Below, piece after piece: positions 1-64,000 of a DNA stretch of 64,000 nucleotides; within the stretch, counting starts at the first letter, position 1; every line of letters starts with the position of its first letter. The DNA comes from Flaccisagitta enflata. Taxonomy: Eukaryota. Under the pieces are notes generated by a model. It did not search any database and was not told the DNA's origin. It saw nothing but the letters and a program-made list of their open reading frames with translations. The stretch covers positions 11,532,001 to 11,596,000 of the forward strand of contig OZ231126.1 of NCBI GenBank assembly GCA_965153355.1. The letters are read 5' to 3'. The translations under genes and the position numbers were made by a program.

Positions 1-496
1 TCACCTTAATGCCGGTCGTTCATTATACGAATTTTGTATACTTCTCTCAATTTATATGTTCTTTTGTCAATCGGTTTGTTGGTCGGTACTTTGATTACCT
101 TTAAGCAAAATAATCGCTATGGATACGGTGAAGCTAACGCAGGGTTCTGAAGCAGGGTTCTGCAGTATGATTAGTGAGGTATGAATATAGTCCAAATCTC
201 AAAGATAGTCTGATGTTGTGGGGAAACCGATTGCTAAAGAATGACAAAGAATGAATTTGTTGGTCGATTTCTTGCTTTGATATTCTCTGTTGTTAGCCGT
301 TAAATGCAGATAAAAAGAAAACGACTTTTTTGTTTTGGTTTGAAGAGGAATTTGTTTGATGATTTCATCATTCGCGCATCAATAAAAAAATTACTAGTTT
401 CCCATCGTCAGGTCTTCTTGGGTGGCTGATTTTGCTTACACACGCTCTACCTAATCTCATTTTATCACTGTTTTTCCTTTTCTTCTTCTTCCTCTC

Positions 497-528
<32 letters not shown>

Positions 529-562
529 TTTCTTTTTCTTTTTCTTTTTCTTTTTCTTTTTC

Positions 563-593
<31 letters not shown>

Positions 594-1088
594 TTTCTTC
601 CTCATATTCTTTCTTCTTCTTCTTCTTCTTCATCTTCTTCTTCTTCTTCTTCTTCTTCTTCTTCTTCTCCTTCTTCTTCTTCTTCTTCTTCTTCTTCTTC
701 TTCTTCTTCTTCTTCTTCTTCTTCTTCTTCTTCTTCTTCTTCTTCTTCTTCTTCTTCTTCTTCTTTTTCTTCTTCTTTTGGCTTTCTTTCCAAGAAGAAC
801 TGAAACCAAAAATCGTAAAATGCAAGCAGAAGAACCTCGAAAAAGTTTATCAACAAACTCTCCAAAATCCAGGGTCTTAAAAAGGTCTCTTTTAGGGGTT
901 GAAGGACCTGTCCCTCTCTGAGTGGTGGAGGGTCACAAGGGGGTGTCTGTCTTAAGTAGGGGTGGCCCTCTTGAGTGCGGCAGCAGCGGCACTGGTAATA
1001 GTAAGAGGGGCTCTTAGAATTAGGTTATCGCGCAATCAGAAATAGAAAATCAACAAAAAATGAGCCAGATTGTTAGAGCTTTTGGTTG

Positions 1089-1127
<39 letters not shown>

Positions 1128-1905
1128 CCGGCGGACAATGAAGCAAACAAGCGAGATACAGAAACAGAGGCGGCTTTTTGGGCGCCCAAAGGGTTTCACC
1201 TTTCCCAGAAATTGAGGGCTTGAAAGCTTTAAAAAAAGAAAGAAAAAGAAAGAAAGAAATAAAAAGGTAGGAAAGGAAGAGAAAAAGAAAAAGAAATAAA
1301 TTTAAAAAGAAAAAAAAGAGAAAGTGAAAATTGAAAAGAAAGAAAGAAAGAAAGAAAAAAAGAAAGAAAGAAAAGAGACAACTTTCTTCGCTTCTAGAGT
1401 TAACAGAATTTCGTCCCGTTTCCGCATTGAGGCTTGGATATCTCATAAATTTTACACGATAGCAATTGTGGGCCGTTCCAGATAAAGCGTAACCACAGGT
1501 AATGGTGATTAGTATCAATCCCCTGCGACAAGTGGGTCTAAAGAGATCACGAAAATATCTCGATTTTTTCCAAAAATGTAACCAAAGACAGAAATAGAGA
1601 CCAAATTTGCAAACCACTTTAAAAGATTCCCTGGTTGCATTTTGGAAAAGGATAAAGATATTTTGGGTGATGGTCATAAATAGTCACGAGGTTCTCATTA
1701 CAAAAAGTCGCGTATGATTCAAAATAGCTTCTCAAAATGCGTGACTAGTTTTTTACAGATTGTAAACTGTAATATACAAATCAGATTTTTGAAAGACAAT
1801 TCTCGTAGGTGTTGATGAGGGTGTCGAGGCCGAACGATGTATAGACTGCCATAATGAAAAGAAAACAGAAAGAAACAAAAATAGTAACAAGTAAAAGAGG
1901 AGGAA

Positions 1906-1965
<60 letters not shown>

Positions 1966-2155
1966 AATAAGCACATCTACAAATCAACAAACCAAGAGAG
2001 GAGGAAAGAAAGAAAAGAAAAGAAACAAACAAACAAACAAACAAACAAACAAACAAACAAACAAACAAACAAATGAACTACACCAATAAACTAACAAACC
2101 AACATATCAACCAACCAAGACAGAAAGAAAAAAAGAAAGAAGCAAGCAAGCAGGA

Positions 2156-2190
<35 letters not shown>

Positions 2191-2192
2191 GA

Positions 2193-2267
<75 letters not shown>

Positions 2268-2356
2268 GCAATATATAGAAAAAGCCGAATATGAGGCACA
2301 CACATCGCGGTAAACAATTAAATTTACTAAAGTACGTAGAACATCTTCACGGTCAT

Positions 2357-2515
2357 TTTTAGTCGCGGACACGCGACTCTACACCTTGCCGTGTCGGTCG
2401 GTAGGTCGGTAAGTCGGTCGGTCCGTCACGTAACCTTTTTGAATTCCGAGCGGTTTTCGCACAACTGCTCCTGCCCAACCGTCCGCGACTGGATTGCCGT
2501 GTATCCGGCCTTGTT
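2357..2515 (+). mobile_element. DINE-1/HINE-like non-autonomous Helentron element
   Basis: TTTTAGTCGCGGACACGCGACT terminal hairpin, GTCG/GTCC microsatellite, subterminal inverted copy TCCGCGACT, 3' stem-loop GCCGTGTATCCGGC followed by CTTGTT. Confidence 0.75.
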
Positions 2516-3856
2516 GATTTTTCCTTTGCAGCCTTCCAAGCCAGAATTATCGTGCCCAGAGCGAGTTTACAGAAAATCTGGGGAGGGAGGGAAGCTGGCT
2601 CGAGGTGGGGGGGGGGGGGGTGTAAGAGATGACGTGGGGGGGGGCGCAAGGTGGGAAAAGATCATGAAATAGGGTCGATAGATGTAAATAGAGTAAGGGT
2701 GGAAAGTGTAACATTTTGCGTTTGAGAGGGAATTAATGTGCGGTAAAGCCGCAATGAATGAGGGGGGGGGGATGACTGGCAACGTTTTGGTGACAAGGGA
2801 GAGTATGGTAATGATGATGACACTCAGACACAAGGAGGTTGAGGGGGTAGGGGAGGGGGCAAAGAAGAAGTCGTCAAATTAACTGACATGTGCCTAAAAT
2901 TGACGTCGATGTCTGACCACAAAAACGCGAAACGGGCCAAAGCAAGATTTAATGAACACAGAGAGAAGAGCGCGTGCGAATGCGCACGAACAAATGGGGG
3001 GGAAAAAAAGAGAGAGAGAGTATGATGAAATAGACAGATGGGCATGAAAGCGAGCAGACAAGAACGAACGTGAATGTAAAAAGAACGAGCTACAATAGAT
3101 GACAACCAAAAAGAAAAAATCCAATGTGATGAAACAATAAAGCAGATGGTCGATTTTTTGGTCGGTTAATGGTTTCCCAAATATTGACAATCGACCATCA
3201 CAATGATGACTCTATATTCTTTCTTTTTTGTCTATTTTCTTTCTTTTTTGTCTATTTTTCTTTCTTTTTTTTCTTCTTTTTTTTTTGTCTAGTCTATGAT
3301 CGGTTCATTGCGTCCAATGCTTTTGAAAAGAAGCCTTTGGGATCAAATTCAAAATAACTAGTCAAGATGATTATTGTGATTCGGGGATTCGCCTTGTCGG
3401 TAATTCAAAGCCAGCTAAAATTAACTTTCTTTTTCAAATACATGGAAGTCCAATATAAATTGCATTGTTATTTGGTCTGTCGGTGGGTGTGTGGGTCTTT
3501 CCTTGTCCGTGTCACTATCTCAATCCCACTCTCAGTAAGCTAGAGGCATCGGGTACATCTGACTATCTAACGTCTGGTTGGACTCTTAACATTTCGGACA
3601 GATAGAGGGAATGATCAACAGACCGACAGATAGACAAAGCCTCTCAAAGAATCTCTAGTCCATGGGTAAAGAAGAATAGAAAGAGCATAGATTGTTTAGG
3701 ATAGAGACATGTTAAGGAAGAAGTGAGAAAGAGGATGGTCCTTTTAATGATTTACTCGATGTTGAAATTAGTACAACAAATTTGACCAATTCATATTTGA
3801 CCGATTCAAGCTGTCCCTCTGATCTCATATCATGAAATTCCTAAACTTTACCTGAC

Positions 3857-3907
<51 letters not shown>

Positions 3908-5426
3908 GACAGAGATTAATTATCTATCCATCAATAGATCTTTATCCGAGTTTTTGAAAACTTTTTACAATCTTTTTTTTTTTTTTCATTTTTTGCGTCT
4001 ACAACTTGAAAAAAAATCGATTGAAGAATTTTGTTACTTTACTTTCTAATTGATACCGTTTGACATCATCTTTACATTTTTGCACTTTTGAAGTTCACGA
4101 TCACAGTTTGATTATCATCATTAAACTAGATTGACAGGTTTTGGTGTTTTTCATTTTTTTGAAGAACCAAAACGAGTAATATTCTTCCAAAAGACAACAT
4201 GAACATTCAGGAGGCAATTGACAGTGGCCAAAAAAAAAAAAAAAAATTAGACGCCCGATCTTTATCAATAAATTGTAAACCACTTATATTTTTTGCTTAA
4301 AATCCATGAGCATTTGAAAGAGTTTCGAAAGTTCTACAAATCTAGACCAAGGAGAAATTTGTAGCTCAATTCGTCTAGAAATGACATAAGATTGAAGTTC
4401 ATTACTCATTTTCCTTTTTGCCAAATATGCAGATAGAACAGATTTCAGCGACTGAAAACTTGGAACTTTTATCATTTATTATCAATCATTCTCTGTGGAA
4501 TAGAAAAATGAATTGAATGGTAAATAATTCAAGGTGAAAATGAAGACTTTTGAATTCTCCACAAGATGTATCCAAGCAGAATTCACGATTCTGCCTCATT
4601 TACAAGCTGTATCAACTCAAAGTTGGTTACTCAAAAAAGTTGGAAAGCAAGATTCGAGATTTTTGAGTGGTTTCCTCAAAATCATCATAACTACTTAAGT
4701 TTTGAAGCTAGACTGATCAAAAGGAGCTCAACTGAAAGATTTTTTGAAAATCTTTAAAACCGTTATGGATTGAAAGGGTTTAACATTTTTAGTTATGAAG
4801 CAATAAACTAAAATTTTCTTTGCCATTGTTACACAGCCATATCTTCAAACTTTAAACTAGAGGAAAAAATTTCATCTCAACACTCAACAAATTTTTTCTC
4901 AGGATTTAGTTCAATTCTCAGCAAGCTGAGCTTCTGTTCGGAGAAAAGACAGAAAGCAGAGAACATATCTAAAGTCTCAATCAACAACTTAAAAAATACT
5001 CAGAGAGAATTCGTGGATCCTTAATGCTTTGGAATAGTAAAGAGAGACAATAAACAACAACCATGACATAACAAGTAAAAGAGTGACAATTGTTAAATCA
5101 ACGACAACAATATGGAGAGAGAGAGAGAGAGAGAGATTGCCTGAATGAAAGTGAGAGCCCACGCGGGATAATAATAACGATGACCGAAAATGAAATCGTT
5201 TCACGTCTAAAATCGGCTTAAGAGGGGAAATTTGACCTCATTTAGCTCATTGAGTCTCTCTTTTGAGGCGTGAAAAGGAAAGTAAAATCACGAAAGTCGA
5301 GAAGAGGGAAGCTCAAATCACGAAAGATGTAATAATTGTCAAAATCGCGTCAAGAAATTTTGTGAATGAAGTTCGTGCGATTTCCAGATTATCATAATAC
5401 CGTCCTTTGAACTCTGTCTCTGTGCG

Positions 5427-6122
<696 letters not shown>

Positions 6123-7363
6123 TCGGTCGGTTCGTGGGGTGAGATTCATTCAAGCGATGTTACCGAAGTTATTAAGATAGCTGAGAGGGGATAAGTCAGA
6201 GAGAGTGGCAAGAGGAAGACATTATCCAAGACAAAGAGACCAAAAGAGGGTCAGAAGGACATAACAACACACAGACAAACAGACAAAGAGACAGACAAAC
6301 AGACAAATGAACAAAAAGACAGACAGATTGTGTCAAACAGAGAAACATTGAGACAGACAAAGGGAGATACAAAAACAATACCGCTGAAAGTGGAACAGAC
6401 TGCGTTGATGAAGAAAGAAACAATAAAAACAGGCCTGAGTGACCAAAAATAGCCGCAATAATGAAAAGAAAGAACAATGATATCAAACTTAATTCTTTTG
6501 TCCTTTATGTTCATCTTTTGCCAGAAGATGAAACCCTTTTTGTTTGGTTGGTTGTTGGTTGGTCGGTCAGCAACGACGATACAACCGGCTTTGTTTTTGT
6601 AATAAGTACCACCGATCGGAAATGAACTAATCCGCTTCTTCATCGTTTATCTCCCAATCCCTACCCTTGATTCTCCCTTCCCATCCTACTCCCCCTCCCC
6701 CGCACCCATCAACCTTTCTAGTACCTTACCCCCACATCTTAACTGCTGCTTACTTCGTTGTTACCTACCTCTGCCAAAAATCATCGAACTTGCCAACTCT
6801 AATAAAGAAGAACACTGGTGGGTTCTGAACGGGGCAACGGAGAAATGAATTTTGCGAAGAAATGGATAAAACAAACCAACGGACCAACGGACCAACGGAC
6901 CAACCGACAAACAGACAAACAGACCAACAGACACACGGACTAAAAACGGATCCACATAACAACGGCTCGCGACTGTGACTCACATTTCGACAATTCTGTC
7001 AGCAATAACGCGAAAAATAGACTTTTCGCCTAATTTTCTGGCCTCGCGAGTGTAAACAATCCCTAAGAATAGCTTGCATTGTTATGAGGAAGAGGAGGAA
7101 GAGGAGGTGGAAGAGGAGGAGCAGGAGGAGGAGGGAAAAGTGGCAGGCATTGACATTTGGTAGAGATTAGCGCATGCCGACTATACTGGTAATACAAACA
7201 ATTGCGCCTTACTACCCCAACCAGCCCGTTCTATCATCACTATCACCCCAACCAGCCCCTCCTCTTCCTTCACCACCACCACCACCACTTTTACCACCAC
7301 CATCATCAAGTTCTCCTAAGCCACACTTAGAGTAAACAAATGTCAAGTTCCCGTCAGTCACGT

Positions 7364-7462
<99 letters not shown>

Positions 7463-7969
7463 ATTCTCATTCAAAATGTGTATGACTCAAATGAAAGCAA
7501 TCGTTTGGAATTATTGACCCGGTTTTAGTTCGACATTCCGTCTACTACGACTGAGCCATTGTGTAAGGAAGCCTCTAGAAACGAAACCCGGAACAAAATA
7601 GATTGAGAGAAATCGATAGAAGGAGAGGACGGTGGCTATTGCAGTGTCGCATAGATATATTGTTCCACCTATCATCGGGAAAAAAGTCGAAGTCAGTCTT
7701 CGACTTTTTGACATATTCGAGAGAAACAGGGTTTTCATTTTCTTATGGGAAAGTTAGGGAACTCCTTAGGGCGATTGGTCCCTCAAATGAAATTGATAGG
7801 GTAAGTAAATTTGATAATTCTCTTTCATTTGGCGCTAAGCAGAAGTCTCTGGGACAAATATTTTTTGCGTTATGAATTTTTAAAGATTTATTTACGAAAA
7901 ATTTGAATTGAATTTTTTTCGATTTTTTATGATTTTGTGTAGGATCAATAAAAGAGTGTATCTAAGTTT

Positions 7970-8385
7970 GGTTAAGCATGCAAATACAAAAAAACATGTT
8001 CATGAGCATAGCTGCTCATATGTGAGGGTGATTTTGAGCATTTTAGCTCATTTAGCTCACTTAGCTCAGTTTTTTTTTCTGATTTCAAATGCAATAAATA
8101 AGCAAATATATTGATAGATGTTTAAGCAAGCAATTATAAGAAAGCATGTCAGTGAGCAGAGCTGCTCATCTGTGAGGGTGTTTTTAAATATTCTAGCTCA
8201 TTTAGCTCATTAAGCTTGCTCTTTTTTTCTGATTTCAAAACCGATAAATAAATAAATGTTTTGATTTAAGCATGCAAATACAAGAAAGCATCTCAGTAAG
8301 CATAGCTGGTTGCGTAGTCGAGTGATTTTGAATATTTTAGCTCATCTAGCTAATTTGACTCAGTCCTATTTTTCTCTGATTTTCA
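7970..8385. repeat. Three diverged ~145-bp tandem copies
   Basis: AAGCATGCAAATACAA...GAGCATAGCTGCTCAT.TGTGAGGGTG...TAGCTCATTTAGCT recurs at about 7974, 8124 and 8267. Confidence 0.8.
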
Positions 8386-8678
8386 GTGCAACCACTATAT
8401 ACAATTGCTCTTAATTTGATCTAACAAATAAAAAATTGCAATGACTGAAAACAAAAGCTTGGTGAAAAGTGAACAACGCTTACGACTTTTTTCCTCACGG
8501 CGACAGCCGCCATTACTGGTATACAGTAGATCACGTCTGGACATGAGATAACGGGGGCAAGCAATAAAGAAAAACAAAAGTAAGACCTAGATGAATACCT
8601 GTCAATCGTTTTGTAGTTACTAATGTCAGTGTCGCTTTATTGTATTTTCATGTTGTTGATCTTACACTTTTCACTCAC

Positions 8679-8762
8679 CAGAAGTTGTTTGTTGAGATCC
8701 TCGCCTCCATTGATGCCTTTATTCATGGATACGAATTGATCCAACGTTTGCCGATGACTTTC
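8679..8762 (-). CDS. CYTH: Cytohesin exon 5 (Sec7 C-terminal part)
   Basis: ESHRQTLDQFVSMNKGINGGEDLNKQLL matches the Sec7 F-x-x-MNRGIN-x-G-x-DL motif; ttttcccag acceptor, gtgagt donor; 84 nt, phase 0. Confidence 0.9.
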
Positions 8763-8824
8763 CTGGGAAAAAAAGCGTAGAAGAGGGACAAATTGAGATG
8801 AGTGGTCTTGGGTCTCTGAAAGGA

Positions 8825-8956
<132 letters not shown>

Positions 8957-9109
8957 TGCGCGCGTGTGCTCATTATGCTTATTTGCATATGGCGGATTAG
9001 CCAATTACATCTAAGTTTTTTCAAACAGCGACTTTATAATGGGTCCTTAACGTTGTAGATGATTAGGTTCGGTCGACTAAAGCAAATTACGGGAACTTGA
9101 GTCGGTATG

Positions 9110-9241
9110 AACAAGGCCAAGTAGGCCAATAAGGTGCGACGTGTGGATCGTCGAACGAATGTGCTACCCCACAGACCAACCGACCGACCGACCAACCAAC
9201 GGACACAGCCAGTTATAGAGGTGCTTTGTCGCACCTAAAAA
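9110..9241 (-). mobile_element. HINE-like element, second family (AGGTGCGAC subterminal repeat)
   Basis: AACAAGGCC..GGCC end, GACC microsatellite, AGGTGC..GCACCTAAAAA hairpin end. Confidence 0.65.
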
Positions 9242-10786
9242 CTTTAACAGTTTCATAGATGAAACTTAGTCTTGCATGGTCTGAGATCTAATTTACAGTT
9301 TATTTTAGCAAACAACGATTGCTCCTTATCCTCCACGCTTCAGCCTTCACGCTTCCTTGTTTCCCACAGTTTGAGTGAATTGCGGACGCAAGCCTTACAT
9401 TCGAAGCCTAACTGACCATGTCGTGCAAACTGGGTTCTCAGTAGTCAGTACACTGGCGCCTCACGAAAGATGTCGTCAGAGAGGCTCTCTCGGTCATCAG
9501 CTACGTCGATAGCTACCGCTGAGAATCTTGAGAGTTTGTAAATTTCAAGCTTTGATGACAATTTAAAAGAAAAATAATAAATCAAAAAAGCAATGCCTCC
9601 AATGAAATCTCATCACAAGAAAAAGAAAATAATCGATTACAAAATCGAAATCAAGGGCAAATTGTTGCGCAACCACAAATTGCTCCTTTTTGTCGATCTT
9701 TTTTTTTTTGGGGGGGGGGGAACATAGTTTATCTGCACGCAAACTCCACATTTGCAGTCAGTGGACAAAACATTATAGGTTTCTATATCATACACTTAGC
9801 TTTGATCCAACTTACTAGTCATAAACAAAATCTTGTACGCAATAACTGGTGGTTAAGTAACAGCCGGCTGTAATATTGCAAAATTGAACGTATAGGACAC
9901 CGGATAAATAGAATAGAAGACAGAAAACAAAACAAAATTGAACAAGGAAAAAGATAGGATCGGAGCGAAATACAAGCAAAAGTGGGGACATTGTAACAGA
10001 TGCACTATGAGGGCGAGTAACAAGGCCGAATACACGATCAATCAGTAGTCGCTTGCGGCTTGGCTGGGGCTGTGATGCGGGTGGGCGCAGGGGTAGTATG
10101 TGGGTTGGCAGGGAAGTAGTGCCAGTGAGCAGGAGTAGTAAAGCTCATAAATCACCATTTCAGCTGATATCTTGTCTTTCCAAATTTCGCATATACCACC
10201 TTCAGACGGACCTTCCTTCCGAGGGACCTTCGTTTAGAAGTCTCTTATAGAGTTGCATGCGACGAAGAAAATTTTGGAGAACTCCTTCAATTCCCACCCC
10301 TCAATTTTTTCAGCTCTTCCAAATTTTTCAAGAAATCCCTCAAAGTTGTTTCATAGACTTGGCTTTTAAGACCTCACAAGGCCTAAAAATGAATAAGAAA
10401 ACTGAGTCGCAAAAAAAAAAAAAAAAAAAGAAAGAAAAAGGTTTTTACACGGGTGGATGAATTTAAAGGAATAAGAAAGACACACGAGACGGAACATTTC
10501 GACATTCAGACTAATCTCTAAATATAATCTCACTCAATAAACTCAATTGGACAATTGAAGTCTTAAGTCCTCCGCCATCCACTCTTTAAATTTTTGACAT
10601 GTGACAATATTGAGGCCCATGAGGATTAAAGGCATTAAGAGAGAGAGAAAGGGGTTGAAACCATTTTTTTTCCTTCCATGGTTTCCCTGAAGAGACTTAA
10701 AATGGAGAAAGTCAACCGCTGAGAGATGGTAGCTTGGAAATGGATGATGATTTTGATGAGGATGATATTGAGGATATTGATGATGG

Positions 10787-10878
<92 letters not shown>

Positions 10879-10919
10879 TGTGATGAAGATGATGATGAAG
10901 ATATGATGATTGATGTGTG

Positions 10920-10977
<58 letters not shown>

Positions 10978-11116
10978 AACGATGATGATGATAACGATGC
11001 TATTTATGAATAGGGAATGATATTGATAACAATTCAAAGAAATGAAGATCTGAAAAGCAAAAGATCTGACAATACAGATTTGATAAGGAGGCTCCGGCCG
11101 AGATATCAAACTTGGA

Positions 11117-11147
<31 letters not shown>

Positions 11148-11754
11148 TCGACCCAAAGGCTAAGATGCAAAGAAGCGACTTCAACGCCTTCAGGCGACCA
11201 CCCGAGAGATAAGCATCCAGACACGGACAGACAGACAGATGGAGAGATCTAGATAGACACCGACAGACAGATTGATAAGTATCCAAACACGGACAGACAG
11301 ACAGATGGAGAGAGAGTCACGGACAAACAGCGAGATTGAGAGACAGACACGGACAGACAGAGGGATAAATATCCAGACATGGACAAACAGAGGGTTAGAG
11401 ACACAAACAAGGACGGACAGACAGACATATGGAGAGACAGACTCGAACAGATGGAGAGACCGGCGGGTAGAAAAGAACAAACAGATGGACAGAAAGGCAA
11501 AGAAGTGGGAAGAGAGACAGATAGACAGATAAGCAAGCGAACAATCACACTGACAGACAGACGGATGAACGGAATGAAAGACATGTAAAAAGGAAGAAAC
11601 AGAGACAGAAAGATTGGCAGAAAAAATCGATGGTCAGAAGGGCACTTGCGAATACACCAACTAATTAGTTCGACAAAAGACAACCAATCCGATCCGGCAA
11701 ACAGACCGACAAACTGACCGACGAACCGGCAGAGCAACGAACCAACCGACCTTT

Positions 11755-11787
<33 letters not shown>

Positions 11788-11788
11788 C

Positions 11789-11966
<178 letters not shown>

Positions 11967-12227
11967 CGTCCCAAACACATAAAACGTAGTCAACTGCATC
12001 AGGAGCAAATGGGAGGGAAATTGTATCCAATCTGACAGAAGTTGCAAATAATTGATGGACATGAATTCGCTTTTTTTGGCTATTTGCCTTTTTGCTTTGA
12101 CCGAGCAAAGAGACACAAAAAAAAAGCGTTTTATTGCGTCGCAAAAATTGGCTTTCTCTTCTTTTTCTCTCTCTCTGTTTTACAGGTTTTGCCTATCTTT
12201 GTATGTTTTCCATTTCTATCTCTTTTG

Positions 12228-12302
<75 letters not shown>

Positions 12303-12362
12303 TCCTTCTTTCTTCTTTCTATTGTTTTCTTTTGCTTGTTTGTTCGTTTTTCTTTCGTTAGT

Positions 12363-12463
<101 letters not shown>

Positions 12464-12581
12464 ACCTTAAGTGAGGAATGCAACAAGGTCTGACGGTTCG
12501 AATGTGCCTAGGCTAAAGCAAAAGCCGGCTTGACTGCAACCCCGTTGAGGTTGAGCCAAAAAATATATAAATCGCGCGTGC

Positions 12582-12617
<36 letters not shown>

Positions 12618-15286
12618 GGGGAATGGTGTGCTCAAATTAAGGGTTTGAACACCCTTTTCCATTCTTTGCTCTTCGTGAATTTTGTTTTAATTCTGTGTTT
12701 TTTTTTCAATTTCTCTCTTTGATATTTATGTTAGAAGTTGCGCTCATTAAAAGTCGGTCACTGCGGGCGAAGAAACATAAAGAAAGCGATCAAACGAGAT
12801 GAACCACGAGACTCCACAAGAATCCACAAGACTACAACCTGCATGCATCAGTAGGTAGTAGCCATCAGCCCATCACGCCATCCCCCTACTACCACCATCC
12901 TACCACATCAAGATGAAACGCATCATCACTCCTCTACCTAGTCCTAGATTCACCATGACATAGCATCCACCACACTACCACGCTTTGTCACCACATCGAC
13001 ACGCCACGCGAATAACACAAGACTCCACTACCTTAACGCATCATGAGATAGCATCCACCACGTTTACACGCTGGGCCACTGCTCCAACAGCCAACACGCT
13101 GCACCTACGCACCGGCATGTCATGTCACGTGGAGGCGGTGGCGATACCACTCCACGGCCACGCCCTTGTTGATAAACGGTGTACAGCTCTTACTGTTAGT
13201 GCTATCCACTTTCATATTCCTTTTGTCAAGTTTAAAAATCTTTTCTTGGGCATTTCCCCCTTTTCATTTCCACTTAAATAATAAGTATGACCCCTCTTCC
13301 GATAATCCCCTTTTCAGACCCCCGCCCCCCACTTACACCGCCTTTCCTGAGCCCCTTTCAAACCCCCTTTCCTAAACTTTTTTCAAACCCCTTTTCCAAC
13401 CCCTCTTCTCCGACGCCCCTTTCACCCCCCCTTTGCGACATCCCCCCTTTCAACCGCCTTTTGAGACACCCCCCTTTCAACCCCCCTGTTACCAACGCCC
13501 CGAATACCCATTTTTCAAACCCCCTTTCAACCCCCCCCCTTTTCGGACGCCCTTTCCCTTGTTTATTTGCAACCTGATAAACATCTCACGCTTGGCTTTC
13601 ATTTGATACTAATTTAACCCTGTCTTCTTGCGAGGACTTTTTGGGCCTCGAGCTCTGCCCTATTTATCCCCATGATTTTCATCACGAGCGGAAATAAAGA
13701 AGAAGCTGGCCAGAGAGGTTTGAGGCAGTTAGGGGACAACGATACTCCTGCCCTTTATATCACCCCAGATCTCATCACACGACCAAGAAGAAAGAGAAAT
13801 ATTCAATATGCCCAGCATATGTGCAGTAAGATGGGATTGACTAAAATTGATATCAGGTTACACGTACATTGATTGAAAAGTTGTGAAATCAAAATTTCAT
13901 TTTTATGGAGCCACCCAACTTCCGTTCCTGTCCCAAAAAAAAACTAAATCGGAATGGGTGGAAGCCTGTGCGTCAATCGGCAGGGGCAGCGATGGGAAAC
14001 GCTAGGTTCATCAACGGACAGTTCAACCAGCCAAACGAAAGGGTCAATAGGACAAAGTGATTGGTAGACTCTCATGCAAGCATCTAAGAAAAATAAATAG
14101 GGAGGGGAAAGTGGGGAGAAAGAAGAGCAGAAAATGGGAAGCAAGAAAGGAAAAAGTTTCCTTTCCGAGTTTTTTTGTTTATTTAGACAAATTTGAGATC
14201 CTTCATTAAAAATATCGAAAGCGCGCACCTCCTTCAACAACTTAGAGTTAGACGGAAGAATTTGTTAGAGAACATCTCTTTGAACCTAACACTTGGGGCT
14301 AAAAAAAGCAATGATGAGACAGATACTTTACTCAGATAGCAATAAAAGGGTGCGACTTGCCATATGTTATTGAAATGGAATTTGTAAATAAACATTCCCA
14401 ATTCAATATTCATGGTTTAGTTTTATTCTCAGTTACCCATTCACATGAGAATCTTGGTGCTGTTTATGAATGGCAACAACCCATTTAAAATGCGTCATCA
14501 CATCTCTACAGGACTACAGGAGGGTCTTTTAGTCGCTTAGTCCATCCGTCCGTTCGTCGGTGCATTGGTCCCTTAGTAAGGGACTCCCTTACAAATCTTC
14601 AAAAATCGCATGGATGACGGATCTAACTGTTTAGTTGTTTTTAAGTGTTCCTTTATGAGTGAATTCACAACAGAGTGCCTGCCCTTCTACAGTGCATTGG
14701 TCCCTTACACATCCTCAAAAATCGCGCAGTTGACGGCTCTACGTAGCTGTTTTCAATTGTTCCTTTATGAAGAGATTCGCAACAAAGTGCCCATCTACCA
14801 GTTGGGAGGCGGGCTTTTTTTTTTTCTTTTTTTTTATTACGCTGAAAGTCGGAAGTTTTGATTGAAAAAGGAAGAAAAACTTTAGTTTTTTTACTTGAAA
14901 TTTTTGGCAAGCATCTCTCACGCTTATCTCATTTCAAAGGAACAAATGAGAACTATGTACTCCATAATCTCCATTCTTGGACAAGATTGTTAATAATTTT
15001 TCTTGTCTTTTGGCCGCGATTTTTATTTTGTTTTATTTTTGCGCGTGCCCTCACAAGTTGTTTTTCCGTGACTGAATTTGTCAGTTCCTCTGTTCGTCCT
15101 GCGGACACTTTTCTTTCATGGTGTTCTTGCATAGCATTGCCCTTCAGCTAGAGGCTGCTTCAAATATCTATATCACTGCCCCTGTCCACATAGGCATGCC
15201 TGCTCATGCATGATTTAAAAGCTGTGTCATATTCTATTCAATCAGTGTCAAAGTCAAGATGCAGTAAATGAAAACATTCGCTGTTC

Positions 15287-15329
<43 letters not shown>

Positions 15330-15353
15330 AATAAATTCATTCATTCATCTTAC

Positions 15354-15497
15354 CTTGATATTTGGGTTATGAAGCGATGTATTAAGCATGATGACGGCGA
15401 ATGAAAGCACGTAGCAAGTATCAACGTTGTTGGGAGAGAAAACCATCGGGTTGCAGTCACAATATCGTTTAGCAAAAGCTTCCATCATACGGTCAAT
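15354..15497 (-). CDS. CYTH: Cytohesin exon 4 (Sec7)
   Basis: [48 protein letters not shown]; cag acceptor, gtaag donor; 144 nt. Confidence 0.95.
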
Positions 15498-15586
15498 CTG
15501 TCAAGAGGAAATTGCATAAATAGTAAATGGGCAATTGTTGAGTGGAAATTGTATGCATTATGTGTACAATTGTTCATGTATCCCTA

Positions 15587-15782
15587 AACAAGGCCGGATA
15601 CACGGCCGATAAGCAGTGGCTGGCGGGTGGGCGGGGGCAGAATGTGGTGGGCAGGGGCTATAATGTGGTTTGGCAGGTGCAGCATTGCTAAAAAACGCGA
15701 TTTCGCGTCACCAAAATTTTTGCGTCACGGATCTTCCAAGGGACATGCCCTCTTATGGAGTCGCTTAGCCAGCGACTAAAAA
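15587..15782 (-). mobile_element. HINE-like element (close relative at 31919-32164, degenerate one at 10019-10265)
   Basis: AACAAGGCCGGATACACGGCC start and AGTCGCTTAGCCAGCGACTAAAAA end. Confidence 0.65.
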
Positions 15783-16208
15783 TACTCGCTTGTCAAAAAA
15801 CAGCTGCAAAAAGGAACAAATTCCATAAGCATTTAGATTTTTTAGCCCGACATGCCCAATAAACCTTTGATTAGTCACGTACATTCAAACAAAGGGCGTG
15901 TTTCCAGTGACGACTAAAAACGCGTTTGTTCCCGTCGAACGCGTTTACAGCATGAACACATATTCATAAAATAAACTGTCCCATGAGGGAGTGAGCAAAC
16001 TGAGTGAGCAAGCCCATGAATGGATTGATTGAGCGAAGCGAGTGTAGCAAAGCGAGCGTAGCAAAGCGGTGCGCTGCGAAGCGAGTTAGCGGAGTGAGCA
16101 GTGCGAACGAATGAATGTAGCGAGCGACCGAGTGCAGCGGCCCATTAAAAACGCGATTGTCTGTGACTAGAAACGCCCCCTAATAAGTAAACAACCCTAC
16201 AAACAAAC

Positions 16209-16314
16209 CTTTTGGGCCTCTCCCGGTAGCCTGAAGCTCCAAAGGAATTGTCTCAACGCCTGAACGAGGATCACATCGTGGAATTCGTGCAACAGCAAAA
16301 ACTCGTCCAACACT
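16209..16314 (-). CDS. CYTH: Cytohesin exon 3 (Sec7, glutamic finger)
   Basis: Hand translation [41 protein letters not shown] catalytic motif intact; 106 nt, phase 2 to 0. Confidence 0.95.
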
Positions 16315-16686
16315 CTAAAAGAAAATGAATGGGAAAATGTTGGTTGTGCTGCGTATAATAGTTTTTTTTTAGGGAGGGGTTTTTATGGGTGGTTACACAT
16401 TAAGGAGTTTGTGCAAAAGTAAAAAAAAGTCATCTATTTTTTTTGAGGAGAAAAAACGAAGACTTGACATGTGGTCCTTTGTTTCGTTTATGGACCTACT
16501 ACTGAACTATAAATGACATCTATAAATGACAAGTGGAACAATATCCCTCACCTAACCTGGACGGATAAACGGAAGAGGGCCTTGTGCATTAATTTGGACA
16601 AGGAAATTCTGAGATTATAAAGGCAGAGCATTTGTGCGAGAGCGATAATTCACAGTTCCAAAACAACTCTTTTGAATATTCCTCAC

Positions 16687-17490
16687 CTGAGATGGAAATC
16701 TTCGTTGGTGCCTAAAAAGTCACCAATGGCTGATTTATTGAGTCCTTCTCCTCGATGCAGAAACGCGGCCACAGCAGCCGGAGAATCGTCACCATCCAAA
16801 CACTCGGAGATCAAGAAACTGATGCCCTTCTTCGGGTCCATGTTAAACTTTTTACGAGCTAATCCTAATTTATTCGTCTTTCTCTTCGTCCGTTGATAAG
16901 GAGATGGACGATGATGAGAATGAGAACAATGAGGAGAATGAGGAGGCACGTGAGTGGGGTGAGCGTGAGAATTACAGTTGTTATTGTTGTTGTTGATAAT
17001 CTCGTTGTTTTCGTACTGCTGATGGTGTTGCTGTAGTTGTTGCTGTTGTTGTTGATGACAACAACTGCTGCTCGGAGGCGTCAGGAGGCTGTCGTCGAAT
17101 GTCTCGTCGACGGTCATGTCGACGGTCATGTCGGCGGTCATATCGAGAGTCATGTCGACGGTCATGTCGGCGGCTGTCGTGTCGGCGGTCACATCGAAAG
17201 TCTGATCGCCGACGGAGTCCGAAAGAGTTTCATCGAAGCAGTTCGTCGACATCATTGGGGATGCATATGTCGACATTTCCGTCGTCGACGTCATCGGGGA
17301 TGCAGTTGGACGAGGCGCCGGAAGTTCGTTGGGCGTCGACGAAGAGATTGAAACGGAATGAACGATTGGAGGCGGCATCGTCGTTGTCGTCGCCATGGGG
17401 ATGTCGGACGAGCCGATGGAGCCATCGGCTTCGGAACAGGAAGTGCAGGAAAGGCTCTCCATGTGGTCGTCAACGTCGTCAATCTCCATT
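16687..17490 (-). CDS. CYTH: Cytohesin exon 2 (end of coiled coil, long linker, Sec7 N-terminus)
   Basis: Acceptor cacag|A ATG GAG; encodes LGLARKKFNMDPKKGISFLI...FLHRGEGLNKSAIGDFLG, a typical cytohesin Sec7 start; donor AG|gtgag. Confidence 0.92.
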
Positions 17491-18206
17491 CTGTGGAGGA
17501 AGAGGGGGATGAGGAGGAGGAGGATGAATAGGAGATGGTACGTATAATAAATGAGATTTAATGTAATGATGGTTGAAAAAAAATAAAAAGATATATAGGA
17601 GTACGTGAGAAAAGAGACAATGTTGATGAGGTAGAACATAACGGTTAAGAAAAAAAATATCAAGGCAAAAAAAAGCCATATCATCAAAGAATTTGTCAAT
17701 TTACTTCGAAGAAAAGGAAGGAGAAAGACATAAAAGTATCAATTTGTTTTTGGGAGGGTTGAGTGGGAATTTCTTAGCACGACATTGAGTCGTTGAGAAC
17801 AAATCGGAACATCCGTCTATTCTTTGTTGTATCCGGCTGGAATTTGTTTTCTTTCGAATTCTTTTTTGTATTATTTTGATGTTGCTATTTTGATCCGTTC
17901 TCGAAATTTTCTAAAAGTGTTCGTCCGTCTGTTTACTTGCCAGACCGTCTTTTATTTATGCGTTCGTCCGTTAGCCTCCTTATTCTTTTTTATCTTTTTG
18001 TTTTGCTCTTTTGTTTTTTGTTTTTTGTTTTTTGTTTTTTGTTTTTTGTTTTTTGTTTTTTGTTTTTTGTTTTTTGTTTTTGTTTTTGTTTTTTGTTTTT
18101 TGTTTTTTGATTTTGTTTTTTTGTTTTTTTTTGTTTTTTGTTTTTTGTTTTTTGTTCTTTTGTTTTTCTTGATATTTTCCTTCATTTTCATCTTCTTCTT
18201 CTTCTA

Positions 18207-18253
<47 letters not shown>

Positions 18254-18287
18254 AGTTGTTGTTGTGGTTGTGGTTGTGGTTGTGGTT

Positions 18288-18385
<98 letters not shown>

Positions 18386-18422
18386 GGTTATTGTTGTTGC
18401 TGTTGTGGTTGTGGTTGTGGTT

Positions 18423-18457
<35 letters not shown>

Positions 18458-18487
18458 GGCTGTGGCTGTGGTTGTGGTTGTTGTTGG

Positions 18488-18569
<82 letters not shown>

Positions 18570-18819
18570 CTTGTTGTTTTCTTCTTCCTCTTCTTCTTCT
18601 CTCTCCTCATGATCTAAAATATAGATGTAACCGATAGAGTTATGATATCCCAACAGCTTGAGAAGCACAAAAAATGTAAGCCGGATCACAAATTTCACAA
18701 CAAGACCTCCTAGAGACTAAATCCTACGATGGCTGGACTCGATCTTGTTTACTGTAAATAACATTTGATGACAAAGTTTTAAACATTTATTTCTTTTTTG
18801 TAAGTTCACAACCTGTACC

Positions 18820-18867
<48 letters not shown>

Positions 18868-19008
18868 GAGAGAGACAGAAAGGATGACTGAAAGTCACAA
18901 AATCGAGAAAATGTAAGTTAATGATAGAAGAAGAAAAAAACTTGTGGAGAGATTGAGTTAGAAACAGAACTAAGCAGAGGCAAGAAAATGATAAGGCAGA
19001 AACGACAA

Positions 19009-19313
19009 AAACAAGCCCGACCGGGCAACGATGCGTCCGGGCTGTGTTTCAGCGTTTATTGATCATGTGACATATGTATGGAGAGACAGATGGACAAACA
19101 GACGGGTGAAAAGACTCGCAAAACACGTTGGTTGATCATTTGTTTCAGTGTAGGATCTCACCGTGGCCAAAAACAGCCGAGAAACGCGGTTTTTGCACAG
19201 GCGTAACGGACCGACCGACGGACGGACCGACAGACGGACCGACGGACCGACGGACGGACGGACGGACAGACCCTCTTATAGAGATGCGTTCCTGACGGAC
19301 GCATCTAAAAAAG
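19009..19313 (-). mobile_element. HINE-like element, third family (GATGCGTCC subterminal repeat)
   Basis: AACAAGCCCGACCGGGC hairpin, GGAC microsatellite, AGATGCGT..ACGCATCTAAAAA end. Confidence 0.65.
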
Positions 19314-19521
19314 ACACTAAAGAGACTAAGAGTAAGACGATAGATCAAAGACAAAATCCGGCTGAGGGACAAAGAGAGAGACAGAAAAATAATGGTAGAG
19401 TTGAACAAACCGGTCGAGAATGAAAAATTAAAAGGAATGATTCATGAAAATGACTTTTTGCTTTGAAATTCTTTTACTTGTGCCAGTCAGCAGCGTCCCA
19501 GATAACGTTAGTCACATAATT

Positions 19522-19680
19522 CTTAAACGCGGACAAGCGACTCTTCACCTTGCCATGTCGGTCCTTCCGTCGGCCAGTCGGTCGGTCCGTCCGAAATATT
19601 TTTGAATTGCAAGCGGTTTTTGCATCACTGCTCATGTCCAACTGTCCGCGACTGGATTGCCGTGTATCCGGCCTTGTTTT
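19522..19680 (+). mobile_element. HINE-like element (same family as 2357-2515, 26912-27063, 41985-42128)
   Basis: Near-identical 3' end GTCCGCGACTGGATTGCCGTGTATCCGGCCTTGTT and internal microsatellite. Confidence 0.7.
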
Positions 19681-19809
19681 TTTTTAACTTCATACCTAAA
19701 GTTCAACAATATTTCTTGCTGAAAACATGAGACAAATTTACTCTTACCGCCATGCTACGTCTCTGTCTTGTATCCGTCTATGCCTGTCTGTCTGTCTATC
19801 TGTCTGTCT

Positions 19810-19897
<88 letters not shown>

Positions 19898-20248
19898 CTC
19901 TTTTAATCAGAAGGCTGACTGATATTGCACACTGGGAGACATAAAGATATTTAGATTAACTTATGGCGACCAAATTATAAAACGTTAACCCCCCTCGAAG
20001 GAAATTAAGTGACGACTTGTAATTTGCTTGGTCCTCAGGGAGGACAATTTAGGTTTATTTATGAATATGACGATAGAAGGAAACACGTCAGTTCCACTTT
20101 CAGGATCCTTATGACGGCTGCAAAAGGGATTGCTGAAAATCACTATCGTTAGTTTTTTTTTATCGATTTTACAGCAGCAACATGACAACAACATGCAACA
20201 TTTTACAACATTTACAACATGACGCGATAAAGGGAACGACGAATGACT

Positions 20249-20374
<126 letters not shown>

Positions 20375-20388
20375 GCAGCAGCAGCAGC

Positions 20389-20512
<124 letters not shown>

Positions 20513-20514
20513 CG

Positions 20515-20592
<78 letters not shown>

Positions 20593-20617
20593 GCGACAAT
20601 CATCAAATGAAACTCAC

Positions 20618-22098
20618 TTTAAATGTTTAATCTCTTCCACTAATTCGTCCTTCTTGTATCTAATGTAGTTAAGAAGTTGCTCCTCTTCTTCTTCTTCTTC
20701 TTCTTCTTCTTCTTCTTCTTCTTCTTCTTCTTCTTCTTCTTCTTCCTCTTCCTCTTCCTCTATGGAACGTCTCGTCGACTCTGATGCGGATGCAGGTATG
20801 GATGCGGACTGGGATGCGGACGCGTGTGCGGTCGCGGATGCGGCTGAAGGTTTGGATGCGGACGCGGAAATGGAGACTAGAAGCGGTCGTCGACGAAATT
20901 CACGGAATCCGTCGTGACGCTTCAAAGGCTTCTTGTGTGATTTGACGGGACGCGAATTGACATCTTTATCGTCGTTAACGTCGTTGTCGTAATCTCTCTC
21001 GTCGTCGTAGTCGTCATCGTCGTCGTCGCTGTCATCATCCAACAGGCCGTCGCGCGAGAGTCGGCGTTCGAACGACGCGACGTTTCTCGTCGACGACGTA
21101 TTCGGTGAACCGGAAGTTGAATTTGGCGACGCGATCGATCTCAAATGACGAGTCTTCATTAAGGGAGATCCGAAGTTGTATTCGTGCGGTCTAGATGCGG
21201 TTGACGAAGTCGTGGAGGAGGATGATGTCGTCGACGAAGATGCGGCGGAGGTGGAGGGGGCTTGGTTATGCCGTTGCTGTTGCTGTTGTTGTTGCTGCTT
21301 CTTTTTCCTTCTTCTCTCAGATGGAAGCGTGAAGTCGATGAGGCTTATATCGTCATCGTCGTCAATATCGTCATCGGTCAGACAACAGCCGTAATCCTTG
21401 CTGTTGCCGTTGTTGTTGTTGTTATTTAATCCGCTGCCAATGTCTTGACTCGGCAATGACAGCGTCGATCTCGTGGCTGGTCGTAGGCTTCGCGGCTTAG
21501 AACTGTAATGATGCTGCTGTTGTTGTTGTTGTTGTTGTTGCTGCGTTTTTTGCGGACGCTGATTATGTTGTGGTTGCTGTTGCTGTCGATGCGACGACGT
21601 ATAATACTGCTGAGAGTAATGATGATAAGGACTTGGCTGGAGATGATATGGGGAGACGATCGAGTAAGGGCTGGGGTATGGTTGGGGGTAGTAGGGAATA
21701 GAGGATGGATGTGGGTGGGAATGGTACGGGTTTTGGTGGGGGTGGTAAGGAGTTTGGTGGGGGTGGGGGTGGGGGTGGGGGTGGTGCGGGGTTGACCGAG
21801 GATCCGGGAATTGCGTTGCGGCTGTAGATCCGGTCTTTTTCGGGGGTTTGGCGTTGATCAACACTGTTGTCGTCGTCGATGTTGATTTCGACGATTTTGA
21901 AGATGAATTTGGTGTTGTTGTTGATGTTGTTACTGTTGATTTGTCGCTTTTTTTTTTCTTCGCTGATCGGGCTTTATCATTGGCTGAGGCGCTGGACGAT
22001 CGCGCCTTCTCATTGGTGGAGACGCTGGACGATCGCGTCTTCTCATTGGTGGAGACGCTGTTGACGCCGGAAGCGCCGCCTCCGATCGCCGCGAACAT
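20618..22098 (-). CDS. CYTH: Cytohesin-family ARF-GEF, coding exon 1 (low-complexity N-terminal extension plus start of coiled coil)
   Basis: 494-aa ORF ending in LLNYIRYKKDELVEEIKHLK, resembling the cytohesin coiled coil; donor AA|gtgagt (phase 2) joins in frame to the next exon. The start ATG at 22098 is inferred (in-frame TGA upstream; a possible acceptor ttccgcag lies at 22126). Confidence 0.75.
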
Positions 22099-22633
22099 GA
22101 CGCCGCCGATGGAGAGAAGCGGAATCTGCGGAAGTCAGAATAAGAGCGTGGGAGGAGACAGAAAAGATGAGAGCGATGAAGGAGACGCCGTAGAATTTGA
22201 GGGGGGAGTAGAAACAAGGGAGGTGGAGAAGAGGGGGAAAATGAAAACCGAAATAAGATTTGAGGAATTAATCTTTAAATCAAACGATGGCTTGTCAAGA
22301 CCCACTTTAGCCACTTCATTCTTTTTTTTCAGTCGCGTATGGAAAAACGACTGTACAAAAAAAATATCTACGTGTAATAATTTGATTTCGTATAGATAGA
22401 TGCAAAATAGGACGCGGGCGACTTAATTCTTGGTCGAGTGTCCCACCTTCTTGATCTACTGAAATAAGTAGAGTGATACTGTTCTGATAATTTTCTTTTC
22501 AAAAATGAACGGAACGATCAGGGGAATGAAAAGCGTCCATTTGAAAGCAAAACATTTGATTTACACGTACAATATTTCTCTCTCTCTCTCACTTTTTCCA
22601 GTGCCTCCCAATAACCCTTTGGCCTTGAGGCTG

Positions 22634-24113
22634 TTTTTAGTCGCGTGCACGCGACTCTATGACCCACTCCGTCCGTCTGTCGGTCGGTCCGTCCGTCGGT
22701 CCGTAACGCTTAGCTTTTTTTCGTCGTTTTACATCATTTTAGGGTATTTTATGTCATTTTAAGTCATTTTAAGTCATTCTAAGTCATTTCCAGTCATTTT
22801 CAGTTAATTTTAGTCACTTAAGTCATTTTGTCATTTTTTGTCATTTTTTGTCATTTTTTGTTATTATAAGTCATTTCAAGTCATTCTTAGTCATTCTAGG
22901 TTATTTTAAGTCATTCTAAGTCATTACAAGTCATTCTGAGTCATTCTAAGTCACTAAGTTATTTTTTGGCTGTGTAGTTTTTTGGTAACACTTTGCTTTT
23001 TTGCGTCGTTTTTGGTCAGTTTGGGTTGTCTGGAGTTATTTTGAGTCATTTTTTTGTTGTTTTTGGTCATTTTTGGTTGCTTTTGGTCATTGTTGGTTGC
23101 TTTTAGTCATTCTTGGTCATTTTTGATCATTTTTGTCACTTTGTTCAAATAAGTCATTTGTGTCATTTATGGGCATTTAAAATAGTTTTAAGTCTTTTCA
23201 AGTCATTTTGGAACATTTCAGGTCATTTTTGGTCATTTAACATAGTTTTTTGGCATAGTTTAAGTTGGCTGGTTTAAGTCTGCTGGTTTGAGTCTGCTGG
23301 TTTAAGTCTGCTGGTTTAAGTCTGCTGGTTTAAGTCTGCTGGTTTAAGTCTGCTGGTTTAAGTCTGCTGGTTTAAGTCTGCTGGTTTAAGTCTAATTGTT
23401 TGAGTCTGCTGGTTTTAAGTCTGCTGGTTTAAGTCTGCTGGTTTAAGTCTGCTGGTTTGAGTCTGCTGGTTTAAGTCTGCTGGTTTAAGTCTGCTGGTTT
23501 AAGTCTGCTGGTTTAATTCTGCTGGTTTGGGTCTGGTTTAAGTCTGGTTTAAGTCTGGTTTAAGTCTGGTTTAAGTCTGGTTTAAGTCTGGTTTAAGTCT
23601 GGTTTAAGTCTGGTTTAAGTCTGGTTTTAGTCTGGCTTAAGTCTGGTTTAAGTCTGGTTTGAGTCTGGTTTGAGTCTGATTTGAGTCAGGTTTAAGTCTG
23701 GTTTGAGTCTGGCTTGAGTCTGGTTTAAGTCTGGTTAAAGTCTGGTTCATGTCTGATTTATGTTCGGTTTAGGTCTGGTTTAGATTTGGTTTATGTCTGG
23801 TTTAAGTCTAGATTAGGTCTGGTTTAGGTCTGGTTTTGGTCTGGTTTTGGTCTGGTTTAGGTCTGGTTTAATTCTGGTTTGAGTCTGGTTTGAGCCTGGT
23901 TTGAGTCTAGTTTGAGTCTGGTTTGGTTCTGGTTTGGGTCTGGTGTGAGCCTGGTTTGAGTCTGGTTTGAGTCAAATTTGAGTCTGGTTTGAGTCTGATT
24001 TGGTTCTGGTTTAGGTCTGGTTTAAGTGTGATTTTTGATAAAAAGATAGAATAGGAGTCAGGTCAGTTCAGTTATTTTTGTCCTGCACGCGACTTAAAGG
24101 TGTTGGCCTTGTT
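22634..24113 (+). mobile_element. Long HINE-like element carrying internal 10-, 14- and 11-bp tandem arrays
   Basis: TTTTAGTCGCGTGCACGCGACT start, GTCC microsatellite, subterminal GCACGCGACT near 24085, GGCCTTGTT end. Confidence 0.7.
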
Positions 24114-25529
24114 CTGATTAGTACTTGTCTTTGTTTTTGTCTCTCCTAATGTTGGAGTTTTCTCTTTGCACTGGATTTGACTTTGGAAAACAAACAAGGC
24201 TGAAATCCCCGTCAAAAATCGGCCTCGGGTGTGTCAATATGCAAAAAATATCAAAAAAGAAAAAAACTGGTGATGAGGGTTACAATATCATTGCAAAAAC
24301 ATTCAACCTTTATCAACACCTTTACCTTCACCTCTTTATACTGACAAGTTTCTGAAACGCTTGTTTTTTCCACTTTTTTATTCGATTTTACAAATCAGCT
24401 GATTGATAAGCCGATAAAGCCTATTATAGATTTAGTATTTGTAACTGAAAACCTTATCAATCTTTTTTTTTCTTTTTTATATAAAACTAAAATTTAAACA
24501 ATAACACAAATAAAAAAATATTTTTCTAAAAAATAAATTATGATTTATTTCTTTATTCAAAAGTAGTTGTAAGATAAAATGATAATTTGCATTTTGACAC
24601 TCCCTACCGTTTCAAACAGATCAATAATATACAGTAAATACACGCTCTCTCTCTCCGCTTCTTCCAGTGAATATCGACCCGCATTTCTGGCATATTTCTA
24701 CGACTAAAAATCTTTTCTTATCCAAAGGCAAATATTCCGTTTTTGACCGCGACAAAAGAGATTGGCCAAGAGAAAACAAAACGCGATGTATAAAAAATCG
24801 ATATCTTTTAATCTTTGGGACGTAAAAAGCCAAATGCTGGGCAGGCTATGTGTGGGTGGACACGAGGTATGGGGAGTGGGGGCGCAGGGGCATGAGGCGT
24901 GGAGGGGAGGGGGACAATAATCAATTCTTTGATTGGACAGGGCCGACCATGAAAAAAAACAAAAAACAAAAAGAGATGAACAGATGTATGAATTGGTCAA
25001 ATGACTTGGATTATAGAAGAGACAGCGTAAGCTTGCATGCGTGTGAGCAAGTGTGTGCATGTGGATACGCGTGCGTGCATGTGGGCGCGCGTGCGGACAT
25101 GTGGGTACGTGTGCGTAAGACCAAATACTAGGCACTTTCCCGGTTCCAGTGCGCTGACTTCCCCAAAGTTTCTTCATTATAGCATCTATTCAAACCACCA
25201 TACCCAATACCCATCGATGTTGCCAGAGAATCTTTTATCCATATCTTGGCGCCAAATCCTTGTGACTATGACTTATACTCTTATGAGTTATGGCTTTACA
25301 ATTTCGACTCACAAAACGTGCCTCCCTTAATTAGTTGGGCTTTTTACTCTCTCATGACAAAGAGATGCCCTGTTACCAGTAGTATGCAACTGCGCAAAAC
25401 TCCACCATGATAAAAAAAAAAGAAAAAGAAAAGATGAGGAATTACCCATGGTTTCGTGTTGAGGTTCCATCCAGATGAGAAAATAGAAGAAAAGGCTGAA
25501 ATAAGTCAATGACGATGGTAAAGCGATAG

Positions 25530-25737
25530 AGAGTGACAGAGACAGAAACAGAGACCGAGATAGAAAGGAAGATGGAGACAGAGACCGGGATAGAAAGTGA
25601 GACAGAGACAGAGACCGAGATAGAAAGGGAGACAGAGACAGAGACCGAGATAGAAAGGGAGATAGAGACAGAGAACGAGATAGAAAGGAAGATAGAGACA
25701 GAAAACGAGATAGAAAGGGAGACAGAAACTGAGAGAT
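25530..25737. repeat. GA-rich 30-36-bp minisatellite
   Basis: GAGACAGAGACCGAGATAGAAAGG units. Confidence 0.85.
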
Positions 25738-26347
25738 AGTTTATGACGTCAGCGCAGTTGGATCTCTCTCTCTCTTTCTCTTCGCAGTTTGATTCTGATC
25801 ATGACATAACAAGGACGATGACCTTAGTCCAAAAACAAACACTTGAAAAGAAACCGCGCGGTTTTTATCGGGATTTATCACTTTTGGGAAATGTGATTTT
25901 TATTTGATTTATTTGATAGTATCTCCGTCATTTCCCAGATTTTAACAGCGTCGGGTTTTCTTATGTTATTAGTTTTTCAATATGCGCTATTGATATTCTA
26001 GCAATATCTATTGTTTTCGTTATTTTTACCAATTGTTATTTCTATTCTTTTTTCTCTACATTAATCCGTTGATCCCGCGATCGTCTTCACTCCATGTTTT
26101 CATTAATGATGTCAAATGTTACAATAGTAATGATCCTCTCCTTCACTTTCAGTTTTCAATCGTCGCGTCGCATCATGCTATCCATAGGAAGAGAATGATG
26201 AATGAACGTGGAAAAGATCGGATGCCCCAATTATGCAAATGAGAGGTTTTCTAAAACCATGGGTAACTTCTGTTTATTTTGAGTTTGAGGATATTCGTTC
26301 CTTCCTGTTTGAGCATGCAGTATTGTTGTTTGTTGCTGTTTGTGGAC

Positions 26348-26519
<172 letters not shown>

Positions 26520-26911
26520 GGTGTTGTTGTTGTTGTCGTTGTTTCCCTCTCTTTCGAATACTACAGTTGATTTTTTTCTACGTTTACAGAGGTTATGCAA
26601 AATCAATGAAAGATGAGAAGAATTGACAAATCGAGAAATCGGTAAAACCTAAGACTTCGATGAAGAGGAGGCAGAAAAGGAGGAGGAAGTGGAGGACGAG
26701 AAGAAGAGAAAGAATTAAGAAGTTCGCGTACGAACTCATGAAAGAACGAAGATTTCTTTCTCTCTTTCGCTCGGGAAGGAAAGTGAAGAAGGAATCGGGA
26801 TAAGGAGGAGAAGGTGGAGAAGGAAGAGGAGGAAGAGGAATGATGAGGATGGGGAAATGCGAAAAAGGGTCGATTATAGGGCGGTATTTTATGATGGAGT
26901 TCGGAGGAAAA

Positions 26912-27073
26912 GAACAAGGCCGGATACACGGCAATCCAGTCGCGGACGGTTGGGCAGGAGCAGTAATGCAAAAACTGCTCGGAATTCAAAAATGTGACGG
27001 ACGGACGGACGGACCTACCGACCGACACGGCAAGGTGTAGAGTCGCGTGTCCGCGACTAAAAATCAGACAGAA

Positions 27074-27148
<75 letters not shown>

Positions 27149-27427
27149 CAGAGAGAGACGGAGAGACAAAGAGACAGAGAGACAGAGAAAGGAAAGAAAA
27201 AACTTCAACTTAGATACTGTCCAAGGCCGGATACACGGTTACCCCAGTCACATGCGGGTGGGCAGGGGTCGTAATTGAGGTTACCAGATCATTTGGGCCG
27301 TAGCAATGAGGCCCAAAACCGCAAAAACCCAGAAAAAGTAGAGTGTGACCGACGGACGGACCAACGGACCGACGAGCCGACGGTCCGACAAAGCAGGGTG
27401 TACTGTCACGTAGCACGCGACTAAAAA
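26912..27427 (-). mobile_element. Two adjacent HINE-like elements (26912-27063, 27221-27427) separated by a GA microsatellite
   Basis: Both show CAAGGCCGGATACACGG ... CGCGACTAAAAA termini. Confidence 0.75.
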
Positions 27428-27450
27428 ACTAATAATAAGTCACAAAAGCG

Positions 27451-27893
27451 ATAGGCGGTCAGCGGTAGACAGTGGCACCCGTGCCCTGATTGTAGTTGAA
27501 GGTGGGAGCGGCCCCGAAGGGGTCGAAGACCTATGCTTTCACACAGGGGAATTTTCTCCTTCTTCTCCTCCTTCTCCTTCTCCTCCTCCATCCCCCTAAC
27601 CCCAACCTCCAGTTTCATATCTCAGCCTTGAGGCCTATATCCCAGCCTGGAGGCTGAAATTCCCAAATTCCTTGAAGCTGGGATTTGGGCCTAGAAGATG
27701 GGATTTTTGCCTTTAGATGGGATTTGGGCCTTACGTTAAGGTTGTGATTTGGGCTTAAAGGCTGGGCTTCGAGGCTGAGATATGAGCCTCGAGGCTGAGG
27801 TATGAGCCTAGAGAGGGAGGGGTATAAAGAAGGAGAAAATTCCCCTTTGTGAAAGCATAGGACATCGATCCCTTTGGGGCCGCTGGCCAAAAA
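27451..27893. mobile_element. Long-inverted-repeat element with a degenerate ~20-bp internal array
   Basis: ~55-bp inverted repeats at about 27508-27563 and 27828-27883 (GCGGCCCCGAAGGGG...CCTATGCTTTCAC..AGGGGAATTTTCTCC). Confidence 0.65.
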
Positions 27894-27902
27894 GGAAGGG
27901 AA

Positions 27903-28786
27903 GACCAGTCGCCCAAGGGCAATATGTGGTCAGCGATACCCGTTGCCCTGCTGTGTATGTTTGTGATTGTAGGTGATGGGTAGCAGGGCAGCGGCCCCAA
28001 AGGGGACGATGTCCTGTAGAACACAGGGGGACTTTTGTTCGTTCGTCCATCCATGTGAGCAGATTTGAGCCTTAAGGCTGCAATTTGAGCCTCAAGCAGG
28101 GATTTGAGCTTCGAGGCTAAGATTTGAGCCTTGAGGTTGAGATTTGAGTCTCGAGGCTGGGTTTCAAGCCTCGAGGCTGGAATTTGAGCCTTGAGGTTAG
28201 AATTTGAGCCTCGAGGCTGGAATATGAGCCTCGAGGCTGGGATATGAGCCTCGAGGCTGGGATATGAGCCTCGAGGCTGGGATATGAGCCTCGAGGCTGG
28301 GATATGAGCCTCGAGGCTGGGATATGAGCCTCGAGGCTGGGATATGAGCCTCGAGGCTGGGATATGAGCCTCGAGGCTGGGATTTGAGCCTCGAGGCTGG
28401 GATTTGAGCCTCGAGGCTGGGATTTGAGCCTCGAGGCTGGGATTTGAGCCTCGAGGCTGGGATTTGAGCCTTGAGGCTGGGATTTAAGCCTCAAGGATGT
28501 GATTTGAGCCTTGGGGCTGGGATTTAGGCCTTGAGGCTAAGATTTGAGCCCCAAGGCTGGGATTTGAGCCTTGAGGCGGGGATTTGAGCCTCAAGGTGAG
28601 GATTTGAGCCGCGAGGCTGAGATTTGAGCTTCAAGGCTGGTATTTGAGCATCGAGACAGGAATTTAGCCTATAGGCAGAGATTTGAGTCTCAAGGCCAGG
28701 GGGGGGGGACGCACGCACGCACGCACGAACGAAAGTCCCCCTGTGTTCTACAGGACATCGTCCCCTTTGGGGCCGTTGCCCAAAAA
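27903..28786. mobile_element. Long-inverted-repeat (foldback/HINE-like) element with a 20-bp tandem array
   Basis: Leader GTCGCCCAAGGGCAATATGTGGTCAGCGATACCCGTTGCCCTGCT; IRs at about 27986-28042 and 28725-28781; array (GAGCCTCGAGGCTGGGATAT)n between them. Confidence 0.8.
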
Positions 28787-29507
28787 GGCAGAGGACTGAA
28801 GGAAAGAATGTCATCCTTATCGAAGATTGCTTTTCGTTTTGTAAAATGGAGGGAAAGAGAGAGGCCAAGTCTAAAGATGCGGGTTTGGGTGATGCAATAG
28901 AAATAAATATAATGAATTTATTCAAGGACAAGCCAACTTAATTCATTGAGATCAAGGCCAAAATGATCATAAACTGATAAAGAAAGTAATGAATAATAGA
29001 ACGACAGAAGCAACGTGGTTACTCTAGATCTTGAGACTAGTGTATATTGATGAGAGTAAGGAAATGCAACGTGGTGCTTGATTGGTTGTCCGCTAGAACT
29101 AGTAATGTGACTCTTGGCAAAGATAACGTAGGAATCTTAAAACAAAACAAAACAAAACAAAACAAAACAAAACAAAACAAAACAAAACAAAACAAAACAA
29201 AACAAAACAAAACAAAACAAAACAAAACAAAAGTTTGGCATAGAAGCAGACCACCCATCCAACAAACTAGACTAGTTATGCAAGGAAAGATACAAATTCA
29301 TCGGAAAGGTTTCAAAGAAGTCTCTGTCGCGACGAATGCATTTAATATTGTGAAGATTTTAATTGAAAGAAACTCTATATAATTTCAAATACTTTACGAG
29401 TCTGAACTTGAGTAGTGAGAATTAAGACATAGAAAGGTCAGCGCCCAAGAAGACAGATTTACGAGCAAAAAGTATAAAACAAAAGAATTTAATGAGTTTT
29501 GATGAAA

Positions 29508-29860
29508 GTTGACGCCAGAGACGGGCAGAGTGCGAAAGGATAAAGTGAGTTGAAAGCGATTTATTGAAAAAGATGACAACTAAGATAAACGTACTACGAG
29601 CAGATGATTAATAAAAGAATATGTCTCTATAAATTCAGGTTGACGCCAGAGACGCGCCGAGTGTGAATTGTGGAAGGATGGAGTGAGTTGATAACGATTT
29701 ATTGTATTGAAATAGATGACAACTAATAGATAAATGAACGAAAAGATAAACGAACTACGAGCAGATGATTAACAAAAGAATATGTCTCTATGAATTCATG
29801 TTGACGCCAGAGACGCGCCGAGTGTGAATTGTGGAAGGATGGAGTGAGTTGAAAGCGATT
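29508..29860. repeat. Imperfect tandem triplication (130-160 bp)
   Basis: GTTGACGCCAGAGACG...GTGAGTTGA at about 29508, 29639 and 29800. Confidence 0.8.
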
Positions 29861-30014
29861 TGTGGACATGAGAGACAATCACTTGTTTCTTCAAAGTCCG
29901 ATTGACGGAAATTTTACCTAGACGAGCGGATAGTCAGATGTGCGCTGATAATAACAAACATGAGACTACGTGGCCGTGGCCGACATGATATCGGACATTT
30001 CGGATTCATGGATA

Positions 30015-30575
30015 CAGTATGTTTCAACTCGTTTGGAACATTATACGACGGCATAACTCTAAAAGTAATAGAGATAATCAAATTCTGAAAAATATGTAAG
30101 AAAGGTTGTTGTTTGGCATTTTATATCAAACAATTCCCAGGGATTGTCTATAGAAGTTTGATACTGTTTACACCGGGGGGAGCTATAGGTCAAATTATGC
30201 AAAAAAAGTTATTTTTCTCTCTTTTTTTCAAAAAACTATATCCATAGACAATTTTCTCGCTCTATTTTCATAAACTACATTAAAATATCTTATATTCAAA
30301 ACCTATCTGGTATGAAAATCTTGAAATTCTTTCAAAATAAGAACAACATAAGAAAACAATTTTTTCACCAAACGACATGATGAATTACTTTGATAAGCAT
30401 TATTTTCAGTTTTTGATATGTTAAGGGGATTAGATTTTTCCAAAAAATCACCGGAATTAATCATCATAAAATGCCAAACTGTCACCTATGAAAGGTTTTT
30501 TTCAGAATTTGAATATCTCTATTACTTCTAGAGTTATGCCGTCGTATAATGTTCCAAACGAGTTGAAACATACTG
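30015..30575. mobile_element. TA-flanked MITE (Tc1/mariner-type)
   Basis: TIR of about 60 bp, CAGTATGTTTCAACTCGTTTGGAACATTATACGACGGCATAACTCTA; TA on both sides. Confidence 0.85.
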
Positions 30576-30739
30576 TAGGTATTTCATACAAGGCAAAAAG
30601 ATACAAGAGAGATGGAAAGATTATGGGAGGGGTAAAAGAAAGGGGAACATGCCGTTGCTTTCGACGCGAGCCTTTTTGGCATGAAAGCTGAATGAATGAA
30701 ACAACTGAACCAAGTTAAGAAAGACAGAAAAAAATCAGA

Positions 30740-30776
<37 letters not shown>

Positions 30777-31328
30777 CAGAAACTCACATTTCGTTTGAAT
30801 CAAGCGCATCGATAATGACAGAGGCGTTGAAAAAAAGAGGGAAGACAGACAGTAGGACAGACAGTGTGACATTTTTCCATACTGAGAAAGACAGTCAGCC
30901 TGACAGAGAGACAGACAGACAGAGAGACCGGCAGAAAGGGAGACAGGCAAGACAAAAGAATGAGCAAGAGTTATATGGGAGAACTGAAAAGCTATAATTA
31001 TGTCGACGGTTGCGAGCCTCTTTGAAAAGGAATTCACTGAATGGAACAACATGATTGGTAAATGACAAAGAGGTAGAGAGAGACAGACAGGCTAACTGAC
31101 TAGTAGGCAAATCTGTATACTTACAGAAAGACAAAGAGACACAGACAAAAAGACCAACTGGCAGGCAAATATCTATACTTACAGAAAGACAGAGAGACAG
31201 ACAGAAAGAAACCAACTATCAGGCAAAGATTTATATAGACAGACAGAAAGACAGAAAGGCAGACAGACAATCACTCAAAGACAAAGAGAGTGAATGGCAA
31301 TTTTATCAAAGCAGACAATGAGCGATAC

Positions 31329-31387
<59 letters not shown>

Positions 31388-31489
31388 GAGGCAGACAGTC
31401 AGACGGAAAGAAAGAAAGACAGACATACGGACAGAACGGTGGGTCGGCAGAGACACATAGATAAGGAGTCGAGATATTCAACCGGACAG

Positions 31490-31722
31490 AAACAAGGCCG
31501 GATACACGGCTACCCCAGTCGCGTGCGGGTGGGCAGGGGCCATAATTGAGGTCACTCCATCATTTGGGCAGGAGCAGTGAGGCCAAAAACCGCAAAAACC
31601 CAAAAAAGTAAAGTGTGACGGATGGACCGACGGACGGACCGACGGACGGACGGACCGACGGACGGACGGACCGACGGACCGACAAAGCGGGGTGTAGAGT
31701 CGCGTAGCACGCGACTAAAAAA
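31490..31722 (-). mobile_element. HINE-like element, main family (other copies 34619-34876, 44517-44705, 45477-45726, 46780-46982)
   Basis: AACAAGGCCGGATACACGGCTACCCCAGTCGCGTGC...(GGAC)n...GTAGAGTCGCGTAGCACGCGACTAAAAA. Confidence 0.8.
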
Positions 31723-32162
31723 AGGAACAAAAAGACAGACAGACAGACGGACAGACAGACAGACAGACATAAGGAAAGACAGACACAGCAGATGGTAAAT
31801 TGCGGTGGAGAAGAAAGCGAATCGTGCCATTGGTCGTGAGCCTCATTTAAAGAGAACTTCACTCAATGGATCAATCCAATTCGGGAATTCAGTCGTGAAC
31901 TCTCTCAAAAGCAGAACCAACAAGGCCGGATACACGGCCAATAAGTAGTCGCTGGCGGGTGGGCAGGGGCAGTAATTCGGGTGAGCAGGGGCAGTATGTG
32001 GCAGGGCAGGGTCTGTAATGTGGCTGGGCAGGCGCAGTAGTGCTCAGAAATCATTTTTCAGTCGATTTCGCGTCGTCCAAAATTTCGCGTTAGCAACATA
32101 CCTACCTACCTACCTACCGACCAAGGGACACACCCTCTTATAGAGTCGCTTAGCCAGTGACT

Positions 32163-33070
32163 AACAGGTCGCCCAAGGGCAATATGTGGTCAGCGATACC
32201 CGTTGCCCTGCTCTGCATGATTGTGAATCAGAGTGAAAGGAAGCAGGGCAGCGGCCCCGAAGGGGACAAAGTCCTGTAGAACACAGGGGGACTTTCGTTC
32301 GTCCTAGCTAAAATGTAGATGAGATGCTATAATCAGCTGATTGTAGGCCTTCAAGAGTATGAAGGCTTTTCGAAGGCTAACTAGAGGCTCAGGAGGCCAG
32401 GTTTGAGGCCATCGCATGTGACCGGCCGGATTTGAGGCCTGAGAAGCCATATTTGAGAGGCTGGATTTGAGGCTTGAGAGGCTAATTTGAGGCCTGAGAG
32501 GCCAGATTTTTGGCCTTCAAGGCCAGATGAGGCCTGAGAGGCCGGATTTGAGAGGCTGGAATTGAGGCTTGAGAGGCCAGATTTGAGGCCTGACAGGCCA
32601 TATTTCAAGCCTGAGAGGCCAGATTTTAGGCTTGAGAGGCCTGATTTGAGAACTGAGAGGCCTGATGGTGGGGACAGACGAACAAACGAACGAACGGACG
32701 GACGAGCCCTCTCAGGCCTCAAATCAGCCTTGATCTCCTATAGGGGGCCCCGAAGGAGACAAAGTCCTGTAGAACATTTATCAAGCCTGATTTGAGGCCT
32801 GGGAGGCCAAATTTGAGGCCTAAGAGATCAGGTTTGAGGCCTGAGAATTTGAATTTGAGGCTTGAGAGGCTGGATTTGGGGCTTGAGAGGCTAGATTTGA
32901 GGTCTCAGAGCCAGATTTCAGGCCTGAGAGGCTGGATTTGAGGTCTCCAAGGCCAAATTTGAGGTCTGAGGGGCCTGATGAGGGGGGGGGGGACGGACGA
33001 ACGAACGGACGAACGAAAGTCCCCCTGTGTTCTACAGGACTTCGTCCCCTTCGGGGCCGCTGCCCAAAAA
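32163..33070. mobile_element. Long-IR element with a 21-bp internal array
   Basis: Same leader and IRs as 27903-28786; internal unit GAGGCCTGAGAGGCCAGATTT. Confidence 0.75.
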
Positions 33071-33082
33071 GGAACAAAAAAG

Positions 33083-33993
33083 AAACAAGGCCGGATACAC
33101 GGCTACCTCAGTCGCGTGCGGGTGGGCAGGAGCAGTGCTAGAGAAGGTCACTAGAGCATTTGGGCAGGAGCAGTAGGATCAACCAGTCGCCCATGGGCAA
33201 TATGTAGTCAGCGATACCCGTTGCCCTGCTTTGAGTGATTGTGAATTGGAGTGAGGGGAAGCAGGGCAGCGGCCCCGAAGGGGACGATGTCCTGTAGAAC
33301 AGGCAATTTTGTTCGTCCTGCTTGAAGAATTGGATGAGATGCTGACTGGCCTTTAAGAACCCCAACTGGGGTGTAAGAAGAGTGATGAAAGGCCTGAGAA
33401 TGTCCATTGGAAGCTTGAGATGGCTGGCTTGAGGCTTGAACGAGCTGGATTAAGGCTTGAAAGGTCAGGACTGATTTGAAGCCTGAGAGCAATACATTAA
33501 GGCTTAGATAGCTGATTTTAGGCCTGAGAGTCCTAATTTGAGGCCTGAGACTCTCAGGCTGAGAGGCAGGTTTGAGCCCTGAGAATTTGGATTTGAGGCC
33601 TGAGAAGCCTAAATTGAGGCCTGAGAGGCGAGGTTTGAGACCTGAGAGGTTGGATTTGAGACCTGAGAGGCCGGATTTATGGCCTGAGAGGCTGGATTTG
33701 AGAACTGAGAGGCTGGATTTGAGGCCTGAGAGGCCAGATTTGAGGCCTGAGAGGCCAGATTTGAGGCCTGAGGGGCCTGTTGAGATGGGGGGGGGGGGGA
33801 CGAATGGACAAACGAACGAACAAACAAACGAAAGTCCCCTGTGTTCTACAGGACATCGTCCCCTTCGGGGCCGCTGCCCAAAAAGCTCAAAAATGCTGAA
33901 AAAGTGAAAAGGGGACCGACCAACCGACCGACCGACCGACCGAACGACCATCCGACATAGCGGGGTGTAGAGTCGCATAGCACGCGACTAAAA
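33083..33993. mobile_element. HINE interrupted by a long-IR/21-bp-array element (33181-33884)
   Basis: Flanks 33083-33180 and 33885-33993 join into a complete HINE matching 34619-34876. Confidence 0.75.
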
Positions 33994-34200
33994 AGGAGAA
34001 TAAAATTAGTTTTCTTATCCTCAACAATCTCAATTCTATGTAAAAGATGAAAATGAAACGAGGTAAAGTAGCCCAACCTTGGCTTCGATTATGGCAGAAT
34101 AATGGCAGATAGTTTTGCTGTATCCTTGAGAACCTTAAAAAGTGTAAACCAATTTGTACAGTACCTCAAATGCGCTAAAATGTCTTTTTGTTTTAAAAAG

Positions 34201-34412
<212 letters not shown>

Positions 34413-35651
34413 GTAGAACCGGTTTTAACAACTTTTTACGTTTGCTTACGAAAACATTTAGTTTGAATGTCGCCATCTTTGATAAAAAAGAAAACATACA
34501 GAATAAGCAAAACCCATTATACTTTCGGTTTTCGGTTTTACCTGTTTGGCTGTCCAAGCAATTGGCCAACTGCTGCATAATATTATTTTTCTCGAGGAGA
34601 TGGTGAAACGTAGAAATGAAACAAGGCAGGATACACGGCTATCCCAGTCGCGTGCGGGTGGGCAGGAGCAGTGCTGTTGAATGTCACTAGAGTATTTGGG
34701 CAGGAGCAGTAAGCTCAAAAAGCTCCCAAACGCCGAAAAAAGTTAAAAGGGGACCAACCGACCGACCGACCAACCAACCAACCAACCAACCAACCAACCA
34801 ACCAACTAACCGACCAACCGACCGACCGACCGACTGACAAAGCGGGGTGTAGAGTCGCGTAGCACGCGACTAAAAATGGGAAAAATAAGCACAGCAGTGA
34901 TTCAACAGTGTAGACGTGGAGCACTTTTGATAAAAACACTTTTAATAAAAAACAACCATAATGGAGCAGTAGCGAATAATGACCGTGGAATTGCTGATGG
35001 GCATGAGCTCCCTTCTCGCCAATCTTTTCTTTTGCAGCATATTCATTTTCAGGAATATTGTCAACAGCTTGTAGGATCCAAGGCGTCGAACGTACATTTT
35101 GTAAAATGACAATAGACTCATGCGTGAAGTTAAGATTTTTTTTGCAAACCTACCAGTTTCAATAAGAAACAAGTTGAATTCTACTCTGAGCGGAAACTCG
35201 TCAAGGACAAAGCAGACATTTGATATTTCGTCGTTTAAGGAAAAGGAAGAGAGTTTGTCGCTTCAAATCCTGTCTTTCCGCCTTCCCGCTCTTTTAATGT
35301 TGAAAAAAAAAGAAAAACGGAAACGATGCAGCAACAGGGGTCATCGGATTTTTTTCTCGGCACTCTGAATAAGAAATCTACACTTGTCGACACCGAAGAG
35401 GAAGAGGAAGCGCGTTTTGATTTACTGTCCGATCTTTGCGTTTTTGTGTAAAAAAGAATATGTATGTCATATTTTCGTCAGCATAATTAGCCACAGTACA
35501 TACAATGCATCATACAGTAACAAAAGAAAACATTTAGGTAATATGTAAGAAAAAAATGGTAAAATAGGAGCAGTTCCAGTATCATTAACAGCTTGAGTAA
35601 GCGTCAAAGATCTCAATTTGGATTGCATGTCAACCGTTAACAGCGAAAAAA

Positions 35652-35745
35652 GTCTTAGCTGTCTCCTTATCTTAGCTGTCTCCTTGTCTTAGCTGTCTCC
35701 TTGTCTTGGCTGTCTCCTTGTCAAAAAGTCTTAGCTATCTCCATG
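35652..35745. repeat. 17-bp tandem repeat
   Basis: GTCTTAGCTGTCTCCTT, about 5 copies. Confidence 0.8.
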
Positions 35746-36126
35746 TCAAATTTCATCATGCTTAGGCATTCTTAGGCATTTTTACTATCTATATTGATCA
35801 TATTAATTTTATGCCTAATTATGTGAGACCTGTTAATCTTCATCATGTCAATAACAATACCAATACCAATCTTCATCATACCAATACCAATGAAAATGGA
35901 TAGATCGGATACACGGCACTAACTTACTCTTCGACTTTCAGGCGGGGAGCTCGGGATGAAAGTTTTTCCACTCCCAGATCAAACATAAAATGTCTAAACG
36001 AAGAATACCAAACTGATATTCGATGAACGGACATATTGATAGCCATTGATAGGCAATCTTCTAGAGATGTGGTTACGCATCTAAACTTTTTGTCGAAAGT
36101 AATTTAGTACGTCATTTTGAATCAAA

Positions 36127-38392
36127 ATGGAACAAGAACAAAATAACAACAATGTCAAAGGGCTCACGGAAAGTAGGGCAACAGATGATGGAGCACCAAG
36201 ACAACCCCACCCTTCGTCATCATTATCACTGCCATCGATCTCAGGATTGCCTCAATCAGAAGTAAGAACGAGTTTTTCAAACAACAAAATAGGAGAACAG
36301 AATGTTGCAAGCATAATAATAAAAAACGAGGTTTCTCTTGATGGAGACGTGCAAAAAAGTCAGGCCGACGGACATGGCTCAAAATCACACCCTTTACCAA
36401 AAGACAGAGGGGGAAATACGGCTGAAACTCGTCGTACTTATCCAGTTTTGAAGATTTGGATACGTCAAAATCTGTTTCTCTATGAGTTTTTCAGGAAGCT
36501 TTACTCCGAGATGACCCACGATGAAGTCAAAGATGAAAATGATGATATGAATCTGGCTGAGCTTATAGCAAGCCTTAAGGACAGATATGGCGAGTTGAGA
36601 CAAGACTTATTTAAGAGGATTGAGAATGAGCATCATGAGATTAGACAGTTACCATCCGCTCTTAATGGGGAGATGCGGTGGAACCAAATCAACGCGCTTA
36701 CAAAAGCAGTGGCGGATAGTTTCCATTCGAAAAAAGTTTTCAGTCAAGGGTTCACCATTGACTGGGCTAGACAAAAGCATGTTGGATGGGTTGACCTTTT
36801 TTACCTTAAGATTTGTTACCGGGGTGACGAAGTTGCACAAGGCTATCTTCACGAGTTAGAAAACAGCACGCTCCCACTCACTCAACCGAAAATGGAACAA
36901 CACTATTTTTCCACCCAACTGCCTTCTCCATATGTTTCACGTCCGCAGCTTGAACAAACGGTCAAACAGCACACTGATGGTGAAAGATTAGTCTACCTTT
37001 TTGGCCAATGCGGTAGTGGCAAATCCACCCTCGCACATCAAAATTTGAAAGGGGAAGAAGAATATTTCCCTGTTCAATTTCCCGATGCTCTTCCGGATGA
37101 AAAACCCCAAATAACGATAGAACGATTTGCCGAGGAGGTCTTGGAGAAATGCGGCGCGTTGCCACCACTGATTGACTCAATTAGTGACATTTTAAGGCCA
37201 ACTAGTCGCCTCCTCAGTTTCCTTAAGAAGCAGGATGGGAAAAAGTTTGTTCTTGATCCAATTGACGATGTTCTGAGAACAGAGCAGACCACAGAATGCT
37301 TCATCAATTATCTTAACGATTTACTGAATACCAATGTATCATTAGTCTTGATCTCAAGTCTAAATGAAAGTAGCAAGTTGAAAATGTGCAGCAAAAATAT
37401 ACGCATTCCAATATTCTCAGAAGATGAAAGCATCTATTTTCTCACCCAGTTTTTCGCTACCAAGGATAGTTCGGAATTCTTTGAAGATTTTGATTATGCA
37501 ACGATTGCCCGCTATTCGGGGTACAATCCAAAAGCTTTGAAAATCGTCGCGAATGCCTTGAAGGAAAAGATAGATATCTACGACTCTCTGACCAGAGAGG
37601 ACTTTTTATACACGTTGAATACTGCTGGCGTTAAAGAGAAAGTGGAACTAGATGAAATTATCCACGGGAGGATCGAGGGATTAGATCAGAAAACCAAAGT
37701 AATCCTTGAAGCTGTGTCTCTCTTCCCCCAAACGTTCCGCTTCAAGAGCGTTTGTGATTTACTGAACATCGATAATGTTCACACTATACTGTTTCAAGAA
37801 TCTGTAGCAAGTATTCAATCTGACGAACCGATTGACCTGACCGTGAATAGAGAAAATGCAAATTTGCACATCAAAGAACTTCAAGAAAATGTCATGGGGA
37901 AAAAGCAGGCAGAATTGAAAGACATTTGCTACAGAGCATTAAAAGAACTCATGAAAATGATGATGGTGGAGAAAAAAGATGGCCTATTTTGGTTAGATCC
38001 GTACGTCAGGCAAATTGCATTCAAAGTCTTTGCAAATAATCCCTTCCAATACCTTAAAGTTGAGTTTGGTCGCATTCAGATTCAAAAGTTACTGAAAAAG
38101 GCAACCGCCAAATCCATGTTGCCGACACGAGCAGAAATTCGACAATTGGTTGTTATGATTCTGAACAAATTCCCAGATGAACATCCGGCAAATATCCTTC
38201 ACTTCTCGCGTAATGAGATAAAGGAGATTTTTGCAGATGTCCAGGTGCCCATTAGCAAAGTTGTTTCGTGGTTAACGAGTTTTCAAGTTTTCTACAGTCC
38301 CTCTGAATATTTCAATACATGCGACATTTTGATGACTTGTTCTCCATTGGGAGCTGCAACTCAAACCGATAATGCCAACTCAAACTTTCGAG
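36127..38392 (+). CDS. STAND-class (NB-ARC/NACHT-like) P-loop NTPase, exon 1
   Basis: 759-aa ORF with non-repetitive composition; YVSR pre-P-loop motif, Walker A GQCGSGKS, Walker B FVLDPIDD, GxP-like motif SGYNPKALKIVA; phase-1 donor CGAG|gtaatt. Confidence 0.85.
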
Positions 38393-38554
38393 GTAATTCA
38401 TGGTAAAAAATTCCATCAATATCATATTAGATCAGCCAAAGACCCTTGATACCATCGTGACGCTCGCGGAAACCCTTTTCAATGGGAAATTCTACATTTT
38501 AGTAATCGATAGAAACAAATTCTAATCCTATGTTTCAACTCATCAAAATGACAG

Positions 38555-38737
38555 ATTTGCATGAAAACCGGAGTTATTCAGAAGCTCCAAAATGGCCATT
38601 TTTCCAATCTCCGCGAAGCACAGCATCTTCAACTTGTTCTCCGGCACCACCAACACCTGCCTCGTCACGCCCAGGGTCGGGCTACTGGACTCCATATTCA
38701 CAAGTTTCTTCCGCACCAACTCCAGCCAGTCATAGAG
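38555..38737 (+). CDS. STAND gene exon 2 (Ser/Pro-rich, symmetric phase 1-1)
   Basis: acag|AT acceptor and G|gtagag donor; 183 nt; keeps frame with exon 1 (DLHENRSYSEAP...PTPASHR). Confidence 0.65.
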
Positions 38738-39416
38738 GTAGAGCTCACTGGTCCAGGATGACCATCTATCAAGGAGAATAACGTTTCTTAACTTCACCAC
38801 CCTTAACCACCCCTATTCAGCATACACACTGGCCCAGATTGACCAGATGAATTACTTGTCTCAACATTCACCACCCCTAATCACCTTTAAAGGTGAATTA
38901 GTTATCTCAACATTCACTCTGAGTAAAGGTTATCTTGGACAGAGCACATGTTGATTGTAAAAACCTTCAAGAACTGTCCAGGCTGAGTATATCAGATCAT
39001 GTAAAGGTTTTTTTTTCAAATGATGCATCTTTTTTGCAGCCAAAATAACCTTGTTCCTAAATGCCCTCATTTTACATCCATATCCACAGCACATTCTCAC
39101 AATAAGCGAGTATAATCTTGCTCTGTCTCGTGATCTGTCTCGGTTCCCAAGTGGTTTTGCCTCTACTTCAATCAAGTTTTGGTACAGTTACCAATACGTA
39201 TCAAGCGTATTGGTGAAATTCGATTTTTAGTCGCGTGCTACGCGACTCTACACCCTGCTTTGTTGGTTCGTCAGTCCGTTGGTCCGTCCGTCCGTCCGTC
39301 TGTCCATCCGTCCATCCGTCACACTTTACTTTTTTTGGGTTTTTGCGGTCTCTGGCCTCACTGCTCACTGCTCCTGCCCAAATGATGCATTGACCTCAAT
39401 TACGGCCCCTGCCCAC

Positions 39417-39674
39417 TAAGGCCATGCGGATTTGGCCGTGAGAAGGCCAAGGCTCGGTTTTGAGGCCAAACCCGAAATTCGGTTTTGCCTTCAGGCCCGA
39501 CTTTGTTTTATAGGATATTTTTTCTTTTATATTATTCTTTTAATCTCACTTATCAAATCGTTTTTGTATTTTTTTCTCACCTTTTTAATAATATCATGTG
39601 TGTGTGTATGTGTACATTTATGCATGTGTGTATGTTTACAAATGTGTGTGTCTGTCTGTCTGTCTGTCTGTTTA

Positions 39675-39723
<49 letters not shown>

Positions 39724-40063
39724 ACTTGCATTTATTTGCTGTTTTTTTTCTTATTACAATGTTCAAACTTAGTCTTCTCCCCTTTTTTATTAACCTTTTA
39801 TCTCAGATTTATATATTTGTTTTTCTTTTTTTCTCTCAATTTTTGTTCTTGTTCTTTTTTTCTCTATTTTCTTTCTTTCACTTATTCTTCTCTCTCTATT
39901 TTTCTCTTATTTTTTCTCCTCTTTTGCAAATAACCAAATATCTTTTTGTCACTATATTTATTTAAAAACCCGATATAAACCCGTAATAAACCCGAGGAAA
40001 GGTTTTGAGGTATTCCGAACCCGAACCGAAACCGCGGAAAAAAACGCCATTTGCAAGGCCTTA
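39417..40063. mobile_element. hAT-type MITE inserted in a HINE (39224-40109)
   Basis: TIR TAAGGCC(A/T)TGC, 8-bp TSD CTGCCCAC at 39409-39416 and 40064-40071, subterminal AACCCG/CCGAA repeats. Confidence 0.85.
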
Positions 40064-40648
40064 CTGCCCACCCGCACGCGACTAGGGTAGCCGTGTATCC
40101 GGCCTTGTTCAAAAAAAAAACAGCTAAAGCAGTAAGATATCTCAGTACAATTGATTCTACTGACTTTATTGGATGGATTTTCTTTGGAAATGATTAAATG
40201 ACTTTCTACAATCTTACGAATTTACGATCTCAAGATCTTTCAATCTTACAATTTCAAATGTTTTGGATTTTTATTGTCAAGGACCCTGTTGGGAAAGACG
40301 CATCATTAGGCTTTCATGGGCTATCCATGAAGCAGTTTTACAATTACTTGTATTTGTAATCCCATGTTTCAACATAAAATTCATTCATTCATTCATTTGT
40401 TCACCACCCCTAATCACCGTCACAATGGCCCAGAATAACCACCTATTTAGAAGAATTACTTATCTCAACATTCACCACCCTTAACCACCCCTAATCACCA
40501 TGGGGTAAAAAAAGTCAGGCTTACAACGCCAGAAATATTACTGAAGGTATAAAGCCTAAAACAAATGATAAAATTGTGATAGTTGGGAATGTAATTTCCA
40601 ATGGGGAAACAAATTCTAATTCTATGTTTCATCTCATCAAAATGGCAG

Positions 40649-40822
40649 ATTTCCATGAAAACCTGAATTATTCAGAAGCTCCATTTTCCGAATCTCCGCA
40701 AAACATGGCATCGGTATCTTGCTTTCTAGCGCCACCAACGCCAGCTTCTTCACGTCCAGAGTCGGGATACTGGAGTCCACTATCGCAAGCCTCTTCTGCA
40801 CCGACTCCAGCCAGTCATAGAG
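40649..40822 (+). CDS. STAND gene exon 3 (diverged duplicate of exon 2)
   Basis: gcag|AT acceptor and G|gtgggg donor; 174 nt; paralogous to 38555-38737 with an in-frame 9-nt deletion. Confidence 0.6.
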
Positions 40823-41243
40823 GTGGGGTTAGAATAAGTCAGGCTTACAAGAGGGGACATCTAAAGACTGATAGAAAGTGACACCTTTGAGGTGAAAAGC
40901 GACTTTATTGCTAGAAAATGATAAAAAAAATCTTTCAGTCTATGCAACTGTATTTGGGCGGAAGCAGTAATGCAAAAATCACCCGGAAACACCAAAAAAG
41001 CAGTGTTACTGACGGACCAGCCAATCATCCGACGGACAAAGCGGGTTATAGGGTCGCGTGCATGCTACTAAAAATGTGTGCAACGCAATAATGATCCTCC
41101 CTGATCTCTTGAAGCTGGAACATCTTCCAACGGTATAAAAATCATAGATGTATCTAGTTTATTCTTACAAGAAGATTGATTAGATTGGCATATGCCTAGA
41201 ACATGCCAGTGAAAACAATGATGCTTCACATCCTCTCTAACAG

Positions 41244-41437
41244 ATATGGACAGTCCTTATGGTGTCACAGAGTGGGGGGAGCAAAACAAATATCCACCGA
41301 CTTTGCACCTCAATCCTTCGACTCCGGCACTAATTCACCCGATGGACCCCGGATCCTATGCGGCGGGGATGCCTATGACTATGTCACATATTCAACATGT
41401 TTCCACCCACTCTTTCTATGGTATGCCGCGTCGTTAA
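41244..41437 (+). CDS. STAND gene terminal exon
   Basis: Strong acceptor ctctctaacag|AT, phase 1; DMDSPYGVTEWG...YGMPRR then TAA. Confidence 0.6.
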
Positions 41438-42346
41438 TATCATCGCGTTCACGCTGGAAGTCAGTACGAATGGGTCAACCTCAATCAAAAAGCCTATTAC
41501 TATCTTCACCAAAAGAAACGCGACACCCTAGGCATGATATGATTAATTGGCTATACTCTATCAATTTTAATACCTGAGAGAGTTTATGGGTCAAGTAAGT
41601 TTTCTTCATATCAAAAGTGCATGCCGTGGGTTTCAAAGTCTTTACTTTTTCAAGATTACGATGGCCTTTTTAAAAAGACTCTGTAAGAGTCTTCCTAAGG
41701 CTAAACATAACTAAACTAAACTTAACTAAACAACCAGGCTGGTAATCTAGAATGCAATTTCTATCGCATTTATTCAGTGATAGGGGTCATACCCTTTTCT
41801 CATTCATGCACAGTTTTTGCAGGCCTATGATTTCTAAAACAGGTCTACGCTTTTGCTAGGCAATCTCCAAACGGCTTGAGCCACAGAATCGAAGATAATA
41901 GTGACTTTTCAGCATATCATTTGGGGGTTTTGATATTACATGTCCAATCATACAATACGCGACTAGTGAAGCGCTTTGAAAAAAAGCAAGGCCGGATATA
42001 CGGCTATCTAGTCGTGGACGGTTGGGCAGGAGCGGTAGTGCAAAAATCACTCAAATTCAAAAATGTTATCGACAGACCGACTGATTGACCGACACGGCAA
42101 GGTGTAGAGTCGCCTGTCCGCGACTAATAAATTCCATAAGTTTTCAACAAGACTCTTTTTTTCTATGTTTAAGATAGAGCGAGATTCTTGCCATATTTTG
42201 ATGTACAAAATGGTACGACTAGTGGAACAATATCCCTCACTGCACTCAAGCTGAAATGATTGTAATAGAATGGATAATTTTTGCATCAAAATCATCGATA
42301 ACAAAAAATCGTTTTATCAATATCTCACAATCTCGAAGGTAAAGAA

Positions 42347-42473
42347 ATGTCATCACCACACACAAAACGAATCAAAATTGGCCCATCTTTATCTGGAATC
42401 GAGTCACCACAATCAACTGCACCTATGAACAGGGTTTCAGAGACAGAATCCTTTTTAGAGCCTACAAATCCAG
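42347..42473 (+). CDS. Kelch protein exon 1
   Basis: ATG...EPTNP G|gtgag; phase 1 matches the acceptor ccaccag|GC at 43088. Confidence 0.7.
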
Positions 42474-42576
42474 GTGAGAAAAAGTTCATGTGTCTCACAA
42501 CATTCTTTTTCAACGAAAGTTTGGTAATGGCTTTTTCTTGTAACATCCTACTATCTCTTTTTTCTCTCCCCTCTCC

Positions 42577-42661
<85 letters not shown>

Positions 42662-42726
42662 GAACAGCAACAACAACAACAACAACAACCACAACAACAA
42701 CCACAACAACAACAACAACAACAACC

Positions 42727-42760
<34 letters not shown>

Positions 42761-42952
42761 AATCATTAACAAAATAACAATATTGACAATATGAACAATA
42801 ACGTCAACGACAACATTAACAACACCACCACCACCTAAAATCAAAAACAACAAGTGACGTGGGGTCACAAATTGTGGCATTGCCTAGTCTTGACCATTAC
42901 AACACTGACTTTACCCTTACAAATTTCAAATCTCTCTCTCTCTCTCTCTGTC

Positions 42953-43021
<69 letters not shown>

Positions 43022-43087
43022 CTCGCTCTCACTCTCTCTCTCTCTCTCTCTCTCACTCTATCTCTCTCTCTCTCCCTCCTCCACCAG

Positions 43088-44169
43088 GCAAAGTTTCTTC
43101 ACCACGTCGGCATCTCATCGCTTTGCCGCCGACATTTGAGGACGACTGGAATTCCGCGACTAGTTTTCCAGTCGGCGTTGGATTCGTCGGCGGCTTCATC
43201 GGCGATCAACTCATCCTCTGGGGTGGGGCTCAGACGCAACCAGACGGAAGTTTCATCTTTCTCCCCTCCAACTTTGTTTACTCATTCACGCCGAGTCGAA
43301 ATCAAAGAGACAAAGGAGAATGGAAACGGATTTTGGCGACTGGCGATGTTCATCCTGGAAAAGGATATGCGGCTTACGTGATCCACGATAACTCTCTTCA
43401 CATCTTCGGAGGGGATAAAGGCGGCTGGGATCTCGTCAACGACATTTCCACTCTCACCGCCGATGGCAAATTCACGCGTCTTCCTTCCACAGGTGACATT
43501 CCCTCTCCGCGACAAGATCATCGCGGCTGGTCCTACGATGGCAAGCTCTTCTTTTTCGGCGGCTATGTTAAGCAGATAGACGAGACGCGAAAAGAAGATT
43601 TCGTCGAATGGGCAAGCAAGAAAGAACATTGGGTCTTTCACACCAACGAACTCTATCAATTCGATCCTCGCGCCAACACTTGGAAACGCCTGACGATCAT
43701 CGGCGAGAAACCGACGCCTCGATCCAGTTTCGCCGTCGCTCAAATCGATCATCGCGTTTTCATCCATGGAGGCTTCTGCAACGGGAGAAAGCTGACCGAC
43801 TTTTTCATGATCGACATGAAAACCATGGAGTCGGTCAAGATTGAAAACTCGGGAATCGCGAATGGCTTGGACGATCATTCTCTCACGCGTGTGTCGTTGT
43901 CTCAGCTTTTCCTCGTCGGTGGGAATCCAGGCATCAACACCGACGGAGTCTCGAATCGAGTCGCGATTTTCGACGTCGACAAATTGGAATGGAAGGAAGA
44001 AGCGCCGCTTTCATCAAAATTTGGCGGGGATGAAGGAGGGTTGAAATGGTATCAGGCATTTGAAATGCAGAATGAAAACGGAGTCACGGTGATTTGCATC
44101 GGAGGCTACGTCGATGTTAATATGAAGCAACATCCAGATCACTTCGCCATCTTTGACTTTTCCACGTGA
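43088..44169 (+). CDS. Kelch-repeat beta-propeller protein, KLHDC1/KLHDC2-like, exon 2 (about 402 aa in total)
   Basis: Six GG-containing Kelch blades (LILWGG, LHIFGG, LFFFGG, VFIHGG, LFLVGG, ICIGG) with PSPR/PTPR motifs; WSYDGKLFFFGGY resembles KLHDC1/2. Confidence 0.9.
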
Positions 44170-44390
44170 TATCGTTTAAGCATTTCTTTTTTTTGCACAG
44201 AGCTAGAGAGATCAACATTTTTTTCGAAGTCTTGAAAAGAGATAAGGATGATACCTAAAAGATTTAATGTCACTACCATTGATTCAAATCATTTAATTGG
44301 TATTATGAAAGCTATGTTTTAAGTTAGATTTTCCAATTTTATTAGATCAGCATTTTTATCCCTATGTTTAAAATTCTTTAACATTTTACT

Positions 44391-44460
<70 letters not shown>

Positions 44461-46527
44461 TCATCCACCTCCCCTTTGACTCCCCGAAATAGAACTACAA
44501 AACTTCCTCAGAGTAATTTTTGGCGCGTGCTCGCGACTCTACGACCCGCTATGTTGGTCAGTCGGTAGACGTTAGCTTTTTAAAGCGTTTTTGGCGTTTT
44601 TGGCTTTTGCATCACTGCTCCTGCCCAAATGCTTGAGTTATTACGTTTCCTCACTGCCCCTGCCCACCCGCACGCGACTTCGTTAGCCGTGTATACGGCC
44701 TTATTTGATTAAGACACCGAATCTGGTATGCAGTTATATATAACGTTTCATAAGTAAAAGATTAACATTTGCGGTCAAGAAAACACAAACGCCACCTCTC
44801 AACCCTAAATTCCCACACAAGGATACATTTTCTTTCTTTTTTTGCATCAGTGATAATTTTTTTCTTCCATACTGCTCATACCCAAGTACGAGTGACTTTG
44901 GCTGTTATAACGGACTTCATTAACCGTCATAGATACCCCCTCGACTACATAAGTAATTTACATTAAGCATTCAATTCACAGCTTCAAACCCCTCACATTT
45001 GCCGCTTGCATTGCAGAATATTGTGCGGTGTAATTCATATCGCGAAGGCCCAAAAATATTTCAGAACTTAAAAAACAGATATTGGTGACCCCTTAAAAAC
45101 ATTAAAACAACAACGGTGTTTTATATTCTTTCGAAAATATCGATGATACTCACGATCGTTGAAGGTGGACTTTTAGCGGCGCATCCTCATCTGCGTCAAT
45201 GTAGATATCTTCAATAAATTTTGCGCTTTGTTTTCACTTTTTCTTCCGTATGTACAGATATTTGTGATTATTTTGATGATAGTTTTTTATTTCTTTTCAT
45301 GGTTGACGTGCGCATGTGCGTAGAAACACCAGGAGAGTTAATGTCTTGTCACCATTTGATATCTATCGCTTGTATGTTCGCTGTTGGATTGAGAGGCTAT
45401 TTAAGCAGCGATTATATCTAAGACGAACAACGCTGTAGTGTGGCTGATTCATATTTCATCATCTCCTAATTGAAGAAACAAGGCCAGATACACGGCTACC
45501 CCAGTCGCGTGCAGGTGGGCAGGGGCCGTATTTGAGGTCACTTGATCAATTGGGCAGGAGCAGTGAGGCCAAAGACCGCAAAAGCAGAAAAAAGTAAAGT
45601 GTGACGGACGGACGGACGGACGGACGGACGGACGGACGGACGGACGGACGGACGGACGGACGGACGGACGGACGGACGGACGGACGGACAAAGTGGGGTG
45701 TAGAGTCGCGTAGCACGCGACTAAAAAGTAATTGATGGAGAGATCCAGAAAGAGTGAAACAGAATAATTACGAGTGGATAAAGCTGCAGAGAGATTGTTT
45801 AAAACAGGCCAGGAAACACGGCTACTCCTGTCGCATGCGGATTGTGAGGAGTAGTGATAAATAAGATCACTACGCTATTTGGGCATTGTAAATGTAATTT
45901 CGAAAAGCAATTGAGCGAAATAATGAGGACACTTAGTGGGGTTACAAAGCCTTTCAGATACTAACAAGGAACAGTACGGTTATGACATCTGCAGAATGGG
46001 GCTAGAAGAGATAAAGGCAACGAATGAGCAGAGCTGAGCAATGAAATCACTGATGGCTAGCACTGATAACAAATCTAGGTAGGGCGTTATCATTCAATTT
46101 TGCAAAAGTACGTGTGTATGATTTAAGGATTGCAGAGGTAAATTGTGAACGATACGATGGGGATAGCTTACAGTGTAAAAAAAAAGTCAATGGACAATAG
46201 ACAATAGATAGGCAATTTGAATTAAGTCTCTTTCAATGGTCGTTGCAAGAAAAAAGAACTTCAGTGGGCGCAACTTTGGAAAAAAAACTCCAAAAAAGAA
46301 AAAAATATTCCTTTTTTAATCCACTGCAAATTTGAAGTAATTCCGACTTTTTTTGCCGCGAAAAGATAAGGACGGAGTTGGAATTGAAAAAAGGCTCAGA
46401 AAGAGAAGTAAACAAATTTTTACATTAAAAAAATTATTTTTTTTCTTCTGTTTTTCGCTTTTTCTTTCTTTTCAAAATTGAAAGCGTTGTCGAGAAACCG
46501 CTCTTGATCGATCTCAATTGCCGTGAG

Positions 46528-46574
<47 letters not shown>

Positions 46575-46609
46575 CAAAAAGAGACGCGCACGTACTCATG
46601 CACGCATGA

Positions 46610-46709
<100 letters not shown>

Positions 46710-47216
46710 GCACAAACATAGAAAGAGACATAGTCGAAGAGACAAAGCCAAGGGTGATGATGATGTTAAATGAGAGAAAAACAAGGCCGTATACTACACA
46801 CGGCTACCCCAGTCGCGTGCGGGTGGGCAAGGGTCATAATTGAGGTCACCACATCATTTGGGCAGGAGCAGTGAGGCCAAAAACCGCAAAAACCCACCAA
46901 GAGTTAAGTGTGACGGACGGACCAACCGACGGACCGACGGACCGACAAAGCGGGGTGTAGAGTCACGTGGCACGCGACTAAGAATTCAATCGTGCAAAAA
47001 TCGGCGAAATTTGCAACGGACATCGTACATCGAAATCAAATTGAGAGAAACCTAGATAACGACTTCGGTCGAGTGTGGGTGGGCGCGAGCCGTGGTGTAG
47101 AATAGCCTATTCTAGTAATGTAGTAACTGAACACGAAAATTGGCGGATAGGAGAGGAACGGAGGGAAGTCTAAGGGACATATCCATAGATCCTTTTGGAG
47201 GGCGCATTATTGCTTC

Positions 47217-47745
47217 TTTTTTGGGCAGCGGCTCCGAAGTCCTGTAGAATACAGGGGGACTTTCGTTCATTCGTCCATTTGTCCGTCCGTCCCCTCCAGG
47301 CCCTCTCAGGTCTGAAATCTGCCCTATCAGACTTGAAATCTGCGCTATCAAGCCTGAAATCCACCCTCTCAAGCCCTGAATCTGCCTGAAATCTGCCCTC
47401 TCAAGCCCTGAATCTGCCCTTTCAGGCCTGAAATCTGCCCTCAGGCCTGCAATCTGTCCTCTCAGGCCCTTAATCTGCCCTTTCTGGCAGATTCAAGGCT
47501 AGAGAGGGCAGATTTCAGGCCTGAGATGGTTGTTTTCAGGCCTGATAGGGCAGATTTCAGGCCTGAGAGGGCCTGGGGGAGATGGACGGACGGGCGGATG
47601 GATGGACGAATGAAAGTCCCCCTGTGTTCTACAGGACTTTGTCCCCTTTGGGGCCGCTGCCCTGCTTCCTCTCACTCTAATTCACAATCATGCAAAGCAG
47701 GGTAACGGCTATCGCTGACCACATATTGCCCTTGGGCGACCTGTT
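47217..47745. mobile_element. Long-IR/21-bp-array element in reverse orientation
   Basis: Reverse complement of the leader (CCACATATTGCCCTTGGGCGACCTGTT) at about 47719-47745; same IRs; the array itself switches orientation internally. Confidence 0.75.
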
Positions 47746-48170
47746 AAGATAACAAAGTTGATCTCCATCGGTCCCGGCCTATGCCCCAGCACGGCCCTGG
47801 CCCTGGCCTGGCAAGACTCCGGCCCCGGCCACGGCCTGGCTCGACGCTGCTTTTTTTTGTCAATTTTGAGTTCCAAGTCAATGAAATTGCTTATCAAATT
47901 CGGCTTCATTCTTTACTCTCTAGCTTGCGATGCCCTTGATAAGTAACTAGCTTCATCATGTCTGATATCAAAAAGACTTTTTTGCACATTCATATCGTAT
48001 CGTGATTTTCTGTTAGTTATTAACATTGTTTCATCACTGATATAATTACAAGCACTCAATGATCAAACACACAGATAGATATGGCAACTCCGAGGCTACA
48101 TGAAAGTGAAGGTATGCACTGCGAAGCAATCATACAACGCTCTGGAAACAATATTGCAACAGCAGATGAT

Positions 48171-48362
<192 letters not shown>

Positions 48363-48636
48363 CGTAGAATATCAATTTGACTCGATCGAAGTGCTTCAAA
48401 TTTTCGAATATGAAATTGGTTGCAGACGACCTCGACCTGATTTTCCGAGTCCGACTTACGGTGAACCCTCGTGACCATGTGCGTGCGCATGGTTGTGCGC
48501 GTAATTGTGCACGCGGTAATGTGCGTAATTGGCCGCGCAATAGGGCATGCAAGCGCACATTCACGACAGTACATGTGCATTTTCCCACATTTTTGAGAAA
48601 AGTTACACCGATTTTGCGCATCAACTTGTGAGCCCT

Positions 48637-48670
<34 letters not shown>

Positions 48671-48672
48671 GC

Positions 48673-48709
<37 letters not shown>

Positions 48710-48749
48710 GCAACAACAAAAACAACAACAACAACAACAGCAACAACAA

Positions 48750-48787
<38 letters not shown>

Positions 48788-49010
48788 CCGACGAAAAAAA
48801 AAATAACAGCCACCAGGTTGACAACAATTACAACCAACACTTAGTCAGAGGCAATTGGATAGGGGCAATCTAAGCGCTTGCCGACTGACCGACCGACAAA
48901 CTGAAAATAAAATCAGCAAACAACGATGACTTTTAATGGCAAAAACGTCATCATCAACCACAACAACCGCAACAACTACATCAACAACAGCTCCACTTAT
49001 CACACACACC

Positions 49011-49128
<118 letters not shown>

Positions 49129-49249
49129 CATATATATATACATATACACAAATACAAATATACACACAAATAACACGTACACGTTCATGCTCGTAAACAC
49201 AACACACACAAACAGTGTTGTATGAGAGACACAGACACACACACATAAT

Positions 49250-49390
<141 letters not shown>

Positions 49391-49627
49391 TAGGGATGTG
49401 GAAGCGGTCTATCGCACCACATCCTTAAAAACAACAATAACAATAGTATTGACGACAACATTAACAGCAACTTTTCATCTCATTTATTTATTTTATTTTT
49501 TTTTGTCTTTTGTTTACCCATCGCATCCTAGTGCCTAATCTTGGCAAGAGAGGAGCGTACAACAGTATGAACCGAACAAAAGGCTACCCAAGTGCGACAC
49601 CCAAAGAGACACCCACAAATGCACTGT

Positions 49628-50101
49628 ACACTTTCTTTTTATAAGAACCAAGTTTATGAGAACGTTAGGCTTCATATCGTCAAAAATTAAAGAACATGCG
49701 AAGAAGGCTTCATTTCTTCATAATTTAACAACATTAGGCTCATAATCTTAAAAATATTAGAACATTTTTTTCTGGGCTTTCTTTTATTCAATTATTTTTT
49801 GTAAATAGACAGACCATCTTTTCAGTTCAGCAAATTATGTCTCAATATATGTAGCATGTATCTTTGTACTACTTTCATTGATTTTAATTCACTTAAAATG
49901 TTTAAGCCTGCTGCTTTGTTGTTTCATTAACATTTTCCTTCATCTTCTCCCTTATAACAAACTTAAACTAAATAAGAACATTCTTAATTGAAGGTTAAAA
50001 AGTGTGTTTGAATTAAGAATAATTTAAGAATGTTCAAGCTCAAAATTTAAGAACATTGAAGGCTTGCTCAAAAAATGATGTTCTTATAAAAAAAAAATGT
50101 A
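49628..50101. mobile_element. AT-rich TIR MITE (relatives at about 53377-53532, 58014-58435, 58478-60708)
   Basis: TACACTTTCTTTTTATAAGAAC ... GTTCTTATAAAAAAAAAATGTA with repeated AAGAACAT motifs. Confidence 0.6.
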
Positions 50102-50107
50102 CACATA

Positions 50108-50877
50108 CAGGGTGTCCCAAGTCAGTTGCAACATGAAGAATCGACATATCTCTGCTTCTAGGTCCACAAATCAATTTCTGAAAAAAAATCTAAAAAGATC
50201 TTGGTCTGCACTTTTTACATGCAAAATTTCATGATAATCAGACAATTTGTTTAGGGGCCACATTTCTTTGAAATACACAAGTGATTTCTGACCATGTCTT
50301 TTCTTAGTTTTTTACTTTTAGCTTTACTTGGCAGTAGCTGTATTTAATTGCTTGTCATTTTTCAACCAATTGAGCTAAAATCCTGTGATTGGTCTCAAAT
50401 GGCAGATAATTTGTCATAGATTTTAGATCACAAAAAAAATTTGACAATTTTCCAAGATAGATCCAAATAAGATTTTCATTGTTTTTTTTCTAGATTGTCA
50501 CTTTTGATTTTGATAATGGTTGACCAAAGTCATCAATAAAGTCATAAATTGTCAAAATTTTCCAAGATTTCTATGCAGATGTACAATCTATGTACAATTA
50601 TCTTTCATTTCAGACCAATCCCAGGATTCTGGATCAATTTGGCAGAGTGGTAAAGAGTTAAAGTCAGCTACTTTCACATACAGCTAAAAAAAGATAATTT
50701 TCCATTTCATGTTACTACTCATTTGATGTTCTTCTGACCCGCAACTCAAAGTGGAAGTTTGGTATGACAAAAAGTGCAGACCTAGATCATTGTAAATTTT
50801 TTTTCAAAAATCAATTTGAGTTCCTAGAAGCAGAGATATGTCGATTTTTCATGTTGCAACTGAGTTGGGACACCCTG
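50108..50877. mobile_element. TA-flanked palindromic MITE (Tc1/mariner-type, CAGGGTGTCCCAA ends)
   Basis: Long imperfect inverted repeats; TA TSD. Confidence 0.85.
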
Positions 50878-51401
50878 TAGTAGTCATATTTCCGCATCCA
50901 TATTTCCAAGAACGCTTAAGGGGACTGTTTCATATTTCAATGACCATATTGCATAGTCCCGTTTTGGAATGTCCCTAGCTTGCCCATAGCTATCTACGCA
51001 TCTAAATGATGATCTTTTGTAGTCTATCAGTAGCTTTTACATGATGATGATATCCGCATATTTATAGCTTATCAATTTATGATGTCATTTGTAGTTTGGT
51101 AAAGAGAAATACTTTTAGCTATTTTACTACGTGAGAATGGGATGGTTACTTACATTTTCCGTTTTGGTAACTGACGTTTGATGAATAAGTATTAGCTTCC
51201 TTTTCAATCGCAGCAAATACTATGGATAGATTGCGGTTTGATTGCTTACACATTTTTGCAATACTTTGCTCGATGTTTGCTTACTTCATTTGTGACAATT
51301 TGGTGTGATAGAAAGCGCCAATCAGTCTGTTGGTAGAGAATTGCTTAGAGGTCTTTATGCCGTACATAATAATCAACATTAACGTCAAGATTATCCAGCT
51401 A

Positions 51402-52766
51402 CCCTGTCTTCAGGAGCAACTGTAACCAGCAAGAGTTCTATTGTATCAAAACTGTTTACAGCACAAATTTCGGATTTGTTCTTTCTTATAGCATATTACT
51501 GACGGTTTTTTCATGCAAAATTTTAGCAGGTCAAGTAGTTTAGCTTCTACATTATTTTGAAGTAAAAAACCCTTTTTTGCTTACAGTGGGGTTCGTGGAA
51601 TAACAGCCTAAACTGGAGGAAGGTATTTAAGTGTCTTAATTTCATTTGACAAACTTGATATTTTAAATATAAGTTGTTCACTCGATGCTTTTGTCCCTGA
51701 GTTTTTTGGTTGCTATGGAAACTAAAATCATTTTTTCAAACATTAATAACCACTAAAATATCAATATTTTGAGAAATATTGTCAGGGAACATTGCTCAAA
51801 ATTAAATTTGCTACAACTTTCCCACAGTATGTTCTGTAAGAATATCGCTCATTTGGCCGTTGGTAGGGGGCGTCACACCTAGCAACCGCTAAATGATGCT
51901 CCCTAGCAACGGCTAAACGAGCTATATTCTTACACGACATACTGTGGGAAAGTTGTAGCAAATTTAATTCTGAGCAATGTTCCCTGATAATATTTGTCAA
52001 AATATTGATATTCTAGTTGTTATAAAAGTTCAAAAAAATAATTTTGGTTTCCATAGCAACCGAAAAACTCAGGGACAAAAGCATCAAGTGAACAACTTAT
52101 ATTTTAAATATCATGTTTGTCAAATGACATTAGGACACTTAAATACCTTCCTCCAGTTTAGGCTGTTATTCCACGAACCCCACTGTAACAGTTTTTCATT
52201 TTAGATATTGATGGAGGTCTGTCACTTTATACCTATATAATTTCAAAACGCTTTGAACTAGAACTCTGAAATTGGTCTCAAATTGAAGATTTTTTGAAGG
52301 AGATTATGTCAGGTTCAAGAAAAAAGCATTTCACGCTGCATTTATGAAAATTTTTCACGTTTTTTCCATGATTTTTCCGTGTTCATACAACCTTTCTTGC
52401 TGAATATCCATCATTTACCATTTTCAGATCTCATAATTTTGCACAAGTGGACAGAGAAAAGATTTATTAATGATAGGAACATAAAATGGGATCAACTTGA
52501 TTACTTCAAATCAATATCTTCTCAATTCTGATCAGATTTAAAAGGCTAAACTCTTTTATTTTTCATAAAAACCGCAATTTTATGTGTAAATTTTGGCAAT
52601 TTTCGAAACAATGTAGAAGTTGAACTACTTGACTTGGAGTGCTGAAATTTTGCATGAGAAACCCGTTGGTAATATGCTATAAGATTGAGTAAATCCAAAA
52701 TGTGTGGTGTAAATATTTTTGACACAATACATCTTTTGCTGGTTACAGTTGTTTCTGAAGACAGGG
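51402..52766. mobile_element. TA-flanked TIR element (CCCTGTCTTCAG ends) hosting a nested MITE
   Basis: TIR CCCTGTCTTCAGRARCAACTGTAACCAGCAA at both ends. Confidence 0.75.
51584..52185. mobile_element. Near-perfect 600-bp palindromic MITE, TA TSD
   Basis: CAGTGGGGTTCGTGGAATAACAGCCTAAACTGGAGGAAGG end repeats; arms pair almost to the centre. Confidence 0.9.
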
Positions 52767-53847
52767 TATCCTTTCTCCCATTTCTTCAAGATAAGAAGTC
52801 AATAAGTAATAAACCCTTTTCAAGCAATGAAGAGTTGGCTGCTTATGCAAACGAGTTAGTCATTCTACCACCCCGCGACGGGTACACGCATGGAGACACT
52901 GTCTACACAGTTGGACAGTGCACAATTAGTCAAGACACTACAAGTCTAGATCCCTCAAGAGACAGGTCCGTAGTCACTGTGCCCCCGATTGTCGCATTAA
53001 CACCGATACAACCCTGAACAATATCCTTATTTAAAGCACATTTCATACAATCCTGGGTTTTTAAAACAAACTCAGCAAGGGTGTAAAAAATAATCAAATA
53101 GAAGCTCCAAATCCCCCTCCCTCATCCTCTTCGCCTATTTTGGGAGGACGGGAATTTGGACTTTGGTTTTTGGAAAAAAGGAAAAAGAGAGGGTCGAAAA
53201 TTCAAGACGATATATCATATGGTAACACTGCAACGAAAAACAACATGACAACATGATTTCTCACTAAAAGCCCCGGAATGTGCAACTACAACAACGACAA
53301 CGACGACAAAAACGACAGAAACTACCCCTAGAGCATCTGCACTTTCTCACCCAAAAAATCACTTCTTGCTTCATGTACACTTCATTTTTCTCTTAAGATC
53401 ATCCTTTTTTGGCTGAAGCCTTTAAAAGAGATAGAGATAGCTACTAATAAATAACTACAATGTTCTTAATTTTTGAGCAATTTCAAGCCTTGGTGTTCTT
53501 ATAAACTAGGTTCTTAAAAGAAAAAAAGTGTATGACCTATTTAAAAGCAAAAAAGAAAAACACTCAGCATACTAGGTTATCCTATTAAGATCAGAACGTA
53601 ATGACAATACGGCAGTACTAATTTAGAAAGCTTTTATTCAATTGGTTCTAGCAAATTTACATAGTTGAAGATAAGTCGAATTACGTTCTATCAAACAGTA
53701 CTAGGGGTAACAATATCGTCGCGGAAGGGTGCGAAGAGGCGTTCATTCCCTTTCCTTCCTCATACACATGTAGACACAGGATTCAAAATGGCATTTTCCC
53801 CTTTCTGTTTTAAGCGTGACCAATGGATAACGGATGGATCAACGGAC

Positions 53848-54414
53848 GGTGGGTGGAGTGGGATAAAGTGGCATTAGGTTTTTTTTTCTTATCAGGGTGG
53901 GATTTGATGGACTGTGTAGGTGGGTGAAGTGGGATAAAGTGGCGTTAGATGTTTTTTTCCCATCAGGGTGGGATTTGATGGACTGTGTAGGTGGGTGGAG
54001 TGGGATAAAGTGGCGTTAGGTGTGTTTTTCCCATCAGGGTGGGATTTGATGGACTGTGTAGGTGGGTGGAGTGGGATAAAGTGGTGTTAGGTGTTTTTTT
54101 CTCATCAGGATGTGATGTGATGGACTGAGTAGGTAGGTGGAGTGGGATAAAGTGGCGTTTGGTTTTTTTTTCTTATCAGGGTGGGATTTGATGGACTGCG
54201 TAGGTGGGTGAAGTGGGATAAAGTGGCGTTAGGTGTTTTTTTCCCATCAGGGTGGGATTTGATGAACTGTGTAGGTGGGTGGAGTGGGATAAAGTGGCGT
54301 TAGGTGTTTTTTTCCCATCAGGGTGGGATTTGATGGACTGTGTAGGTGGGTGGAGTGGGATAAAGTGGCGTTAGGTGTTTTCTTTCCCATCAGGGTGGGA
54401 TTTGATGGACTGTG
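53848..54414. repeat. 71-bp minisatellite, about 8 copies
   Basis: Unit GGTGGGTGGAGTGGGATAAAGTGGCGTTAGGTG...CCCATCAGGGTGGGATTTGATGGACTGTGTA starting at 53848, 53919, 53990, 54061 and onwards. Confidence 0.95.
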
Positions 54415-54537
54415 GGACGGACCAACGCGGACGGACAAAGCTTCATATAGAGTCGCTAGCTCACTAGTTCGTCATTTGCTTCTACTCTCCTCCACCTCCT
54501 CCTCCTCATCCTTCTCCTCCCCTTATTCATGTACCAC

Positions 54538-55026
54538 TCACTCTTCGTCCTCCTCTCCTCCAATATTCCCAATGGATTCCCTCGTTACTATCGTGACTTG
54601 CGGAAAAGGCATGCTCTTCTCAAAGGCTCTTTTGGCCATTTGCTTCAACTCTTCCGCGGATTCTCCCGTTTGGTCGACAAGCTCCTTCAGGATCGACTTC
54701 TCCTTGCACAACAGCAGATGCGGTTTGTCAAACTCGGCGACGTTTCCGGCGTCGAGGACGAGGATGCGGTCGGAATCCATGACCGTCTGCAGCCGATGCG
54801 CCACCGTTAACGTCGTGCATCCGCGGAACTTGGAACGGATCGTCCGCTGAATCAGTTTGTCCGTAAGATTGTCCAAGTTTGCCGTGGCTTCGTCGACGAG
54901 CAGGACGTTGCAGCGTTGAAGGATGGCTCGTGCGAGGCAAAGCAGTTGACGTTGGCCGACGGAGAGATTGGAACCGGATTCTTGAAGCTCCGTGTCCAGC
55001 GCGTCGGGAAGCTCCTCAACGGCAAC
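54538..55026 (-). CDS. ABCC4: ABCC4/MRP4-like ABC transporter, last exon (NBD2 signature, Walker B, H-loop)
   Basis: GSNLSVGQRQLLCLARAIL...LLVDEATAN...LTVAHRL; tctcag acceptor; stop at 54538. Confidence 0.93.
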   Translation of the reverse strand, partial: VAVEELPDALDTELQESGSNLSVGQRQLLCLARAILQRCNVLLVDEATANLDNLTDKLIQRTIRSKFRGCTTLTVAHRLQTVMDSDRILVLDAGNVAEFDKPHLLLCKEKSILKELVDQTGESAEELKQMAKRAFEKSMPFPQVTIVTRESIGNIGGEEDEE

Positions 55027-55389
55027 CTGAGAATGTGTTTAGAGCATTTTAAAAGTCGCTTGTATGCGAATAACTCAGTGTCAGCAACTTGATCGGTCAG
55101 TTGGTTGGTCAGCCGGTCATATTTGTCAATTAGGGAATTGGTAAAAGGTAAAAAACATATCACTCTTTGACATGAAGAGCTTAGGCATGGTCCTACCCGC
55201 TGATCCATCGTCATATCGCTGCCACAAACCGCATCAACGGGGAAATAAACTGTTTGAATCTTGAATCTTGAACAAACTGGCGTCACTACCTCCGCAAATA
55301 TGCCATAAGTCGCTTGTGCAAAACCATGATAAAACCCTAAGTAAGTCCGTTGGTTGGTCAGTCTGTCACTCTATGGATGTTAGGAAATA

Positions 55390-55989
55390 ACCATGGCAAA
55401 AAAAAAAAAGAGACAAATTGTTTTTCAATGTTTCATATTCATCAAATGAGAAAAACATAGCAAAATCTATGACCGTTTTAAAGATCTTCAAAAGATCTTC
55501 AAAATGGGACCATGCTGGTTGTTGTAGCTTTATTCGTTTAGAAATGACATAGGGATAAAGAGTAGATGGTCAAGACTGTAAAAGCCAAGTTGAAAAAGCT
55601 GTACTTTTTTGTTAGTTCATAAAAAAACAGAGAGAAAAAATATTTTTGAACTTTTTCTTTAAGGTATTTTCAAAGATTTTTGAATTTTCTTTCATTCAAG
55701 ACCAATCCCAGATCTGTAACTCAAAACGTTTAGAAGTTAGAGCTTGTCAAAGTGAATTACTTCTTTTCAAAACCTTTTGAATACAGTTGAATCGCAAAAT
55801 TGAAGATGGCAATGTTTTCATTCATTCTTGAGCTATTTCTAAATGAATAAAGCTAGAACTACCAGCAACGTCGCGTTTGGAAGATCTTTTGCAGATCTTT
55901 CAAACGGCTATGGATTTTTTATATTTCATATCGTTAGCTCAGCAGAAATAAGCTAAATAAGTTGTCTCTTCTTTTTTTTTTGCCATGGT
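55390..55989. mobile_element. TA-flanked MITE in an ABCC intron
   Basis: ACCATGGCAAAAAAAAAA..GAGACAA TIR. Confidence 0.7.
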
Positions 55990-56208
55990 TAGATGTCAAT
56001 TCCCCTGTAGACTTGCCCTAATTAGCGATTAGCCTAGAACATCTTTAGTCCCTGCTCCAGTTAGCCAACCTTGACGCTTCTGAGAAAGCAAATTCATTTC
56101 TGCCATAATCTGTCCTGATGCAACATGATTAATGTAATTGATGTTCATCTTAGCGTACATTGCACAGGTCATCCTTAGAATCATATGATCATTGATCAAT
56201 CTTCCCTA

Positions 56209-56406
<198 letters not shown>

Positions 56407-56554
56407 TCATCGCGTCGTAAATCAGCGCTATGACAAGACAACGATACCGGTAATCCACTACAACGGCAACAACGATAACAACAACTAAAGCAACAACATT
56501 CACAAAACAACAACTGCAACAACCACAATCACATTGACAACAACAACAACAACT

Positions 56555-56656
<102 letters not shown>

Positions 56657-56665
56657 CTCACTCAC

Positions 56666-56758
56666 CTAATTGACGGATGTCTACTCCATCGATGAGAATC
56701 TTTCCCATTGGCTCAGCCATGCGAAAGAGCATTTGAAAGAATGAACTTTTTCCGGCAC
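56666..56758 (-). CDS. ABCC4: ABCC4-like exon (second half of Walker A)
   Basis: AGKSSFFQMLFRMAEPMGKILIDGVDIRQL; 93 nt, phase 1-1. Confidence 0.92.
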
Positions 56759-56798
56759 CTGAAATTTGGTAAATGGCATGAAATTATCATTAATGGTC

Positions 56799-56860
<62 letters not shown>

Positions 56861-56872
56861 AAACAAAAACAA

Positions 56873-56928
<56 letters not shown>

Positions 56929-56946
56929 GCAACAACAACAGTGGAC

Positions 56947-57063
56947 CTGTTCTTCCCACAATTCCGATTTTTTCTCTGCTTTTGATGTTGATGTTGATGT
57001 TTTTGAGAATGAATCGGTCATTTCGGTTGTACGCGAAGTAAACATTCCGCAGCATCATCGCTC
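56947..57063 (-). CDS. ABCC4: ABCC4-like exon (NBD2 start)
   Basis: AMMLRNVYFAYNRNDRFILKNININIKSREKIGIVGRT; 117 nt, phase 1-1. Confidence 0.9.
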
Positions 57064-57321
57064 CTAGAAAAGGATTAAGAGTTGAAGTGATGAGGGGTTT
57101 CAATGTCGTCGCGGCCAGGGGGTGGGAAGGGGCGGCAAAGGGCGTTGTTCACTTTTCGAGTCGATTTACGCGGACGGACGGATGTCATATTCGCCGTCCG
57201 ATCCTTTAAAGCGTCTCCATTTATCCAAATTCAAGCCCATCTTGATTAATCTCATCCAATCTTTCCTTCCGACGGCCATAAGGAGGTTAGTTTTGTATTT
57301 GGTTCATAGCAGTACACAGTA

Positions 57322-57910
57322 CATGGTGTTTCATGCCAAAATAGATATAAGAAAACGATGCCATTCTGTTTCTAAAAATGCAAAAATTGTTCTGAAAAAA
57401 GTTTTAATGAGCACTTAAGTTCCGATTTTTTGTGTAAAAATTTCATGGGTTTGGGTCAAATATCTTGGCCACAACATCAATTTGAAGTAAAGTGAGCATT
57501 TTGAGGAGAAGCTCTTTTAACATAATTTTGATTTTAAAGTTCTTCTTTGAAGTGCTCTCATTTCTAAATGGTTTGAGTTATACATACCAAATTGGTCTCA
57601 GATTAAAGCTTATCAAATTTTCTTTAATTTGAGACCAATCTGGCATCTGTGGCTCAAGCCGTTTAGAAATGAGAGCATTTCAAAGGAAAAACTTTCAAAA
57701 TCAAAAATATGTGAAAAGAGCTTCTCTTTTAGATGCTCATTTTACTTCAAATTGATGTTGTGGCCAAGATATTTGACCCAAACCCATGAAATTTTTACAC
57801 AAAAAATCGGAGCTTAAGTGCACTTTGAATCTTTTTTCAGAATTATTTTTGCATCTTTAGAAGCAGAATGGCATCGTTTTCTTATATCTAATTTGGCATG
57901 AAACACCCTG
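57322..57910. mobile_element. TA-flanked palindromic MITE in an ABCC intron
   Basis: CA(G/T)GGTGTTTCATGCCAAA...AGAAAACGATGCCATTCTG arms extend to the centre. Confidence 0.85.
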
Positions 57911-58676
57911 TATTTCACGCATATCTACTCATCTAATACCAGCCAATCCTAATTAGGGGGTCTTGTCTTTTGTTCATGCCAGTTCTCTTATATTTTGCTC
58001 ATGCCAGTTCACAGTACACTCTTTTTTTTTGAGTAAGGACAAAGTTTATAAGGACATCGAGGCTGAAAATTGCCCAAAAATTAAGGACATTCTAAGGACA
58101 ATGCTCAGCCTCAGATTTAGAAAAACAAATTTTTCAATATGGGTTTAGATCGTTTTCACATAGGTTTTTTATAAGATTTTCTTTAATTTCTTATATTGCA
58201 AAAAGAAATAATCATTTTTTGCTTTACAATAAACAAATAAATCTTTAAAAAGTAAGAATAAATAAGAAGTTTCTATTCATACATCATATTAATCATATCA
58301 TCGGACATTGATAACCAGATTTTAAAAAAAATTTAAGGACGTAGTAAGAACATTTCAGCCTGAAATTGACAAAAATGGAAGGACATCCCAGCCTCAGAAA
58401 AAATTTACCGGTCCTTATAAAAAGAAAAGAGTGTATTTTAAGCATCTCTACTCACCTAATCCCAGCCCATCTTGATTACATGCTGCATTTTGTCTAAGAA
58501 CACTGTTTATAAGAGCATCAGCCTCAGATTTGGTGAAAAAATAAGAACATCCTAAAACATGCTCAGGCTCAGATTTTAGCGTAAGCATATTCTAAAGTAC
58601 GCTTTGATATGATTTTTAGGGAAACAGTCAAAAAAAGTTGTACAGAATCCTCCCACCTAAGCGATTAAAGCAGTTA

Positions 58677-59846
58677 CCGTATTTTTTCCATTTATCGCCC
58701 CCCCTCCAATTAACGCCCCCCCCCTCTTCTTGCTCCTCAGATCAGTGATTTTTTTAAAAATTAGGAGGCAAATGATTGCTGTGCATAGAGGGATTTAGCT
58801 TTTTTCAGTGCTTCTGTGGAAAACAGACAAAAAATATCCCTTAATTTTACTTTTTCTTGAAAATCTGAAATTTCAAGAAGCCACCCTGATTTTATTCTTT
58901 ATATAATTGGAATTACAATGATATACGATCAATTCTTGCCTTTTCTCCAAAATTTTCGTTTATGACCTCATGAACGGGCATATCGCTCATTTCTTCATTG
59001 AGTTTTTAGGGCGGGATTTATTTTTATGCTGCTACGTCATTCTTTTCTATAGCGCAGCCAGTCCTTTCTTTGGTGGTGATTGAATATATTACGTCAGTCC
59101 TTTTGTCACTTATTTGCAAACATAGAAGTGCTATTTTTAGGTGCGCCTACGCACTTCAATAACCGGTTATGTTTGTCTGTTGGTTGATCGGTCAGTCGGT
59201 TGGCCTTGACCATGTTTGAGGGCGTTTTTCTCATCCTTAACAACCAATTTCAATCGGCGTATATTCAGATACATCCTTGCTCCTCTATGAGACATGTCCG
59301 TTTGTTGGTAGGTTGGTTGATAAGTCACACAAACATCCAACTCCCAAAATCTGAGGTTCTGTCAACACAAAAGCAGTCAACCTTTTCATTCTTTCGTACA
59401 TTTGACCATTCTTTCATTCATTCATTCATTCATTCATTCATTCATTCATTCATTCATTCATTTCATTCATTCATTCATTCGTTTATTCATCAGTTCATTC
59501 ATTCATTAGTTCGTTCATTCATAGAATCATTTATTCATAAGAAACGTTCATGAAATGAAAAAAAAAAGTTAAAAACAAAAAAGATTGATTTTTCCGTTTT
59601 AAATTCGATTCTCTCAAATCTCGATAAGTAGATGCTGTAACATGGGATTTTTCATAAACGAAAATTCCGCTTCCAAACAAAAAATCGATTGTAATTCGCA
59701 CTCGATTCAGGGTGAAGCATTCATTGGGAAAACAACAAGATGACTACATATTTTCAAATTAAAAGGGGGCGATGATTGGAGGGTAAAATGACAATGTCAT
59801 TATCTAACTTCAAAAGCGCCCGGGGCGCTAATTAGAAAAACTACGG
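58677..59846. mobile_element. TA-flanked CCGTA-ended TIR element, nested in an older MITE
   Basis: TACCGTATTTTTTCCATTTATCGCCCC versus reverse complement TACCGTAGTTTTTCTAATTAGCGCCCC. Confidence 0.65.
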
Positions 59847-60726
59847 TACCCTTATTGATTACATTTTCTGTAATTTCATAACTTGCAAAAACAAAATTTT
59901 GTTTGGACTGAGAAGAAAGTACATTCATTTCATTGGTTATCAATAGCTTGCAACTACTATCTATAGGAAATAGGTTTGGAAGCACCTTTAAAGAGGTGTA
60001 TTTTAACTTCCCGTTGAGATAAATAAGGAAAAATTATGAGCATTTTAATCTACGTCAAAAAATCTACAATCTGAGTGCAATCTCGTCACTGTGCATCAAA
60101 CAGTTTAGAAATGCCATTAGCTTGAAGTTGATCATGTTCTTTCAAAAATGGCAAGAAAAGGAGGATTTCTTTTTTCTCCTTCCCTTCCATCTTTGAATTA
60201 CTGTCAAATTTTAGCAAAAAATGATGCAAAAAACATGCTAAAAACATGCTAAAAACATGCGGATTGCACCACTTGTTAGCACTTGAGCTCTAATTTTATG
60301 ATCTCATGGATTTTTAGTCAGATTTTAAAAGGGAAGTAGCCCAATTTTGCAGCCAAAATGATCAAAATATACAATTTTTACCACAACCACCTCTTAGTTG
60401 TGATAAACAAACCAAACTCGCGGCTCCTTAATTTGATCTAGGATTGTTTTTCTCTTTTGTTCTAGTTTGAGTGAATATAAAAATGACCAAAAACAATCAG
60501 GTATATGAGTTGTGAGTGCATAAGGGGGAATTCGTACTGCAAAACCTAAGTGCTTCCAAACTTTTTTTCCTAGATGGTATGATAAAGAATCTCCAATGCT
60601 ACAAAAATAAAAATGGGTTAAGAACATTTGAGCCTGGAAATTGGCTTAAAAATAAGAACGCTGAGCCTCACTTCAAAAAATTGTGTTATTATAAAAAATA
60701 CGGCGTGTAATCTCATCTAATCTTAC

Positions 60727-60873
60727 CTTCCGACGGCCATGAGGATGGTAGTCTTTTATTTTCTTCATGCCAGTCAGCCTCTGGTTGGAGACCACAGTAT
60801 TCCAAACATCTTTCCGCGGAAACCATTTGATTTTCTAAATCCGCAGTCTGACGAATTCCCCATTGGAACCAAC
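60727..60873 (-). CDS. ABCC4: ABCC4-like exon (end of TMD2)
   Basis: WFQWGIRQTADLENQMVSAERCLEY...SSWPSE, characteristic of ABCC4-type proteins; gtaag donor. Confidence 0.93.
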
Positions 60874-60896
60874 CTAAATGGTAGACATGGTTTAAC

Positions 60897-61026
<130 letters not shown>

Positions 61027-61027
61027 C

Positions 61028-61213
<186 letters not shown>

Positions 61214-61497
61214 GGACAGAGAGGCAAAGACAGAGACAGAGGCAGACAGAGAAATATTTAGGGAAACACACAAACGCACAGAAAGCGAACAGTCCCCGCG
61301 GGCAACAATCAACAATCCAGTAACACGCGTTTACAATTTGTAACAATTGATTGATTTTTGTTTGTTTGTTTTCGTTTGAGTATTCTATCTATGAAAAGTG
61401 GAACAATATCCCTCACTATACCCAAACTTAAACAAATGGAAGAGGGCCTTGTGAACCCTCACTAACTAGTTTATACGCGCACCACTCCTATTTGTAC

Positions 61498-61678
61498 CGG
61501 TGAGACTGAATGCGTATGCGAGGGAGAGTCCCACTGTTCCTGCCTCCAGAACATCGGGTCCAGCGTACAAGCAGAAGAAGCAAGTGCTTGCAATGAAGAG
61601 AGAACAAAGAAGTTCCATTCTCATAGCAAACCATCGAGTCACGTTTAGAAATAAGAACCAGGTCGAAGTGTGGATGTC
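61498..61678 (-). CDS. ABCC4: ABCC4-like exon (TMD2)
   Basis: DIHTSTWFLFLNVTRWFAMRMELL...AGTVGLSLAYAFSLT; 181 nt, phase 0 to 1. Confidence 0.9.
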
Positions 61679-61844
61679 CTGAAAAAAAGAAATTTAACAA
61701 ACATGAACACGGTCAATAACATTGCTGTCATACGCACACATGTGTACGCACGCACACACACGGTTTGAGCCTTTTAGAGTGGTTGCTGGGTGGTTAGAGT
61801 CCGGGTATGGGATTTTTCTTTAGCTGGGCTGATCTGGCTTAGTG

Positions 61845-61954
<110 letters not shown>

Positions 61955-62809
61955 ACCTTGGCGTCATAAAAAATGGCGGATTTTTAAAACCTATTTTACC
62001 AAACTTAATATGAGAGAAACTAAGGAAAATTGGTGATGGTTAGAAAGCTCTTCGAAAGATCTTTCATTTGAGTTGTGTCGCAACATTGTCGCTCAGATGG
62101 TTTAGAAGCTATATCAATTTGAAAAACACTTCTCTTTTTTTGACCTTACGGTGTGTAAGCAACCATAACTTGAAAAAAATCTCTTGAAAACCATACTTAA
62201 TCTTCTCCGATTGAGATGAAAATTGATATGGTGGTACAACATACCTTCCTCTAACAGCCCCTAAAATTTCATCCAAATCGGACAATTTTTACTATCATTT
62301 ATACCATGCAAAAGATTTCAATGTTGGTGCGCAAAACTGTGGTTTGCAAAATCAGTGTTTGGGTTTTATTTAATATTTTGTTCATGAAGATATGGTTGAA
62401 ATAAGGAAAAATCTATTACAGTTTTAGAGCCTTTTCAAAGATCTATGTTTTGGGCCCTCTTTCAAAGAAGTAAGCAGAGTATGAGTTCAAACAATGCAGA
62501 AATAAACGCAAGTTTTTTTGAAATTGCATCATTGTCTAAGAATTTTGATGAGGCATAGTAAAGGAACATGCAAAAACGATGAAATTATTAGCAATTTTCC
62601 TTTAATGATACACCGTCAGGGTGGAAAAAGAGTGGTTTTGTTTAAATCACTGTAACTACTAAACCGTTTGAGCCACCAGGTCCAGACACAACTCAAAAAA
62701 AAGATTTTTCGAAGAGCTTTCCAATCATCACCAATTTTCCTTATTTTCACCTAAACTAAGTTGGTTAAAATTGGTTTTAAAAATCCGCCATTTTTTATGA
62801 CGCCAAGGT
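61955..62809. mobile_element. TA-flanked MITE inserted in a (CA)n microsatellite
   Basis: TIR ACCTTGGCGTCATAAAAAATGGCGGATTTTTAAAACC; CA repeats on both sides. Confidence 0.85.
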
Positions 62810-62825
62810 TACACACAGACACACA

Positions 62826-62922
<97 letters not shown>

Positions 62923-62924
<2 letters not shown>

Positions 62925-63079
62925 GCATCCTGAAATAGTCTTGTTTGAAGTTGTCTTGCGCTTGATAAGCTCTGATCGTGTGAAGTCCCAAAAGCGTCGC
63001 GTTAAGTTGAGACAAAATTGGGGCTCTTGTGGCGCCTTCAAGACGACGAATACAGCGAGATGCGCGGAGGAAGTACGAT
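62923..63079 (-). CDS. ABCC4: ABCC4-like exon (TMD2 cytoplasmic loop); upstream exons presumably lie beyond the window
   Basis: SYFLRASRCIRRLEGATRAPILSQLNATLLGLHTIRAY...FRMQ; ctgcag acceptor, gtgtgt donor. Confidence 0.9.
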
Positions 63080-63314
63080 CTGCAGCAAGAAACAAAATGA
63101 AAACAATGGTTTGAAAAGTAATACCAATAAGGGCGGCTAATCGCCGACCGGAAAAAAGTTGTAAATGGGAGTTTCTTTTTTTCAGTGCATGATCCTCTGT
63201 GAGTGCATCTCATTCTGTCTGGTTGACTGCCTTTGTGTTTTTGTTATTCAATCTACAGTTGTTGTTTCTTTCTCTCAGTCTTCCTCTGTCCTTGACTGTG
63301 TGGTGTGTATGTGT

Positions 63315-63438
<124 letters not shown>

Positions 63439-63543
63439 GTTATTGAAACTTGTCGAGTTAGCCTCTCTCTCTTTCTCTCTCTATTTCTTTTTGTCTTTCT
63501 GTCTCTTTCTCTCTCGCTCTCTTTCTTTCTTTTTGTCTTTCTG

Positions 63544-63625
<82 letters not shown>

Positions 63626-64000
63626 AAATGCGCAAGCTAGCGTCATAAAACTTGGCGTCAATTTGCGTAACATCTTGACTGTTTTCCTATATTACATAGG
63701 TCCCAAAAATTGGGATCAATGAAAAATATCGATTTTCGCAAAATATGCGAAAAAATAAAAAAAGATTCAAAAATTCATAACTCCTAAACTATTAATCGTA
63801 GATACTTCTGGTTGGCGCCATTTGAAAGAGAATAATTAGCTCTTTCTTTGCTGTGAATATCAAAAAATGTATACTCCCAGCCCCAAAATGACCCAACTTG
63901 CTAAAATTGCCCCAAACCGAAAATGGAAAACTTTATTTCTCCCCTACGTTTCAAAAAGTCGAATTACGTAATTCGACTTTTTTCCAACAATAACAATGAA

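What the first reader, a model, noticed from the sequence alone, without database searches (positions are those of the whole stretch)
36127..41437. Orphan STAND/NLR-like NTPase with an unknown N-terminal domain and a disordered Ser/Pro tail instead of a sensor repeat
Seen: intact Walker A and B and a GxP-like helical-domain motif, all in one 2.27-kb exon. They are preceded by a ~140-aa apparently globular segment (aa ~105-245) that I cannot assign to DEATH/CARD/TIR, and followed by a helical region and three small exons encoding a Ser/Pro/Tyr-rich tail (total ~938 aa). Established: animal STAND proteins (Apaf-1/CED-4, NLRs) are effector-NBD-sensor switches, often with a single-exon NBD. Inference: a lineage-specific innate-immune or cell-death switch with a possibly novel effector domain. 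This is the best candidate for an undescribed system in the window.
Basis: partly seen in the sequence, partly recalled or inferred. Interest (0 to 1): 0.72.

Follow-up and report, generated by a model that had tools for sequence, protein, structure and literature searches.

The report
Divergent sensor-less Apaf-1-like NTPase gene
This is an intact gene for a very divergent Apaf-1/CED-4-type molecular switch from a small, poorly sampled animal-type gene family; it has an unassigned helical front domain and no repeat sensor in its main exon, which is unusual but still a variation on a well-known kind of immune or cell-death protein.

Summary
The 759-codon ORF (36127-38403, +) is real. Pfam NB-ARC scores above its cutoff. 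A model of aa 255-759 aligns with Apaf-1 from the nucleotide-binding domain to the end of HD2 (Z 17.9). Walker A, Walker B and GxP are present. Two nucleotide-state residues are replaced: the sensor-1 Arg by Leu412, and the MHD His by Asp624.

The N-terminal domain (aa ~104-250) folds confidently as a helical bundle. It has no Pfam, PDB-sequence or Foldseek match. Its best structural rows are HEPN domains, but at noise level (Z at most 5.9).

The family is tiny: 21 hits among 1.84 billion representatives. All but one are unnamed. The named one is a Lingula HEPN_DZIP3-NB-ARC-TPR protein.

The Ser/Pro tail is plausible but unproven. The best donor-like site of the whole ORF lies 11 nt before the stop. 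Two tail exons are tandem duplicates with coding-type divergence (pN/pS 0.20). All junctions are phase 1. No RNA evidence could be obtained.

A separate small gene, or a plain stop at 38404, remains possible. The Kelch propeller 4.7 kb downstream looks like an independent KLHDC2-like gene.

Verdict: a new variant of a known kind, of moderate interest.

The parts
36127..38406 (+). Main coding exon of the STAND NTPase: 759 codons plus TAA at 38404-38406. If it is spliced, the exon ends at 38392.
   Evidence: homologues P0002, P0003, P0008 and P0023 start at the same Met-Glu
36127..36435 (+). N-terminal ~100 aa, polar and low in complexity, with one conserved short motif (QNVASIIIKNE, aa ~58-68). 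This part was not modelled.
   Evidence: alignment
36436..36876 (+). N-terminal helical domain, aa ~104-250. Family signatures are WIRQNxF (aa 111), R184-W185 and W221-V-D223..Y226-L227. An Rx4H motif at aa 164-169 occurs only in this gene and its two closest relatives.
36976..37632 (+). Pfam NB-ARC match, aa 284-502
   Evidence: 28.3 bits, cutoff 23.5
37003..37029 (+). Walker A / P-loop, GQCGSGKST (aa 293-301)
37246..37269 (+). Walker B variant, FVLDPIDD (aa 374-381). D377, I379 and D380 are invariant in 7 of 7 aligned relatives.
37360..37362 (+). Leu412 at the sensor-1 arginine position. The Lingula relative has TSR here, and distant family members P0014 and P0017 have SR.
37516..37539 (+). 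GxP motif of HD1, SGYNPKAL (aa 464-471)
37996..37998 (+). Asp624 at the position of the MHD histidine. The local sequence is FWLDPYVRQ, directly after the winged-helix beta-hairpin.
38044..38361 (+). C-terminal helical domain, aa ~640-745, which aligns with Apaf-1 HD2
   Evidence: model 17..492/496 against Apaf-1 128..546/586
38390..38398 (+). Donor-like site GAG|GTAATT (GT at 38393-38394), phase 1, 11 nt before the stop. It is the top-scoring of the 96 GT sites in the ORF.
38512..38581 (+). Flank upstream of candidate exon X. It is duplicated at 40606-40675 with only 6 differences in 75 compared positions. It contains in-frame ATGs and the candidate acceptor TTATTCAG|AA.
38582..38737 (+). Candidate tail exon X (156 nt, phase 1-1), Ser/Pro-rich
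40676..40822 (+). Candidate tail exon X' (147 nt, phase 1-1), a tandem duplicate of X
41244..41437 (+). Candidate last tail exon, with acceptor ctctaacag|AT and stop TAA at 41435-41437. The first + strand AATAAA after it is at 42126.
42347..42473 (+). Neighbouring gene: ATG-containing first exon of a KLHDC2-like Kelch gene, with donor CCAG|GTGAGA, phase 1
43088..44169 (+). Neighbouring gene: Kelch beta-propeller exon. It is most likely independent, but it is phase-compatible with the STAND donor.

Best explanation
The locus encodes an intact but highly divergent NB-ARC (Apaf-1/CED-4-type) STAND NTPase. It belongs to a small, lineage-restricted family of an unnamed eukaryote, probably an invertebrate animal.

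Shown: the layout is a ~100-aa polar N-terminus, a ~150-aa helical-bundle domain of no assignable family, and then NBD-HD1-WHD-HD2. The ORF ends exactly where Apaf-1 would continue into its propeller sensor.

Inferred mechanism: like CED-4 or Apaf-1, the protein binds nucleotide through an intact P-loop and Walker B. It then oligomerises and so clusters its N-terminal helical domains, which act as the output module. That module is possibly a catalytically degenerate HEPN-like domain.

Inferred regulation: the main exon carries no repeat sensor, and the residues that normally read the nucleotide state are replaced (sensor-1 Arg by Leu412, MHD His by Asp624). Control is therefore more likely to come from a partner protein, as CED-9 controls CED-4, or from a C-terminal extension, than from a classical ADP-locked ligand sensor.

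Inferred gene structure (about 50-55%): the CDS continues from the donor at 38392|38393 into Ser/Pro-rich cassette exons X, X' and a last exon. These would add up to about 165 disordered residues with 11 Ser/Thr-Pro sites.
For: - Pfam NB-ARC scores above its cutoff.
- The AF2 model of aa 255-759 has pLDDT 72.8.
- Foldseek's top hits are Apaf-1 3sfz and 1z6t, at E 7e-7 and 1e-6 over 524-554 columns.
- VIA gives 6mfv Z 18.4, Apaf-1 3sfz Z 17.9 (367 residues aligned, model 17..492 against 128..546) and NRC2 Z 17.1.
- The motifs were located, and the sensor-1 and GxP registers were fixed by BLASTP against the Lingula NB-ARC protein.
- All 8 family members that cover the MHD column have Asp or Glu there. 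At the sensor-1 column, 6 of 8 members lack Arg.
- The N-domain model has pLDDT 78.6. Its top three VIA rows are HEPN domains (Swt1-C 4pqz Z 5.9, 1wwp Z 5.7, sacsin 3o10 Z 5.6), and several more HEPN-type rows are among the 50 listed.
- An Rx4H motif lies at aa 164-169, at the end of the third core helix. That is where PMC3710099 places the HEPN motif (passage read).
- An N-terminal HEPN on a STAND is a known invertebrate theme (passages of PMC8260672 and PMC9646362). The nearest named relative has HEPN_DZIP3 at the same position.
- For splicing: the donor-like site is the best of 96 GT sites and lies 11 nt before the stop.
- X and X' differ with Sd 12.7 and Nd 6.3, giving pN/pS 0.20. This is the best of six frames, with binomial p 4e-4.
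- All junctions are phase 1, and every spliced model stays open.
- There is no + strand AWTAAA between the ORF stop and 39985, but there is one at 42126, after the tail stop.
Against: - There is no transcript evidence at all: 0 reads were laid.
- The donor score is modest in absolute terms (2.97 bits), and the matrix was recalled from memory and is human-like.
- The X and X' acceptors have poor pyrimidine tracts, with fractions of 0.40 and 0.50.
- Both X copies carry in-frame ATGs, so they could be alternative first exons of a separate small gene.
- Four relatives (P0003, P0014, P0015, P0022) also end within about 10-35 residues of the last conserved motif. That fits a true C-terminus as well as read-through into an intron.
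- The HEPN resemblance is at noise level: the best Z is 5.9, while the tool notes that unmatched models typically reach 7-8.
- No Pfam HEPN hit was found in any of the 10 members scanned.
- hhalign against the Lingula HEPN_DZIP3 region gave a probability of 0.1%.
- The Rx4H motif is present in only 3 of 8 aligned members.
- An immune or cell-death role is inferred from the family alone. No paralogue cluster lies in the window.
Confidence: 0.55

Rival explanations
1. Single-exon gene. The NTPase CDS ends at TAA 38404 and gives 759 aa. Exons X or X' plus the last exon then form a separate small gene of about 125 aa, Ser/Pro/Tyr-rich, with two alternative, tandemly duplicated first exons that each carry their own ATG.
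For: - In-frame ATGs in a conserved context sit in both copies, at 38530/38548 and at 40642.
- The 70 nt before the proposed acceptor are far better conserved than synonymous sites inside the exon: 6 differences in 75 positions against pS 0.46. That would suit a 5'UTR and start region.
- The pyrimidine tracts at the X and X' acceptors are weak.
- Relatives' ORFs stop at about the same place.
Against: - The best donor-like site of the ORF sits 11 nt before the stop. The chance that the top site falls in the last 15-60 nt is about 0.7-2.6%.
- All 6 differences between the copies from 38512 to 38581 are non-synonymous in that frame.
- There is no + strand AWTAAA for 1.58 kb after the ORF stop.
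Confidence: 0.3
2. Apaf-1-like full architecture. The NTPase exon splices from 38392 to the Kelch exon at 43088, with or without intervening exons. The product would be about 1115 aa with a beta-propeller sensor directly after HD2.
For: - The ORF ends exactly at the end of the HD2-equivalent, where Apaf-1 continues into its propellers.
- The Kelch exon lies on the same strand 4.7 kb downstream. It has no Met before the propeller, it has the best acceptor in the region (pyrimidine fraction 0.95), and it is phase-compatible. The joined frame is open.
Against: - An ATG-containing exon at 42347-42473, with a strong in-phase donor CCAG|GTGAGA, gives an ordinary ~400-aa protein.
- The best solved relative is KLHDC2 (E 5e-21), aligned in register with KLHDC2's own N-terminus: query 31 against chain 33.
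- Phase agreement alone happens by chance one time in three.
- The exhaustive search found no relative with an NB-ARC plus Kelch layout. The only long hit among 21 carries TPR.
Confidence: 0.08
3. The N-terminal bundle is not HEPN-related. It is either a membrane-disrupting four-helix executioner of the MLKL or plant CC type, or a fold with no described relatives.
For: - Foldseek found no PDB match with E below 2.
- The best VIA Z is 5.9, below what unmatched models usually reach.
- MLKL 4btf appears at Z 4.7, within 1.2 of the HEPN rows.
- There is no sequence or profile link to HEPN.
- The strongly conserved W-V-D..Y-L block, aa 221-227, lies outside the part that most listed matches, including the HEPN rows, align to.
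Against: - HEPN-type entries fill the top three rows and recur through the list, whereas MLKL is a single row.
- HEPN-STAND fusions are common in invertebrates.
- The nearest named relative carries HEPN_DZIP3 at the same place.
Confidence: 0.3
4. Degenerate switch. With the sensor-1 Arg and the MHD His both lost, the protein no longer cycles between ADP-locked and ATP-open states. It would act as a constitutive scaffold or regulator of paralogues rather than as a receptor.
For: Leu412 and Asp624 sit at the two positions. The distant family members P0014 and P0017 still have the sensor-1 Arg, which suggests a secondary loss.
Against: The P-loop Lys299 and the Walker B Asp377, Asp380 and Asp381 are conserved. 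The acidic residue at the MHD position is itself conserved in 8 of 8 members, which suggests an altered mechanism rather than a lost one.
Confidence: 0.2

Closest known systems
Apaf-1 / CED-4 (NB-ARC apoptosome NTPases)
   Same: The NBD-HD1-WHD-HD2 module matches: Pfam NB-ARC is above its cutoff, and Apaf-1 aligns at Z 17.9 from residue 128 to 546-586. Like CED-4, the main ORF has no repeat sensor.
   Different: There is no CARD. The N-terminal domain is an unassigned helical bundle. The sensor-1 Arg and the MHD His are replaced. Sequence identity is only 12-13%, and PDB sequence searches find no STAND or NB-ARC chain at E 0.001 or better.
Lingula anatina XP_013412328 (HEPN_DZIP3 - NB-ARC - TPR), the only named hit
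   Same: It is the closest named NBD: 23% identity over 357 aligned positions, E 1e-13 pairwise, and E 4.5e-5 in the library search. It shares the Walker B variant D-x-x-D-[DE] and the GxNPxAL motif. It also has a ~140-aa helical domain directly before the NBD.
   Different: The Lingula protein has a recognisable HEPN_DZIP3 with RNQLSH, a TSR sensor-1, LHP at the MHD position, and a long TPR sensor. The window's protein has none of these.
DZIP3-like HEPN-NACHT / NB-ARC expansions of cnidarians and bivalves
   Same: These also put an N-terminal four-helix domain on a STAND NTPase in invertebrate immune repertoires (passages of PMC8260672, PMC9646362 and PMC3710099).
   Different: Those domains are recognised by Pfam PF18738, and 194 of 202 in the pearl oyster keep Rx4-6H. 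Here there is no Pfam hit, and the motif is not conserved in the family.
Prokaryotic STAND-TPR protein 6mfv and MalT
   Same: These give the best or a high structural match of the NTPase module, at Z 18.4 and Z 15.3.
   Different: They carry TPR or SUPR sensors and different N-termini. There is no sequence-level relation.

Membership tests
NB-ARC domain family (Pfam PF00931; AP-ATPase clade of STAND) | Profile match at or above the curated cutoff | tested here: met
   28.3 bits against 23.5, aa 284-502. 5 of the 10 members scanned match NB-ARC at E up to 10.
NB-ARC domain family (Pfam PF00931; AP-ATPase clade of STAND) | P-loop GxxxxGK[ST] and Walker B hhhhD | tested here: met
   G293..K299-S300, and V375-L376-D377 followed by D380-D381
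NB-ARC domain family (Pfam PF00931; AP-ATPase clade of STAND) | NBD followed by HD1 (GxP), a winged helix and HD2, as in Apaf-1 | tested here: met
   GxP at aa 465-468. The model aligns with Apaf-1 128..546/586 at Z 17.9 and 14.3. The Apaf-1 domain limits are recalled, not taken from a call.
Canonical ADP-locked STAND switch (Apaf-1 / plant NLR mechanism) | Sensor-1 arginine (TTR/TSR) after strand beta-4 | tested here: not met
   Leu412 aligns with the R of TSR in the Lingula relative. 6 of 8 family members lack Arg here.
Canonical ADP-locked STAND switch (Apaf-1 / plant NLR mechanism) | Histidine of the MHD/LHD motif in the winged helix | tested here: not met
   Asp624 lies in FWLDPYVRQ, after the beta-hairpin. 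8 of 8 members have Asp or Glu here, while Lingula has LHP. The register comes from pattern and model, not from a residue-level structural alignment.
NLR in the strict sense (NACHT + LRR) | NACHT profile at or above cutoff, and C-terminal LRRs | tested here: not met
   NACHT scores 18.7 bits against a cutoff of 26.7. There is no LRR hit in the ORF or the tail exons.
Apaf-1 orthologue | N-terminal CARD and C-terminal WD40 propellers | tested here: not met
   There is no CARD or WD40 hit at E up to 10. The downstream propeller is Kelch and is probably a separate gene.
HEPN superfamily | Four-helix up-down bundle with an insert between helices 2 and 3 | tested here: inconclusive
   HEPN entries fill the top VIA rows, but at Z 5.9-4.5. 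Foldseek found nothing.
HEPN superfamily | Conserved Rx4-6H at the end of helix 3 | tested here: not met
   R164-x4-H169 is present in P0001, P0004 and P0023 only, which is 3 of the 8 members aligned there. The motif position is taken from the PMC3710099 passage.
HEPN superfamily | Profile match to a HEPN family such as PF18738 | tested here: not met
   0 of 10 members matched. hhalign against the Lingula HEPN_DZIP3 region gave probability 0.1%.
Death-fold (DEATH/CARD/PYD/DED) or TIR effector domains | Profile or fold match of the N-terminal domain | tested here: inconclusive
   No Pfam hit at E up to 10. The fold searches do not decide the matter.

The most novel reading that the evidence does not exclude
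The family would be a previously undescribed type of animal STAND with three unusual traits. First, it has an effector or sensor domain of a fold with no solved relative, or a HEPN derivative turned into an RNA receptor. Second, its nucleotide pocket has given up both the sensor-1 arginine and the MHD histidine, and so works without the classical ADP lock. Third, its control region is an alternatively spliced, proline-directed phospho-tail built from tandemly duplicated cassette exons, instead of a repeat sensor.
Probability: 0.15. Interest if true: 0.6.

Novelty: new variant of a known kind. Interest (0 to 1): 0.4.

Why it matters
Invertebrate STAND repertoires are large and combinatorial, so one more member is not surprising in itself. 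This family is worth noting for three reasons:
- It is almost absent from 1.84 billion representative proteins.
- Its N-terminal domain matches no profile or solved structure convincingly.
- It keeps the ATP-binding residues while replacing the two residues that normally lock and read the nucleotide state.

If the Ser/Pro tail is truly attached, it would be an example of a STAND regulated by a disordered, possibly phosphorylated and alternatively spliced region rather than by a repeat sensor. That idea can be tested with cDNA and simple biochemistry.

Tried and rejected
- **RNA evidence.** No RNA holder was listed. The single same-study RNA run was laid on 35000-45000 and gave 0 reads, so it is no test.
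- **Whole genome.** None is held, so there is no paralogue count. tblastn of P0001, P0003 and P0014 against the window found no second copy.
- **Related loci.** Two scans of metagenome contigs gave no confirmed relative. Downstream exons could therefore not be compared between species.
- **Profile protein search.** The search with alignment A1 returned only P0003.
- **PDB sequence searches.** With the protein, nothing scored better than E 0.59. With the family profile, the best hit was TnsC at E 0.0035, with Roq1 at 0.033.
- **Protein atlas.** The N-domain scored at best 0.78, and the last tail exon at best 0.79, against disordered transcription-factor fragments. Both are below the level of a lead.
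- **N-domain self-association.** The job gave no verdict.
- **N-domain second look.** The re-alignment of Foldseek's candidates gave a best Z of 4.2. No death-fold, TIR or plant CC entry appeared among the rows listed for the N-domain, which does not exclude them.
- **Tail as random ORFs or transposon debris.** I first thought this, because SINE-like repeats fill 39224-39416, 40064-40109, 40952-41075 and 41976-42130. I dropped the idea for X and X' after the synonymous-biased divergence. For the last exon nothing beyond an open frame, a fair acceptor and phase supports coding.
- **Relatives' C-terminal residues as read-through donors.** The result was ambiguous and I did not use it.
- **Rfam and tRNA scans of the window.** Both found nothing.
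- **Earlier-findings look-ups.** Three look-ups found nothing.
- **Supplements.** Supplementary tables of the cited papers were not seen. They may list HEPN-less or sensor-less STAND architectures.

Full report
**The observation**

The window is eukaryotic DNA of about 40% G+C, rich in microsatellites and short interspersed repeats. One frame is open from 36121 to 38406 on the + strand. Its first Met is at 36127, directly after an in-frame stop, and it gives 759 residues. Four relatives start with the same Met-Glu, which supports this start.

Pfam places aa 284-502 in NB-ARC at 28.3 bits, above the 23.5 cutoff. NACHT scores 18.7 bits, below its 26.7 cutoff.

- Walker A, G293-QCGSGKS-T301.
- Walker B, F374-VLDPID-D381.
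- GxP, S464-GYNPKAL. This aligns with GGNPLAL of a Lingula NB-ARC protein.

**The NTPase module**

An AlphaFold2 model of aa 255-759, built from a 17-row family alignment, has mean pLDDT 72.8 and pTM 0.73.
- Foldseek puts Apaf-1 first: 3sfz at E 6.8e-7 and 1z6t at 1e-6, over 524-554 columns. A STAND-TPR protein (6mfv), CED-4 and the plant NRC2 follow.
- Re-alignment with VIA gives 6mfv Z 18.4, Apaf-1 3sfz Z 17.9 (367 residues, rmsd 4.3, model 17..492 against chain 128..546), 1z6t Z 14.3 (17..496 against 128..586), NRC2 Z 17.1 and MalT Z 15.3.

So the ORF contains NBD, HD1, winged helix and an HD2-like helical domain, and then stops. By my recollection of Apaf-1's domain limits, this is where the WD40 sensor would begin.

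**Unusual pocket residues**

In the BLASTP alignment with the Lingula relative, Leu412 lies under the Arg of TSR, the sensor-1 position. In the family alignment, 6 of the 8 members that cover the column lack Arg. The two most distant members, P0014 and P0017, keep it.

Directly after the winged-helix beta-hairpin of the model, the sequence is FWLDPYVRQ. The Lingula protein has FDLHPLLRA there. All 8 of the 8 family members that cover this column have Asp or Glu where the MHD/LHD histidine would be.

The P-loop lysine and the Walker B acids are kept. I infer that the family binds nucleotide but reads its state in a non-canonical way. This is inference; no residue-level structural alignment was available.

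**The N-terminal domain**

Residues 98-262 were modelled with a 10-row alignment. The model has pLDDT 78.6 and pTM 0.77, and is all-helical with long helices at 8-33, 46-60, 62-75 and 84-101 plus a smaller C-terminal part.

Sequence and profile methods give nothing:
- No Pfam family matches it in any of the 10 members scanned.
- PDB sequence searches give nothing.
- Foldseek has no match with E below 2.

The Foldseek-independent scan of 48,161 chains gives a best Z of only 5.9. The tool notes that models without a clear match typically reach 7-8, and helical ones more. A second look at Foldseek's candidates gives at most 4.2.

Within that weak list, HEPN domains are conspicuous:
- The top three rows are the Swt1 C-terminal domain 4pqz (Z 5.9), 1wwp (Z 5.7) and sacsin HEPN 3o10 (Z 5.6).
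- Further down are MtlR/YggD (3brj, 3c8g, 6kcr) and the 'HEPN domain protein' 4nqf.
- PMC3710099 lists 1wwp, 3brj, 3c8g and Swt1 as HEPN families (passages).
- By my own recollection, Csm6 4rgp, 1ufb, 5yep, HepS 9oik, AbiA 8oz7 and Roquin 4txa are also HEPN-type.

That paper places the Rx4-6H motif at the end of helix 3 (passage). The window's protein has R164-IENE-H169 at the end of the third long helix. However, only 3 of the 8 aligned members have it (P0001, P0004, P0023). A profile comparison with the Lingula HEPN_DZIP3 region found nothing.

The strongest family signatures lie elsewhere: WIRQNxF at aa 111, R184-W185, and W221-V-D223..Y226-L227. My reading is a HEPN-like, probably non-catalytic bundle, at about 35-40%. 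A fold without solved relatives is equally open.

**How rare the family is**

An exhaustive phmmer search of 1.84 billion cluster representatives found 21 proteins with E at or below 1e-3, and 7 at or below 1e-30.
- All 9 that were looked up come from short contigs without names, except one. That one is Lingula anatina XP_013412328, which Pfam reads as HEPN_DZIP3 + NB-ARC + TPR.
- Identities to the window's protein range from 90% down to 25%. Several relatives stop prematurely at the same place on different contigs (P0004/P0023 and P0008/P0024). This suggests genomic contigs, a multi-copy family, and some interrupted or dead copies.
- N-terminal DZIP3-type HEPN domains on NACHT or NB-ARC proteins are common in cnidarians and bivalves (passages of PMC8260672 and PMC9646362). 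The general architecture is therefore known.

**The tail**

The interval 38.4-42.3 kb holds SINE-like repeats that recur through the window, so I first doubted the tail. Three observations changed that.

1. *The donor.* By a donor matrix that I recalled (human-like, heuristic), GAG|GTAATT with GT at 38393 is the best of the 96 GT sites in the ORF, at 2.97 bits against 1.99 for the next. It lies 11 nt before the stop. The chance of the top site falling in the last 15-60 nt is 0.7-2.6%.

2. *The duplicated exons.* The segments 38512-38739 and 40606-40824 are tandem duplicates that are 80% identical, and their similarity ends exactly at a shared AGAG|GT.
   - That gives pN/pS 0.20 with no stops, the best of six frames, and binomial p 4e-4.
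   - This is how coding sequence diverges.

3. *Phase.* The donor at 38392, a conserved acceptor TTATTCAG|AA before both copies, both copies' donors, and the acceptor ctctaacag|AT at 41243 are all phase 1. Every combination of these exons stays open. The full model gives 920 aa, and the tail is 18% Ser and 18% Pro with 11 Ser/Thr-Pro sites.

A canonical poly(A) signal on the + strand is absent for 1.58 kb after the ORF stop. One is present at 42126, after the tail stop; this is weak evidence.

Several points count against attachment:
- The X and X' acceptors have poor pyrimidine tracts, 0.40 and 0.50.
- Both copies carry in-frame ATGs.
- The 70 nt upstream are much better conserved (6 differences in 75) than synonymous sites in the exon. 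That would fit either regulated cassette exons or alternative first exons of a separate small gene.
- The last exon has no support beyond an open frame, a fair acceptor and phase.
- No family, repeat or atlas match exists for any tail piece.

The only RNA run offered laid no read on 10 kb, including the neighbouring gene, so it tests nothing.

My odds are:

| Model | Odds |
|---|---|
| Tail attached to the NTPase | about 50-55% |
| CDS ends at 38404 | about 30% |
| Kelch fusion | about 8% |
| Other | the remainder |

**The neighbouring Kelch propeller**

A 449-codon open frame at 42820-44169 (+) encodes a KLHDC2-type propeller (Pfam 9.4e-51). It has no Met before the propeller.
- A (CT)n tract ending in ccaccag|GC gives an excellent acceptor at 43087/43088.
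- An exon at 42347-42473 starts with ATG and ends in CCAG|GTGAGA in the matching phase. Together these give an ordinary protein of about 400 aa.
- Its best solved relative, KLHDC2 (E 5e-21), aligns in register with KLHDC2's own N-terminus.
- Only two unnamed relatives were found.

The NTPase donor is also phase-compatible with this exon, and a propeller after HD2 would mimic Apaf-1. I therefore keep the fusion as a minor rival.

**Mechanism and verdict**

- *Shown:* an intact NB-ARC NTPase module with an unassigned, well-folded N-terminal helical domain and no repeat sensor in its main exon.
- *Inferred from established knowledge of Apaf-1, CED-4 and NLRs:* nucleotide-dependent oligomerisation that clusters the N-terminal domains as the output. 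Control would come from a partner protein or a C-terminal extension, because the sensor is missing and the ADP-lock residues are replaced.
- *Inferred from family membership only:* the link to immunity or cell death.

It is best seen as a new variant of a known kind: a divergent, lineage-restricted member of the invertebrate STAND repertoire. It is not an orphan system. The attachment of the tail is the main open question, and a single cDNA experiment would settle it.

Noticed in passing
window 42347-42473 and 43088-44169 (+): A two-exon KLHDC2-like Kelch propeller gene lies directly downstream. Its second exon is preceded by a long (CT)n tract that serves as the polypyrimidine tract. Only two unnamed relatives were found in 5.8 billion proteins at near lengths.
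   Followed up: partly
window 39224-39416, 40064-40109, 40952-41075, 41976-42130 and many other places (e.g. 31529-31721, 45515-45727, 26908-27063): A family of short interspersed repeats, 70-85% identical between copies, occurs on both strands throughout the window. In translation the copies read like '..ACYATLHPALSVGRSVG..'. No tRNA or Rfam match was found.
   Followed up: partly
window 54538-55038, 56681-57148 and 60713-61330 (-): These are exons of an ABC transporter. An ABC_tran C-terminal signature is at 54538-55038, and nucleotide-binding-domain-like peptides are in the other two ORFs. Long (CT)n/(GA)n tracts interrupt them.
   Followed up: no
window 16683-17738 and 20614-22134 (-): An exon starts a Sec7 domain (Pfam 1.8e-11). 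Downstream of it on the minus strand is a large Ser/Thr/Gln/His-rich low-complexity ORF, possibly part of the same ARF-GEF-type gene.
   Followed up: no
window 27755-28483 (-) and 33208-33987 (-): Minisatellite-like tandem repeats read as long ORFs, with the repeated peptides ..SQPRGSNPSLEAQIPASRLK.. and ..GLKSGLSGLKS... The second lies in the most G+C-rich 2 kb of the window (0.53).
   Followed up: no
relatives P0004/P0023 and P0008/P0024 (unnamed contigs): Two pairs of relatives on different contigs end at the same internal position, one pair just before the P-loop and the other after ERFAQEFLD. This suggests either introns in those paralogues or shared disabling mutations, that is, pseudogenes in the family.
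   Followed up: no
window 36298-36330 (aa 58-68 of the ORF): A short motif, QNVASIIIKNE, is conserved within the otherwise variable, polar N-terminal 100 residues (4 of 4 close relatives). It contains a hydrophobic-Lys-x-Glu pattern, which I recall as the SUMOylation consensus.
   Followed up: no
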